Of a stretch of DNA of 64,000 nt, positions 1 through 64,000 are shown one piece after another (the first letter of the stretch is position 1; each line of letters begins with the position of its first letter). The notes under the pieces are model-generated. The model made no database searches. It saw only the letters and a list, made by a program, of their open reading frames with translations, and was not told the DNA's origin. This DNA comes from Nemertoderma westbladi (lineage: Eukaryota > Animalia > Xenacoelomorpha), in NCBI GenBank assembly GCA_032718475.1, contig JAUCBJ010008074.1, positions 1-64,000 of the forward strand, in the 5' to 3' direction. The translations under genes were made by a program, and so were the position numbers.

Positions 1-3000
1 ACGAGATTCAATATAACCTATGTACTGTAGGTTTAAATAAACCCCTTTATCAACGGGATTCAATACAACCTATGTACTGTAGGTTTAAATGAACCCCTTT
101 ATCAACGGGATTCAATACAACCTCTATGTACTGTAGGTTTAAATGAACCCCTTTATCAACATTGATTCAATATAACCTATGTACTGTAGGTTTAAATGAA
201 TCCCTTGATCAACGGGATTCAATACAACCTCTATGTACTGTAGCTTTAAATGAACCCCTTTATCAACGAGATTCAATATAACATATGTACTGTAGGTTTA
301 AATGAACCCCTTTATCAACGGGATTCAATACAACCTATGTAATGTAGGTTTAAATGAACCCCTTTATCAACGGGATTCAATACAACCTCTATGTACTGTA
401 GGTTTAAATGAACCCCTTTATCAACGAGATTCAATATAACCTATGTACTGTAGGTTTAAATGAACCCCTTTATCAACGGGATTCAATACAACCTATGTAA
501 TGTAGGTTTAAATGAACCCCTTTATCAACGGGATTCAATATAACCTATGTACTGTAGGTTTAAATGAATCCCTTTATCAACGGGATTAAATACAACCTAT
601 GTACTGTAGGTTTAAATGAACCCCTTTATCAACGGGATTCAATACAACCTATGTACTGTAGGTTTAAATGAACCCCTTTATCAACGGGATTCAATACAAC
701 CTCTATGTACTGTAGGTTTAAATGAACCCCTTTATCAACGAGATTCAATATAACCTATGTACTGTAGGTTTAAATGAACCCCTTTATCAACGGGATTCAA
801 TACAACCTATGTAATGTAGGTTTAAATGAACCCCTTTATCAACGGGATTCAATATAACCTATGTACTGTAGGTTTAAATGAATCCCTTTATCAACGGGAT
901 TCAATACAACCTATGTACTGTAGGTTTAAATGAACCCCTTTATCAACGGGATTCAATACAACCTATGTACTGTAGGTTTAAATAAGCCCCTTTATCAACG
1001 AGATTCAATATAACCTATGTACTGTAGGTTTAAATGAACCCCTTTATCAACGGGATTCAATACAACCTATGTACTGTAGGTTTAAATAAGCCCCTTTATC
1101 AACGAGATTCAATACAACCTATGTACTGTAGGTTTAAATGAACCCCTTTATCAACGAGATTCAATATAACCTATGTACTGTAGGTTTAAATGAACCCCTT
1201 TATCAACGGGATTCAATACAACCTATGTACTGTAGGTTTAAATGAACCCTTTATCAACGGGATTTAATATAACCTATGTACTGTAGGTTTAAATGAACCC
1301 CTTTATCGACGGGATTCAATACAACCTATGTACTGTAGGTTTAAATGAACCCCTTTATCAACGGGATTCAATACAACCTATGTACTGTAGGTTTAAATGA
1401 ACCCCTTTATCAACGGGATTCAATATAACATATGTACTGTAGGTTTAAAAGAACCCCTTTATCAACGGGATTCAATACAACCTATGTACTGTAGGTTTAA
1501 ATGAACCCCTTTATCAAAGGGATTCAATATAACATATGTACTGTAGGTTTAAATGAATCCCTTTATCAACGGGATTCAATATAACATATGTACTGTAGGT
1601 TTAGATGAACCCCTTTATCAACGGGATTCAATATAACATATGTACTGTAGGTTTAAATGAACCCCTTTATCAACGGGATTCAATACAACCTATGTACTGT
1701 AGGTTTAAATGAATCCCTTTATCGACGGGATTCAATATAACCTACAGTATGTACTGTAGGTTTAAATGAACCCCTTTATCGACGGATTCAATACAACCTA
1801 TGTACTGTAGGTTTAAATGAACCCCTTTATCAACGGGATTCAATACAACCTATGTACTGTAGGTTTAGATGAACCCCTTTATCAACGGGATTCAATACAA
1901 CCTATGTACTGTAGGTTTAAATGAACCCCTTTATCAACGGGATTCAATACAACCTATGTACTGTAGGTTTCACGGCGGGGTAGCTCAGTTGGTAGAGCGC
2001 CGGGCCTGCAATCTATTGGTTGTAGGTTCAGCCCCGCCAGGGTCCACTCAGCCTTTCATCCACTGGGGTCGATAAAATGAGTACCAGTTAAATAACTGGG
2101 AGCAAATCTTGGGATAGGAGTAGCGCCCACCCCTACCCTCGGGTAGCAGCTATCGAAAGAGGAGCCTTCGGGTCGCCTCCGGCTTCGGCCGACTGTTTGC
2201 TTTTTACTGTAGGTTTAAATGAATCCCTTTATCAACGGGATTCAATACAACCTATGTACTGTAGGTTTAAATGAACCCCTTTATCGACGGGATTCAATAC
2301 AACCTATGTACTGTAGGTTTAAATGAATCCCTTTATCAACGGGATTCAATACAACCTATGTACTGTAGGTTTAAATGAACCCCTTTATCGACGGGATTCA
2401 ATACAACCTATGTACTGTAGGTTTAAATGAACCCCTTTATCAACGGGATTCAATACAACCTATGTACTGTAGGTTTAAATGAACCCCTTTATCAACGGGA
2501 TTCAATACAACCTATGTACTGTAGGTTTAAATGAACCCCTTTATCAACGGGATTCAATACAACCTATGTACTGTAGGTTTAAATGAACCCCTTTATCAAC
2601 GGGATTCAATACAACCTATGTACTGTAGGTTTAAATGAACCCCTTTATCAACGGGATTCAATACAACCTATGTACTGTAGGTTTAAATGAACCCCTTTAT
2701 TAACGGGATTCAATACAACCTATGTACTGTAGGTTTAAATGAACCCCTTTATCAACGGGATTCAATACAACCTATGTACTGTAGGTTTAAATGAATCCCT
2801 TTATCAACGGGATTCAATACAACCTATGTACTGTAGGTTTAAATGAACCCCTTTATCAACGGGATTCAATATAACCTATGTACTGTAGGTTTAAATGAAC
2901 CCCTTTAGCAACGGGAATCAATACAACCTATGTACTGTAGGTTTAAATGAACCCCTTTATCAACGGGATTCAATATAACCTATGTACTGTAGGTTTAAAT

Positions 3001-5331
3001 GAACCCCTTTATCAACGGGAATCAATACAACCTATGTACTGTAGGTTTAAATGACCCCCTTTATCAACGGGATTCAATATAACCTATGTACTGTAGGTTT
3101 AAATGAACCCCTTTATCAACGGGAATCAATACAACCTATGTACTGTAGGTTTAAATGACCCCCTTTATCAACGGGATTCTATACAACTTATGTATTGTAG
3201 GTTTAAATGAACCCCTTTATCAACGAGATTCAATACAACCTATGTACTGTAGGTTTAAATGAACCCCTATATCAACGGGATTCAATACAACCGATGTACT
3301 GTAGGTTTAAATGAACCCCTTTATCAACGGGATTCAAGACAACCTATGTACTGTAGGTTTAAATGAATCCCTTTATCACGGGATTCAATACAACCTATGT
3401 ACTGTAGGTTTAAATGAACCCCTTTATCAACGGGATTCAATATAACCTATGTACTGTAGGTTTAAATGAATCCCTTTATCAACGGGATTCAATATAACCT
3501 ATGTAATGTAGGTTTAAATGAATCCCTTTATCAACGGGATTCAATATAACCTATGTACTGTAGGTTTAGATGAAACCCTTTATCAACGGGATTCAATATA
3601 ACCTATGTACTGTAGGTTTAAATGAATCCCTTTATCAACGGGATTCAATATAACCTATGTACTGTAGGTTTAAATGAACCCCTTTATCAACGGGATTCAA
3701 TATAACCTATGTACTGTAGGTTTAAATGAACCCCTTTATCAACGGGATTCAATAAAACCTATGTACTGTAGGTTTAAATGAACCCCTTTATCAACGGGAT
3801 TAAATATAACCTATGTACTGTAGGTTTAAATGAATCCCTTGATCAACGGGATTCAATACAACCTATGTACTGTAGGTTTAAAATAACCCCTTTATCAACG
3901 GGATTCAATACAACCTATGTACTGTAGGTTTAAAATAACCCCTTTATCAACGGGATTCAATATAACATATGTACTGTAGGTTTAAATGAATCCCTTTATC
4001 AACGGGATTCAATATAACCTATGTACTGTAGGTTTAAATGAACCCCTTTATCAACGGGATTCAATACAACCTATGTAATGTAGGTTTAAATGAACCCCTT
4101 TATCAACGGGATTCAATATAACCTATGTACTGTAGGTTTAAATGAACCCCTTTATCAACGGGATTCAATACAACCTCTATGTACTGTAGGTTTAAATGAA
4201 CCCCTTTATCAACGGGATTCAATATAACCTATGTACTGTAGGTTTAGATGAACCCCTTTATCAACGGGATTCAATACAACCTATGTACTGTAGGTTTAAA
4301 AGAACCCCTTTATCAACGGGTTTCAATACAACCTATGTACTGTAGGTTTAAAAGAACCCCTTTATCAACGGGATTCAATACAACCTATGTACTGTAGGTT
4401 TAAATGAATCCCTTTATCAACGGGATTCAATATAACCTATGTACTGTAGGTTTAAAAGAACCCCTTTATCAACGGGATTCAATATAACATATGTACTGTA
4501 GGTTTAAAAGAACCCCTTTATCAACGGGATTCAATACAACCTATGTACGGTAGGTTTAAATGAATCCCTTTATCAACGGGATTCAATATAACCTATGTAC
4601 TGTAGGTTTAAAAGAACCCCTTTATCAACGGGATTCAATATAACATATGTACTGTAGGTTTAAATGAACCCCTTTATCAACGGGTTTCAATACAACCTAT
4701 GTAATGTTGGTTTAAATGAACCCCTTTATCAACGGGATTCAATACAACCTATGTACTGTAGGTTTAGATGAACCCCTTTATCAACGGGATTCAATATAAC
4801 CTATGTACTGTAGGTTTAAATGAATCCCTTGATCAACGGGATTCAATACATCCTATGTACTGTAGGTTTAAATGAACCCCTTTATCAACGGGATTCAATA
4901 CAACCTATGTACTGTAGGTTTAAATGAACCCCTTTATCAACGGGATTCAATATAACCTATGTACTGTAGGTTTAAATGAATCCCTTTATCAACGGGATTC
5001 AATATAACCTATGTAATGTAGGTTTAAATAAATCCCTTTATCAACGGGATTCAATACAACCTCTATGTACTGTAGGTTTAAATGAACCCCTTTATCAACG
5101 GGATTCAATACAACCTATGTACTGTAGGTTTAAATGAATCCCTTTATCAACGGGATTCAATACAACCTAACTGTAGGTTTAAATGAATCCCTTTATCAAC
5201 GGGATTCAATACAACCTCTATGTACTGTAGGTTTAAATGAACCCCTTTATCAACGGGATTCAATACAACATATGTACTGTAGGTTTAAATGAATCCCTTT
5301 ATCAACGAGATTCAATATATCCTATGTACTG
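1..5331. repeat. 52-bp tandem satellite (consensus CTGTAGGTTTAAATGAACCCCTTTATCAACGGGATTCAATACAACCTATGTA); begins before the window
   Basis: About 100 near-identical units (TGTACTGTAG at 21, 73, ...). Interrupted by a SINE at 1971-2204 and by an LTR element at 5332. Confidence 0.98.
1971..2204 (+). mobile_element. tRNA-derived SINE inserted in the satellite
   Basis: tRNA-like head with A box (TAGCTCAGTTGG) and B-box-like GGTTCAGCCCC. Central ACTCAGCCTTTCATCC...GTCGATAAAATGAGTACCAG resembles Deu/Nin-type SINE cores. T-rich tail. 12-bp TSD TACTGTAGGTTT at 1959-1970 and 2205-2216. Confidence 0.85.
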
Positions 5332-5524
5332 CGCCAGTAGTGGTTACTGTACTGTCGTTGTGTCATTGTACTGATAGCTAGTACGCCCCTTTATTGTTCA
5401 CCTTTACCTGTTACTGTGTTACCGGTACCTCTGTACCTATGATTACCTGTACTGCTGTATGCATTATACATACAGACATATCAGATGTCTGACGTCCTTA
5501 CCTTTTACCTATTCATTATTGGCG

Positions 5525-5538
5525 TGGTGGCAGCGGTG
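5525..5538 (+). promoter_or_regulatory. Primer-binding site complementary to the tRNA-Leu 3' end
   Basis: TGGTGGCAGCGGTG lies directly after the 5' LTR and is the complement of ...CACCGCUGCCA-CCA of eukaryotic tRNA-Leu. Confidence 0.8.
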
Positions 5539-5858
5539 CTTCTTTCTCACGTCTCAAGCTTACTATATTTACCATTCCGTCATTACCAGTCTACCGAATT
5601 GGCTACCTACTTAACTGCTTAACGATCTGGAAAACTTCGCTGCAGTCACCTAATTTTAACTAGGCCTTTAGGCTTATTCAGTTATTGCTGTGTTGCAATT
5701 GCATCTGCTGTCTGTCAATACTGTTGGTTGGTTGGCTCGCGATCTACTACCACCACCCAGCCACCAGTGCTGCAGTGTAAAGCTATACCAGTATACCTAT
5801 ACCTAACAAGGATAGGGTAGCACCTTACCGGTACTGATTGCGTGTACCGGTATACAAA

Positions 5859-8800
5859 ATGGCTGCACAGCATCCATTAAGAACTCCCAAACTTTTACCC
5901 TTAACCAAAACTGAAACCATCAGCTCCTTCGAGACCTGGAGACAAAACTTGGTATATACTCTTTCACTAGATACAGAGTTTGCCCCATTTACTGCAACTG
6001 GTGTACTTTGGGAGAAGAAACTGCGTCACAATCCTACGCGGGGGTTGCTGGATGACGAGGACACTATCCCAGTTGCACGCCGTCGCACAGCTGACCAAAA
6101 GGTTGCTGCTTTGGAATTAATGCTGGGGCAGGTGGCTAATTATGCTCCCATTATTTCAAGAAATACTATAGTCCGGAATTCTGTCTCCTTGCCTGCCATT
6201 TGGCAAGCCCTACGTTTGCATTTTGGGTTCCAGTCTTCGGGTTCTCATTTCCTCGATTTAGCTGAAATTAAATTGGAGCATGAGGAACGCCCAGAGGACT
6301 TATTTCAAAGGCTGATGGCTTTTACTGAGGATAATTTACTGAAGCATGGGGGCAATATTTCTCACCATGGTGAGGACCCCCTTGAAGATGAGGAACTTAC
6401 TCCCACCCTAGAAAATCTCATTGTACTAACATGGCTTCGTCTTATTAATACAAATCTTCCCAAGCTTGTGAAACAGAGGTACGGTACGGAACTGCGTTCC
6501 CGTACCCTCTCAAGCATCAAACCAGAAATTTCACAAGCTCTTCCTTCTCTTTTAGACGAACTTCACTCATCTGCTGAAGTTCGGACATTCCGAATGCAGA
6601 CAGGTTCTATAAGTCAGTTCCTACCTTCCTCCTCCCGTTTTAATAACACTAGCACTAGGCCCAAGGCTGCAGGATCTGGAAATTACACCGTCAAATCAGC
6701 CTCCTGTCCACTGTGTAAACAGGCTGGCCGCAAATCATATAACCATTTCCTGAGTTCCTGCGTATACTTACCTGAGCAAGATCGCCGATTTATGGTCCGT
6801 ACCCGTACAGTCGAAGTGGCTGATGGTAATGTTTATGACGAAGTTGAGGACACTACCACAGCTCTAGAAAATCTGTCAGCAATATATGGAGATGAGTCTG
6901 CATCTATCAGCAGAGTTTCTGTCATCCGGTCGCCCTTCATGAATACTTATTATGGGTCTTCATGCTTGAGGGTAACACTAGATAGTGGAGCTGAGTCTAA
7001 TCTAATTTTAGATACCGTTGCCCAGAAACTTTGCCTCCCTATCACTCCAAATAAGCACCAGATTCCAGCTCAGGCAGATGGTGTATCTAAACTCGGTGTT
7101 ATTGGTGAAACACAGTTTGTTTCAATGAGGGAAAATCTCTCCTTTTCATTCCATGGTCTAGTGGTACAAAACCTAGGAACTGAAATTTTAGCTGGTATGC
7201 CATTTTTAGCTAGCAATGATATTTCTATTCGTCCAGCCACTTCACTTATCACTTTCAGTGATGGCTCTACTTTTGACTATTCAGATAACTCATGCTATCG
7301 TCATCAGCCATTGCCTATTGCCGATGGTCGTATTTGTGGGACTACGATTCTTCGCGCACCCCCTCAATCTATGGTTGTATGGCCAGGTGATGACTTAGTA
7401 CTGAGTTTGCCTGATTCTTTGTGTGACTCAAACCAATCCAATGATGCTATATTAGTTGCTCCACACTGTGATGGCACTGTCAACCAGCCCAGGGCATGGT
7501 TCACCCCCGCGGTTTTGGCTTGCCCTAATCGTAACATCTCAATCACTAATCAGTCTCCAGACCCCGTTTTTATAAAACGCAACTCACATATTTGTTCAGC
7601 AATTAGAACTGTCCCTATTTGCCAGGCTGACCTTGCCACGGAACCTATCCAAGTGGTCCACATAGCAGCCAGCTCTGTGAAATCTCACTCAGATAAGGTT
7701 CACCTGGACCCCGATTGCATACTGTCTCCCCAGGATCATGCCCTATTTCGTGACATTCTGGTAAAGCATGATATAGTATTTGACCCGTCATATCCTGGTT
7801 ATAATGGCGCCGCAGGTGAATTTAAAGCTGTGGTTAATATGGGTCCAGTACTACCCCCTCAGCGTAAAGGTAGACTTCCCCAATACGCTAAACATCGGTT
7901 GTTGGAGCTCCAGGAACGATGTGATGAGTTAGAAAAGCTGGGTGTCTTCTCTACTCCCGAAAATGCTAAAGTATCCGTAGAGTATCTTAATCCCTCATTT
8001 CTGGTAAAAAAGCCCAGTGGAGGACATCGTTTAGTAACGGCCTTCGCAGAGGTTGGTCGGTATGCTAAACCCCAGCCATCTCTTCTACCCAATGTAAATT
8101 CGACCTTACAAGCCATTGCCAGCTTTAAATATATAATCAAAACTGATTTGATGAGTGCTTACTATCAGATACCTCTCTCAGAGGAATCTATGAAATACTG
8201 TGGTATTGTTACTCCATTCCGCGGGGTTAGGGTTTATACTCGATGTGCCATGGGGATGCCGGGATCAGAATCAGCCTTGGAAGAATTGATGTGTAGGGTT
8301 TTGGGGGATCTTCTTGTCAAGGGTATGGTGGTGAAAATTGCAGACGATTTATATTGTGGTGGAAACACTATCCCAGAGTTAGTAGCCAACTTTGATTCAC
8401 TTCTAGCTGCTCTTGCTGTTTGCAACCTTCGACTCTCTGCTGCAAAAACTGTGATTTGTCCACATAGTACTACAATTCTTGGTTGGAAATGGACACTAGG
8501 ATCGCTTTCTGCATCTCCTCATATTGTATCAACGTTAGCTGCTTGTGTGCCACCCACATCTATACGTGGCTTACGATCCTATATCGGATCCTATAAGGCA
8601 TTATCCCGAGTGTTGCCCCACTGTTCATCACTTATTTCTCCCCTTGATGCCCTTTTAACCGATAAGTCCACTGATCTTGTCCAATGGACTGATTCTACAT
8701 CAACTGCATTTCGCCGTAGCCAAGCAGCTCTGAAAAACTGTAAATCTATAACATTGCCTACTCCACAGGATCATCTATGGATTATTACAGATGCTGCTTC

Positions 8801-10868
8801 TTCAACAGATGGTCTAGGAGCCATTCTTTATGTTAAACGTGATAGCAAATTTTTAATCTCAGGGTACTTCACTGCTAAACTTCAGAAACACCAAGCTTTA
8901 TGGCTTCCATGTGAGATGGAAGCATTAGCGATTGCTGCTGCAGTTAAACATTTTTCTCCATATATCATTCAATCCCCAATGCCCACACAGGTCCTTACAG
9001 ACAGCAAACCATGTGTACAGGCCTTCCACAAAATGTGCCGTGGTACATTCTCGAATAGTCCTCGAGTATCCACTTTTCTGTCTATTGCCCATCAGTATCA
9101 GGTGACACTAACCCATCTGCCTGGATCTGCAAATTTACCTGCCGATTTCGCCAGCCGAAATGCTCCACCTATATGTGCTACCAACAATTGCCAAGTTTGC
9201 ACATTTGTTAATGAGTTAGCTGAGGCACCAGTAATTCGATCCCTTCCTTTAGTCAGTGAAGATAATGAATGTGCACCTCGTGAGTTGCCTATTGTGCATG
9301 CTGTGTCAACTAATCCTGCTATAACCAATGACACGAAACCCCTTTATACCAGTCGCCACGCTTGGCTAGAAACACAGCGGGAATGTGCCGACTTACGTCG
9401 TGTTAAAGCTCATTTAGTTCAGGGGACACGCCCGTCCAAGAAAGACACTGATATTCGTGATGTCAAGCGATATCTGGGTGTTGCTTCATTGACAAGCAAT
9501 GGCTTACTTGTTGTTCGACAAGAGGAACCATTCACTGCAGCTCGTGAATTGATTATCATCCCTCGAACTATTGTTCTTGGTCTCTTAACATCAATACACC
9601 TGGAGCTTAACCATCCATCAGCAAGCCAATTAAAGAAAAACATTACGCGAAATTTTTATTGCCTTGATCTCGATAATGCTGTTGCTGCTGTAACATCAGG
9701 CTGCCATCAATGTAGTGCCCTATCACGATGTCCACAACAAATTATTGCACAATCATCTGGAGAACCTCCTGAAGCAATTGCTATATCTTTTGCTGCAGAT
9801 GTGCTACGCCGTTATCAGCAATATATTTTGGTGGTTAGAGAGACAGTATCTTCATACACATTGGCTTGTATCTTACCTAATGAGCGTCATGAGTCTATAC
9901 GTGATAGCTTAATTAAGCTATGTGTTGGCTTGCGGCCTATAAGGGGGCCTCCTGCAATTATTCGTACTGATCCCGCCCCTGGTTTTGTTGCGCTTAAGGA
10001 GGACCAAATCTTGGCATCACATAATCTGCACATTGAGTTAGGTCAACGTAAGAACATAAACAAAAATCCTGTGGCGGAACGAGCCATTCAGGAACTTGAA
10101 GTAGAGTTTCTCAAATCCAGCCATGGAGGGGGCCCAGTTTCTGAAACAGCCCTATCTATTGCTCTAGCCCATCTTAATTCTCGAATACGATTTAATGGAT
10201 TATCATCTCGGGAAATATTGTTTCAACGAGACCAGTTTAGTGGCTTACAAATCCCTGTCAATGACAAGTCTATTATACTACAACAACATAGTGCAAGGTC
10301 ATACAATCATTCATTGAGCTCAAAATCCAAAGCTCCCCATCCTTCTGCTCTGTTATACCCTGAGGAAAGTATCAAGATTGGTGACTTAGTATATTTATAT
10401 TCTGATAATTCCAAGCATCAGAACCGTTGTCGATATCTTGTTACTGCTGTGGATGGAGACTGGTGTAATGTTCGGAAATTCATTGGCCACCAACTACGTG
10501 CCTTTTCATACCGCATCCGACTGTCAAACTGTTATAGGGTTCCCGCAAATACTACCATTTATAACAGTTATCCTTCTATCCAGAGCGACTCATCTGATGA
10601 TGATATTGGTTTGCCAACTCATGATATTGGTTTGCCAACTCAAGTTGGCCCCATTGATGTCGATGTTATGGATGTACCAGATGACCCTATTCCAGTTGCT
10701 GTACCTCGTACTCGTGACTCTGGGATCCCTCCACCATTAGAAGACCATGATGAACCTCATCCTTATGCAACCATACCTGCATCCCATAGTGAACAGGGTT
10801 CTGCGAGACTCCGTCGATCAATGCGTACCCGCAAGCCTCCCAATTATTACGGCTTTGAGGAACAATAA
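5859..10868 (+). CDS. Gag-Pol polyprotein (Gag, aspartic protease, RT, RNase H, integrase)
   Basis: Uninterrupted ORF with first ATG at 5859. Motifs: LDSGA (protease), KIADD (RT), TDAAS/CEMEALAI/TDSKP/ADFASR (RNase H), HLELNH..CHQC plus D,D,E (integrase). Gypsy domain order. Confidence 0.93.
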   Translation: MAAQHPLRTPKLLPLTKTETISSFETWRQNLVYTLSLDTEFAPFTATGVLWEKKLRHNPTRGLLDDEDTIPVARRRTADQKVAALELMLGQVANYAPIISRNTIVRNSVSLPAIWQALRLHFGFQSSGSHFLDLAEIKLEHEERPEDLFQRLMAFTEDNLLKHGGNISHHGEDPLEDEELTPTLENLIVLTWLRLINTNLPKLVKQRYGTELRSRTLSSIKPEISQALPSLLDELHSSAEVRTFRMQTGSISQFLPSSSRFNNTSTRPKAAGSGNYTVKSASCPLCKQAGRKSYNHFLSSCVYLPEQDRRFMVRTRTVEVADGNVYDEVEDTTTALENLSAIYGDESASISRVSVIRSPFMNTYYGSSCLRVTLDSGAESNLILDTVAQKLCLPITPNKHQIPAQADGVSKLGVIGETQFVSMRENLSFSFHGLVVQNLGTEILAGMPFLASNDISIRPATSLITFSDGSTFDYSDNSCYRHQPLPIADGRICGTTILRAPPQSMVVWPGDDLVLSLPDSLCDSNQSNDAILVAPHCDGTVNQPRAWFTPAVLACPNRNISITNQSPDPVFIKRNSHICSAIRTVPICQADLATEPIQVVHIAASSVKSHSDKVHLDPDCILSPQDHALFRDILVKHDIVFDPSYPGYNGAAGEFKAVVNMGPVLPPQRKGRLPQYAKHRLLELQERCDELEKLGVFSTPENAKVSVEYLNPSFLVKKPSGGHRLVTAFAEVGRYAKPQPSLLPNVNSTLQAIASFKYIIKTDLMSAYYQIPLSEESMKYCGIVTPFRGVRVYTRCAMGMPGSESALEELMCRVLGDLLVKGMVVKIADDLYCGGNTIPELVANFDSLLAALAVCNLRLSAAKTVICPHSTTILGWKWTLGSLSASPHIVSTLAACVPPTSIRGLRSYIGSYKALSRVLPHCSSLISPLDALLTDKSTDLVQWTDSTSTAFRRSQAALKNCKSITLPTPQDHLWIITDAASSTDGLGAILYVKRDSKFLISGYFTAKLQKHQALWLPCEMEALAIAAAVKHFSPYIIQSPMPTQVLTDSKPCVQAFHKMCRGTFSNSPRVSTFLSIAHQYQVTLTHLPGSANLPADFASRNAPPICATNNCQVCTFVNELAEAPVIRSLPLVSEDNECAPRELPIVHAVSTNPAITNDTKPLYTSRHAWLETQRECADLRRVKAHLVQGTRPSKKDTDIRDVKRYLGVASLTSNGLLVVRQEEPFTAARELIIIPRTIVLGLLTSIHLELNHPSASQLKKNITRNFYCLDLDNAVAAVTSGCHQCSALSRCPQQIIAQSSGEPPEAIAISFAADVLRRYQQYILVVRETVSSYTLACILPNERHESIRDSLIKLCVGLRPIRGPPAIIRTDPAPGFVALKEDQILASHNLHIELGQRKNINKNPVAERAIQELEVEFLKSSHGGGPVSETALSIALAHLNSRIRFNGLSSREILFQRDQFSGLQIPVNDKSIILQQHSARSYNHSLSSKSKAPHPSALLYPEESIKIGDLVYLYSDNSKHQNRCRYLVTAVDGDWCNVRKFIGHQLRAFSYRIRLSNCYRVPANTTIYNSYPSIQSDSSDDDIGLPTHDIGLPTQVGPIDVDVMDVPDDPIPVAVPRTRDSGIPPPLEDHDEPHPYATIPASHSEQGSARLRRSMRTRKPPNYYGFEEQ

Positions 10869-11253
10869 ATATTATTTTCTCATCTATATACAGGACTGTA
10901 CTCCATGTCATATAATTTTTGATCCTCTATGAACAATTCTGTCAAACATTTTGTTATAGAACAACATATTAGTCTCGTCTAGGATAGTGAACTGTTCTAT
11001 CTTATTATTTGTAATAGTCATTATTATTATTTCCACTGAAGGAAAGAAAAAAAATGATTGCGCCAGTAGTGGTTACTGTACTGTCGTTGTGTCATTGTAC
11101 TGATAGCTAGTACGCCCCTTTATTGTTCACCTTTACCTGTTACTGTGTTACCGGTACCTCTGTACCTATGATTACCTGTACTGCTGTATGCATTATACAT
11201 ACAGACATATCAGATGTCTGACGTCCTTACCTTTTACCTATTCATTATTGGCG

Positions 11254-11315
11254 CTGTAGGTTTAAATGAATCCCTTTATCAACGGGATTCAATATATCCT
11301 ATGTACTGTAGGTTT
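11254..11315. repeat. Terminal remnant of the 52-bp satellite
   Basis: CTGTAGGTTTAAATGAATCCC... resumes in register directly after the 3' LTR. Confidence 0.9.
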
Positions 11316-11806
11316 ACTGTATATCTGTACACATTGATCAGTGCTTGTTGATTTAGTGCATTTAATACTGGCCAAGATTAGCAAGTAAATCACATAACAA
11401 CCAATCAAACAGAACATCCCATAACAACTTAAAGCATTTATAAAACAGGCAATATCATTGGATGTTCACAAAATGATCGCTTGGGTTTTTACTCTCAGGT
11501 ACCCCTCTGTAATAGTTTCAGTTTGCTAAGGCTCCGCCTACTGCGTGGCTCGCCCTACTGCCCTACACGGACCCAGCTAGACTAGTGCTGTAGTGCAGTG
11601 CGTACCTGTAGTCGGGTCGTATCATAGTATTACAGTACAGCAGTAGGCCTACCGGTACAGCGGTACGCGGTACACTGCAGAGCTGGTACAGCAGAAGGCC
11701 TATTATCACTGTATCATGTTTCTGAGTTACCGGTATTGCATACCGCACCGGCAATAATATAAAAAATTCTGATATTGCAGTGGATAGTGAAGAATTTGTA
11801 TTTATC

Positions 11807-12274
11807 ATGGCCTACATTCAATGGAGGCGTTTTAATTTTTTCGAGAAGGAAATTGTCAAAGACAATCCCGATTCTGATAAACCATTCGATCGGTTGAAGG
11901 ACGTGGTGGTGACCGCAGCAACGCCATGTAAAGGTATGTTGGTGTTTGGAGATGCGGAAGGCAACATATTTCTACTCAACAAATCGTTACAGGCGAGCTG
12001 CTACAAAGCCTACGAAATACGTGTCACTCACATCGTCGCTGTCAAACAGAGAGGCATAGTAGTTACCATAGGAGACGACGAGGAAGGTATCCATCCTGTT
12101 CTTAAAGTTTGGAATCTATTGAAACTCGACCGTTTTGAGTGTCCGACTTGTACCCGAATCTATAGATGTTCGAGCGGATCTTCTAAAATCTGCCCCGTAT
12201 CCACTCTCGCTGTACACGACGACTGTTCCATGATGGCTATAGCTTACTTAGACGGGTCGCTCAGTATCCATAAG
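11807..12274 (+). CDS. VPS11: VPS11 (HOPS/CORVET core subunit) exon 1
   Basis: MAYIQWRRFNFFEKE matches the metazoan Vps11 N-terminus, followed by beta-propeller sequence. Donor AAG|GTGGGT, phase 0. Confidence 0.92.
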
Positions 12275-12459
12275 GTGGGTATTTGTTTTAAGGTATAGGT
12301 TTAGCCTATTAAAATAGTACGAGAGATGGGTGTAGTGGACTTGTCGGAGGTAGAATATAATTTAGCATCAACCGCATACAGTTTGCATGTAACTGATTGA
12401 GGCAGATTGTCAGGGAGTTCGTTGATATACAGTAAAGAACGAACAGAACGGGTCCCAAT

Positions 12460-14828
12460 TTGGAGTCGAGCGGAATTCCGGTTCGACTGGAATTGACAGT
12501 TCCGGTTACCGGAAAACCGGACTTATATACATTTATGTAACAAATGAGATGAATCGCATTTTTTCACAAACATCTATTTTTTCAGAAGTATAGCTGAAAA
12601 TTACTCAACATTTATTTTTATTGACTCTGTACAATTTTCAGATTTCATATCGTCGCTGATCTGGCAGAAAGGCCTAAGTGCACATTTTTCAAAAATTGGG
12701 GTTTTGTTGAATTTACAATCTTTGGACATTGCGGAGGTGTGGTAGAAACCTCAAAGTGATATCTGTGACCAAAACCTCACAAATTGTGATGTGCCGAATG
12801 AACAAAGTGAGATCGGCTGGAAATCCTACCTGGCAGAAAGGCCAAAGTGCAGAATAGTTAGCATATTCTTACTTTGAATCTTCTACCAAACCTCATTGTA
12901 AAACCATTTTAAGTTTAAATACATGTGGCAAAAAAGCCAAAGTGATTTTTCAGCCCACCCCTATTACTTAAGCTGTAGTGCTAAACTGAAAGTTTACTGT
13001 ATGTTCTTTTCTTCTGCTCTCTCTACGATTGTTGCTAGAGGTACCGGTATTTAAATTCATAGGCCAATAATAATTATTCTTTCCTTCATAACTGTATATT
13101 GTCAATGATAAACTGCTTCAGGGATAGGTTATGTTACTGAATGTAGTTGTTGCAATACTTTAATGTTATCTATTAAACTTCTGCTAGCAATATTTTATTA
13201 TTATCATATAAGTTTTAGTTTTAGTAATTAATCATTAAGAGTTCAAACGGATCATAGATTGGTTGTGCGTTATAGGGAAACTGATTTGGCTTTATTTTGG
13301 ACCCCTTACTTTTTATTAATATTTCTAATTAATACTGAATGTTATTTATAGGCCTATAATTAATACAAATTACTATAGGAAATACGAATAAATCTATTTG
13401 TAATATCATAAACTATGAGTACAGGGGTCTTTTACCCAATGAGTTGCTAAAAATTCTAGAACCAACAAGCATGATAGACCTATATTAACAATAGCGTTAT
13501 CACAACCACCATTATCACAGACATTAATATCTCAATAACCCCTGATGTTGTGATGTCTCCAGTAAGAGTTGACAATATCTCAATGAACGAGATTGTTGAC
13601 AATGGCTATTTACCTGAAGAAGTGTACGAAGGATTTGATACTATTACGGAGGTTGTATCCAACATGAAACGTGCTGAGACTAGGTTAAATGTAACAAAAC
13701 CCAAAAGGGCTTCAAAAGGTGAATCTCTAGAAAATTATCAAATTAGAACTAAAGCAATAGCCGCAGGGCTATCTTATACTAGTAATAGGGGGAGAAAATT
13801 CATTGATACTGTAGTAAGTAACCAACACGAGTAGAATGTGGCTGTCGTTATAAATGTTTCAATAACTTTACGTTTGATGATCAAAATCGTATTTTTAATG
13901 ATTTTCGCTCTTAATACCATCGTCTGCTACCACATTGGACAAACCCAGTTTATTGCAAACTAATATTGTCAAAAGAAATGATAAATATAATGTTTCTGTT
14001 CCACTTCACGGTTAAAAAAAATCCATTTTTAATGGAACTTTAAAATTTATTATCATGATTTTCTAGGTAAATTTATTTCCATTTTTAACCGCTTGTAGCA
14101 AAAGATTAAAAGCGAAAATTCCGACTCAACCGCTAAACAGTTGGAAAGTGAAATTATTTCTGCTTCAAATTTCATGCAATCTCATGAAGATTTAAAGAAA
14201 AATGGGAAGAGTGGGTGGTGTCACTCACTGAATCATGCATGTATCATTGTATACAATATCATCTGTACAATTAACAATCATCACTTTTACTTTTTTGCCA
14301 GACATATTTAATATATTTTAGAAAATTATTGGTGCCAAAAGGTCAAAGTGACCCTTGACCCAGAAACCAGCTAAATATATTTTTTACAAAAAGGTAATGT
14401 ATTGAACGTATGGGAAATTATTTAATTAGTATACGTTCCAAAATTCAGCGTAATTCATTTGTTTTTTAAAAAAGTTAGACAGAAAAACTCGATTATCTCA
14501 GAATGTCATTTTTGCACTTTGTCTTTTCTGCCAAATCAGCGATGATGTGTACTTAGTTATTAAGGCACAGTTTTACAAATTATATAATTTTGACTGGGAG
14601 TGGCATTTGATTGAAAATGGGTTGATGACAGGATCAGATAAATATTTGTTGAGAACCTGTGGATGTAACGTACAGGGCAGGGGTACACCTCACTGACGAT
14701 CCGAGACAAGGGGGAAACTGGACGCAAAACTCGCCTTGGCGAATTAATATCCCGCCTCAATGTTAAAGGTTCCGGTAAAATTTGTCTCATTCCGGTTCCG
14801 GGAAAAATTTAATTCCGCTCGACTCCTA
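12460..14828. mobile_element. Non-autonomous hAT-like DNA transposon
   Basis: TIR T(T/A)GGAGTCGAGCGGAATT at both ends. 8-bp TSD GTCCCAAT at 12452-12459 and 14829-14836. Confidence 0.85.
12651..14544 (+). mobile_element. Nested TIR DNA transposon, Sola-like, decayed
   Basis: Imperfect TIR CGTCGCTGATCTGGCAGAAAGGCCTAAGTGCA vs the 14513-14544 end, flanks ATAT/ATGT, and subterminal GGCAGAAAGGCCAAAGTG repeats. Broken ORF at about 13550-13915 ends with CGCRYKCFNNF..DQNRIFNDF. Superfamily call is tentative. Confidence 0.6.
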
Positions 14829-15092
14829 GTCCCAATACGTTTCCCTGTTGCCTGTGGGGTTCCAGGTGGCACGTCCGATACAACATTTAAGCTGGAAGCA
14901 GCAGCCCACTAGTATTTGCTGTTTACGATTTGAGAGAAACGCCTGTATTTAAGTGATCAACTTCCCACACAAATTCTCGTACCCAGTTCGCTTTGTGATG
15001 AGCTTCCCATGTACTATACAGAGTCGAACGCCTTGGCAAAGTCTATCTACACATCCAGATCCACACACTGCCCTACTTCATTGGTGTAAAAA

Positions 15093-15382
15093 AGGTTCCA
15101 CCTTGGTGTAGTGGTTGCATTGAATTCACATCTCCTGTAGGTCGTGGGTTCGATCCTCACATGGGCCAGGGCAGTTTTCGTTTCGGCACGAATGCTTTGA
15201 AGTGACCAGCCAGGGCGCATCTCTCTACCTTACATCCTTAAGTGGTAGCTAAATGAGTACTGGAGTTTCCTCTGGGGAGTAAAAAGTTCTGGGGGGACCG
15301 CACTGGAAATAAGTCGACAGACATTGTGCGTAATCCGAGGCCTATAGCAACCGAAGAAAACTTTTCTATTTTACTATACTTT
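15093..15382 (+). mobile_element. tRNA-derived SINE
   Basis: A box TGGTGTAGTGG, B box GGTTCGATCC, core-like GTAGCTAAATGAGTACTGG, and T-rich end. The same head recurs at 47488-47560 and 45023-45095. Confidence 0.7.
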
Positions 15383-15871
15383 TCCTTAGTGCATTCAAGT
15401 AGTTGCCTTCCAGACGAGTGTCGCTTTGGGAACTCATGTTGCGCTTTGTTAATTAAGTTGTTAACCGCCAGGTAAGAGAGAACCTCATTTTTGATACATG
15501 ATTCCATTAACTTGCATGCGATACAAGTTAAATGATTGATATTGGTCGGTAGTTATTTGGGTCAGAAGTCTTTTTTGTAGCATATGGGCATTAAGCCAGA
15601 TAGAAGGAAGTCAAATGAGATTTTAAATATATCCATTAGATGGACCGCTACTGTTGAAGCCAAGATTCTGTATAGGGCAGTAGGAAACCATCAGGAGTAG
15701 TTTTCGAGGCCAAGTCGGGTATTGCTTTTTGGATTTCAGTTCTTGTAATGGAATTACCCCGGTAAATGGGACCGGCAGACCGGCTCTGGTACTGTCCGCT
15801 TATTATATCTCCTCGGAACCAATTATCCAATTTTTTCCTTTTTTATTGATGTTGATGTCGACTTATTCTAG

Positions 15872-16201
15872 GGTGACGTGACACGCGATTCCCGATTAGG
15901 AAAGGTCCACACGCTGGATCTGAACCACGCCACCATCACCGGGTTGGCCTTCAAACAGTTCGGCAAGGGGTCTGTCTTGTTTCTAACGACAACCGAATCG
16001 GTTCAGGTGGTAGATCTAACTACCTCCACTCCCAAGATGACGTCATTGGACCGTCATGGCTGCGGTTTGAAGGCCAGTTGCCAGGCCGACCTGAGTCAGG
16101 ACTTCGAGTTTGTTGTGGGTCGAGACGAGGCTGTTTATTTCTATCATCGGGAAGGGAGAGGTCCCTGTCTGGCGGTGGAAGGAGATAAAACTAGCATACA
16201 G
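15872..16201 (+). CDS. VPS11: VPS11 exon 2
   Basis: Acceptor TTCTAG|GGT. Encodes GDVTRD...ITGLAF...AVYFY..EGRGPCLAVEG. Donor CAG|GTAGGT, phase 0. Confidence 0.9.
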
Positions 16202-17394
16202 GTAGGTGGGGGTACCTGTCTGGTGTTGGAGGGAGGGAGGGAGAGGTTCCTGTCTGGTGGAGGGGGGGAGGGGTCCCTTGTCCCTGTCTGGTGGAGGGAG
16301 GGAGGGGTCCCTCTCTGGTGGAGGGAGGGAGGGGTCCCTGTCTGGTGGAGGGAGGGCGGGGTCCCTGTCTGGTGGAGGGAGGGAGGGGTCCCTGTCTGGT
16401 GGAGGGAGGGAGGGGTCCCTGTCTGGTGGAGGGAGGGAGGAGTCCCTGTCTGGTGGAGGGAGAGAGGGGTCCCTGTCTGGTGGAGGGAGGGAGTCCCTGT
16501 CTGGTGGAGGGAGGGGTCGCTGTCTGGTGGTGGAGGGAGGGGTCCCTGTCTGGTGGAGGGAGGGAGGGATCCCTGTCTGGTGGAGGGAGGGAGGGGTCCC
16601 TGACTGGTGGATGGAGGGAGGGGTCCCTGTCTGGTGGTGGGAGGGAGGAGTCCCTGTCTGGTGGAGGGAGGGAGGGGTCCCTGTCTAGTGGAGGGAGGGA
16701 GTCCCTGTCTGGTGGAGGAAGGGAGGGAGGGGTCCCTGTCTTGTGGTGGAGGGAGGGGTCCCTGTCTGGTGGAGGGAGGGAGGGGTCCCTGTCTGGTGGA
16801 GGAAGGGAGGGGTCCCTGTCTGGTGGAGGGAGGGAGGAGTCCCTGTCTGGTGGAGCGAGGGAGGGGTTCCTGTCTGTATCTGGTGGAGGGAGGGAGGGGT
16901 CCCTGTCTGGTGGAGGGAGGGGGGGTTCCTGTCTGGTGGAGGGAGGGAGGAGTCCCTGTCTGGTGGAGGGAGGGAGGGGTCCCTGTCTGGTGGTGGATGG
17001 AGGGGTCCCTGTCTGGTGGTGGAGGGAGGGGTCCCTGTCTGGTGGTGGAGGGAGGGGTCCCTGTCTGGTGGAGGGAGGGAGGGGTCCCTGTCTGGTGGTG
17101 GAGGGAAGGAGGGAGAGGTCCCTGTCTGGTGGAGGGAGGGAGGGGTCCCTGTCTGGTGGTGGAGGGAGGGAGGGAGAGGTCCCTGTCTGGTGGAGGGAGG
17201 GAGGGGTCCCTGTCTGGTGGAGGGAGGGAGGGGTCCCTGTCTGGCGGAGGGAGGGAGGGGTCCCTGTCTGGTGGAGGGAGGGAGGGGTCCCTGTCTGGTG
17301 GAGGGAGGGAGGGGTCCCTGTCTGGTGGAGGGAGGGAGGGGTCCCTGTCTGGTGGAGGGAGGGAGGAGTCCCTGTCTGGTGGAGGGAGGGAGGG
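16202..17394. repeat. G/A-rich minisatellite (about 22-30 bp, GGTCCCTGTCTGGTGGAGGGAGGGAGG), left part
   Basis: Directly visible tandem array starting at the intron 2 donor and split by the BEL insertion. Confidence 0.97.
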
Positions 17395-18052
17395 TGTTAG
17401 CTTATTCAATCCCGCCAACACCCCATAAAGTTATTAGCCGATAAGCAATATTGGGAGCCGCGAGATTGGGTAATTAACCAACTCACGCCATCCCAATAAG
17501 AATGGGAAGGAAGCACACAATAGAGGGTCAGGGGCCAAACCCCTAACCCAGAGAACAGGTGGAGTGAACGGGAATACTCCACGGGGCGCCAACAAGGGTA
17601 TTAACCAATCAGAGGCGGGAATGGCATCGATTGAGTAGCAGTAAGGCCACCATGCAATATAACAAATAACCTATTAATCAGTGATTCAGTTATCTCAAGT
17701 GCAGCAGTGCTAGCGTAGGGTACAGCCAATTAGTTTAGTTAGGGGATCACGGGACTTTAGTTACCGTATCCCGCCTTGTACACATTCACAATATATCTAT
17801 ATCTTATAACCTCCTATTATACACCGAACTTCAGAACTCAGTCACTTTATTTCATCCTTATACACGGCGGGGACGCGTGGACTAAATTACCACAACCGGA
17901 TAAATCGGGATCCCCCTTGGATCCCTTCACAGTAACTAAAACGGTGTTGCTTCCCCAGCTAAACTCAGTAACTAAATCCGAGCTGCCGCCCTAGTTAAAC
18001 TCGAAGAACTACCGGTACAACCTAGCTAGCCGAATCATCAGCCACAAACGAG

Positions 18053-21000
18053 ATGAGTGAATCGGGCGAGACACCGACGCGGACCCCGGACGAAGACCTA
18101 ACGATCCGCGAGGCCGCGACCAAGCGATACAGGCCCACGACGCCGGAGCCATCGATAACGGGCGAACCGGAAGTCCAGGACGAGGAGGGCCTGGAACCCG
18201 AAGTCGAACCAAGAGAGAAAGAGAGCGAGACGGAGGGAGAGGGAGATGAGTCGACACGGAACGGAGAACGGCGCGCCGATGTCGCCGGCCAGCTACCGGC
18301 CGAGGGCGACGGGCGGCCCACCGAAACGGCGACGGTGGGGCCGACGGTGCGACGCCGGACGCGAAGAGACGGAGGAGAGATCGGTACCGATGTCGCCGGC
18401 CAGCTACAGGCCGAGGGCGACGGACGGCCCACCGGAACGGCGACGGTGGAGCCGCCGGTACGACGTCGAACCCGGAGGGACGGAGGAGAGGTCGGCGACG
18501 AGGACGTCGGGGTTTCTGACCGACTTCGACGGGCCTACAACGCGACCCGGAAGCTGATAAACGACGCCAAGAAGGAAGGGGCGAAGATAGACGAGGTGAG
18601 ACTGAGAAAGCGACTAGGTGAGTCGGATAGACACTTAAATTACCTGATACGTTTTGGGCAAAGAGAACTAGCCGGGGAGAGAGCAAAGGGAATTGCAGGC
18701 GAACTGTTTGAACTATGGGAGTGTGGGAGTATGGGACCTAGTATAGTGCCAGTGTACATAGGGCCATACTTAATCGATGCCCGGGGAGTAAAACCAGTGG
18801 GTTGGAAGGGACCTGAAGAGGGCGAATCCGAGGTTAACACCGAGGATTCGGCCTCGTCGGTCGGAGAAAGCTCCGAAAAGGGGGAGAAAGTTAGTAGGTC
18901 GGGAAGGCGGGGGAAGTCCGTCGTAACCGATAAGTCTGCTACATCCTCCGCGAAAGAAAGAGCGGTGAGAAAAATAGGAGCCACATACCGTCTCAGCATG
19001 GCAGAGCAAGGTCAGAGAGAAATGAAGGAACGGCTAGAGGAGGGAAGAGTGCGGTTAGAGAGGGAAACGGTATTGCTTAGGGAAACCGGAGAAAGGGCCG
19101 AAAGGGCTTTGAAAAGCCTAAGGGAGTATGATGAGATAGAGGAAAGGGAGTGTAGGGAGCGTGAAGCGAGAGAGGAAAAGGAACGCGAGGAGCGTGAGGC
19201 GAGAATGGAAAAGGAACGCGAGGAGCGTGAGGCGAGAATGGAAAAGGAACGCAAGGAGCGTGAGGCGGAACGCAAGGAGCGTGAGGCGGGAATGGAAAAG
19301 GAACGCAAGGAGCGTGAGGCGGGAAAGGAAAAGGAACGCAAGGAGCGTGAGGCGAGAAAGGAAGAGGAACGTAAAGAGCGTGGGGCGAGACGAAGGGAGA
19401 GCATTAAGAGTGCCGCAGACTCGGCCATCAAGGACACCCAGGAGCGTGAGGGGATAGTGGCAAAGGGTGAAAAGGAGCGCAAAGAATTAAAGGAACGGCA
19501 GAGTGAGTATGCGAAAGATATAATTAGAGGGACGCACGAGTTGGAATACGTGCGAGTGGGACCGCCGTCTGAAACCAGGGCCGGCTCGAGTATTTTTGAG
19601 GAGCCGAGGGCCGTAGACGTATTTGTTAATACTCCACTGACAGGGACCGCGCGACAGACTCAAGACTGGTGCGACCGTACGAGCGGGGGGGGTAATAATA
19701 ATAATGGTACAGTAGACGTTGTTGATATTAATAGTACCGTATGGGATAACGCTAATCAAACCTTTATTACAGGAAATACTTTGCCTGGTGGTAGTAATTT
19801 AAATTTAAATCAGAACGATCCTAGTGTTAATGTAGAAAATAATCCTAATATTGATGTAGTTACGCAAAATAATTCAAATAATCAAAATAATAACTCGAAT
19901 TCGGACCTACAAAATAACTTAAATAACGCAATTACACAGAATAATTCGAATAATTCAAATAATAATCTTAGCCCGAATTTACAAAATAATTCAGATAACA
20001 TAGTCGCGCAGAATAATACAAATGACTTTGTTTCAAATGAGCAAATTACTTCCGTTTCCAATATGGGTGCTATTAGTGTAGACACGTCGGGCCTACGTAA
20101 CCAGGGAGCAGAGGGCCTGGTAGGCCGCGTAGTTAGTAGACAGGGAGCAGAGGGCCTGGTAGGCCACGTAGTTGGTAGACAGGGAGCAGAGGGCCTGGAA
20201 GGCCACGCAATAGCAGAGGGAGAGGCGGGGGTGAATAGACCCGACTGTGGTAGGGTTGATGTGTCGACTAGAGAGATATATAGTAGCGGGGCGAGAGGTA
20301 GCGAAGTTAGATGTAGCGAGTGGGGGGGGGCTACGAGCACCCCACAACAGAGAGTTAGCGGCGAGAGGGGGGGGGGGGGGGGCAGAGAGTGTCCCACAGC
20401 CGTCAGCGGACAATGCGAGGGCCGAACAAGGTAAACCGCAACAACCGGCGACGGAGAGTAATAGGGGGATTGCGAGTATCCCCGGCGACGTGCGATCAAG
20501 CAGAGAAAGACAGGTTGACGTCGCGGGAGGGCAGACGGAACGTCGAGCCCGATCAGAGGAGGAAAGAAGAACAGTGGGGTTTAACCGGGAGGTCGACGAG
20601 AGATCTCGTGAGCGGGAATATTCCACTGATAGAAGAAGAGAGGAAGAGAGTAGTAGAAGTATCGCCGCAAAAGATAGAAGAGCGAGGACGGATAGCGAGC
20701 CGTCGGTAGTCGAGATGAGAACGGAGAGTCAGTGGGGTCGGACTCCGGGAGATTGCTGTCGCCCCGGAGGGATGCGATCCGGCGAGGCGCATTACGCGCC
20801 GAGAGAGGGGTACGCGATGTATCGGTACGAAGATGAAAACAGTGGAGAGGGGGGTCGAAGAGAAACTTTCCGACGGAATATACCTACCGATCGAGAATAC
20901 GGTAGCCGCGGGGAGGATTATTCGAGAAGAATAAACTTCGATCCCGAACAACACATGCAGACTGTAGGGCACACTGTAGGTCTTACTGCACATACCGTAG

Positions 21001-21250
21001 GCCATACTGAGAGAGGCGATGTAGGTGATAGGATAGCGCGGACAACGGGATTAAACCCGGAAGTCGCGGAATACATACCGGCGGGTAGGCCAGAAGCTGA
21101 TAGGCCTATACCGGTACCAGCACAGCAGTATGACTACAGCATGCAGGGACATAACATATACCCAGGGGAGGGGGGAATTATTGCGGATAGGTGTATGGGC
21201 CCCAACATATTAACATCAACCCCAGTACCAGACATACCGGTGGGGGGGGA
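18053..21250 (+). CDS. N-terminal part of the BEL gag polyprotein (charged coiled-coil and Asn-rich), split into ORFs 18053-20434 and 20247-21320
   Basis: Overlapping ORFs whose junctions coincide with G homopolymers (G16 at 20367-20382, G8 at 21242-21249). The first and third ORFs share the same frame. Confidence 0.65.
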
Positions 21251-24200
21251 CAGGGTGACATTCCCCCATCACAATATCAACAATATACCCCGACAGGAAC
21301 AAGAACAACGAGACCCCTAGATGAAAACAGGTCGTGTGATACAGACATATGGAGGGGGCCGCTACCCCCGATGACATATCCGAGTCAGAGAAGATCAAGA
21401 AGTAGGACGGACGAACCGCACCAGACAGGGGAAACTATACAGCACCCGTCGAATCCATTAGAAGCGCAGGCAATGGGGATGGCCACGTTGATCGATGCGT
21501 TGAAAACGAGGATCGAATTACCACCCGTGGAACCGTTCAAATTCGATGGGAGCAGGCCGGAAGAATACTTACAGTTCCGGCGAATGTATAGTAACGAAAT
21601 ACTAACAAAAAACTTGACGCAGGCGGAGTGCCTGAAGTATCTACAAGTGTACACGGGAGGCCCAGCATACGACATCGTGAGGCAATACCAAGGAATAGAG
21701 GGCGGCTTCACGACAGCATGGCGGGCACTGGATAGGGAATACGGGCACCCGGCCAAGATCATCAGGCAAACGCTGAGAGGCATAACATCGGGTGGCCTAC
21801 AGGATAATCCCGTTAGCATTAAGACGTTTGCTAACAAAGTCGAGAAGGCGCTGATCGTGCTGAAGACGTTAGACGCGCCATACGAACTCAACGCGTCCAA
21901 TAACATCACCACGATAGCGCAGGCACTACCGAGCTGGCTGCGCAACAAATGGAGGAAGGTTGCTTTCTCCACCCGAGACAAGAAGGGTGCGGAACCAGGT
22001 TTAGAAGAAATGTCAAACTTCTTAAATTACGAAGCTGAACTAATAACGGACCCAGTCTATAGTGAAGATAGCCTGGGAAAGGGACCAAAGACAGATCACT
22101 ACAGGCCCAAACCAGAGCACAATACATCGAACGCGCTACCGAGACTCAGGCAATCATTGCCATATGCAGCGACGCAGGGGACTGCAAGTCCACAGACAAG
22201 CGAAGATAGGACAACATCAAGGGACGGACAGGGGAACAATAACAACATGAATAAACATAACCCCAGTACGTCCAGTAGGTCAAACCCAGTCAATAAGAAT
22301 AGTAGGGACTTTGGTACGAATATAACTGCGATACGCAATGCATTGTATAAAGAGGGCTATGACCCAAAGAGCAAATGCCAGTTACACGCAAATGCGCTTC
22401 ATAAAACCATGAACTGCAGGTACTGGCAGGCGCTACCGAGGCAAGACCAGATAGATTACGCGTCGAGCAATAAAATCTGCTCGCGATGTGTGAAAAGTGG
22501 ACACAAGGCCAGGGAATGCCAAGAGAAACCGGTCAAGTTTGGCCAGAGGAGAGGCCAGACGATGGCAACGAGCACAGTAGGGGCGAAGAAGAGAGGAACA
22601 GTGCTACTTGGAGTAGTACCAGTACGAGTGATCGGGGAAGGCAATCGATCAGTAACAACATTAATGCTGGTTGATAGTGGAGCTGCCTTCACATTAGTTG
22701 AGGAATGGGTAGCCGAAGAAATAGGGTTGAGAACGAGGCCAAGCAGGATGGCGGTGACAACCATCTCTAGCAAAGACGAGATCCTAGAGATGAGGACAGG
22801 ACGGTGCGCAATTGCAGCAGTGGCACCAGGATGCGATTATGGGGCAACCATCGACCCCATCCAAGTAATAGAGTCAATTAACATCAATGCCAGGCGGCCA
22901 ACCAACATCGAGGTCGAGCAATACAAATTCCTGGACAACATTGACTTCTCAATCCCAGACGTGGACGTTAGGAAGGTATCCATCATAGTAGGCATGGACT
23001 GCCCAACGGCCCACGAGAGAATGCAGACGGTCTTCGGCGAAGACAAGCAGAGCGACCCGGTGGCCATATTAACGCCATTCGGGTGGACGCTGAGTGGTCC
23101 AATTAAGAGCAAGATACCATTCAGGATGTCGGAGACATCAGGATGCATGTTCGCGGGAACAATGCAGGAAATGGGTGACGAGGGAGCAGAGGAGCAGCTT
23201 AAAAGACTGCTCAGACAGGACTTCGAGGGACTGAAAGAGACCGGGGTCGGGACCTCGGTAGAAGACAAGCAGGCTCTACAAAGCGTGGAGGAAACGATGA
23301 CGTGTGATGAGGGGCGGTATACAATAGGAATGGTGTGGAAACTACCGAAGATACCGCTACCCGATAATAGAGGGATGGTGCTCACGAGACTCCGCAAGCT
23401 GAAACAAACACTACAACGGAGCCCCGAGAAGAACGAGTACATTCACAAAACCATTAAGAAGTACGTCGAGAAAGGATGGGCCGTGGAGTTACCGGTCGAC
23501 GAACCGAACACGGACAGGACATACTACCTGCCACTCCACGTAGCTTTAGACCCAAAGAAAGGTAAACTTAGGATGGTAGTCGATGCATCGGCAAAGACCG
23601 ACGGAAAGTGCTTAAACGATTACCTACTAGAGGGCCCAAACATATACAATTCGGGCATAGAAGTACTACTTAGATTTAGGAATGGGAAACACGCCTTCAC
23701 GTGTGACATAGAAGGCATGTTCAACCAAGTCCGAGTAACAGAAGAAGATAGTGACAGTCAACGCTTCTTATGGTATAACGGCGAAGAAGAACCGCCGGTA
23801 ATACCAGCGTATAAGATGGTAGTACAAAATATGGGGGCCAAGTCGTCCTCGTTTACGACGACTATGGCAGTGAGAGACACGGTAAAGGGCAAGGAAGATA
23901 GATATAGCAGTAGGGCCGTCGACATGATCAGACGCGGTTTCTACGTAGACGACGGCATGGAGTCTGGAAATACGGTTGAGGAGATACTGGAAACAGGGCG
24001 CGAGGTTCGCGACATCCTGAAAGGATCCGGCTTCAACCTGACCAAATTCCAATCCAGTTCAGAAGAATTTATCAGGGAAATAGAAGACAAGAAACCAGAA
24101 TCGACCATGGACAACCCTACAACAGCCAAAGGACAGGACATGGCGATTAAGAGAACGGAATCCCAGCAGAAGGCGTTGGGAATCGTGTGGGATAGAAAAA

Positions 24201-26581
24201 CAGACGAACTGAAGTATCAGCTGAGCCAGGAGGGCGCAGACACCCATACGAAGAGGGGTTACGTATCGTATATAGCAAGGATATACGATCCCCTAGGCCT
24301 AGCATCCCCATTACTAGTCACGGGGAAACAGATACTCAAGAGAGTATATAAGTTGAAGGATGAGTGGGACGTAGAGGTACCAGAAGACATCAAGAAACAG
24401 TGGAGCAAATGGACAGGAGACTTGGAGAGGATGGGAACATACAACATGCCGCGAGTGTATTTCCCGGACGGGAACATGACGAATCTGGACCTACATATGT
24501 TCTCCGACGCGTCGTTAGAGGCATACGGAGCGGCACTCTATTTAGTACAACGAGAGGGGCCTCACAAGCCCAGACTAGCCTTTAGCAAAGCTAAGTCAAC
24601 GCCGCCAGATTCAGCATCTGTTCCCAAGTTAGAATTGACAGCCGCGAGACTAGGAGTTAGAGCCACAGCCTACCTAGTGGATACAATTCCCAACATAGTG
24701 GAGACACACTACTGGACGGACTCCATGGTAGTGCTTGGTTGGCTACACAACGAAAAGACGAGGTACCCGATATTCGTCGCGAATAGAGTGGACGAAATAA
24801 GGGCGAGCACAGAACTGGAAAGGTGGCACTACTGCCCAACAGACGAGAACCCAGCGGACTTGCTGTCGAGGGGCGTGGAACGCCACACTTTCTTAAAGAA
24901 AGAAGCATTGTGGCAACACGGGCCACAATTTCTGAGCGATAGGGAGGCCTGGCCGCCGATGAGGAAGGTGGACCCGGGCTCGGAAGTAGTATCAGAAGGA
25001 GAAGAGGGAGATTCAGAGGGAGAAGAGATATACTCCCAGATGGTGAGGGAGATCAGGGACGTGCAACCAGGAAGGGAACTGTGCGATAACCCGACGGATA
25101 AACTCCTCAGCTACAGTTCTAGTTGGTATAAGACCAAGAAACTAGTGGCGTACTGGAGAGCCTTTGGGAATTTCCTTGCGGGAGTCGGCAAGGACAAGAA
25201 GACCAGGACAACCATAGATCTGGAAGGAGCGGCCAAGGCAGTGATCCGCTATGAACAACGCAAGAACTACGGCGACGAGGTGGAACGTGTCGGTAACCAA
25301 CAACATCTCCGACGGGATAGCGAGCTGATCACGCTGTCGCCACAACTCAACGAGGATGGGATCCTAGTAATGAATTCTAGGGTGGGATATAACAACAGTA
25401 TAGTCGTACCACCGAAACCCATCATCATTCCCACAGGATCGCCCATAGTCCACCAGATCATATGGGACTCCCACAAATCGATACTGCATGGGGGCACCAA
25501 CCGAACCCTCACAGAGATAAGGAGGACCTATTGGGTCAAACAATTAAGGAAGAAGGTGAAAGCGGTAGTGGGACAGTGTCAGACCTGCCGACGAGCGAAG
25601 AAGGAGCGAGCCGTACAGGAGATGGCGCCACTACCGGCGAGTAGGGTAAAACAGCACGACCCGCCATTTACACATTGCGGTGTGGACATGTTCGGGCCGA
25701 TAAAGATCAAGGTGATGCGACACACGGAGAAACGCTACGGTATTATCTTCGTATGCAACAACACGCGGGCGGTAGGGATAGAACTCGCCCAAGATGCAAC
25801 CGCATCAGCCTTCATTAACGCCTTAGAAAGGTTTAGGGACCGCAAAGGTGGGACGATCGCAGTGATATACAGCGACAACGGCACCAACTTTGTGGGCGCA
25901 GAGAGTGAGATGGCAGAGGCCTTAGAAATCTTGGAGGGAGAAGAAGTCAGGGCGGCCATGAGAAGACGACAAGTGAAGTGGGAGAGAAGGACGCCGTATG
26001 CACCACATACGTTAGGATGCGTCGAGAGACTCGTGGGCAGTTCAAAACGTCTAATGACGAAGCTGATGAACACCCACATGGTCACTGAAGACGTCTTACG
26101 GACAGTACTTGCGAAGTGCGAGGGGATAATTAATAGCAGACCGCTATACCCGGAGAATGATGACCCTGAGTCATTAGATGTGCTGACGCCTAGCCATTTC
26201 CTCATGGAAAGGCCAGCGACCATAGATATGCGGGGTGTAGACCCAGATGATATACACTCCCGCCAAAGTTGGAAAGTAGCTAAAGCAATTAGCGCAGAGT
26301 ATTGGAGGAGGTGGGTAGAAGAATACCTACCCACGCTCCATAAGCGAAGCAAGTGGAGGAAGCCAAATAGGGAGTTGAGAGAGGGAGATCTCGTAATCGT
26401 CACGGATGATACTATCATCAACAACCAATGGCGGTTGGCGAGAGTTGTAGGCACCTACTCCGACAGGGACGGAAGAGTCCGATCGGTAGAAGTGCGGATA
26501 GGTGGAAAGATAGGTGCGAAAGACAGAAAAACCTACAGGAGAGCAGTAGGTAAATGCTGTCTTCTAGAAGGGGCACCTTAA
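21191..26581 (+). CDS. BEL/Pao Gag-Pol (gag core, Zn knuckle, protease, RT, RNase H/Pao domain, integrase)
   Basis: KFDG..EY..F gag core, CSRCVKSGHKAREC, LVDSGA, FYVDD, FSDAS..AYG, PKLEL, WTDS, NPADLLSRG, HGG..CQTC, GVDMFGP, SDNGTNF, ERLV, LTPSHFL. Confidence 0.95.
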   Translation: MYGPQHININPSTRHTGGGGQGDIPPSQYQQYTPTGTRTTRPLDENRSCDTDIWRGPLPPMTYPSQRRSRSRTDEPHQTGETIQHPSNPLEAQAMGMATLIDALKTRIELPPVEPFKFDGSRPEEYLQFRRMYSNEILTKNLTQAECLKYLQVYTGGPAYDIVRQYQGIEGGFTTAWRALDREYGHPAKIIRQTLRGITSGGLQDNPVSIKTFANKVEKALIVLKTLDAPYELNASNNITTIAQALPSWLRNKWRKVAFSTRDKKGAEPGLEEMSNFLNYEAELITDPVYSEDSLGKGPKTDHYRPKPEHNTSNALPRLRQSLPYAATQGTASPQTSEDRTTSRDGQGNNNNMNKHNPSTSSRSNPVNKNSRDFGTNITAIRNALYKEGYDPKSKCQLHANALHKTMNCRYWQALPRQDQIDYASSNKICSRCVKSGHKARECQEKPVKFGQRRGQTMATSTVGAKKRGTVLLGVVPVRVIGEGNRSVTTLMLVDSGAAFTLVEEWVAEEIGLRTRPSRMAVTTISSKDEILEMRTGRCAIAAVAPGCDYGATIDPIQVIESININARRPTNIEVEQYKFLDNIDFSIPDVDVRKVSIIVGMDCPTAHERMQTVFGEDKQSDPVAILTPFGWTLSGPIKSKIPFRMSETSGCMFAGTMQEMGDEGAEEQLKRLLRQDFEGLKETGVGTSVEDKQALQSVEETMTCDEGRYTIGMVWKLPKIPLPDNRGMVLTRLRKLKQTLQRSPEKNEYIHKTIKKYVEKGWAVELPVDEPNTDRTYYLPLHVALDPKKGKLRMVVDASAKTDGKCLNDYLLEGPNIYNSGIEVLLRFRNGKHAFTCDIEGMFNQVRVTEEDSDSQRFLWYNGEEEPPVIPAYKMVVQNMGAKSSSFTTTMAVRDTVKGKEDRYSSRAVDMIRRGFYVDDGMESGNTVEEILETGREVRDILKGSGFNLTKFQSSSEEFIREIEDKKPESTMDNPTTAKGQDMAIKRTESQQKALGIVWDRKTDELKYQLSQEGADTHTKRGYVSYIARIYDPLGLASPLLVTGKQILKRVYKLKDEWDVEVPEDIKKQWSKWTGDLERMGTYNMPRVYFPDGNMTNLDLHMFSDASLEAYGAALYLVQREGPHKPRLAFSKAKSTPPDSASVPKLELTAARLGVRATAYLVDTIPNIVETHYWTDSMVVLGWLHNEKTRYPIFVANRVDEIRASTELERWHYCPTDENPADLLSRGVERHTFLKKEALWQHGPQFLSDREAWPPMRKVDPGSEVVSEGEEGDSEGEEIYSQMVREIRDVQPGRELCDNPTDKLLSYSSSWYKTKKLVAYWRAFGNFLAGVGKDKKTRTTIDLEGAAKAVIRYEQRKNYGDEVERVGNQQHLRRDSELITLSPQLNEDGILVMNSRVGYNNSIVVPPKPIIIPTGSPIVHQIIWDSHKSILHGGTNRTLTEIRRTYWVKQLRKKVKAVVGQCQTCRRAKKERAVQEMAPLPASRVKQHDPPFTHCGVDMFGPIKIKVMRHTEKRYGIIFVCNNTRAVGIELAQDATASAFINALERFRDRKGGTIAVIYSDNGTNFVGAESEMAEALEILEGEEVRAAMRRRQVKWERRTPYAPHTLGCVERLVGSSKRLMTKLMNTHMVTEDVLRTVLAKCEGIINSRPLYPENDDPESLDVLTPSHFLMERPATIDMRGVDPDDIHSRQSWKVAKAISAEYWRRWVEEYLPTLHKRSKWRKPNRELREGDLVIVTDDTIINNQWRLARVVGTYSDRDGRVRSVEVRIGGKIGAKDRKTYRRAVGKCCLLEGAP

Positions 26582-26694
26582 ATTAGAGTTAGTGTGAAGT
26601 TTAGTCGTCCAAGTTTTGGACTGAGGGGGGTGGGATTGAGGGCGAGACACCCTTCCCACACAAATAAAATAAAATAAAACAAAAATAAATAAAA

Positions 26695-27210
26695 GTTAGT
26701 TAGTTAGTAGGTACGTAGTACCTAGAGTTAGTTAGTTAGTAGGTACGTAGTACCTAGAGTTAGTTAGTTAGTAGGTACGTAGTACCTAGAGTTAGTTAGT
26801 TAGTAGGTACGTAGTACCTAGAGTTAGTTAGTTAGTAGGTACGTAGTACCTAGTTAGAGTTAGAGGGTACGTAGTACCTAGTTAGAGTTAGAGGGTACGT
26901 AAAGCCTAGTTAGAGTTAGAGGGTAGGTAGTACCGATAGTTAGAGAGTTAGTAGGTACGTAGTACCTAGTTAGAGTTAGAGTTAGAGGGTACGTAATGCC
27001 TAGTTAGAGTTAGAGTTAGAGGGTAGGTAGTACCGATAGTTAGAGAGTTAGTAGGTACGTAGTACCTAGTTAGAGTTAGAGTTAGAGGGTACGTAATGCC
27101 TAGTTAGAGTTAGAGTTAGAGGGTAGGTAGTACCGATAGAGTTAGAGTTAGTAGGTACGTGGTACCTAGTTAGAGTTAGAGTTAGAGGGTACGTAGTACC
27201 GATAGTTAGA
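26695..27210. repeat. Tandem repeat spacer between pol and the extra ORF (GTTAGTTAGTTAGTAGGTACGTAGTACCTAGA and variants)
   Basis: Directly visible. Each unit contains the dyad TAGGTAC..GTACCTA. Confidence 0.9.
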
Positions 27211-27718
27211 AAGAGAGAGTAAGAGGTAAAAGGGGTAAAAAAAAATAGGATATAGATATTAGATAGCAGTAAGTAGAGTTAGTAGCGAGAGGGGGGCATA
27301 TGAGTGCAGCTGGATAAATCGTGTGGCCACACGACGCATACGGCTGTACTGCATAGGCCCACTGAGTAGGCCAGAATATGGATCAGAGAGAGAATAGAAT
27401 AAATCCATAGGCAGTAGTAAGTAGTAGGACAGTAGAATCAAAGAAAAATAAATAAATAAATAGAATAGGGCTAAAATCGGAAAATAGTGGTAACACAAGG
27501 AAAGTCGTTCTAGAACATAATAAAAGTAACGGACGGAAATTGTAAATTAGGCTGATTTACTAGCTCCGAAATTAATTAGATTAAATTAAGCTTGAAAGGC
27601 GCAGTTAAGTAGAAAAGCAGGCCATTATCGAACTGTAAGAAACATCTTAGTACATCACTCATCTGTATTGCGCCTTGGTAAGGCACCACCCTACAGGTGA
27701 GCGAGTGTAGTGTTCGGA

Positions 27719-30253
27719 ATGGCGAGTAAGCTGATCAGGAAGAGAAAAGCGGAGTCGGGAGGAAAAGAAATATTGGTGGATTTCACCGAAAGACACCCGG
27801 AGGAGAAGACGAGAGGATACTACGAGAGGTTGGAAAGGGGTCACGCGGCACGAGCGCTGCAGGATCACTTCCGGGAGGCGCACGAACAGCGGTTGGTCGG
27901 GACCTACGGGACGCCGTCGCTGGATAACGCGATCTTCCAACACTTCCACTACGTGGTGAAAGGAGACGAGGCGAAGTTCGGGATTCCGAAGTATCCGAGG
28001 GAATCGCCGAGGAAGGACTGGAAAAGATTCATAGAGTCCGTCAACAGAGGAGGATATATGATCCTAGATGACGAGGGAACCGTGGAAGACGAAGCGGGTT
28101 CGAGACGAGGAACGGCAGGGTCGGCCAGGACCATACTCTTGCATTTGGCAGCGCCAAATGGGGACATCTTCTTATTCGACCTAGGGACGTATGGGAAGAA
28201 GGACGGGCCGAAATTAGACCGACTGCCGAAAGCGGTACAGGTCTTAGTAAGAGAGAAGTCGACGACGAAAGTGGGATCGGCGATTCGCGAGGACGCGGAG
28301 AGGATCATCGGTCCGGACGCCACCAACCTCCTGGATATGCAGAAAGTCTTTATGGCTATGACGGCACCGGATGGATTGGGGGTGGTCGAGAACTCAGGCC
28401 AATGCGGGGCGGTGGCGATGGGCCAATTATTGGGGCTCGTATGCCACAAACCAATGGATTGGGGGAAGTTTAGGGAAGAATACGGAGCGGAACTAGCGAA
28501 CTCGCTGAAGTGGGGAGCGAGACCGGGAAAGCAGGAGGTATATCAGTTTCGCAGAGGAGCGATAAAGGTATATCAGAAGCGATATATCCTGCAGGAGGAC
28601 TGGATGATGATAAGTTTACTTAACTTATTCATGACCGTAGTTATCGAAAGGGAACCAGGGGCATTTCTGTTATCGGGATCACCCCTAAGCTACAGGAGAG
28701 CCTTTAAGACGGCCTTTGACGGTCTGGTAGACCACCCGGGGCTGAAGGGCGAGTCGGTGTACTACAACAGCCGACATCTGGTAGATGGGGAAACGGATAC
28801 ACCGTATCAGAGATGGGAGCAGCTAGAGATGGATAGACGGGAAGCAAAGCGACTGGAAGAAGTCGCTAGACGGGAGAGGATAGAAGCAGAGGAGAGGGAA
28901 GAGGAGGCCAGGACACAGAGTTATGGCTTCGAGGAACAGGCGGGCCTAGACGAGCTTCATTGGACTTCGTCAGGGAGTTCGGGGGAGTCTCTAGGGCGAG
29001 AATTGGGATGGACGGTGGGATCGCCGAAACAGTCGACGTCGGGGTTGCAAACGATGCCCATACCAGCGGGCGCCGAGGGCGACCAACCGCCAAGGAAGTT
29101 AAGGGAGCTAGAGGGATGGAGAGCTACGGGCGAAAGCCAAGGCGGAAAGGGACATAGTGGATCCGTCGGGATACCGGGATTGGAGACGCTACCGGAAGAA
29201 GAGGACGACGACGACGAATTCGGAGAGATGCCGCCCATCGAGAGAATAGGCCACTCGGACACGGACTGGGTTGGCGGAAGGGTGGTGACGGCCAGTGGGG
29301 CGAGGGCCTTCTGGAACAGATCCGGCAAGCGGACCTGGGTGCACGAGGGGCCGGCGATGGATTTCGCAGGGAGCACCATCAGGTTGGGCGAGCAACCGGG
29401 GACGGCACCACGGATAGTATTCGGGGAGACGATGCCCGAGAGGGGCGGAGAGATCGACGTAAACAGGGAGAGCAACGTGGAGAAGTTTGCCTACCAGCGA
29501 CTCCATAGACCGCGGAGATCGCTTGGGACAAAGGACGAGGTGGGACGCGAGACATTGGTACTCGGCTGCGACTACTGTGGGAGACAGACCCATCAGGAAA
29601 GCAGCTGCCTATACCGGTTCCAACGGGGAACCTTTTGTCTCTATTGTAGAGAACCAAGTCACAGGATGGGGGCGTGTCCACGGTTGCATAACCGATGTCC
29701 AAAGTGCCACTTTCGGGGACACTACGGACGCGAGTGCGACTGGATGAGCGACGAGGAGAAGTTCACAAGGTTCGAGGAGTGGGCCGACGTCGGGGCCATG
29801 ACGCGCCAGCGCATGAAGGCCCAAGAGTTCAAGTGGGGTTTCTTCCTCATAAACCAGGAGACCCACATGGAAATCATAAAGCGAAGGTTACCGTTTACCT
29901 ATCAAGAGGTAGCTACGGCGGCATCGTTCGCCGGAGTTATGAACACGCAACGGTACCTGGACAGGTGGACACCAGAGAACCGGAGGGAGTTTAGGGATTT
30001 CTTGGCGGAACACGTACCAAAGGCAATGAAGATGATCCTATGGGACGCCACACGAGGGAAACAACCAGGCCATTCTGAGGGGCCACCGGCGAAGCGGTAT
30101 CGGGCTTTAATAACACCAGCGCCCAAGGAGCCGACGACCGGGATCAGCAAGGAAGTGGCAGCGAAGGTCCGGAAGCAGAAAGCGGATGATGCCAGAGGAA
30201 CAGTGATAACCAAGAAACGGGCCAGGGAGGAGGACGTGAGGAGGTACAGATGA
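27719..30253 (+). CDS. Extra ORF of BEL element 1: DEDDy (WRN/EXD/Mut-7-like) 3'-5' exonuclease-like domain plus three CCHC zinc knuckles
   Basis: Intact ORF of about 844 aa between pol and the 3' LTR. Motifs: ILDDEG, LHLAAPNGDIFLFDL, LPKAVQVLV...KVGSAIRED, LLDMQ, QKRYILQED, then three Cx2Cx4Hx4C. Confidence 0.75.
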   Translation: MASKLIRKRKAESGGKEILVDFTERHPEEKTRGYYERLERGHAARALQDHFREAHEQRLVGTYGTPSLDNAIFQHFHYVVKGDEAKFGIPKYPRESPRKDWKRFIESVNRGGYMILDDEGTVEDEAGSRRGTAGSARTILLHLAAPNGDIFLFDLGTYGKKDGPKLDRLPKAVQVLVREKSTTKVGSAIREDAERIIGPDATNLLDMQKVFMAMTAPDGLGVVENSGQCGAVAMGQLLGLVCHKPMDWGKFREEYGAELANSLKWGARPGKQEVYQFRRGAIKVYQKRYILQEDWMMISLLNLFMTVVIEREPGAFLLSGSPLSYRRAFKTAFDGLVDHPGLKGESVYYNSRHLVDGETDTPYQRWEQLEMDRREAKRLEEVARRERIEAEEREEEARTQSYGFEEQAGLDELHWTSSGSSGESLGRELGWTVGSPKQSTSGLQTMPIPAGAEGDQPPRKLRELEGWRATGESQGGKGHSGSVGIPGLETLPEEEDDDDEFGEMPPIERIGHSDTDWVGGRVVTASGARAFWNRSGKRTWVHEGPAMDFAGSTIRLGEQPGTAPRIVFGETMPERGGEIDVNRESNVEKFAYQRLHRPRRSLGTKDEVGRETLVLGCDYCGRQTHQESSCLYRFQRGTFCLYCREPSHRMGACPRLHNRCPKCHFRGHYGRECDWMSDEEKFTRFEEWADVGAMTRQRMKAQEFKWGFFLINQETHMEIIKRRLPFTYQEVATAASFAGVMNTQRYLDRWTPENRREFRDFLAEHVPKAMKMILWDATRGKQPGHSEGPPAKRYRALITPAPKEPTTGISKEVAAKVRKQKADDARGTVITKKRAREEDVRRYR

Positions 30254-31498
30254 GTTCCCGGAGGCGAGGGAATGAGACTGAGACTGGGACGTGGTGCGCC
30301 TGGAAGGTGCCGCATGTAACGTACGAACTATTAAGTATAAATTTAATTAATGCAAATAACTATATAAGTGCAATTTGTATGTACGTACGTAGTGATTAGC
30401 AGTAAAATACATACGTTTGGAGTAAGTACTATAGTCATGCAACCTTTCTCAATTAGCTACTGGGACTGGGGGACAATTGACTATGGCACTATGGACGAGA
30501 CAACTGACAATTTCACACTTCTTGAGTGCGGCGGCACGAGAGGGGGGGGAGGTTCGTCAGGAGAGATAAAACAGTCAAAGTGGACTTGGGAACCGGAATA
30601 AGAGTGTAAAGTGCGGAGAGAGTGCGAACGCAATTCTAGTGTGGGGGGGGGGAGAATAAGAGGCTGAGTGAGGGACGAGGAGGTCCGGGGGTATGAGAGA
30701 GTTAGGGTGAGAGTAGAGGGGAGATAGGGCGAAAGTGTTGGGGAAACAAAAGTTGCGTGGGAGGCGAGCGCGACCGGCCCGACATGAGACGCCAGGCACA
30801 CAGGGTAGCGATATCATACCCATAGGGGGCGGCCTGGAAAGCCGACCCCGAGAGAAAAGAATTCCACCCCACACCCGATATTAGATCGGGATCCAGCGGG
30901 ATTGTAGCGCACTTTTTTGGTTGATGCTATCTTCTTACCGGGAAGATAGCATGGGGGGGAGTGTTAGCTTATTCAATCCCGCCAACACCCCATAAAGTTA
31001 TTAGCCGATAAGCAATATTGGGAGCCGCGAGATTGGGTAATTAACCAACTCACGCCATCCCAATAAGAATGGGAAGGAAGCACACAATAGAGGGTCAGGG
31101 GCCAAACCCCTAACCCAGAGAACAGGTGGAGTGAACGGGAATACTCCACGGGGCGCCAACAAGGGTATTAACCAATCAGAGGCGGGAATGGCATCGATTG
31201 AGTAGCAGTAAGGCCACCGTGCAATATAACCAATAACCTATTAATCAGTGATTCAGTTATCTCAAGTGCAGCAGTGCTAGCGTAGGGTACAGCCAATTAG
31301 TTTAGTTAGGGGATCACGGGACTTTAGTTACCGTATCCCGCCTTGTACACATTCACAATATATCTATATCTTATAACCTCCTATTATACACCGAACTTCA
31401 GAACTCAGTCACTTTATTTCATCCTTATACACGGCGGGGACGCGTGGACTAAATTACCACAACCGGATAAATCGGGATCCCCCTTGGATCCCGTCACA

Positions 31499-32920
31499 GA
31501 GGGGTCCCTGTCTGGTGGAGGGAGGGAGTCCCTGACTGGTGGAGGGAGGGAGGGAGGAAGGGGTCCCTGTCTGGTGGAGGGAGGGAGGGAGGGAGGGGTC
31601 CCTGTCTGGTGGTGGAGGGAGGGGTCCCTGTCTGGTGGAGGGAGGGAGGGGTCCCTGTCTGGTGGAGGGAGGGAGGGGTCCCTGTCTGGCGGAGGGAGGG
31701 AGGGGTCGCTGTCTGGTGGAGGGAGGGAGTCCCTGTCTGGTGGAGGGAGGGAGTCCCTGTCTGGTGGAGGGAGGGGTCCCTGTCTGGTGGTGGAGGGAGG
31801 GGTCCCTGTCTGGTGCTGGAGGGAGGGGTCCCTGTCTGGTGGAGGGAGGGAGTCCCTGTCTGGTGGAGGGAGGGAGTCCCTGACTGGTGGAGGGAGGGAG
31901 GGGTCCCTGTCTGGTGGTGGAGGGAGGGAGGGAGGGAGGGGTCCCTGTCTGGTGGTGGAGGGAGGGGTCCCTGTCTGGTGGTGGAGGGAGGGGTCCCTGT
32001 CTGGTGGAGGGAGGGAGTCCCTGTCTGGTGGAGGGAGGGAGGGGTCCCTGTCTGGTGGTGGAGGGAGGGAGGGAGGGGTCCCTGTCTGGTGGTGGAGGGT
32101 GGGGTCCCTGTCTGGTGGAGGGAGGGAGTCCCTGTCTGGTGGAGGGAGGGATTGGTCCCTCTCTGGTGGTGGAGGGAGGGAGGGAGGGGTCCCTGTCTGG
32201 TGGAGGGAGGGAGTCCCTGTCTGGTGGAGGTGAAGGAGGGAGGAAGGGGTCCCTGTCTGGTGGAGGGAGGGAGGGAGGGAGGGAGGGAGGGGTCCCTGTC
32301 TGGTGGTGGAGGGAGGGGTCCCTGTCTGGTGGAGGGAGGGAGGGGTCCCTGTCTGGTGGTGGGAGGGAGGGGTCCCTGTCTGGCGGAGGGAGGGAGGGGT
32401 CCCTGTCTGGTGGAGGGAGGGAGTCCCTGTCTGGTGGAGGGAGGGAGTCCCTGTCTGGTGGAGGGAGGGGTCCCTGTCTGGTGGTGGAGGGAGGGGTCCC
32501 TGTCTGGTGCTGGAGGGAGGGGTCCCTGTCTGGTGGAGGGAGGGAGTCCCTGTCTGGTGGAGGGAGGGAGTCCCTGACTGGTGGAGGGAGGGAGGGGTCC
32601 CTGTCTGGTGGTGGAGGGAGGGAGAGAGGGGTCCCTGTCTGGTGGAGGGAGGGAGGAAGGGGTACCTGTCTGGTGGTGGAGGGAGGGGTCCCTGTCTGGT
32701 GGAGGGAGGGAGTCCCTCTCTGGTGGAGGGAGGGAGGGGTCCCTGTCTGGTGGTGGAGGGTGGGGTCCCTGTCTGGTGGAGGGAGGGAGTCCCTGTCTGG
32801 TGGAGGGAGGGATTGGTCCCTCTCTGGTGGTGGAGGGAGGGAGGGAGGGGTCCCTGTCTGGTGGAGGGAGGGAGTCCCTGTCTGGTGGAGGGAAGGAGGG
32901 GTCCCTGTCTGGTGGTGGTG
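31499..32920. repeat. G/A-rich minisatellite, right part
   Basis: Same unit as 16202-17394, resuming after the TSD. Confidence 0.97.
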
Positions 32921-33133
32921 TGAGTTTCTTTTTTCGAGGGGCTTCAAAGAAATCAGGAATATAAATAGTAAATTTTATTTAGAAAATAACCAATCAATGT
33001 ATAATTGAAACTGGACTTTCGATCTATGTAACAACTCTTTAAGTAATCGAAACTTTAAAATTAATTCGCCATCGGTGAGGATTGAATCCGCGTCTACCAA
33101 TAATTATACAAACAATAAATTATCTCTCCCCAG

Positions 33134-33446
33134 TGTTACCGCGGCTATCTTATAGTGATCGCCCGAGACACAAAGACTCTCCCGAGTATACGACCCGGGG
33201 TCTACAAGGAGATGTTTATCGTTTCGATCTACGACATACAACACAAATTCGTCGCCTACTCCGCACCCATGTCCGGTGTGTCCGAGGTCCTCTGTGAATG
33301 GGGCTCGCTGTATATACTAACATCGGACAACCATCTGGTACAACTGGTAGAGAAGGATACCCAGAGTAAACTAGAGTTGTTGTTTAAGAAGAATCTATAC
33401 GATGTTGCTATTCAACTCGCTAAGTCTCAGCAGTTTAATCATAATG
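33134..33446 (+). CDS. VPS11: VPS11 exon 3
   Basis: Acceptor CCCCAG|TGT. Encodes YRGYLIVI...IYDIQHKFVAYS...CEWGSLY...EKDTQSKLELLFKKNLY. Donor G|GTAAGC, phase 1. Confidence 0.93.
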
Positions 33447-33530
33447 GTAAGCAGAAGCACCATGGGAATTTACTGAATAAAATTTTTATGAGATTTTACC
33501 GTGCGGAGGGGTAAGAACAATCTTTTCGAG

Positions 33531-33808
33531 GCCCATGTGAAGAATACCACCAGACTTTCTGCCGTTATATTTCACTTTGCAGTTACCCCAATGTGAAGAA
33601 TACCAGGTTTTCACCAAAACCACAGGTTACAGAAGGGCTGAATCTATCCAAAACAATAAACGAATTAGTATATGTACAGGTTATAAGACAGAAATAAGCG
33701 CTATAAAACACTTAATAAAGATAAATTAAAAAAAAAAAAAATCTTCATATATAAAATTCCAATAAAAAATCGACCGAAAAGTGAAATCCTGGTATTCTTC
33801 ACATGGGC
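33531..33808. mobile_element. Small MITE-like inverted-repeat element in intron 3
   Basis: 19-bp inverted repeat GCCCATGTGAAGAATACCA / TGGTATTCTTCACATGGGC, with an internal partial copy near 33588. No clear TSD. Confidence 0.55.
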
Positions 33809-34346
33809 GCTTTGCGATTTTTGTATAACGGGAGAAATAACGGAGAATGTCAAAACAATAAAATGTAATAAATATGTTTTATTAGTTATTTACTTTTATT
33901 GTTTTGGTTGTAATTTTCTAAAAATCATTGTCTTTCGTTTGGCGCATTTTACCCTTTTTTTAACTATTTATCCTTTGGTTGATACTGTCTGCTATTTTAC
34001 TACCAATTTTACCGACATTGTCTACACCATATTATTAAGCATTATTGGTTCCAAAGGTGTTTACGACGATAATTATGTCCAAAACAAAAAGTGTACATAA
34101 ATATAAATGAATCAGAATGGTTAGAGCGTCAGACGTCCAACTCGGTGGTCACCAGTTCGATCCCACCTGGACGTCATTGTCGACATTGCAAAAGCTGTAC
34201 CCAACAATAAGTTATAATAAAATATAAAGGGAAATTAGGGAAATTGTTTTGGTTAGATTCAAGCACTATTGTAATCTCCTCTACTAAAATGGATGTAAAA
34301 TCACACTAGGCTATAATAAACATTTTCTAAACTATCTTTTGCGCAG

Positions 34347-34657
34347 CTCTGGTTGACATTTACCGCCAATACGGCGACCATCTCTACTCCAAGGGCGATT
34401 ACGACGCCTCCATAACCCAATACGTAAAGACAATAGGCCGACTCGAGGCCTCCTATGTTATACGTAAATTCCTGGACTCCCAGCGGATACACAACCTAAC
34501 TATGTACTTACAGCACCTACATAGGGACGGCTGTGCCACAGAGGACCACACCACCCTGTTACTCAACTGCTACACGAAACTCAAAGACAACATCAAACTC
34601 GATTCGTTTATAATGACAGACAGAGAGGCGGACTTCGATGTTGAGACGGGAATTAAG
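34347..34657 (+). CDS. VPS11: VPS11 exon 4
   Basis: Acceptor GCGCAG|CT. Encodes QYGDHLYSKGDY...SYVIRKFLDSQRIHNL...DHTTLLLNCYTKLKD. Donor AAG|GTAAAT. Confidence 0.94.
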
Positions 34658-34914
34658 GTAAATACCGAACAAATATTTACTCTCTGGCTCTGCTCTTTAT
34701 CATTTCTAACTGAGTTAAATCACCGTATTTCACGCACGGGAGTCGGGAGTATTTGCAAGAAAATCATTTCCAGCGTATTACTTATAATATAACCCCATTA
34801 TATGGCATGTCTGACGCATTTGCCTGTTCCACAACCGGTTAATAGTAACACAGGTTCCTACTAATAACTCAGAATACATGGACTAGGATTCTAGTATTTA
34901 TACTACTACGACTT

Positions 34915-36311
34915 CGATACTAGGTCTAGGACTAGAATACTAGAACTATGATACTAGTACTAGGATACTAGGACTAGGATACTAGGACTAGGATACTAGG
35001 ACTAGGATACTAGGACTAGAATACTAGAACTAGAATACAGAACTAGGATACTAGGACTAGGATACTAGGACTAGGATACTAGGACTAGAATACTAGAACT
35101 AGGATACTAGAACTAACTAGGACTAGAATACTAGAACTAGGATACTAGAACTAACTAGGACTAGGATACTAGGACTAGAATACTAGAAAGGATACTAGGA
35201 CTAGAATACTAGAAAGGATACTAGGACTAGAATACTAGAACTAGGCTACTAGGACTAGGATACTAGGACTAGAATACTAGAACTAGGATACTAGAACTAA
35301 CTAGGACTAGAATACTAGAACTAGGATACTAGAACTAACTAGGACTAGAATACTAGAACTAGGATACTAGAACTAACCAGGACTAGGATACTAGGACTAG
35401 AATACTAGAAAGGATACTAGGACTAGAATTATAGAACTAGGACTAGGATACTAGGACTAGGATACTAGGACTAGAATACTAGAACTAGGATACTAGAACT
35501 AACTAGGACTAGAATACTAGAACTAGGATACTAGAACTAACTAGGACTAGAATACTAGAACTAGGATACTAGAAAGGATACTAGGACTAGGATACTAGGA
35601 CTAGGATACTAGGACTAGAATACTAGAACTAGGATACTAGAACTAACTAGGACTAGAATACTAGAACTAGGATACTAGAACTAACTAGGACTAGAATACT
35701 AGAACTAGGATACTAGAACTAACTAGGACTAGAATACTAGAACTAGGATACTAGAACTAACTAGGACTAGAATACTAGAACTAGGATACTAGAACTAACT
35801 AGGACTAGGATACTAGGACTAGAATACTAGAAAGGATACTAGGACTAGAATACTAGAACTAGAATACTAGAACTAACTAGGACTAGAATACTAGAACTAG
35901 GATACTAGAACTAACTAGTTCTAGGATACTAGGACTAGAATACTAGAAAGGATACTAGGACTAGAATACTAGAACTAGAATACTAGGACTAGGATACTAG
36001 GACTAGAATACTAGAACTAGGATACTAGAACTAACTAGGACTAGGATACTAGGACTAGAATACTAGGACTAGGATACTAGGACTAGGATACTAGGACTAG
36101 GATACTAGGACTAGAACTAGGATACTAGAACTAACTGGGACTAGGATATTAGAACTAACTGGGACTAGGATACTAGGACTAGGAGACTAGGACTAGAATT
36201 CTAGAACTAGGATACTAGGACTAGGATACTAGAACTAGGATACTAGAACTAACTAGGACTAGGATACTAGAACTATGATACTAGAACTAGAATACTAGGA
36301 CTAGGATACTA
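34915..36311. repeat. CTAG-based short-period tandem repeat (CTAGGATA/CTAGGA/CTAGAATA/CTAGAA) in intron 4
   Basis: Directly visible. About 1.4 kb of 6-8-bp CTAG-containing units. Confidence 0.95.
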
Positions 36312-36477
36312 TGTTGGTTACCTTCATTTATATTACGGTAAATATTTAAATTTATTTGAAGTATGAAGTGCGAATAACCCTTTAAGTTGGACAGTAATAA
36401 ATGATCTGAAATTATTTGATTATTATTTGTTCCTACGTTTTTTCTTTAATTTATTTTAATATGGTATCCAATTCTAG

Positions 36478-38892
36478 GTCTGCAGACAAGCTGGTTACTA
36501 CAAGCACGCGCTGTATCTGGCGGAGAAAAATCGCAAACACCATTGGTATCTAAAGATTCAACTGGAAGACCTGGGGGAGCACAGTAAAGCCTTGGAGTAC
36601 ATCGGCACATTGGGGTTCTACGAAGCCGAGGATAACCTAAAGAAATACGGCAAGTTGTTAATGGGGAGTCGTCCCATGGAGACCACGAGGTTCCTCATGG
36701 CATTGTGCACCGCCTACCGGCCCTCCGGGGTATCCATGCTCGATATCGGGGGTGTCGACCAATCAGAATCCTCGGACTTACTCGACAAATCGCGACAGAA
36801 GTTAGAGGCCGCAGACCCCGCCCATTTCATTCACATATTTATAAACAATCAGACTAGGTTGATCGAGTTTCTAGAACATATGATAGCCAATCAGACGTGT
36901 TCTAAAGTCGTCTACAACACCCTCGTCGAGCTCTACCTCCAGGAGATTGGTAGAAGTGAGTCCAAAGAAATTCTTGATAAACTTATGGATGTACTTAGGA
37001 ATCACGGAGATAAATACGACGTGGATCATTGCCTGATTCTTTGTCAACTTAACGATTGTCGCACCGCTATACTGTTTCTCTATGAGAAAGCCGCCCTGTT
37101 TACCCAGATTCTCAACTATCATATCCAGCACTCTGATTTCGATAGCATCATAGATGTCTGCAAGAAGTACGGCACTAAAGAGCCGTCGCTGTGGTTACAG
37201 GCGCTCAATTACTTGGGTAGTAGAGAGGGCGGTTGTAAGTCCAAAATACAGGAAGTCCTCGGTCACATCGAGAAGCGGAACATCATCGCTCCGCTCGTTG
37301 TCGTACAGACGTTGGCTCGAACTACGGCGTCGTTGGCCTGCGTCAAGGAGTACCTGATTAAACAGCTGAGAGCCGACCAAGAGACAATCCGCGAGCAGGA
37401 GGGAACGATAGCGGCGAACCGGGCGGACACAGCCGTACTAACGGCTCGCAGCGGAGAGCTGGCCGGCCGAGCTACCGTATTCCAGGCCTCCAAGTGCGGC
37501 GTCTGCCAACACGTTCTAGAACTGCCCGCTGTGCACTTCCTCTGCCTTCACTCCTACCACAAGCATTGTTTCGAGGGTTACGCCGAACGCGAGTCCGAGT
37601 GCCCAGTCTGCGCGCCCGGGCACCGGGGCGTGGCGGAGGCGTTGGCCCAACTGGAGGACACCGCAGGGGTGGCCAATCAGTTCCTCAGCCGACTGAGGGT
37701 CTCCAAGGACGGCTTCGGCACCGTGGCTGAGTATTTCGGTAAGGGCTTGTTGGAGAAAGGTCTGTCTAGTAGTGGGGGTAGGGGGGTGCACACGGGTAGC
37801 AGTGGGGTGCACTCGGGTAGCAGTGGGGTGCACACGGGTAGCAGTGGGGTGCACTCGGGTAGCAGTGGGGTGCACTCAGGTAGCAGTGGGGTGCGTCCAA
37901 GGGGTACTGCTAGTGGTGTACCATCTGGTGGTTCTGGTACTAGCGTACCGGCGGGCGGTAGTCATGGCAGCGTCGCCCGGAGACCAACACCAACAACAGG
38001 TGACACCATCGCATCCGCCATTAGTAAACCCGTAACCAAGCAACCCGCCAATAAACACAGAGTCGCGGATGTTAAAACCAACATGGCCAAGATAGACGTA
38101 GACGCGCATTCTGTACAACGGACCGGGCCGGGAACGCTTTCCGGTCGTTTAGAGGACAACATTACCGATGGTCGGCCGGTTGGGGCTGCCAACGAGCCAA
38201 AGGGAACTCCCCCAGGGCAGTCCTCTACATACCAAGGGCCACCGCAAGGCGCCATGAGGTCTATTGGATCCAAATATGCACCCAGTTCTGAGCCAACCTC
38301 AAACAGGGCCAAACAAGGTTCCAGTAATGCTAACAAGGCCCCACTGGGCTCCAGTAATGCTAACAAGGCCCCACAGGGCTCCAGTAATGCTAACAAGGCA
38401 CCACAGGGCTCCAGTAATGCTAACAAGGCCCCACAGGGCCCCAGTAATGCTAACAAGGCCCCACAGGGCTCCAGTAATGCTAACAAGGCCCCACAGGGCT
38501 CCAGTAATGCTAACAAGGCACCACAGGGCTCCAGTAATGCTAACAAGGCCCCACAGGGCTCCAGTAATGCTAACAAGGCACCACAGGGCTCCAGTAATGC
38601 TAACAAGGCCCCACAGGGCTCCAGTAATGCTAACAAGGCCCCACAGGGCTCCGGTAACCCCTTCGATGGCCCACGAAGTTCTACTAACCCGTTCGATACC
38701 CCACAAGGTCCCGCCAACCCCACCACAGCGCCTATGCCTGGTCCGTACAGGCCACAGACAGGCTCTCATACCGCTAACACTATGGTCTCTGAGGGTTACA
38801 ATCCTTTCCTTTCTCCAGATGAAGACAAAAACAATCCATTTCTGGAGAAAGACGACAATACTGATTCTACAAACCCATTTAATAATGATTAA
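36478..38892 (+). CDS. VPS11: VPS11 exon 5 (helical repeat, RING-H2, C-terminal domain, then a long repeat/NPF tail)
   Basis: Acceptor TTCTAG|GTC. Encodes VCRQAGYY.HALYLAE, the RING CGVC..LELPAVHFLCLHSYHKHC..ECPVC, and DGFGTVAEYFGKG. The spliced CDS is 3837 nt (1278 aa) with consistent phases. Confidence 0.93.
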   Translation, partial: VCRQAGYYKHALYLAEKNRKHHWYLKIQLEDLGEHSKALEYIGTLGFYEAEDNLKKYGKLLMGSRPMETTRFLMALCTAYRPSGVSMLDIGGVDQSESSDLLDKSRQKLEAADPAHFIHIFINNQTRLIEFLEHMIANQTCSKVVYNTLVELYLQEIGRSESKEILDKLMDVLRNHGDKYDVDHCLILCQLNDCRTAILFLYEKAALFTQILNYHIQHSDFDSIIDVCKKYGTKEPSLWLQALNYLGSREGGCKSKIQEVLGHIEKRNIIAPLVVVQTLARTTASLACVKEYLIKQLRADQETIREQEGTIAANRADTAVLTARSGELAGRATVFQASKCGVCQHVLELPAVHFLCLHSYHKHCFEGYAERESECPVCAPGHRGVAEALAQLEDTAGVANQFLSRLRVSKDGFGTVAEYFGKGLLEKGLSSSGGRGVHTGSSGVHSGSSGVHTGSSGVHSGSSGVHSGSSGVRPRGTASGVPSGGSGTSVPAGGSHGSVARRPTPTTGDTIASAISKPVTKQPANKHRVADVKTNMAKIDVDAHSVQRTGPGTLSGRLEDNITDGRPVGAANEPKGTPPGQSSTYQGPPQGAMRSIGSKYAPSSEPTSNRAKQGSSNANKAPLGSSNANKAPQGSSNANKAPQGSSNANKAPQGPSNANKAPQGSSNANKAPQGSSNANKAPQGSSNANKAPQGSSNANKAPQGSSNANKAPQGSSNANKAPQGSGNPFDGPRSSTNPFDTPQGPANPTTAPMPGPYRPQTGSHTANTMVSEGYNPFLSPDEDKNNPFLEKDDNTDSTNPFNND

Positions 38893-38921
38893 TATTATGT
38901 TTTGCAGTTATTAATATAATA

Positions 38922-39388
38922 GGGGGCGTTCATAAAGTATGTCACGCACTACGGGGGGGGGGGGGGGGGGGGTCAAGCTTGCGTGACATTTTGTGATAGG
39001 GTGGGGGGGGGGGGGGGGGTGTTGACTTTTGTGACGGTCACGGCGATGTTCTATGGTATGCTTTAATGTTAACTTGACATGGCTAACACTTGTAGATGAG
39101 TGGGAAACTTTAAGGAAAAAACAATAAACTCAATAACATTGAATTTAATCCCTAACATTAACCGGACACCCCTGTCTAGTCTGCCTTGTACATGTACAGT
39201 ACAGTAGTTTGAAGCTGCTAAAGTATATATAGGCTTTTAGTAAGAACTACTTCAGTCAAAATGTTTCACTTTCTATTGTGCTTTCTAACTGTTATTCGTC
39301 TAGGGGGGGGGGGGGGGGGGGGTTATAAATTTATGAAAAAAAACTGGAAAACTGGAAAATTTGCGTGACATACTTTATGAACGCCCCC
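38922..39388. mobile_element. MITE (PIF/Harbinger-like) 30 bp after the VPS11 stop codon
   Basis: Perfect 27-bp TIR GGGGGCGTTCATAAAGTATGTCACGCA, flanked by ATA on both sides. Confidence 0.85.
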
Positions 39389-40187
39389 ATATCATAATGC
39401 ATTACTAGTAGTAATGATGAATTTGTTTTACATAATTAATTTAATTGTACAAGGCGAATTATTTATTTATTGTGTCAAATTAAATATTAAATAGACTTAC
39501 TAGACTGCTAAATATTATTAAATTGTCTTCACAAACCATCACGTTTCCTCTTAACAACCGGATGCGAAAAATCAAGATCATACGTACATATTAATCTGTT
39601 CTAGCAAAGCAGTTGTGGCCGCTAATATTACCGACCCGGTCTGTAGGGTGGTTCTTATTTGTCGTAAACGCCCTGGACTGCTGCCTGCAATAACATTACC
39701 TAGTTAACCGTTATGTTAGGGGTTAAGGGCCGTTTACCTCACTGCCCAAACATAACAGGTAACTAATATGATTACACCACGATCTACGTTGTTCACATTT
39801 TTACAATTCCCACGAATATCATTTACTGTCAGTATTATTTAGCCTTTGTGGCATTTACAAACATCAAATGGGCAGATTGGATACTACCGTGACCTATAAC
39901 AGTTACATGGTAATGTATACACTTTTATCGTAAGTCAAGATACTACCCGTTCTAGAACTCAAGAACTGCAGAACCTGCCTGTTTTGTTTCTGTTGCTACT
40001 GTGTGTCGTTACAGGTACCGGTCGAAACAGGGTAAGCCTTTGTTGTTACAATGTTATTTGCTGTAATCGATTTTTTTACATTAAGCTACAAAAAATATTA
40101 AATTAAAACTCAAGAACAATTTCTCACGCCTCAACGCCATTCTTTGCTTTCAAGGATTAATTAAAAAACGTGCAAAATAAATATTGC

Positions 40188-40269
40188 CGCAGTGTGTAGG
40201 ATTCGAACCTACGCGGGAAGATCCCATTGGATTTCTAGTCCAACGCCTTAACCACTCGGCCAACACTGC
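40188..40269 (-). tRNA. tRNA-Ser(AGA)
   Basis: 82-nt cloverleaf: acceptor GCAGTGT/ACACTGC+G, anticodon loop CT-AGA-AA, long variable arm, GTAGG-TTCGAAT-CCTAC T arm, and downstream T runs on the minus strand. Confidence 0.95.
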
Positions 40270-40562
40270 TCGAGGTAAGAGATCAGTAAATATCCATGTC
40301 ATCGATCGTGGATAAACAAACAACCCATGCAGATGACTGATTGACTTCAGTGTGCCTATCTGAATGAATGTGACAGATTGGCGATTACTGTGCTTCGCTA
40401 ATTTTCTATAAGCTACCAAAGCAGTTTATTAATAATGATGCACTGGGTTGGAGGCCATTCCTGCCAGTACATCATTGAGTATGTGTTCCATAATTGTTCG
40501 GTTTACCATAGAAAACCAAACTGGCAGGGATACCACCGATATACGGTCACTTAAAAAAGATA

Positions 40563-41206
40563 ACAGGCTGAGATAACTACCCACCAAATATGACTCCCCA
40601 GTCTTCTCAGCCTAGGCTGAGAACACTCCCCTTAGGCTGAGATAACTCCCCTAGTTGCAAAAAATTGTTTTGTTGTTTCTGACTTTTCTGTATACATAGG
40701 ATCTAAGTTCGTTTAATCATATATACAAATATAGGCAGCTACTGTATAATACTTTTTTGGCAGTGATTTTTATGTCCGTTCATTTGACTTTTTTGTCCGC
40801 AATTTTTTATGAATTTACGGTCTTTTCTAACCAAAACAATAAAAAATAACATTACCAATTGAGGGAAAGGAGCAGGTTACAGAGGCGGGATTTTCTAACC
40901 AAAACAATAAATAGTTACAATAAAAAATAAGAAAAAAGAGCAGGTAACAGAGACGGGCTTTTCTAACTATTTAATAAAATTATTTAACATTGAGAAAGGC
41001 AGCATCAGGATTTAACTTAGAGCACACAAAAAAATGTAATAATTAATAATTATTTGTAGGAGTTTTCGCAATTAGGGGAGTCTTCTCAGACTCATCCTAA
41101 GGTGGAGTCATCTGAACCTAAAGGGAGTGTTCTCAGCCTAGGTTGAGACGACTAGGGAGTGTTATCAGCCTAGGTTGAGTCGACTGGGGAGTCATCTCAG
41201 CCTTGT
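40563..41206. mobile_element. Non-autonomous DNA element with inverted subterminal repeat arrays (AGGCTGAGATAACTCCC)
   Basis: Several AGGCTGAGA..ACTCCC units at the left are mirrored by GGGAGT..TCTCAGCCT units at the right. Superfamily not determined. Confidence 0.6.
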
Positions 41207-42493
41207 ACACCCCCTCCTCTGCGGTGGACACAGACACAACTACTAAGCAGTCTAGAACATGCAGCATCCAACATTTGATTGCTACAAATACAAAAATTGC
41301 AAAATTCTGGCTGTATATTTATATTACCCAGCAGGTCATTCATTACCTGTCAGTGCCGGTACAAACTTACGCCGCTCGCGTTTTAGAAACGCGATTTACG
41401 CAAACAGCTGCTTCGCAGTGGTAGAGGAAGACATCTTCCTTTAGTTTCTATGTATTGCGTTTAGATAAATTAACAGGAATAAAGAAATTAAAAAATATTA
41501 CTAAGTACTTAAAATAAAAAACTTAAAAGTACTAAAAATAGTTGGTGTTTCTAAAAAATTGTTCTAAAATGGCCATTGTAAATAATCGCCAGGTCGTCGC
41601 AAACTTTACTACAGTAAATAGAAACAACTATTTCGCTATTTCATAAAATAGTGCATTACTGGCCGTAACCTACGCAAATTCCACTGTAATGTAGGCCTAC
41701 TACTGTATCAGACTATACACAAAATCAGCCCTTCTACGAAATTTTCCTATTACTGTACCGGTACATGCTGCGATATCCAAACTCAAAAATGGAAAACCGA
41801 GTGGAGATTCTATAAAATCCCAACAAACGTAATCAAATAGCTAGCCGTATATATTTAGCCATATCGTCACCTTCAAGGCAGAACCCCCTAAGTCGATTTT
41901 TGTAGTTCTGAGATAATCGATAAAAACTGTTTATTTTTTAGAGAGATGCCTCAGTTTACTTGTTATTGTGTTTTTTGATAACTAAATATATATAGAATTC
42001 ATATAATTAAACTTTCAATTTGATTTAGAATTACCTTTGAAATATATTGCGGTTTTTTTGTAAAAATTACCAAAACTTGTTTTTCCTAAAAACTATTGTT
42101 TTGCCAAAACAAGGGGGAACACCATTTTCTGGTATTATCCCGTAACTATACGATAGTTGCGGGGTATTGCCTGAAAACAAGGCATCCTCAATTTGGCAAA
42201 ACACCATAAGTCCGAATTTTTACAAAAAAAAAACGCAAAATATATCAAATAATAGCCAAGGCGTATCGTACGTCCTTAATAATTTAGTGCGTAGCGCGCA
42301 CGTAATACATGTGCGCATTTGTTATTAGCTAATAAGTGCTATCTACCATGTTAACTAGCACATGATCAGGTGTTAGTATTACCTGTAAACGCAATAATAA
42401 CAAATAATCATAATATACAATATAGCTAACACACTTGCGCACATGTTGGAAATTTTTGAATTCAAAATTCTAAAGGGCTCCATAAGTTTTTGA

Positions 42494-43302
42494 TACTACT
42501 ACTAGGTCGAGCGAACTCGGACAGTGGAAATGAGATCCTTCCAGACTTCCCGATTCTCCATAGTTGTTGCAATTTCGTTTCTCCCAAGTTCAGTATCCCT
42601 TTCAAGTTGATCTATATATGTTATGGCAGGTCGTCCACGACTACGCTTTCCATGAGTTGGTTGCCATAGAAGTAGATCTGGTATGACCTCGTCTTTACTT
42701 CGCCAGCAGTGCCCACTGAATCTTAATCTGCGTTCACGGAAGGTGGTTGATACAGGTGGTATTGTACCATAAAGCTCGGCGTTTGTCATGTGTTGTCTCC
42801 AGCTGATGTTTAGGGCTGCCCTTAGTAGTCTTGTGTAGCAACCATCAATTCGTTGTTCAAGTGATTTAGTCAGTGTCCAGGTCTCACCCCCGTATAAAAA
42901 TACACTTTCCACTGTGGCTCGGAAGAAGTTAGTCTTCAGGTGCCTGGAGAGATCTGATTTCCAGATGGTATCCATTTTTGATAGAGCTACCCAAGCCTTT
43001 GCTTTCCTAACTTCTATGTCCTTTTTGCTACTCTCTATCCATGATCCAAGGTACTGGAAGTCATCGACCTTCCTTAGTTGATTATTATCAATGGTTGTCA
43101 AGTTTCCATCAACATTAAAGGTCATGAATTCGGTCTTGGTAGCATTTATAAGCAATCCAACCTCCTTAGCAGCCCTCTCCACTTTATTTAGTAGAAGCTG
43201 TGCATCTGCTAGCGTATTAGAGAGCAGGGCGATGTCATCCGCAAAGTCGGTGTCTGTGACTGTAGTTGCCGGATATCTACTACTTCTGCGTTCTTGAAGT
43301 GT
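42494..43302 (-). mobile_element. 5'-truncated RTE-clade LINE (RT C-terminal part)
   Basis: TDFADD, INATKTEFM, FQYLGS, LYGGETWTLT, RLRFSGHCWR, RGRP, and a (TAG)n tail at the stop. No TSD found. Confidence 0.88.
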
Positions 43303-44148
43303 ATGTATCTTCTTGTATGTTCTTGTATGTATCAATACAAATTGAACAAAATGTAACCAAATGCAGAACTATAAGAACAAAATTTAGATTCAAGAAAGCG
43401 GAACTCTAAGTACAAAATATAGCCATGGGTGGTACTCTACAGTAAGAACAAAGTCTAGCTACAGGGTTACAGCTACGTTAAAGTAAAGTTCACTTACAGT
43501 ACGTCATGACGAATAATTAAAGACCTGTTTTTTCTACAGTACGTGGCAACATTTTGAGCAACTCTATCAGCAACTTAGTAAGCATTAGTAGTAATGGTTT
43601 ACCCTACTTCTGCGACAGTTTGGTCCCACTTCACACCTTGGGTGTTAAGTAGGTCATTAATTAATTAATCAATTAATTAATTGGTCGATTAAACAATTAA
43701 TTAATTGTTTAATCAATCGATTTGTATCAAATAATGTTGCCAAAGGCAATTTAATTTGATACAAATCAATCAGATAGGGACGCGCGATGAATAAATTGTA
43801 CTACAGTAGGTACAGTAGATAAAATATACAATACAATAGGAACCGTAGTACAGTACAATACAATATACAATACATTTGTATTATTTTTGCCATACAATAG
43901 GTAAAGGTAGAATTAAATAAAAAGACACAATCGAAACCCAAAACATAAATTACCCTCACACAAAAATAAAGTGGCCCCAGTTTGACTAATCCCTTTGAAT
44001 CCATAGCTTCGTTATTACATCAATTCATCCAAGAAATTAGAATAATCATCTACTCTTGCAATAGTTTGTATTCTTTTGCGTTATACTTTATGAAGCAGTC
44101 CACGCGCATATTAACTCAAAGACAAACCCCTACCCAAACACCATGTGA

Positions 44149-44451
44149 TCAATAATCCCACACCTCTTCTCCCCACGCCATTGAACATTCTCCCTTCTTC
44201 TCTTCTTTCTCTTCTTTTTTCTCTTCTTTTTTCTGTTCTTTTAATATATGAAAAATTGAGTTCCTGGACCTATATTCGCAAAACCGCAAATGGTGATCCT
44301 TTTCAGCTTCTCTAAAGCTGTGTGCGGGTTGAAAAGGACACTGAACCATTTTTTGATTCGAAAAGTTCTTACGACATTTTCTTAAATGCGTAACATATTT
44401 TTCTGAATGAATTCTGTGTGTGGCATCATAAGGACATATGAAATATTCCAT
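44149..44451 (-). CDS. GTSF1/Asterix-like double CHHC zinc-finger protein, 100 aa (left-arm copy)
   Basis: CPYDxxHx9HxxxCRKN and CPFxxxHx9HxxxC fingers plus a C-terminal WGEEVWD. Translation is identical to the right-arm copy. Confidence 0.85.
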   Translation of the reverse strand: MEYFICPYDATHRIHSEKYVTHLRKCRKNFSNQKMVQCPFQPAHSFREAEKDHHLRFCEYRSRNSIFHILKEQKKEEKKEEKEEKKGECSMAWGEEVWDY

Positions 44452-45163
44452 AGTAACAAAAGACAAAAACAAAATTTATTGAGATATACTTTTTAAAAAA
44501 CTTTTAAAAACCTCACTTAATATTTTTAGAGATAATGATCTAACTTTACATGGTTTTATTTATATAGAAAGGTCCACCTTAACATTTCAAACAGAACCAT
44601 AGTTTTTGGTATGGCATGCGTGAAGGATTAAGCATCCCATGGAACCCCTTGTTGAGTTATACTCTACAATGAAATATAAAGACGCAATCGAGGCCCAAAA
44701 CATAAATTACCCTCACACAAAAATAAAGTGGCCCCAGTTTGGCCCCGAGTCATCCCTCAATAATCTGCGGTCGTTAGGCTCTTATTAACTGTAGCATGAC
44801 TAACCCAAACATCAATGCGTGAATGGGGCCTGCGTGAATGGGACCTGCCATAGAGTTTAAATTATTCAAACCTATAGCTTCGTTATTACATCAATTCATC
44901 CAAGAAATTAGAATAAACATCTGCTCTTGCAATAGTTTGCATTCTTTCATATTGTACTTTATGAAGCGGTTTACGCATGCATTAGCTCAACAACAAAGCC
45001 CTACCCAAAACACCACATGTCAAGTCCATGTGAGGGTTGAACCCATGACATGCGGGAGATGTGAATTCAAAGCAACCACTACACCAAGGTGGAACAGCAA
45101 CGTTTGAATTTGTTCGTTAACGTTCGAATTTGTAAGACTCTGATTTAAGACCTGAGGCACTCC

Positions 45164-45560
45164 CCACAACCACAGCCACATCCACAACCACAGCCACAGC
45201 CACAGCCACAACCACAGCCACAGCCACAGCCACAGCCACAGCCACAGCCACAGCCACAGCCACAGCCACACCACAGCCACAGCCACAGCCACAGCCACAG
45301 CCACAGCCACAGCCACAACCACAGCCACAGCCACAGCCACAGCCACAGCCACAGCCACAACCACAGCCACAGCCACAACCACAGCCACAGCCACAACCAC
45401 AGCCACAGCCACAGCCACAGCCACAACCACAGCCACAACCACAGCCACAACCACAGCCACAGCCACAGCCACAGCCACAGCCACAGCCACAACCACAACC
45501 ACAGCCACAACCACAGCCACAGCCACAACCACAGCCACAACCACAGCCACAACCACAGCC
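45164..45560. repeat. (CCACAG/CCACAA)n hexamer microsatellite, left arm
   Basis: Directly visible. Mirrored at 46978-47418. Confidence 0.97.
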
Positions 45561-45971
45561 TCACCTTCACCCACTTTATTGTTAAATACGCCTGAGAAAA
45601 ATTCAAGAAACATCTGGTTTACAATAGATTATTCTTTTTTCACAACTCCATTCTAGCCTCCCTCTATAAAAGCCCCCATTCACCGCAACTGGTCATGTAA
45701 ATGTTTACTGTTACTGTTTACTGTCTAAATGTTAAATGTAACTGTTTAACTGTTTTGATGTTCTTTGTTTAACCCCTATATTATTTATCCAAAGTTGAAA
45801 AAGAAAAATGAAATATAGTCGACTATTTTCATATTTTTAATATAGCAACATTGAAATATATATTTATAACATAACACATATACATATACATATAGCAGAG
45901 TAACATTTAAGATATAACACATTGTAACACATAAGTTATAACACATTGTAACATTTCATTCAATTGTCTAA

Positions 45972-46727
45972 TTATCTTCTGCACTGTCTCACATTAACTG
46001 TACGACTGTTACTGTTCATAATCCTAGGATATACAACAGTTGCTGGAGATATAACTTTTCCATTCCCTACTCTGATTTTCTGTCCATTTTCATTGTCATT
46101 CTCCTCTGATGCTTCCTCACTGTCATCGCTACTCTCCTCTGATTCTTCCTCACTGTCATCGCTACTCTCCTCCGATTCATCCCCATCACTCTCATTTCCA
46201 TCATTATCACTCTCCTTATGCGAATGTTTCTGCATTTCATTCAATTGTCTAATTATCTTCTGCAATTTATTTTTATTTCCTAATACATGTCTTAATATCT
46301 CCTCATTATCTGAGTCATTATCCTCACCACTTTCATGTTCCTCGACTTCTTTCTCGCTCTCATTTTCTTCACCACCACTCTCATTTTCTTCTTTCTCTAT
46401 CTCACTCTCCGTTTCATCATTCTCACTTTCCTCTGATTTATTCTCTTCCTCACTCTCATCGTCCTTTTCACTATGTGGCTGTTTCTGTATATTCTTCAAA
46501 ATATTCATGATTTTCTCGAATTTATGTTTCATCATTTGTTTAATCTCTAGAAAATCACTCTCAACTCTCTTTTTGTTTTCTTCTTCACTAAAAATATCAT
46601 CATTATTTTTTAATTTCTTTGGTAATGGTTCCATTACACCTTCCTTTCTATGTATACTCATATGACGGGATATACTGTCTCGTCTCATTTCTTTATTACA
46701 AACCAAACATCTTTCATAGCTAGGCAT
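45972..46727 (-). CDS. Small protein with an N-terminal C2H2 zinc finger and acidic repeats
   Basis: CLVCNKEMRRDSISRHMSIH. Upstream TATAAAAG (46874-46867) and Inr-like TCATTC about 28 nt downstream of it on the minus strand. Confidence 0.65.
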   Translation of the reverse strand: MPSYERCLVCNKEMRRDSISRHMSIHRKEGVMEPLPKKLKNNDDIFSEEENKKRVESDFLEIKQMMKHKFEKIMNILKNIQKQPHSEKDDESEEENKSEESENDETESEIEKEENESGGEENESEKEVEEHESGEDNDSDNEEILRHVLGNKNKLQKIIRQLNEMQKHSHKESDNDGNESDGDESEESSDDSEEESEESSDDSEEASEENDNENGQKIRVGNGKVISPATVVYPRIMNSNSRTVNVRQCRR

Positions 46728-46842
46728 TATATAGCAATGTCAATTGATATTATGAATTTTCGCTGAATGATTTTACAAAATTTTAAATAAATAAAACTTT
46801 TATGAAAATAAATAAAACTTTTAAAAATAAAAATTAGAGAAT

Positions 46843-46874
46843 GAATGAGAATGCGGTGAATGGGGGCTTTTATA
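46843..46874 (-). promoter_or_regulatory. TATA box plus initiator-like motif upstream of the C2H2 ORF
   Basis: TATAAAAG followed at canonical spacing by TCATTC. Confidence 0.55.
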
Positions 46875-46977
46875 GAGGGAGGCTAGAATGGAGTTGTGAA
46901 AAAAGAATAATCTATTGTAAACCAGATGTTTCTTGAATTTTTCTCAGGCGTATTTAACAATAAAGTGGGTGAAGGTG

Positions 46978-47418
46978 AGGCTGTGGTTGTGGCTGTGGTT
47001 GTGGCTGTGGTTGTGGCTGTGGCTGTGGTTGTGGCTGTTGCTGTGGTTGTGGTTGTGGCTGTGGCTGTGGCTGTGGCTGTGGCTGTGGCTGTGGCTGTGG
47101 TTGTGGCTGTGGTTGTGGCTGTGGTTGTGGCTGTGGTGTGGCTGTGGCTGTGGCTGTGGTTGTGGCTGTGGCTGTGGTTGTGGCTGTGGCTGTGGTTGTG
47201 GCTGTGGCTGTGGTTGTGGCTGTGGCTGTGGCTGTGGCTGTGGTTGTGGCTGTGGTTGTGGCTGTGGCTTGTGGCTGTGGCTGTGGCTGTGGCTGTGGTT
47301 GTGGCTGTGGCTGTGGCTGTGGCTGTGGCTGTGGTCTGTGGCTGTGGCTGTGGCTGTGGCTGTGGCTGTGGTTGTGGCTGTGGCTGTGGCTGTGGTTGTG
47401 GATGTGGCTGTGGTTGTG
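46978..47418. repeat. (GTGGCT/GTGGTT)n hexamer microsatellite, right arm
   Basis: Directly visible. Length and pattern differ from the left copy. Confidence 0.97.
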
Positions 47419-48016
47419 GGGAGTGCCTCAGGTCTTAAATCAGAGTCTTACAAATTCGAACGTTAACGAACAAATTCAAACGTTGCTGTTCCACCTTGGT
47501 GTAGTGGTTGCTTTGAATTCACATCTCCCGCATGTCATGGGTTCAACCCTCACATGGACTTGACATGTGGTGTTTTGGGTAGGGCTTTGTTGTTGAGCTA
47601 ATGCATGCGTAAACCGCTTCATAAAGTACAATATGAAAGAATGCAAACTATTGCAAGAGCAGATGTTTATTCTAATTTCTTGGATGAATTGATGTAATAA
47701 CGAAGCTATAGGTTTGAATAATTTAAACTCTATGGCAGGTCCCATTCACGCAGGCCCCATTCACGCATTGATGTTTGGGTTAGTCATGCTACAGTTAATA
47801 AGAGCCTAACGACCGCAGATTATTGAGGGATGACTCGGGGCCAAACTGGGGCCACTTTATTTTTGTGTGAGGGTAATTTATGTTTTGGGCCTCGATTGCG
47901 TCTTTATATTTCATTGTAGAGTATAACTCAACAAGGGGTTCCATGGGATGCTTAATCCTTCACGCATGCCATACCAAAAACTATGGTTCTGTTTGAAATG
48001 TTAAGGTGGACCTTTC

Positions 48017-48050
48017 TATATAAATAAAACCATGTAAAGTTAGATCATTA
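48017..48050 (+). promoter_or_regulatory. TATA plus Inr-like motif upstream of the GTSF1-like ORF (mirrored in the left arm)
   Basis: TATATAAATA at 48017, TCATTA at 48045, ATG at 48132. Confidence 0.5.
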
Positions 48051-48131
48051 TCTCTAAAAATATTAAGTGAGGTTTTTAAAAGTTTTTTAAAAAGTATATC
48101 TCAATAAATTTTGTTTTTGTCTTTTGTTACT

Positions 48132-48434
48132 ATGGAATATTTCATATGTCCTTATGATGCCACACACAGAATTCATTCAGAAAAATATGTTACGCATTTA
48201 AGAAAATGTCGTAAGAACTTTTCGAATCAAAAAATGGTTCAGTGTCCTTTTCAACCCGCACACAGCTTTAGAGAAGCTGAAAAGGATCACCATTTGCGGT
48301 TTTGCGAATATAGGTCCAGGAACTCAATTTTTCATATATTAAAAGAACAGAAAAAAGAAGAGAAAAAAGAAGAGAAAGAAGAGAAGAAGGGAGAATGTTC
48401 AATGGCGTGGGGAGAAGAGGTGTGGGATTATTGA
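48132..48434 (+). CDS. GTSF1/Asterix-like double CHHC zinc-finger protein, 100 aa (right-arm copy)
   Basis: MEYFICPYDATHRIHSEKYVTHLRKCRKN...CPFQPAHSFREAEKDHHLRFCEYRS...WGEEVWDY. Intronless. Confidence 0.85.
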   Translation: MEYFICPYDATHRIHSEKYVTHLRKCRKNFSNQKMVQCPFQPAHSFREAEKDHHLRFCEYRSRNSIFHILKEQKKEEKKEEKEEKKGECSMAWGEEVWDY

Positions 48435-48996
48435 TCACATGGTGTTTGGGTAGGGGTTTGTCTTTGAGTTAATATGCGCGTGGACTGCTTCATAAAGTAT
48501 AACGCAAAAGAATACAAACTATTGCAAGAGTAGATGATTATTCTAATTTCTTGGATGAATTGATGTAATAACGAAGCTATGGATTCAAAGGGATTAGTCA
48601 AACTGGGGCCACTTTATTTTTGTGTGAGGGTAATTTATGTTTTGGGTTTCGATTGTGTCTTTTTATTTAATTCTACCTTTACCTATTGTATGGCAAAAAT
48701 AATACAAATGTATTGTATATTGTATTGTACTGTACTACGGTTCCTATTGTATTGTATATTTTATCTACTGTACCTACTGTAGTACAATTTATTCATCGCG
48801 CGTCCCTATCTGATTGATTTGTATCAAATTAAATTGCCTTTGGCAACATTATTTGATACAAATCGATTGATTAAACAATTAATTAATTGTTTAATCGACC
48901 AATTAATTAATTGATTGATTAATTAATGACCTACTTAACACCCAAGGTGTGAAGTGGGACCAAACTGTCGCAGAAGTAGGGTAAACCATTACTACT

Positions 48997-49439
48997 CTTA
49001 CTGTAATTTCCCACTTACTTACTGTAACTTCCCACTTACTTACTGTAACTTCCCACTTACTTACTGTAACTTCCCCCTTACTTACTGTAACTTCCCACTT
49101 ACTTACTGTAACTTCCCACTTACTTACTGTAACTTTCCACTTACATACTGTGTAACTTCCCCTATTACTTACTGTAACTTCCCCCTTACTTACCGTAACT
49201 TCCCCCTTACTTACTGTAATTTCCCACTTACTTACTGTAACTTCCCACTTACTTACTGTAACTTCCCACTTACTTACTGTAACTTCCCACTTACTTACTG
49301 TAACTTCCCACATACTTACTGTAATTTCCCACTTACTTACTGCAAGTTCCCCCTTACTTACTGTAACTTCCCACTTACTTACTGTAACTTCCCACTTACT
49401 TACTGTAACTTCCCACTTACATACTGTGTAACTTCCCCT
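48997..49439. repeat. 21-bp minisatellite (CTTACTGTAACTTCCCACTTA)
   Basis: About 21 copies between the foldback end and the BEL LTR. Confidence 0.95.
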
Positions 49440-50920
49440 TGTTGCCGTTATTCCCGACACCATGGGGGAAAACGCCGATGCTGGAGGCGGAATTTTCAGA
49501 CCACGGGATTCCGGCCAGTCACCGGATATTGGGAGTGGAGAAGGAGTCCTTTCTGAGATGCAAGATTGCAATTGAGAAAACGTTGCATTGGTTGGATATA
49601 ATCTTTTAATGTAACTTTCCTACAGTTGAATCTTGATTGAGAGTAAGTTGGGCTTCCCCACACCAATATACACCAAATATTCACAATAATATACGAACAT
49701 ATAAATTCCTACAGTACATTAATTAATTACCCACTGTTCGCTTTAGATTTTAACCTAACTAATGATCCCCATTTTCCCTCGGTCCTAGTCCCGGTACCGT
49801 AGTGTCGGTGTCGGTCGACCCTGTTGCGTGTCCGTCCCACCCTTCCCGAACCCCAAAGGGATCGGTCATCAGGAAAGCGGTAAGGCTTGGCTAGGGGTCT
49901 GTCGGTTCATCGCAGGGTCCCAACCACCTAAGCTTTCCGAGTCCCTTTCAGGCTCGTAGTCGCTTCGGTAGCCGAGAAGCTGCTCCGAATAGTCGGTAGG
50001 CCAGTAGAGTCCGGTCCTTTGTCTTTCGACCCCGTTGAGTGTCCGTCCCACCCTTCCCTAACCCCGAAGGGATCGGTCATCAGGAAAGCGGTACGGCTTG
50101 GCAAGGGGTCTGTCAGCCTGTTGTGAGTCCCAACTGTCGGTTGCTTTCTGAGTCCTTATTCAGGCTCGTACTAACGCCAGTCGTGGAACCCACTCCAGGA
50201 AGGCAGTCCTCGTCGAACCCTTCCTCCGTTTAGTCGGTCGATCCGTTGCAAGTCACCGGTGCAGTCGGCAAGCTTTCCGAGTCCTTATTCAGGCTCGTAA
50301 TAACTGCCGGTGACCAGGGACCGCTAAGGATCTGTCTGTCGGTTTCCGTCGCAAATCCCTGACACAATCAGCAGACTTTCCGAGTCCTTATTCAGGCTCG
50401 TAATAACTGCTGTTGGCCAGGAACCGCTAAGGGCAGTCCTTGTCCCTAGGCCTAGCGAGTTACCAAATCCACCTCTACAGGCAGCAGGAAGTTGGCTAGG
50501 CCTAATAGTATCAGGTAAACCTGAGTACTGCTTGATTTTGCCTCCCACCCTTGGCCCTTAAATATCTGATATGAGTCCCGTGCCCCGTAAGTCGCCCCAA
50601 TATTCGCCCGTGAATCGCACCCAGTCCATTGAATATACCCAAATTCCATGTTCCCGCACCCAGTACTGATATTGGAATATTCATTATAAATAAATCCAAA
50701 AAATATTCAACTCGCGTTATGAAAAGTTGAAATACCGCGAACAGTCCCCCCCAATGACCTTCGTGAGGTCTATCGGTAGATCGAGTTTGCGTAGGTCATT
50801 TCCCATATAAAAAACCCAAATTTTAATATTGCATAGTCATGATTAATTTTTCCTAGAGTTAGTTTATGTAGATATAAAAATAAATGTTCGATATAAATGT
50901 CCATAGAATATCCTGGTCCT

Positions 50921-52705
50921 CTATTTCTTACTCTGATACGCTTTCCTTCTCTTCGCCCGTCTACTCTCGTCGATCGCCAGTGCAGGTAGGGGAGCGTCAA
51001 CGTCCATCGCGAGCATCGCTGCAGCTTGTCTCCTGGCGGCCCTTCCTTTGGATGGTAGCGGGATCATGTCCGTCCGTCTCTCCAACTCGGTAGTGCGTGC
51101 CTCTAGAAACCACTTTCCATCACCGAATTCTTCTTTGTAGGAGTATAAGCGCCTGAGGATCTCGAAGGGACCGAATAATCCAGCGCTCAATAGTAGATCC
51201 ACATAATGGAATGGTAGTGTCGATGCCGTATGGAGGCGTTCTGGGAACGAGAAGTATCCGCACGCCATCTCTTGCGCGACATTTCGAGCGCTTCTCCACA
51301 CTTTGGTCTTTACGTGGTTATTGGCGTAGGTTTCAAACATAACCATATTTCCCATAGCTGTTACGTCTTTAGTAGGACACTTTATGTTACAACGGGGACT
51401 CGCGGAATGTCCACGGAAACCGCATTTTGTGCAGAGGTTGTAAAGGGTAGGACAAACCGAAACATCGTGGCCCGATATCGCGCAATAGGGACAGTAAAGT
51501 ATCCCAAGGAGCTGGAGGCACAAATCGGTAACCCGATTTCTCCTTCCGCGTGGACACTGTTCCGAACTGCAGTTTCCGCACACCTCCAGTTGCATCTCCC
51601 GGCCGAAGAATATCGGGATCGGTACGCCGGCGTAATACTCCAGCCATCGGTCACTTTTGGGGATACTCGCAGTTGCCGGTAGCCCGCGGAATGCTGGGCT
51701 TTGGTGGAATATGTTCTCGCTACGATAACCTTCCTTATAGCCCGCCGGTCGCATCCCGGGAGCCTGTTTCTGGCGGTGGATCCACTCGGTTTGTTCGGCA
51801 TACCATCGGGTAAGTCGCATAGGGTCTTGTGGAATGGAGGGGGCCATCGCCACAGCCGGTCGGCGAAGGGGTACTGGCGATTTCGTCAGTCTCACTTCCC
51901 GGAATCCACGCATGAATTCTGTGGATCGCAACCAGGCTAACAGGGTTTGGGTGTCGACGAAGTGACTAATGGTGCTGAGGTCTTCTTGTCGGTTTCTTCC
52001 GAAGGGAGCATTGGCGTAGTCATTCCGGATATCCGCTTTTATATCTGACCCAATCGTAATAACATCGAAATCGAATAGGATCTGTTGGATCTCCGGTGGT
52101 AATAACCAGATCGCTCCGGATGTCCGCACCTCCTGTTTGGGTGTCGAGAAGATCCGACATATTAACACTAGACCGTCTAGGGTTCCGAGGACGACGACTA
52201 ATGATCGACCGTATTCCTTTGTCCCATACTTCTCCTGGTAGTCATCGCGGTTCTGGATGACCGATATACGCTCCTCTCGTAGCGACGTTGTACATTCCGC
52301 TAGGTTTCCCCAGTGGGTGAGGTATGTACTCTTGTCGTCGACGAAACTTTGGCATCGCACCAACGTAATCGCTTTCGAAGTGGGCGTCGCGTTTCCCTCG
52401 TTGTCATATATCAAACATCGGGATTTGTAGACGCTTCGACGGAACGTTTCCCAGAACGTCAACTCCGCTCCTCTGGTTGCCTTTGCGTTCCGAGTTCTTT
52501 TCAGGCTCGTACTAGCATCGGACAACCAGAGCTCTCGTAGATTACGGGAATCCGGTTCCTCTCGCCCAGAGAATTTAATGATTCGCACATTCTCTGTTAT
52601 CAGGGCGTTCCATTTCGTATCAAAGTTAGGAGATCTAGGCTGTGGATATTCCAGTAAATCGAGAGTGTTACGTAATTCGCCGAGAATTTGGCGATTTGAG
52701 TCCAT
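50921..52705 (-). CDS. Extra ORF of BEL element 2: degenerate exonuclease-like domain plus zinc knuckles, homologous to 27719-30253
   Basis: LPPEIQQILFDFDVITIGSDIKAD...FVDTQ and CPYCAISGHDVSVCPTLYNLCTKCGFRGH...FETYA...GYF...LPFHY. Confidence 0.7.
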   Translation of the reverse strand: MDSNRQILGELRNTLDLLEYPQPRSPNFDTKWNALITENVRIIKFSGREEPDSRNLRELWLSDASTSLKRTRNAKATRGAELTFWETFRRSVYKSRCLIYDNEGNATPTSKAITLVRCQSFVDDKSTYLTHWGNLAECTTSLREERISVIQNRDDYQEKYGTKEYGRSLVVVLGTLDGLVLICRIFSTPKQEVRTSGAIWLLPPEIQQILFDFDVITIGSDIKADIRNDYANAPFGRNRQEDLSTISHFVDTQTLLAWLRSTEFMRGFREVRLTKSPVPLRRPAVAMAPSIPQDPMRLTRWYAEQTEWIHRQKQAPGMRPAGYKEGYRSENIFHQSPAFRGLPATASIPKSDRWLEYYAGVPIPIFFGREMQLEVCGNCSSEQCPRGRRNRVTDLCLQLLGILYCPYCAISGHDVSVCPTLYNLCTKCGFRGHSASPRCNIKCPTKDVTAMGNMVMFETYANNHVKTKVWRSARNVAQEMACGYFSFPERLHTASTLPFHYVDLLLSAGLFGPFEILRRLYSYKEEFGDGKWFLEARTTELERRTDMIPLPSKGRAARRQAAAMLAMDVDAPLPALAIDESRRAKRRKAYQSKK

Positions 52706-52964
52706 ATTTTAAATTATGTCCGTTGCAAATGTACATCAGTTAATTATAAATCCAGAAAGTCTGATTCTATAGTGACTGCAGAATAATTCAGTTTATTATT
52801 ATTCAGTTTATTATTGCTATATAGGCATCTACCATCTTATTGCTACTACATTCAGTATTTACAGTTACTATAGCTATACATTAATATCCAACCAGTTTTT
52901 TACTTTTTATGTCCTATTCTTTTTCCAATTCTTTTCTTTTCTACATTTTATACATTTTTTTGTC

Positions 52965-53690
52965 TTTTTTCATTTATCATTTATTATTCATTTCACATTT
53001 CATTATTTCTTTCCACATTTCATCATTTATTTCCACATTTCATCATTTATTTCCACATTTCATCATTTATTTCACATTTATTACACATTTCATTTATTTC
53101 CATTTCATCATTGGGGTTATAGCCCCCCGACTATCATCATTTTGTTATAAGCGCAGCACCAGGGTGCGCATCATTACATTTTCATCATCATATGCGTCAT
53201 CATTCAGTTTATAGTAGGGTTGTCTGTTTCTTTTCATCATTTCCAAACTACATTCAACCATCTTCTTTGGGAAATTTTCGTTGTGGAAGGGGTGTTACGC
53301 GGCAATCTGGGATCTACAGCTGGGCTAGTTACACCGCCTATGCCCCAAACTGCACACGTAACGGACAATGAAGACGCTGGAAGTGAAGTCACGTGGAATG
53401 CACCAGGGACCCACCAGAATAACACTCCCAGCAACATAAAGTTCAGCCGACGAAGTCATGTGGGATGGGGTTACGCAACATTCTGGGATCTACAGCTGGA
53501 CTAGTTACACCGCCTATGCCCCAAAATCCACGCAACGGTCCCACCAGAATAACGCGACTGAGAAACATAAAACCTCTATCGACGAAGTCATGTGGATGCA
53601 CCATGGACCCACCAGAATAACGGGATAGAGGGGGTGTTGCGCGGCAATCCAGGATCTACAGCTGGACTAGTTACACCGCCTACCAATAAT
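52965..53690. repeat. Repeat-rich spacer between pol and the extra ORF of element 2
   Basis: CATTTCATCATTTATTTCCA repeats (about 52965-53110) and three copies of GGATCTACAGCTGG.CTAGTTACACCGCCTA (about 53310, 53487, 53652). Confidence 0.8.
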
Positions 53691-53902
53691 CCAATGTCGT
53701 TGGTCCCGATGACCAAAATCAGGGTAAACAATACATAAACGACCCTGCGTCAGTCGAAACATCTGCAGGGTGACGCTGGACTCCACATAACACACGAGGA
53801 AACACAAATACCATTGCGTGGTTGCAGTTGGTTTAAGGGGGTTCCATTACTCATTGTCAGTAAATCACGTTTTAAAGAGTTTGTCAACAGGATGAGAAGG
53901 GT

Positions 53903-56900
53903 TTAAACGGGTTTAGCATTGTCACCAATGTCTGCAGCAGGATCCGTAGTAGGGAACTTATCACCTCTCGTGGAGTCACCACTGCCATTGCCTTCGAGAA
54001 GGCACAGCTTCTGGATAGGGCGTTGGTAGTGGCCCTTTGCCGTTCGTATCGTCACAGTCCTCGCAAGTCCCTCTTTGCTCGCTTGTATTGCCACGACTCG
54101 CGCCACAGGCCAGTGGACGCGGTCTTTAAGGTCTTCCTTAACTAGCACCATGTCGCCAACTGCGACATTCCTGTAGGTGTTATTCCACTTCCTCCTGGTC
54201 CGGAGGGTTATGAGGTACTCCTGGGCACAGATTCTCCACCAATGCGCTGCCAACACTTGGGCCTTCTTCCAGTTTGTATGTCTCGCGATATCGTTGGGAT
54301 CCGGAAACATTGTCTCTGGGAGAACATGAGTTTTAGGTCTCCCCAGTAGGTGGTTAGGAGTAAGGGGCTCCAGGTCTGTGGGGTCGTCGCGGATAGGGAC
54401 AATGGGTCGGTTGTTCAGGGTAGCCGTGATCTCACAGAATGTTGTGCGGAGGGTGTCATGGTTTACCCGGGTGTCTCCTAGAGCGACGCGCATGGATCGT
54501 TTCACTAGGTCGATCAGTTTCTCCCATACCCCGCTCGTATGGGGTGCTAAGGGGGTCTGGAAGTGCCACTGTATCTGGTGTTCCTTCCAGACTTGGGATG
54601 CGGTGTTATCGGTAAACCATCCCTCGATCGCCTCTCTGCTCGCTGGGTATTTGACTTTGTATTCAACCGGGGCATTTGCCATCCGGGTATTCAGTCGAAT
54701 CAGTCCGTCCTCTCCCATCATTGGTCTCAGTTGGTAGACTGGGCTGTCCGGTTTCAAGATCTTGCCCGCACTGAGTTGTTCCCACTCATCGGGGAAACTT
54801 TCTCTCTGGACATATCCAACGATACACTTCTCCGCGATAATGAGTTCTTGTATGCTCCGTTTAACTATCGGCTTGTTGTCTTTCCACCGTAGGAAATTGC
54901 GAAGGGTTATAATGTGGTGGACGAGCCGTCTCATTGATGAAGTTCGCTCGATCAACAGATGTAAGGACGCCGCTGGTTGAGTGATCGTCGCGACGTTATA
55001 GTGCCTGCCCGAGTCCTTTGCAGGCTCGGTCAGACAACTATAAATTTCCACTGCGTTGCTTCTATGGACTTTACGGATCTCTTTGTCGTCCTCGGAGTAT
55101 TTTCTGCTATCGAGTTCGGGATCGAATCGGGTACTCCATGTTAATTGTGGTTGTTGTAGGAATTCCGGGCCTGTAAGCCAGAGTTTACTCTTACCGAGTT
55201 GTTTTGGGGTGGCGCCTCGGCTTGATAAGTCCGCTGGATTTTCTTTCCCGTTCACGTGGTGCCACTGTTCTCGGCCGGTACACTGTTTTATCTCCGTGGC
55301 TCGGTTCGCTACAAACGTGGTGTGACGCCGTGATGGAGAGTGGAGATAGTAGAGGACGATACTCGAATCGACCCAGAAGTGTTGAGATTCGATGGGGATT
55401 CGTAGGTTCCGCATGACCATGCGGTTCTGTCTCACTGCCCAAACCGCAGCCTGTAGCTCAAGTCTTGGAATCGTTGCTACGAATTCCCCGGATACTGTCT
55501 TAGCTTTAGAAAATAAGAAGCTCGTATCGCCATTTCCATCATTGCTTAGTCTTCTTAAGAAGGTGACTACGCCGATTCCGGTATTCAAAGCATCCGAGAA
55601 GGTATGGAGCTGGAAGATATCGGTGGGTAGTTTATCGAGGAAGAACGGTCGAGGGATCGCATAAGATGTAGGTGTTCGAGCTGTTCCGTCCATTTTCTCC
55701 ATTTGACACTGAGGTGTGGGGGGAGTTCTTCATCCCATCCTAGTCCTTCTATCCACATTTCTTTAATCAGATTCATTCCGGCCAAGGTTACCGGAGATAT
55801 GAAATTTAGTGGGTCGAATATTGCACTTTTTATCGACAAACATCCCCTTTTCGTCATAGGCTTGGGTAGGGGGTTATATTTGAAAATGAATTCGTCTGAT
55901 TCTATATCCCATTCGATACCGAGTACATGGTGTTCCACATCCTCGGAATACATTTTGTTGTTGTCCAGTCGGATGTCCTCCGGAAACTTTTCCATAAGTT
56001 TCTTGTCGTGGGATCTGAACTTCACGAGCGGAAAACCTCCTTTCTTTAAACATTCTACCATCCCCATTGCTAGCTGAAATGCCTCGTCGACATTATCTGC
56101 GCCGGCGCATCCGTCGTCCACGTAGAAGCATCGTCGGATGGTTTCTATGACGGTTGGAGGGAACTCGTTTTCGCACATAGTTGCCGTTTTCTTCAGCATG
56201 TCACTACATGCTACCGGCGAGTCCTTAGCACCGAAGATCCTGACGATCATGCGCATTACGTCTATATCCTTCATTGTAAGTTGACTAATCTCCTGTTGAG
56301 TTAATGTTTTATCCGTCCATAGTATACGTAGACAGTCTGAGTCTCTGGGTAGCGTACGGACCTGGTGAAACATGGCTTTAATGTCGCAGGTGAATGCTAT
56401 CTGGTTTTCCCTGAACCTGATCAACACGCCAATGAGTGTACTGTATATGTTGGGCCCCGTGTAAAGCTGGCTGTTCAGGGATTCGCCTTGATACATAGCG
56501 GCGGCATCATTGACTACTCGGATTTTACCACCCTTCCGGGCTTCTACCACATAGTGGGTTGGAAGATAATATGTTCTGTTACCCCCTTGCAGTTCATTCC
56601 GGGGTACCATTTCTGCTAATCCATCCTCGAGATATCCTTTGATTACAGTATTATATTTCTCCTTTATCTCGGGTTGGTCATTCAGCCGGCGTAAGATCCC
56701 CTTAAGTCGCCTAAGGGCCATGTTGGCGTTATTTGCCATTGGTTTATTTGGGTCCTTCCATAACATGGGTGAACTCCAGTGTCCGTCTTTGAACGTGGCC
56801 TGGTCTAGGACGTCCATACAATATTGATCCTCTTCGGACGGGTTTTCGTCCTTTTCAGCGAACTCTTGGGTCTCTAGATTAAAGTATTTAGTCATCTCTT

Positions 56901-57551
56901 GCTGGGTTTTCTCTGTCTCGAGAAACAAATCCTCGTCAATGTCTGTAGCTGAACAATAACCCACGGATGTTGCATTCTCTTTAATCTGACATTTAGGAAG
57001 GTATGTATAGGTGTCAGTAGTCTCTTTCTTGATGCCGCAGAGTGTCCATCCCATTATTGTTCGTTCGGCGTAAAAGCCGTCATCCTGCTTTATAGATCGG
57101 GCGACGTCTCCGGTGTGTATGTGTAATTCCGGTGTATCAAGTCCGATCAGTAGGGTGATGCGGTTTACATCCAACGGCGGGCACCTTAGGTCTACATCGT
57201 CTCGGTCCAACTGTATGAGGGGGGCGTACTCGGCTGATTGTCGGAACCACACTCGTAGGTTGGTGTGTACCAAGGCGTTCTCGATGGTCAGCTTAACTGT
57301 CTCGTAGCCCTTCATTACTACTTCCATCTGGAGCTGCACCTCCCCGGATTCTACCTCTCTATGGTCGGTGATAGTTTGTATGGGCCGTTTGCAAGGTTCA
57401 TAGTCTAGGCCGAGTTGCTCAAGGAAATCCCAGTCGATGATGGTTCCGTCCGATCCGTTATCAAGGAACGCGAGCGTCGTCAAGGATTTGCCGACCCCTT
57501 GAATTCTTACTGGGATTACTTTGGCAAAGACCATGTAACGGCGATTTATAA
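53903..57551 (-). pseudogene. BEL pol (protease, RT, RNase H, partial integrase), frameshifted
   Basis: LDNGS, FYVDD, FSDA, PRLEL, WVDS, NPADLSSRG, LTPNHLL. Frameshift near 55670. The integrase HHCC and first catalytic motifs are missing between VKYP and ASREA. Confidence 0.9.
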
Positions 57552-60079
57552 CTACTACTACTAGGATCGGCATGCTGCATTGCAGCTGCATTTTCAAGAA
57601 TGCTGTGCCGGCCTGTCAACAAAATCGCACCGCCACAACTCCCTATCACCCATGACATTTGCTAGATCATCCGCATCTTTAAGGCCAGTGTCCTTTAAGA
57701 TGCGTCTCAAGAAAGTCATGGGCTGTCCACCATGCTTATTCACTCCATGAGGCTGCCAAAGTACAAGATTATGCACTGGCTGGTCCTCACGGCGAAAGCA
57801 ATGTCCTGCAAAGCGGAGGCGATTTTGTTCTAGTGTCAAGCTTGGGGGAACCAATGAGACACCTCCAATGTTATATAGTGTCTGGTTGGAGATGTGTGCA
57901 TTGTACTTGACACAATGAACCCGGCGTAGCATTCTTGTGAATGTGCCATCCAGAGATTTGGTGTCCTCAGCAGTTAGAGCCCAGCATGGACTCCCGTAGA
58001 AGAGTACTGGAACTACTGCTGCTCTAAATAATCGGACCTTAAGTTTCCGATTAATTCTCGGTGATTTCCAAATCCTGGAAAGCCTATTCAAAGCTGTCCA
58101 TGCCTTTCCCTTACGTATTCGAAGGTCCTCACCTGACTTCCGGATCCATGATCCCAGGTAACAGAAGTCGTCCACATGCTCAAGCATACCATCCTTTGAG
58201 CTTATGCTCATCCGACCAGAGACTTGCTGAGGACTTTCAAAGTTAACAGTCAGAATTTTGGTCTTTCTGGAGTTAATAAAAAGACCAACACTAGAAGCAG
58301 CATGTTCTAATGAGCTGAGGAGCCGTTGGGCTCCCTCTAATGATTCTGAGAGTACTCCTAAATCATCAGCAAAGTCTAGATCAGTTAGGTACTTGGCAGG
58401 ATTTCCTCGACTTCTGGAGCCAGTATGTGGAGTTATCATCACCCCATCATCATTATGATGATCTAAGGACATGCGTAGAACATAGTCAACCACAATAATG
58501 AACAAGAATGGTGCAAGTGTGTCTCCTTGGAGGACGCCCCATAACACTTCAAATGGTTCTGTGTCACCGTCAACAGTAGACACAAATGTTGTCGAACCAT
58601 CGTATACTGATCTGATTGCTGCAATAATTTCATCAGGAATCCCATATAATGAAAGTATGCTGAACATACGTGAGCGAGAGACTGAATCAAAGGCCTTGAA
58701 GAAGTCAACAAAGATAACAGCCAGATGCCTGTCTTTCTTTTTTGATAATTCTTCAATTATCCTTCTAAGTGCCAAAATGGGCTCCATGGTCCCACGACCT
58801 TTACGGAACCCATTCTGATTTCCACGGAGCAGTCTCTCAATGGGATCCCTGATGCGATTTAATAGAATCCTATTGTATAGCTTTGCAGCAATCGAGATCA
58901 ATGAGATTCCCCGAAAAGAACCATAGAGTGTTAGGTTGCCCTTCTTGGGAACTGGCACCAACTTATTTGTTTTCATTTCTTGTGGGACTCTTGCTGTTCG
59001 GTACATGTCTACTATGATGGGATAGATGAGCTTTAAACATTCAGGTATTTTAAAGACCTCAGGGGGAACACCATCTACTCCACTGGCACGATTGGTCTTA
59101 ATGCTCTTTGCAGCAGCCTTCACTTCTGCAAAGGAGATATCGCCAATGGGAATATCTGGGAGTACAGACTCAGACACTTTTACTTCTATAAAGTTATCAG
59201 GCAATACCCTGTCATTATTGAGGAGCTTTTCAAAGTGGGCTTTCCAACCATTGAGGCGATCGGCTGGTGATTCAGCCTTAACCTTGGTGGTTGGTTGGCT
59301 TTTCCGCCCAGTAAGCAGATTGATTGATTTCCATGCCTGGGATGATTGCCTGCTGTCGTCAGCATCATTGATGGCATCAACCTGTTGGTTTATTAGCTCC
59401 TGTAGATTAACAGAGTACTGCCTGTTCAGGGACCTAGATGCAGCCTTAACTGCATTCTTGGCCGCTGTAGTCTGTTTGAGTCGGGACTCTTTCTGCGCCT
59501 TATGAAGGTCATTTCGGCACTTCTGAATTTTGTTGTCAGTCCAGGGGGCCCTTTTCCTGTTTCGAGGGTATACAGGAACTGTTTCTGCAGCTGCTAACTT
59601 AACTGCTTCTGTAAAGGCAGTATAGCCCTCACAGTGATCTGCCGCCTCAGAGGCAAGAGCCTCATACCTGTTGCTCAGCTGTAGTGTGAAGCTGGATCTC
59701 ACACTTGGCTGTTGCAACAGAGAGGACCAGTCATGCCGCGGCAAGGCAGATTTCGTTGTTCTGCTAGCACGCAGACTAAGTCTTACCTTGGCCACAATAA
59801 GGCGGTGATCACTGGAGAAGGGTCAAAGTGTAAATGCATTACAGTCTTGTATAGAGCTCCTGTATTTCCTACGAAACAGAATATGGTCTATCTGGGACTT
59901 GTGACCACTGGGTCCACTATGAGTCCATAGCTTTCCAGTTCGCTTCTTGAACTGGGTTCCAGCCGAAAACAATCCATTTCCAGAGATAAAATCCTGAAGA
60001 TGGACGGAATTTCGGTTAACACTATTGCTATAGACCCAGGGCGATGTAGGTGATTGATGCAGACTTGCATTAAGCGATT
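57552..60079 (-). mobile_element. 5'-truncated RTE-clade LINE inserted into BEL element 2
   Basis: 11-bp TSD GCGATTTATAA (57541-57551, 60080-60090) and (TAG)n tail. Removing the insert restores ...NLINR-RYMVFAK... in frame. Confidence 0.93.
57594..59795 (-). CDS. RTE LINE reverse transcriptase (endonuclease domain truncated)
   Basis: FRGISL, QNGFRKGR, DFFKAFDS, GVLQGDTLAPFLF, DFADD, FCYLGS, RLRFAGHC. Confidence 0.9.
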   Translation of the reverse strand: MAKVRLSLRASRTTKSALPRHDWSSLLQQPSVRSSFTLQLSNRYEALASEAADHCEGYTAFTEAVKLAAAETVPVYPRNRKRAPWTDNKIQKCRNDLHKAQKESRLKQTTAAKNAVKAASRSLNRQYSVNLQELINQQVDAINDADDSRQSSQAWKSINLLTGRKSQPTTKVKAESPADRLNGWKAHFEKLLNNDRVLPDNFIEVKVSESVLPDIPIGDISFAEVKAAAKSIKTNRASGVDGVPPEVFKIPECLKLIYPIIVDMYRTARVPQEMKTNKLVPVPKKGNLTLYGSFRGISLISIAAKLYNRILLNRIRDPIERLLRGNQNGFRKGRGTMEPILALRRIIEELSKKKDRHLAVIFVDFFKAFDSVSRSRMFSILSLYGIPDEIIAAIRSVYDGSTTFVSTVDGDTEPFEVLWGVLQGDTLAPFLFIIVVDYVLRMSLDHHNDDGVMITPHTGSRSRGNPAKYLTDLDFADDLGVLSESLEGAQRLLSSLEHAASSVGLFINSRKTKILTVNFESPQQVSGRMSISSKDGMLEHVDDFCYLGSWIRKSGEDLRIRKGKAWTALNRLSRIWKSPRINRKLKVRLFRAAVVPVLFYGSPCWALTAEDTKSLDGTFTRMLRRVHCVKYNAHISNQTLYNIGGVSLVPPSLTLEQNRLRFAGHCFRREDQPVHNLVLWQPHGVNKHGGQPMTFLRRILKDTGLKDADDLANVMGDRELWRCDFVDRPAQHS

Positions 60080-62606
60080 GCGATTTATAAGGTTGATTGT
60101 GGCTGAGATATTTGTCACTTGTGATGCATCAGTTTTAAACGGGTTGGTTTCTCTCCGTTGGGTTGTCTGGGTTCCTTTAGAAACATGGTTCGTTTCTCCT
60201 CTTTGCTTGGCTTCAATCCGAAAGGGGAGGGTGGTGAAGTCAAAGTTCGCGGGGATGTGGAGGGGTGTGTGATGACGTAGGTCGTTACAGACCGCACAGC
60301 ACGATCTTTGGTCACAATCCCGAACGTAGTGACCTGTTCCAAGACACCGGAAGCATCCTCGGTGTTTCATTATCGCCTCGAAGCGTGGGACGAGTTCGGC
60401 GAACTGGAACTTCCTGCAGAATTCCACTTTATGTTTCTCTCCACAGAAGAGACAGAGAAGGGAGTTTGTGATGCCTTCCCTCTCGGGTGCCCAATTCGCA
60501 AGGTAACACGCCCATTCCTCGGCTGATGTCGGTTCTTCGTAGTCTTCGTCATCGGAATCCTCGGCCATGGTGATGGCCATCGTACTCACCGGAGGGGGAC
60601 GGAATCTCGGTTTCTGAGTGGGCGTCTTACTCCTGGAGTTGCTTTCTATTCCGTCTAACTTGGCCGATATCGTCCAGGAATGCTGACATTTCGAGGAAGC
60701 TGGGATCTCGATCTGGGTGTCTGCGCCGGAGATCTACGCATTTATATGCCCACTTACTTTGTAGCCATCCGGGGAACTTCCGGGCGATCTGTCGGAGGTT
60801 TAGAATGTTGTTTACTTGTTCCTCCTTATTTAATGGTTTTAGAGTGTAGTAGGCATCCTTCATCGAATCTGAGAATTCTTGGATATTCTGTGGGTCCCCT
60901 AGGGATCCCGCTTCCTGTATCAGTTTCTCGAGAGTTTTATTAATTATAGTCCCGATATTTCCGTATCTTTTATCTAGAGTTTTCCATGCGTCATAGTATG
61001 CCTCATGAGCTCCTCCCTCGAAGCATGCGATAATCCGGCGTGGTTTGTCGCCCAGGTATTGGGATAAATATACTAACGTTTTTGTGCATCGGCTATGTCC
61101 GTTGATCCAATCTGCGCGAAAAACCGTTTCTTGAATCTGAGGTAATTGACGGGATCTCCTTCGAAGGTGCGGATCTCCATCTTGGGCATGGCCAGTCGGT
61201 TCTCTAATGCCCGGATAATGCCAACGTCGTCTGAACCGGAATGACTAGGAGGGTTATAATTATCGGCACTCTCTCCCATACACGATGGATCGATGATAGG
61301 TGGAGTTTTAATGATGACGCGGCTACGGATTTGTGGTGTGGATGTAAACGGGTTGTTGGATCGGGGAGTAGCGATCCGTTCCGAGTCCTTTTCAGGCTCA
61401 TACTTGGGGACGCTCGGGATTAGCTGGGATATAAGGTTCCTCATTCTTCAGCGTAACCAGTGGGGGATGGAATACCGGTGCTTGTGCCGATAACGTAGAC
61501 TGTATGATAGGCGGGAGCTCGGGTTTTGGGGGTTTCACCGTCGGTGTCGTTAATGACTTCTCTAATTCTGGTATCGGTATTGGTTCATAGTTCTGATCTA
61601 TATCCCTTTCCCAGTCCTCGTATAGTTGAATATCTCGTTCTATAAGTGCGGCTTCGTATTCCGCGAGTTTCGCAATATCCGCATTCTTTTTGTGTATGAG
61701 GATCGCTTGGGCCTCGGCGTGTTGTTTACGCATTTCTGCTTCTCATTTATGTTGTTCGATCTCTTGTTGGGCCTCTCGTCCACGTTGTTCAGCTTCCTGT
61801 TCACGTTGTTCGGCCTGCCGTTGGGCTTCCTGTTCACGTTGTTCGGCCTGCCGTTTGGCTTCCTGTTCACGTTGTTCGGCCTGCCGTTTGGCCTCTCGGC
61901 TATGTTGTTCAGCTTCCTGTTCACGTTGTTCGGCCTGCCGTTTGGCCGCTTGCTCGGCCTCTTGTTTTTGCATTTCGGCGGCTAATACATCTTGCTCGGT
62001 TCGCAGTTGAACATACTCATCTTCCATCCGAGCTTTGAGGGCTAATGCCTTCTGTTCTCGTAGCTGATCTCGGAGTGGCTGACCCCCTTGAGAACTGCGC
62101 GCTGAGCCGGATATCTCGGTCCTAGCGCTGGAGTGCTGGTGTCTTGAGGACCCCGTTCTCTTTCGATGAATTGTGGTCCTGGTGTTGGAGGTTCGCACTG
62201 ATTCTGCGTCTGTTCTTTCAGCTCTCTTGTAGTACTGTTCCTCGTAGCCTCTCACGAGGCTGAGGGTCCTCCGGTGTTGTTTGCGGAATTCGTCTAGGCG
62301 TGCAACGTGTTCTTCCAATTTGGGGTAGTTTACCTGGTCGGTGGCGGGGATGAGTTCTCGGTACGCCTGTATCATTCTCTCATATCGTTGTAAGATACTT
62401 CGGATATTCTGAAGCTGAGTTTGTATCTCGTTGAGGGGGGTTTCGACTCCCTTGAGTTGTTTCTCTATACGTTGATACACTCGAGTGACTCCGCCTTTGA
62501 GAGCACCTAGTCGACGGGCCATGTTATTGACGTTCGGTACCTCGTCGGCTTCCGAGTCTGTGTGGTGATCCATCTCATCGGTATCGGATACGTTATTCGT
62601 CGTCAT
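60080..62606 (-). pseudogene. BEL gag of element 2, broken by stops and frameshifts
   Basis: Coiled-coil (EAKRQAEQREQ)n, TFEGDPVNYLRF gag core, and CLFCGEKH / CFRCLGTGHYVRDC / CAVCNDLRHHTPLH Cys-His boxes. Confidence 0.85.
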
Positions 62607-62794
62607 TGTAGCGCCTTGTCGATAGCTAGATGTGCGATGTCGTAAAATAGTTCCTCGTAGGTATTGTACTCAGCCTGGACCACCCGAACGGTAATCCTGA
62701 ATCGTCCGACGTTCGTTCCTTGTACTTCAACCTCGACATGCCAGATTCCTGGCTCAACTTGGATTATATCAATGGGTGTGATCGATACTTCCAT
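62603..62794 (-). CDS. Possible 63-aa upstream ORF overlapping the gag start (ATGA)
   Basis: ATG-initiated, non-repetitive ORF whose TGA overlaps the gag ATG at 62603-62606. Confidence 0.35.
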   Translation of the reverse strand: MEVSITPIDIIQVEPGIWHVEVEVQGTNVGRFRITVRVVQAEYNTYEELFYDIAHLAIDKALQ

Positions 62795-63002
62795 TCCCTG
62801 TTAACAACTCTCCAAATATGTGATCTGCCGACTACGAGTTGGTTAGATCGAGTTTGTTGATTAATTAAACCACGACTTTGTCTTAACTCAAATACCAGAG
62901 TTTCCTCTTAGTGGGTGCTGGTAAGCACGGAGAGAGTTTGAAGAGTATTGTAGGATTCCCAACTTCCACCAGTTGAAGTTGGCCGCGTTTTATTCTCAAT
63001 TT

Positions 63003-64000
63003 TGTTGCCGTTATTCCCGACACCATGGGGGAAAAACGCCGATGCTGGAGGCGGAACTTTACAGACCACGGAATCCCGGCCAGTCACCGGATATTGATTG
63101 TGGAGAAGGAATAATTTCTTAGATGCAAGATTGCGGTTGAGAAAAAGCTGCATTGGTTGGATATATTCTTTAATGTAGTTAATCTCACTGAACCCTGATT
63201 GAGAATAAATTGGGCTTCCCCAAACCAATATACACCAAATTATTCACAATAATAATACACGACAATATAAATCCCTACAGTAAATTATTTAATTACCCAC
63301 TGTTCGCTCAGATTTTAGCCTAACTAATGTTCCCCAGATTTTCCCTTGGTCCTAGTCTTGGTGCCGTAGTGTCGGTGTCGGTCGACCCTGTCGCGTGTCC
63401 ATCCCACCCCTCACGAACCCCGAAGGGAACGATCATCGAGAACCAGTATGGCTTGGCTAAGGGTTGGTCCAGTCGGTAGACTCTGTCGCGTATCCGTACC
63501 ACCCCTCTCGAGCCCCGAAGGGATCGGTCATCGAGAACCAGTACGGCTTGGCTAGGAGTCTGTCGTGTCGGTGGACCCGTTCGCGTGTCCGTCCCACCCC
63601 TCACGAGCCCCGAAGGGAACGATCATTGAGAACCAGTACGGCTTGGCTAGGGGTCCGTCGGTTCATCGCAGAGACCCAACCACCTAGGCTTTCCGAGTCC
63701 TTATTCAGGCTCGTAGTCGCTTCGGCGGCCGAGAAACTGCTCCGAACAGTCGGTAGGCCAGTAGAGTCCAGTCCTCTGTCTTTTGACCCCGTCGCGTGTC
63801 CGTCCCACCCCTCACGAACCCCGAAGGGAACGATCATCGAGAACCAGTACGGCTTGGCTAAGGGGTCTGTCATCGGTTCCCGTCGCAAATCCCTGGCACA
63901 AGCAGCAGACTTTCTGATGTCCTTTTCAGGCTCGTAATAACTGCTGTTGACCAGAGACTGCTAAGGGCAGTCCTCGTCAAACCCTTCCTCTGTTAGTCGG
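63003..64000 (-). repeat. LTR related to 49440-50743 (truncated by the window edge)
   Basis: Same terminus TGTTGCCGTTATTCCCGACACC, but many substitutions and more internal repeat units. Confidence 0.9.

Follow-up and report, generated by a model that had tools for sequence, protein, structure and literature searches.

A 14.1-kb BEL/Pao retrotransposon in the genome of Nemertoderma westbladi carries, behind its pol gene, an intact third gene (ORF3) of 844 aa that is under purifying selection, descends together with pol and, in this copy, retains the conserved acids of a DEDDy-type exonuclease. ORF3 is best explained as an accessory gene that is old, has passed down vertically within a single large BEL/Pao lineage and encodes a predicted 3'-5' exonuclease of RNase D/Nibbler fold joined to a triple zinc-knuckle module, which would bind the element's own RNA and trim or shield RNA 3' ends at the particle stage. 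We give this reading as a whole a probability of about 0.45. To our knowledge, few accessory genes other than env have been recognised in animal LTR retrotransposons. A gene that is old, selected and, in dozens of BEL/Pao families, inherited alongside pol serves the standing question of whether animal retrotransposons have RNA-processing or anti-silencing enzymes of their own. It also offers a comparative set of naturally active and dead versions, as predicted from their residues, with two apparent modes of expression, and adds a conserved zinc-helical module without a Pfam or solved-structure match.

The element and its core genes

The window, a stretch of 64,000 nucleotides, holds the element within an intron of VPS11, and the flanking VPS11 exons on either side match PF23341. 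The main features are as follows.

17390..17394, + strand: left copy of the target-site duplication, 5 bp (GAGGG), within a 27-bp minisatellite
17395..17931, + strand: 5' LTR, 537 bp, TG...CA
17932..17940, + strand: primer-site position, 9 nt that are an exact complement of LTR positions 17756-17764 and recur at 17968-17976
18026..21320, + strand: long low-complexity 5' coding region, in this copy as overlapping frames 18026-20434 and 20235-21320
21191..26581, + strand: BEL/Pao gag-pol ORF, 1796 aa
26582..27718, + strand: non-coding spacer, 1137 nt, with 47-51 stops per frame
27719..30253, + strand: ORF3, 844 aa, open from ATG
30953..30961, + strand: polypurine tract, adjoining the 3' LTR
30962..31498, + strand: 3' LTR, 537 bp, TG...CA
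31499-31503: right copy of the target-site duplication (GAGGG), directly 3' of the 3' LTR
50924..52708, - strand: ORF3 of another BEL/Pao element, older than the first (1.1e-7 with the exonuclease profile and 2.1e-9 with the zinc profile)

Paired TG...CA LTRs with a target-site duplication, the order PR-RT-RH-IN and Pao-type domains identify the element as BEL/Pao, and its LTRs show 3 differences over 537 bp. Pfam places DUF1759, aspartyl protease, RVT_1, Peptidase_A17, Integrase_H2C2, rve and DUF5641 along pol in that order, with E values of 6e-40 for Peptidase_A17, 7e-24 for DUF5641 and a weak 0.006 for RVT_1; the 5' coding region had no Pfam match. Named BEL/Pao clades include BEL, Pao, Tas, Suzu, Sinbad, Dan, Flow and Sailor.

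BEL/Pao elements are expected to have an 18-nt tRNA primer-binding site behind the 5' LTR, and no TGG-type site follows it in this copy. Read joints indicate that the 9 nt at the primer-site position are kept in other copies and that the sequence beyond them differs, and a tRNA fragment may serve as primer. Relatives have a TGG-type primer site, and ORF3 is retained across at least three primer-site types. A tie between ORF3 and self-priming was rejected, as 21/72 loci have a TGGCGCCC-type site outside coding frames (adjacency of a TGG-type site to the LTR was checked only in L013 and L023).

Domains of ORF3

ORF3 lies after pol and before the 3' LTR, the env position in which a first-pass annotation of the window had recognised an accessory gene. 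It comprises a DEDDy-type exonuclease domain, a disordered acidic linker of about 270 residues and a module of three CCHC knuckles with a helical segment.

27893..28765, + strand: exonuclease domain, residues 59-349
D117 (28067), E119 (28073), D192 (28292), Y289 (28583) and E293 (28595), + strand: predicted active site, from the family alignment
29567..30043, + strand: three CCHC knuckles and conserved helical segment, residues about 617-775

The intact frame, six motifs and three knuckles (29567-29737) described at first pass are all in place. The ExoI/II/III layout drawn from those motifs also stands, with D192, inside KVGSAIRED, as the ExoII acid. One detail changes: the aspartate of LLDMQ is conserved but lies outside the four acids, and the acid of ExoIII is E293 (Y-x3-E) rather than D294. 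Aligned in this way, ORF3 carries the four acids and the ExoIII tyrosine of the DEDDy class, and its last acid is a glutamate, as in 7 of the 44 members that have four.

Searches with ORF3 itself returned no Pfam match, no match in a single-sequence PDB search, no homologue in word-indexed searches and no match in single-protein scans of metagenome loci and viral contigs. Profiles built from other loci only, however, recognise it, with 4e-19 for the exonuclease and 6e-17 for the zinc module. The fold of the N-terminal domain was predicted from an alignment, single-sequence prediction being unusable (pLDDT 32), and the resulting model has a pLDDT of mostly 80-95 in its core. Nibbler is its closest structural match (Z 13.6, rmsd 3.3, 203 residues aligned), followed by Rrp6 (12.4), WRN (12.3) and RNase D (12.0), with EXD2 at 8.1; Nibbler/Mut-7, WRN, Rrp6, EXD1 and Egalitarian fall at Z 11-13.6. 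In total, 35 chains reach Z of at least 8, and all 50 matches listed are DEDD nucleases or polymerases carrying one. The best Foldseek and VIA matches are all DEDDy nucleases, and the family sequence profile matches trypanosome RNase D (2e-5), EXD2 (4e-4), Egalitarian and WRN. Model, structural matches and profile agree with the DnaQ-like DEDDy fold suggested at first pass, and the domain is predicted to be an exonuclease of RNase D type. The shared fold does not fix a substrate: Nibbler leads WRN, polymerase proofreading domains and diDNases by no more than about 1.5 Z.

Rrp6 and RNase D proper have an HRDC domain behind the nuclease domain. Pfam detected neither HRDC nor a helicase nor any other domain that flanks the nuclease in Nibbler, EXD, WRN or Rrp6 proteins, either in ORF3 or in its homologues (74 were searched for HRDC), and the model at the HRDC position is a long helix with disorder. 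Membrane anchors have a hydropathy threshold near 1.6. With a highest 19-residue value of 1.3 and a predicted soluble nuclease fold, ORF3 does not qualify as envelope-type, which calls for a signal peptide and a transmembrane anchor, and the earlier view that it has no env-like anchor holds.

The CX2CX4HX4C knuckles (29567-29608, 29636-29677 and 29696-29737) and the helical segment behind them form the best-conserved part of ORF3, modelled with a pLDDT of mostly 75-97. This module alone has no solved-structure match below E 0.3, no Pfam family matched it in more than 1/38 members, and a zinc-motif scan of viral contigs gave 0 matches.

Distribution, descent and expression

ORF3 is not confined to one insertion. 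It was found in other copies of the family in read data and in other BEL/Pao families among metagenome loci, which agrees with the first-pass reading. From 120 loci, 40 without flanks, 4 under 1.5 kb and 4 without an open motif (L012, L019, L052 and L071) were left out; L071 was dropped as a prokaryote-like chance match. The gene stands behind a BEL/Pao-type pol in 45 loci, from a set selected on ORF3. Such a pol lies upstream in 38/41 loci with at least 3 kb before the zinc motif and in 31/31 with at least 5 kb, a Peptidase_A17 or DUF5641 match is present in 39/41 pol ends scanned, and 43/45 pol-bearing loci have the exonuclease domain. The second element in the window, with a pol 30-37% identical to that of the first, encodes this zinc module as well, together with a portion of the exonuclease domain in whose frame ExoI and ExoIII were not recognised. 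None of the open-access papers searched describes an exonuclease ORF in BEL/Pao; such elements could be present among the element files of PMC3118150.

Pol and ORF3 share much of their history. Their trees, built for 21 elements, have 12/18 splits in common, and shuffles reach at most 2 (n=1000). Such co-descent would suit a gene adapted to the other parts of its element, and simple vertical transmission of a gene that acts in trans would produce it too. Purifying selection acts on ORF3: exonuclease dN/dS is 0.04-0.38 in those 29 of 33 pairs that have a finite dS, and among the 40 variant sites listed within the family, 13 of the 14 in ORF3 are synonymous, against 33% expected. Selection of this kind agrees with the accessory gene proposed at first pass.

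The active site has had a more uneven fate. All four acids are kept in 44/81 aligned domains, over several deep branches and including the ORF3 of the window, and ExoI is lost in 25/81. The trees include nine of these ExoI-less elements, and both group them in a single supported clade, for which dN/dS is 0.04-0.31. Judged from these sequences, catalysis is dispensable in this clade, where the residues are gone and the gene is still under selection.

Two modes of expression seem to be in use. The spacer before ORF3 contains a 32-34-bp tandem repeat and clustered AATAAA, and the element of the window cannot use readthrough because each spacer frame has so many stops. The two most pyrimidine-rich AG sites of the spacer, 27682 and 27696, lie just 5' of the ORF3 ATG and are candidate splice acceptors; this ORF3 would be made from its own, probably spliced, mRNA. 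In 10/38 relatives, by contrast, ORF3 is in frame after pol behind one UGA, which suggests readthrough. When pol ends in TGA-C, ORF3 is in frame right after the stop in 9/14 relatives, against 1/24 of the others (L023, L039 and L056, where the pol frame ends early, are left out); the Fisher p of 1e-4 is not independent evidence, because kin share labels. Twelve of the 14 TGA-C elements sit in the dead clade and 5/14 are not in frame. Conservation is poor in the segment behind the pol stop, and no RNA structure shared among the elements was found after the UGA. In many relatives, ORF3 would be made as a readthrough extension of Gag-Pol and be carried into the particle.

Possible functions and known systems

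ORF3 likely helps the element to handle or protect its own RNA. By analogy with trypanosome RNase D, the zinc module would supply RNA binding, and the core job may be to engage RNA 3' ends, which members like that of the window would cut and those of the dead clade would just hold. ORF3 would work chiefly in cis, on the RNA of the element or on small RNAs that pair with that RNA. A trans-acting silencing suppressor, degrading, mis-trimming or sequestering piRNAs or siRNAs generally in imitation of Nibbler, Mut-7 or EXD1, is unlikely on balance, though the most probable of the rivals: the piRNA trimmer Nibbler is the best structural match, EXD1 and Egalitarian match too, dead members could sequester without cutting, and separate expression in the window's element suits a free cytoplasmic protein. 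Nibbler leads Rrp6, WRN and RNase D by about 1 to 1.6 Z, however, which is close to a tie, and one would expect a general suppressor to pass from family to family, whereas ORF3 tracks pol. In addition, 2'-O-methylated piRNA ends withstand nucleases of this kind. A silencing role has also been raised for rotifer DEDDy ORF3s by Rodriguez et al. (PMC5408684). More speculative, and unlikely, is that a large undescribed BEL/Pao lineage has, over the greater part of its history, carried its own RNA 3'-end nuclease, delivered in particles by UGA readthrough in some branches and a pseudo-nuclease in one, that strips or blocks host small RNAs on its genome; if true, this would be a transposon-encoded counter-defence with the same fold as host piRNA trimmers.

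The conservation of the zinc module above all other parts of ORF3, and continued selection in a clade without catalysis, would also suit an RNA adaptor like Rev, CERV or Egalitarian, which attaches to the unspliced RNA of the element so that this can be exported, transported or packaged, and in which the nuclease is secondary or vestigial. Basic stretches at both ORF3 termini could be nuclear signals, and there is a precedent in CERV, a spliced-mRNA product in the Cer1 ORF3 position that exports genomic RNA (PMC10309623). Four acids kept in so many domains are hard to explain without a use of catalysis, which makes this reading improbable. It is established that retroelement reverse transcriptases have no proofreading, and a DNA exonuclease that proofreads for them or cleans cDNA or primer 3' ends would have the fold of WRN and polymerase proofreading domains and, by readthrough fusion, a place beside RT. 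Its chances are nevertheless small: most in-frame fusions fall in the clade without catalytic acids, the gene persists across primer-site types, and sequence and Foldseek ranks favour RNA-acting members. Primer trimming and RT proofreading, both offered at first pass, are weakened by that persistence and by the clade that keeps the gene under selection without catalytic residues. A captured host gene riding along without benefit to the element is largely refuted by congruent trees, by dN/dS values under 0.4 and by retention across elements with a pol identity of just 25-37%, despite deletions in ORF3 in some copies of the family (joints 29050-30023, 29546-30319 and 29731-30276) and rotifer ORF3 variation that looked neutral within a genome (PMC5408684).

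The preferred reading, of an accessory gene acting on RNA 3' ends, has several points of comparison among known systems. Nibbler/Mut-7, EXD2, WRN and Rrp6 have the fold predicted for ORF3, and the inactive EXD1 and Egalitarian parallel its dead versions; nearly tied scores and 10-20% identity leave ORF3 not assignable to one DEDDy subfamily. The Belpaoviridae plan is 4.2-10 kb with gag, pol, sometimes env and a tRNA-Arg/Gly primer site (PMC8742986). The element agrees with it in having LTRs, the order Gag-PR-RT-RH-IN, a polypurine tract, Peptidase_A17 and DUF5641. It differs in its length, in its enzyme-like ORF3, absent as had been claimed from the canonical gene set of PMC8742986, and in the lack of a TGG-type primer site. 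Trypanosoma brucei RNase D (TbRND; PDB 7c42-7c4c) is the top match of the family by profile and by Foldseek. It has the layout predicted for ORF3, a DEDD exonuclease followed by several CCHC fingers, and no HRDC, and both binding and cleavage of RNA are increased by its zinc domain (PMC7797062). Unlike ORF3, it trims guide RNAs in the cell, and it has four fingers behind a linker of 28 residues. Identity between the two is just 15-19%, and their common layout may be convergent.

The closest precedent comes from the bdelloid rotifer LTR retrotransposons Juno and Vesta, whose clades are Ty3/gypsy-type. Their published ORF3s have an RNase D-like DEDDy domain after pol, without membrane segments and with no function assigned (PMC5408684). 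They keep the catalytic residues with one D-to-E change (PMC5408684); the D-to-E change of the present gene falls in ExoIII. At least two independent recent acquisitions, and sharing with Penelope-like elements, are described for them (PMC5408684), where the gene described here tracks pol. Compared by description, the present lineage further differs in its BEL/Pao host, its triple-CCHC helical module, its pseudo-enzyme clade and the members in frame behind a UGA.

The ORF3 gene of a young BEL/Pao element

ORF3 is a real gene, predicted to encode an active DEDDy-type exonuclease joined to a conserved zinc-helical module. It lies behind pol in an element that belongs to BEL/Pao, as judged from its pol domain set.

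16232-17394 and 31499-32915, minisatellite flanks of the element, 27-bp G-rich unit
17395-17931, 5' LTR, 537 bp, TG...CA ends
21191-26581, pol ORF (DUF1759, protease, RT, Peptidase_A17, integrase, DUF5641)
27719-30253, + strand, ORF3, open reading frame of 844 aa
30962-31498, 3' LTR, 537 bp, TG...CA ends

The LTRs show three differences and there is a 5-bp target duplication. The insertion site, in an intron of VPS11, is the 27-bp G-rich minisatellite, and the element shares the orientation of the host gene. Upstream of the gag core, 18026-21320 holds more than 1000 charged and repetitive codons in overlapping frames, a coding length unusual for a BEL/Pao gag.

The first-pass annotation had described ORF3 as intact, with exonuclease motifs, three CX2CX4HX4C knuckles and no env-like anchor, and each of these observations held, with motifs and knuckles at the positions given. 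No hydrophobic segment exceeds 1.3, so ORF3 is not an envelope protein. ORF3 queries found no match in Pfam, in a single-sequence PDB search or in word-indexed homolog searches. In a language-model Atlas, PF01612 clusters scored 0.93, with unnamed clusters (0.94-0.95) ranked higher in the first search, making this match a lead only. An exhaustive search recovered 75 proteins, mostly via the zinc region; the N-terminal domain was present in 33 of the 74 homologs examined, and none of the 30 clusters examined carried an informative name.

A 17-member family profile matched trypanosome RNase D (2e-5), EXD2 (4e-4), Egalitarian (2e-3) and WRN (7e-3), as well as Lin28 and nucleocapsid knuckles. The structural model, built from 34 sequences, has high confidence across most of residues 70-340 and 620-775, with disorder between. 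Foldseek returned 23 matches at E <0.001 and, among the matches listed, all were DEDD nucleases. The profile matches and the Foldseek search of the predicted model support the DnaQ-like DEDDy fold proposed earlier. An all-against-all structural search gave Nibbler at Z 13.6 (rmsd 3.3, 203 residues), Rrp6 at 12.4, WRN at 12.3 and RNase D at 12.0, near ties from which the subfamily cannot be named. By alignment, the predicted active-site positions are D117, E119, D192, Y289 and E293. The C-terminal module extends beyond the three knuckles, with fixed spacing between knuckles 2 and 3 followed by a conserved helical segment (38 aligned members); it matched no solved structure and no Pfam entry.

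Spread and inheritance within BEL/Pao

ORF3 is fixed in a deep BEL/Pao lineage. A degenerate zinc-module pattern, searched in a metagenome collection of 64 parts, identified 120 loci in 26 parts, with flanks for 80. An open BEL/Pao-type pol end lies upstream on the same strand in 41 of 72 usable loci, and a pol tail in four more. Most loci without pol have too little upstream sequence: where 3 kb of upstream sequence is available, pol is present in 38 of 41 loci, and where 5 kb is available, in 31 of 31. Peptidase_A17 or DUF5641 was matched in 39 of the 41 pol ends, and no other retroelement class was found at this upstream position. All 45 pol-bearing loci remain separate at 90% DNA identity, the exonuclease domain is present in 43, and pol identity to the window element is mostly 25-35%; having been chosen by ORF3 presence, the set describes ORF3 carriers rather than BEL/Pao at large. 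Profiles built from the loci alone, with window sequence excluded from the alignment, recover both window ORF3s, the second belonging to an older element.

About 49439-63978, - strand, second BEL/Pao element, older than the first; its pol occupies two frames and its terminal repeats are about 86% alike
50924-52708, - strand, its ORF3, partly degenerate, same family as the first
57597-59822, RT-bearing insert in the second element
43587-45247 and 47336-48996, perfect inverted repeat, 1661 bp
1-5331, 52-bp satellite array, about 98 copies

ORF3 also occurs in other elements, both in metagenome BEL/Pao loci and in the window's second element, whose pol is 30-37% identical to that of the first. 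Six contigs (L033, L060, L062, L065, L068, L069) overlap exactly at their ends, which is what collapse of an LTR element into a cycle would produce. Locus L023 has a real LTR pair (211-1007 and 9840-10636; 95%) around decayed pol and ORF3. In L022, the pol tail ahead of ORF3 is the sole pol match within 10 kb, and this locus is probably a deletion derivative retaining ORF3. The inverted repeat could be a genuine inverted duplication or could stem from the assembly; each of its arms contains a frame of 108 codons encoding two CHHC zinc fingers (PF05253, 4e-10), as in the piRNA factor GTSF1/Asterix.

Quick maximum-likelihood trees of 21 elements (at least 1050 aa of pol plus an exonuclease match) share 12 of 18 splits between pol and ORF3, against at most 2 in 1000 label shuffles, and the distance correlation is 0.93. 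The window element forms a long branch of uncertain placement. For the exonuclease region, 29 of 33 pairs have dN/dS values of 0.04-0.38 and the remaining four are saturated, by a rough counting method with dS near 1 and non-independent pairs. Within the window element's family, contigs from four runs span ORF3 and at least 14 sites vary; 13 of the 14 listed are synonymous (33% expected), which together with the dN/dS values supports purifying selection. A one-base indel variant lying 11 nt upstream of the ATG is consistent with a start at 27719. A few family copies have deletions in ORF3, and likewise in pol.

Catalytic loss and expression

All five columns are filled in 81 aligned domains, a count that includes duplicates; the four acids are kept in 44 of these (35 with the tyrosine), ExoI is lost in 25, and 12 are mixed. 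Elements without ExoI form one supported "dead" clade in both trees (9 of 21 tips). This clade is still under purifying selection (dN/dS 0.04-0.31, 13 pairs), so the gene is retained even in the absence of catalysis.

In the window element, the pol-ORF3 spacer is 1137 nt with 47-51 stops per frame. AATAAA is clustered after the pol stop, and the spacer's two most pyrimidine-rich AG sites lie shortly ahead of the ORF3 ATG. Here a spliced mRNA, or one started internally, would express ORF3. Stop codons in a UGA-C context are leaky. ORF3 lies in frame directly behind the pol stop in 10 of 38 relatives (L007, L021, L029, L031, L034, L065, L068, L069, L076, L080). The stop is TGA in all ten and TGA-C in nine; ORF3 is in frame in 9 of 14 TGA-C elements vs 1 of 24 others, a statistic inflated by relatedness. 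The frame before the first Met spans 74-187 codons in eight of the ten (shuffle probability 0.001-0.07 each). Both the dead clade and two active elements (L029, L076) show this arrangement, and most dead-clade members share a short TCGG motif some 20 nt past the stop. Conservation of the linker after TGA is low, and in five TGA-C elements ORF3 does not share the pol frame. Judged from sequence, UGA readthrough of ORF3 in relatives is slightly favoured.

Possible roles and known counterparts

In trypanosome RNase D, the CCHC fingers enhance the nuclease domain's binding and cutting of RNA (PMC7797062). ORF3 shares this anatomy of nuclease domain and CCHC knuckles, from which we infer a protein that would bind RNA, its pocket engaging 3' ends. 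Our preferred reading, at a probability of roughly 45%, is that ORF3 would act on the RNA complex of its own element, because of co-descent with pol and the apparent Gag-Pol fusion in relatives. The same two observations favour this reading over a general small-RNA suppressor, which is a possible but doubtful role, over a pure RNA adaptor like CERV (PMC10309623), which is unlikely, and over DNA proofreading, which is more improbable still.

Primer trimming, also suggested initially, is unlikely as a common role, since ORF3 occurs across differing primer-site types: TGGCGCCC-type in 21 loci, another TGG-type in L051, and no TGG-type site in the window element. There, the 9 nt directly 3' of the 5' LTR (17932-17940) are the exact complement of LTR-internal 17756-17764, the arrangement known from Tf1-type self-priming. 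These 9 nt are kept in other copies. The match may be due to chance, as TTAGTT is common in the element, and folding of the region is not unusual (z -1.0).

The canonical BEL/Pao gene set was said to contain no such gene, and the ICTV profile of Belpaoviridae indeed lists gag, pol and env alone (PMC8742986). "Exonuclease" is absent from the main text of two BEL/Pao surveys (PMC3118150, PMC6238403), and no BEL/Pao exonuclease ORF3 was found in the published literature searched. The DEDDy ORF3 concept itself is already known from the rotifer elements Juno and Vesta, for which Rodriguez et al. 2017 propose a role in 3'-end processing or silencing (PMC5408684), an account repeated in reviews (PMC5718144, PMC6431247, PMC6338049). 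Apparent novelties are the superfamily that hosts the gene, its architecture and the evidence that selection has acted over the long term. The BEL/Pao ORF3 lineage includes a branch of pseudo-enzymes and may use readthrough for expression. In persisting without catalysis, the dead clade resembles two cellular relatives, Egalitarian and EXD1. The latter is likewise retained without catalysis, as described in PMC5408684.

Follow-up and report, generated by a model that had tools for sequence, protein, structure and literature searches.

A repeated foldback element with a predicted GTSF1-family gene in each arm, a possible protein-level counter to piRNA silencing

In the window (the whole 64-kb stretch of DNA that was analysed), an element of 5,410 bp at 43587-48996 consists of two inverted arms of ~2.1 kb each and a spacer, and each arm contains an intact gene for a small predicted GTSF1-family protein, here called mini-GTSF1. 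GTSF1 is a helper of the PIWI transposon-silencing machinery. The copy has probably arisen by internal deletion from a larger repeated element, with read support that covers the spacer and the inner arm ends. The most likely reading, held tentatively, is that the element derives from a Maverick and that the mini-GTSF1 it has captured is a competitor of host GTSF1 for PIWI.

Layout of the element and its variants in public reads

43587..45687, + strand: left terminal inverted repeat, 2,101 bp, starting with AGTAGT
46852..48996, - strand: right terminal inverted repeat, 2,145 bp, ending with ACTACT
45164..45560 in the left arm and 46979-47419 in the right arm: hexamer microsatellite
47488..47557, + strand: tRNA-like SINE head, mirrored at 45026-45095
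48440..48675, + strand: 3' module downstream of the GTSF1 stop, repeated at 47568-47918
45687..45953, no strand: spacer segment bounded by the deletion breakpoints of this copy
48997..49437, no strand: 21-bp minisatellite array that forms the right flank

The two arms differ by one substitution (43666/48917) and by 44 bp of indels, all of the latter within the hexamer microsatellite. The AGTAGT...ACTACT termini coincide exactly with the limits of the inverted match. This alignment, with its single substitution outside the microsatellite, bears out an earlier note on this DNA that had described 2.1-kb inverted arms with these ends. Both arms stop at the same motif and the sequences that flank them are unrelated; the minisatellite of the right flank has no copy on the left. 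A target-site duplication is absent (left AGCATT, right CTTACT), and a scan for 4-9 bp at offsets 0-7 gives one 4-bp offset match only.

Each arm contains two internal direct repeats, and direct repeats bracket the GTSF1 cassette. Identity between the 3' module and its repeat is 86% across 142 bp and 92% across 77 bp. The SINE head has 90% identity over 70 bp with 15095-15164, within a host intron. ARAGORN and Rfam do not call this tRNA-like head and find nothing real in the element. Gypsy and BEL/Pao elements abound in the window, and a single-sequence fold of a BEL/Pao extra ORF there reaches a pLDDT of no more than 37.

Contigs from four public runs (X1-X4, from three studies) were aligned to the spacer region of 1.4 kb; run X5, with a share of 0.05, is not among them. 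They number 297, 95, 139 and 34 in the four runs, with a single variant on up to 13 contigs. Loose contig ends are found at both breakpoints in all four runs, and in all four the spacer segment borders on DNA that the window lacks. Across the three studies, the spacer and inner arm ends fall into many variants that extend into other sequence, and this copy therefore probably derives, by deletion, from a larger repeated element. Outer-arm words are present in the four runs at shares of 0.80, 0.58, 0.44 and 0.12, and a variant 736 bp shorter in the arm is indicated by reads of two other studies. Among the pieces listed, no contig joins the two breakpoints of this copy. The mobile element that had been claimed is upheld by the reads as a repeated, mobile-type element for the spacer and inner arm ends, but not by a target-site duplication at this copy.

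The mini-GTSF1 gene

44149..44451, - strand: mini-GTSF1 ORF copy 1, 100 aa, intronless, outward-reading
48132..48434, + strand: mini-GTSF1 ORF copy 2, identical to copy 1
48017..48049, + strand: TATA box plus a TCATT initiator-like site, both upstream of copy 2, mirrored at 44566 on the - strand
45972..46727, - strand: 251-aa ORF between the arms, with one N-terminal C2H2-like finger followed by acidic low-complexity blocks
46843..46874, - strand: TATA box plus an initiator-like site, both upstream of the 251-aa ORF, the TATA box lying inside the arm

As had been proposed, each arm contains an intronless 100-aa ORF, and the two copies are identical. In the Pfam search, the ORF has two zf-U11-48K (PF05253) matches (E 3.3e-10), as expected for GTSF1, and all eight zinc ligands of the two CHHC fingers described earlier are intact. 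The terminal W-x4-W acidic motif is likewise found (W93-x4-W98). The top PDB sequence matches are mouse GTSF1 6x46 (E 2.6e-11) and the GTSF1 chain of 9nhb (E 2.9e-8), and the same entries are the top fold matches of the predicted structure (pLDDT 83). Together with the Pfam and language-model searches, these matches support the GTSF1-family identity suggested in the earlier note; judged from its sequence, the ORF product is a GTSF1-family protein. A U11-48K or TRM13 identity, for which a single CHHC finger inside a larger spliceosomal or methyltransferase protein is expected, is ruled out by the two fingers, the length of 100 aa and a U11-48K match (E 0.063) over one finger only.

GTSF1/Asterix/Cue110 (mouse GTSF1, PDB 6x46; the GTSF1 chain in the SIWI-piRNA-target-GTSF1-Maelstrom structures 9nhb/9nhc) shares with mini-GTSF1 the tandem CHHC fingers at the same spacing, the finger-1 basic ridge (3/4) and an equal distance to the acidic Trp motif. 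In contrast, mini-GTSF1 is 100 aa long, has His at the R26 position, is intronless and lies within the arms of a repeated element. The RNA-binding residues of mouse GTSF1 are R26, R29, K36 and K39 (PMC9385479, excerpt), to which H15, K18, K25 and K28 of mini-GTSF1 align; three of the four are Lys/Arg. Only 47 of 142 relatives have Arg/Lys at the first of these positions (mouse R26). On this alignment, finger 1 would retain the family's basic surface for RNA at three of four positions. The aromatic PIWI-binding residues of the mouse protein are W98, W107 and W112 (PMC9385479, excerpt). Mini-GTSF1 has W93 and W98, and which mouse Trp each matches is ambiguous. The acidic Trp motif is 36 aa past finger 2, with a median of 38 among 89 of the 142 relatives. 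The protein terminates two residues past this motif, without a C-terminal tail. Short length alone is not proof of a decoy, because 5 of the 89 relatives likewise stop at the Trp motif.

Over the finger pair, mini-GTSF1 is at most 44% identical to any of 142 relatives. In a quick tree of 143 finger pairs (63 columns), the ORF branch is 1.28 compared with a median of 0.39, its placement is unsupported and it does not group with short unnamed GTSF1s. Divergence alone proves nothing about the origin of the ORF, because the host is fast-evolving.

Upstream of each arm ORF, the sequence pair earlier described as a TATA/Inr-like promoter is present with 28-30 nt between TATA and TCATT and without an upstream ATG, the pattern having been picked after the sites were seen. 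The pair occurs at four loci in the 64 kb, three of them upstream of element ORFs. The 251-aa spacer ORF, which the earlier note does not mention, has the same promoter layout. For this ORF, a word-indexed protein search (lengths 138-440) gives 0/6,738 relatives, and language-model matches of 0.80-0.84, below the reliable range, are mostly to small C2H2 proteins of large DNA viruses (a lead only). In GC3, mini-GTSF1 (34/100 codons) is similar to the spacer ORF (80/251; p 0.71) and differs from the host Vps11 exon (234/371; p 2e-7), a contrast drawn from one host exon. A Gypsy ORF within the window is equally low (0.34). The codon use of mini-GTSF1 is element-like and unlike that of the one host exon tested. 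The intact frame, this codon use and the promoter suggest that mini-GTSF1 is fairly likely to be long resident and functional.

A viral or mobile GTSF1 is not found in the sequence, fold or literature searches, in agreement with the earlier note, which knew of no such arrangement. In the word-indexed protein search, 0/76 candidates are relatives of the ORF. The pattern matches in viral contigs (0/99, 0/7 and 0/17) and the candidates in metagenome contigs (0/590) are not confirmed, the viral structure library gives 0/363 matches at E <= 0.001, and the PHROGs search gives weak composition matches only.

Maverick/Polinton affiliation

Maverick ancestry is likely, as indicated by the end motif, the long arms and the intronless genes with a shared TATA/Inr layout. 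The commonest end motif of vertebrate Mavericks is (AGT)2//(ACT)2 (PMC8097293, excerpt). By the window's own hexamer counts, the chance of starting with either known Maverick motif, (AGT)2//(ACT)2 or (AG)3//(CT)3, is ~7e-4 per strand position. The arms are long inverted repeats, and at 2.1 kb they exceed the published Maverick ranges of 46-1,447 bp (PMC8097293, excerpt) and 100-1,500 bp.

Vertebrate Mavericks (PMC8097293, excerpt) and nematode Polintons (PMC10748475) have (AGT)2//(ACT)2 ends, long inverted arms and intronless ORFs in common with the element, and most intact Mavericks contain accessory regions with diverse ORFs (PMC8097293, excerpt). They are 12.7-24.6 kb long (PMC8097293; PMC10748475), whereas the element is 5.4 kb. 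The Maverick target-site duplication is 5-8 bp, usually 6 bp. Unlike Mavericks/Polintons, this copy has neither core genes nor a 6-bp duplication, and its arms hold a host-type gene. ORFs for protein-primed polymerase B, integrase, ATPase, protease and capsid proteins are all absent from the 5,410-bp copy, which is accordingly classed as an apparent derivative and not as a Maverick/Polinton proper. The earlier description of the element as Polinton-like is congruent with its end motif but not with the lack of a target-site duplication and Polinton core genes in this copy. Metagenome contigs give no match to the element end, and viral contigs give three internal matches of 19 bp, ascribed to chance.

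Possible mechanism and alternative explanations

In the proposed mechanism, an internally deleted copy, likely a non-autonomous Maverick/Polinton derivative, carries an intact GTSF1-family gene in each arm. Expression of mini-GTSF1 and its docking on host PIWI are predictions; its homology to GTSF1 suggests that RNA would be bound by zinc finger 1 and PIWI by the acidic Trp motif. In predicted complexes, the central part and the C-terminal part of GTSF1 wrap the PIWI domain (PMC13650160, excerpt). In the weakest step, mini-GTSF1, without its C-terminal tail, may fill the site yet poorly support the silencing complex. Competition with host GTSF1 would weaken silencing of the element. The arm location would double gene dose, and deleted copies would still retain the gene. 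Telomeric elements of Drosophila have, on repeated occasions, taken up fragments of piRNA-pathway genes as a counter-defence (PMC13534243, excerpt). It is possible, at a lower confidence than competition as such, that a Maverick/Polinton lineage captured GTSF1 and trimmed it to its RNA- and PIWI-gripping parts, in the terminal repeats, as a protein suppressor of piRNA silencing, which would make it the first mobile-element-encoded PIWI cofactor.

PIWI activation by mouse GTSF1 needs two halves (PMC9385479, excerpt), both of which mini-GTSF1 retains, and on this point an activator fits as well as a decoy. The same element could thus carry a working activator that boosts PIWI slicing and aids the host or hits competing retroelements, with the carrier little affected. 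This is unlikely. The three basic positions, the retained Trp motif and the abundance of Gypsy and BEL/Pao elements in the window are consistent with it, as is the finding that loss of silencing in Asterix mutants is greatest for LTR elements among the element classes (10.1101/2020.08.11.246769, excerpt). However, a stronger piRNA pathway should hit the carrier's own transcripts too, and the PIWI-wrapping tail is absent.

It is more doubtful that the gene is a passenger, or that the carrier is another long-armed transposon (foldback/Mutator-type) with Maverick-like ends by coincidence. In favour of this reading, neither a target-site duplication nor a Polinton core gene is present, the arm also contains a host SINE head and therefore does acquire host DNA, 3% of arm shuffles yield a 100-codon ORF, and two identical copies are uninformative on selection (dN/dS). 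Against it stand the end-motif chance, the intact state of the eight zinc ligands, the Trp motif and the promoter pair, and a codon use that fits the element.

An RNA-level route as in Drosophila TART, in which host Gtsf1 mRNA is knocked down by piRNAs that the captured sequence gives rise to, is improbable. It would need neither an intact ORF nor a promoter, the codon use here differs from that of the host exon tested, and targeting failed at ~79-82% identity to the host gene (PMC13534243, excerpt). In its favour are the nxf2, aub and piwi fragments (PMC13534243, excerpt) and the double-stranded RNA that inverted arms could yield.

Slightly less probable again is a 5.4-kb foldback layout mis-assembled from pieces of a high-copy repeat. 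The arms are near-identical, the lengths of several microsatellite indels are not divisible by six, and X2, X3 and X4 contigs run beyond both breakpoints into other DNA. Nevertheless, both arms end at the same motif between unrelated flanks, an X4 contig covers the junction of the arm with the spacer ORF (46688-46892), the inner arm end is joined to the arm's own repeat in X2 and X4, and one X1 contig stops precisely at 45687, as expected of a branch (a hint only). An artefact would still leave the gene in the arm.

Because the copy is probably a deleted derivative of a repeated element, the host's single GTSF1 in a local inverted duplication is the least probable source of the ORF: the contig counts cover the spacer region and not the GTSF1 gene itself, short GTSF1 proteins exist elsewhere and the invertebrate host evolves fast (Vps11 is 40-50% identical to 120 relatives among the matches listed), but the duplicated unit ends on a transposon end motif, the adjoining sequence is highly repeated and the codon use is unlike that of the host exon.

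The proposed competition of an element-borne mini-GTSF1 with host GTSF1 would have partial parallels. Drosophila telomeric retrotransposons with nxf2, aub and piwi sequence are likewise mobile elements that hold piRNA-pathway gene sequence, read as counter-defence (PMC13534243, excerpt). Those are fragments in non-LTR retroelements that act via piRNAs, whereas the present DNA element holds a complete coding gene together with a promoter, and the action would be that of a protein. In C. elegans, Polinton arms and remnants at eri-6/7 are also tied to a small-RNA pathway gene, and arm recombination rearranges loci (10.1101/2024.01.15.575659, excerpt); unlike here, the element inserts into and reshuffles the host gene without carrying it.

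By what means DNA transposons and endogenous DNA viruses of animals evade the piRNA pathway is a largely open question, and the cited precedents are captured gene fragments that work through RNA. If the present reading is true, an element-borne, intact, minimal PIWI cofactor would be either a counter-defence at the level of protein or mutualistic cargo. As a natural truncation, the 100-aa mini-GTSF1 would bear on which parts of GTSF1 serve activation and which serve binding.

Element anatomy and Maverick-type ends

The element is 5,410 bp long (43587-48996) and consists of two inverted arms around a spacer:

43587-45687, left arm, outer end AGTAGT
46852-48996, right arm, outer end ACTACT
44149-44451 (minus) and 48132-48434 (plus), the two mini-GTSF1 ORF copies
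45972-46727 (minus), spacer ORF of 251 aa, a C2H2-like start followed by acidic blocks

The arms differ by one substitution and 44 bp of indels, the latter confined to a hexamer microsatellite. The inverted arms with AGTAGT and ACTACT termini described in the earlier note are confirmed, and the two motifs are the exact limits of the inverted match. The left flank is unique DNA adjoining a LINE fragment and is unrelated to the right flank, a 21-bp minisatellite array with no copy on the left. No target-site duplication is present: over lengths of 4-9 bp and offsets 0-7, the sole hit is one 4-bp offset match. The absence of a duplication could result from recombination between two copies or from loss of one flank.

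According to PMC8097293, (AGT)2//(ACT)2 is the commonest vertebrate Maverick end motif. Intact vertebrate Mavericks span 12.7-24.6 kb and their arms 46-1,447 bp; they have 6-bp duplications and core genes free of introns, and most of them also have accessory regions. Passages of PMC10748475 give similar ranges. The chance of either known Maverick motif at a given position is approximately 7e-4. The element shares the end motif and long arms with Mavericks but has neither a target-site duplication nor core genes, and it is therefore, on its sequence, probably a Maverick derivative rather than a member. The Polinton-like identity claimed earlier agrees with the AGT-type ends and long arms; the 6-bp duplication and the core genes are absent in the window copy.

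The spacer ORF has no homologue in Pfam or in a word-indexed protein search (lengths 138-440). Its promoter and first codons (46669-46860) match far more contigs than the ORF body, and this start module seems common to many other genomic sequences. A tRNA-like SINE head is present in each arm (47488-47557, mirrored at 45026-45095) and is 90% identical over 70 bp to 15095-15164 in a host intron; its terminal 8-bp word is found again where the GTSF1 3' region begins, which suggests acquisition by microhomology. On the minus strand, a frame at 45020-45613 opens with an ATG close to the arm's inner end, runs through the hexamer microsatellite and stops where the second 3' repeat starts, in a register equal to that of the GTSF1 stop. 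This frame, which is shifted in the right arm, may be what is left of a second gene cassette.

The mini-GTSF1 protein

The intronless ORF, finger pair and terminal W-x4-W acidic motif previously read in each arm are all recovered. Both arms code for one identical intronless 100-aa protein, with two fingers that Pfam assigns to zf-U11-48K (E 3.3e-10). Among proteins of known structure, the nearest in sequence are mouse GTSF1 (6x46, E 2.6e-11) and, next, the 9nhb GTSF1 chain (E 2.9e-8); U11-48K itself reaches only E 0.063. The AlphaFold2 model (pLDDT 83, 34-row alignment) has 6x46 and 9nhc, the SIWI-piRNA-target-GTSF1-Maelstrom complex, as its two top fold matches. A language-model search agrees, returning zf-U11-48K clusters with scores of 0.94-0.95.

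A HMMER search gives 434 relatives, and the tandem finger pattern is present in 142 of the best 150 of these. Among the matches listed, the closest relative shares 44% identity across the finger pair. In mouse GTSF1, according to passages of PMC9385479, RNA binding needs R26, R29, K36 and K39, and PIWI binding needs W98, W107 and W112. The four basic residues align by sequence with H15, K18, K25 and K28 of mini-GTSF1. The position of H15 is Arg or Lys in only 47/142 relatives among the matches listed, so a His there says little. An acidic Trp motif is present in 89 of the 142 listed relatives, where its median distance past finger 2 is 38 residues. In mini-GTSF1 the motif lies 36 residues past finger 2, and the protein stops two residues beyond the Trp. 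The spacing of W93-x4-W98 fits mouse W107-x4-W112, whereas the EEVWD context resembles W107; either correspondence may hold. Five of the 89 relatives likewise stop at the motif, some of which may be partial sequences. The Trp motif is also the end of six GTSF1-like proteins of 105-126 aa (P0021, P0023, P0028, P0109, P0274 and P0275), which come from metagenome assemblies with contigs of up to 49 kb. Neither the viral contigs nor the predicted structures of viral proteins yield a viral relative.

Proposed role and residence in the element

Non-autonomous elements generally receive functions in trans from an autonomous partner. Such a partner would provide polymerase and integrase to the element. 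Transcription of the arm-borne gene would start at the gene's own promoter and run outward, from two sites in each copy and also in all deleted copies. Mini-GTSF1 would grip target-engaged PIWI through its Trp motif and RNA through finger 1. Since the middle and C-terminal parts of GTSF1 wrap themselves about the PIWI domain in predicted complexes (passages of PMC13650160) and the Drosophila nuclear silencing complex assembles with Gtsf1 and Maelstrom (passages of PMC13269885 and PMC13618286), a tail-less GTSF1 could occupy the PIWI site without full function, to the element's benefit. Drosophila TART offers a precedent for capturing piRNA-pathway sequence as counter-defence (PMC13534243). The whole chain, from a Maverick-derived element to a mini-GTSF1 holding the PIWI site without full function, is tentative, at somewhat under an even chance. 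Against a decoy, both determinants required for activation are kept in mini-GTSF1, a retention that fits an activator as well as a decoy; the activator reading is unlikely. Passages of PMC9808576 contain no GTSF1 truncation data.

The surrounding window contains the following features:

5-5331, 52/156-bp satellite array
5838-10868, Gypsy element just upstream of Vps11
11726-38892, host Vps11 gene with a BEL/Pao element in an intron
27701-30253 (plus) and 50921-52705 (minus), extra ORFs downstream of pol in two BEL/Pao retrotransposons
38915-39396, small MITE-like element with 35-bp inverted ends (94%)
40188-40269 (minus), tRNA-Ser(AGA) gene

A Cys/His cluster is common to both BEL/Pao extra ORFs (29% over 157 aa, E 4e-12); Pfam gives no good match for either, and they contain a motif that may resemble DEDDy exonucleases. 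One Vps11 exon is only 40-50% identical to the best 120 matches listed, led by echinoderms, hemichordates, molluscs and corals; the host is an invertebrate to which nothing in the database is closely related.

Third-position GC is 34/100 in mini-GTSF1 and 80/251 in the spacer ORF (p 0.71), versus 234/371 in the Vps11 exon (p 2e-7 against mini-GTSF1). The Gypsy ORF is equally low (0.34), so this usage is element-like rather than element-specific. In the 64 kb, four loci combine a TATA box and, 28-30 nt downstream of it, TCATT. Three of these precede, one each, the two GTSF1 copies and the spacer ORF, which have no ATG further upstream, matching the TATA/Inr-like promoter proposed for each copy; shuffle p is 0.014 and 0.024 for a pattern picked after the sites were seen. 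Direct repeats of the GTSF1 cassette's own 3' region (86% over 142 bp and 92% over 77 bp) lie on both sides of it, an arrangement suggesting that the gene was gained through cassette duplication and replacement. That the gene is a passenger, or its carrier another transposon, is less probable than an activator, and targeting at the RNA level is very unlikely.

Copies in public reads

The read data are four runs from the same organism and three studies; X1 and X3 are one sample, perhaps the source of the window. In all four runs, contigs stop following the window before 45687 and beyond 45953 and continue into other DNA, which makes the window copy a deletion product of a longer element. In X2 and X4, compared by eye, the inner arm end at 46917 adjoins sequence that matches from 47654 on; this 736-bp deletion, at a microhomology of 6 bp, would leave an arm of approximately 1.4 kb. 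An X4 contig crosses the arm/spacer-ORF junction (46688-46892) with 16 differences. No contig piece among the matches listed bridges the window copy's own two breakpoints. A foldback layout produced by mis-assembly is slightly less probable again than RNA-level targeting.

The share of words of 47420-48996 found in the four runs is 0.80, 0.58, 0.44 and 0.12. The spacer and inner arm ends (45565-46975) are matched by 297, 95, 139 and 34 contigs, with a single variant carried by up to 13 contigs within one run; summed contig depths are not copy numbers. A single-copy locus cannot account for these contig and variant numbers, and 45565-46975 is not single-copy. Duplication of a host gene is the least probable explanation.

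The earlier note knew of no description of this arrangement, and the full-text literature searched holds no earlier report among the matches listed. No link between Polintons or Mavericks and GTSF1 or CHHC proteins appears there; an earlier mention may stand in subscription papers, Repbase entries or preprint supplements. The listed papers naming both Maverick and GTSF1 are general reviews, one of which draws no Maverick link in its GTSF1 passages. The listed gene-capture literature nowhere mentions GTSF1, and one supplementary file each of PMC8097293, PMC8502044 and PMC10748475 contains no GTSF1 or CHHC terms. While we infer both the Polinton link and the function, the anatomy itself is real and unusual, with an intact gene for a piRNA cofactor inside the arms of a repeated element whose ends are of the Maverick type.
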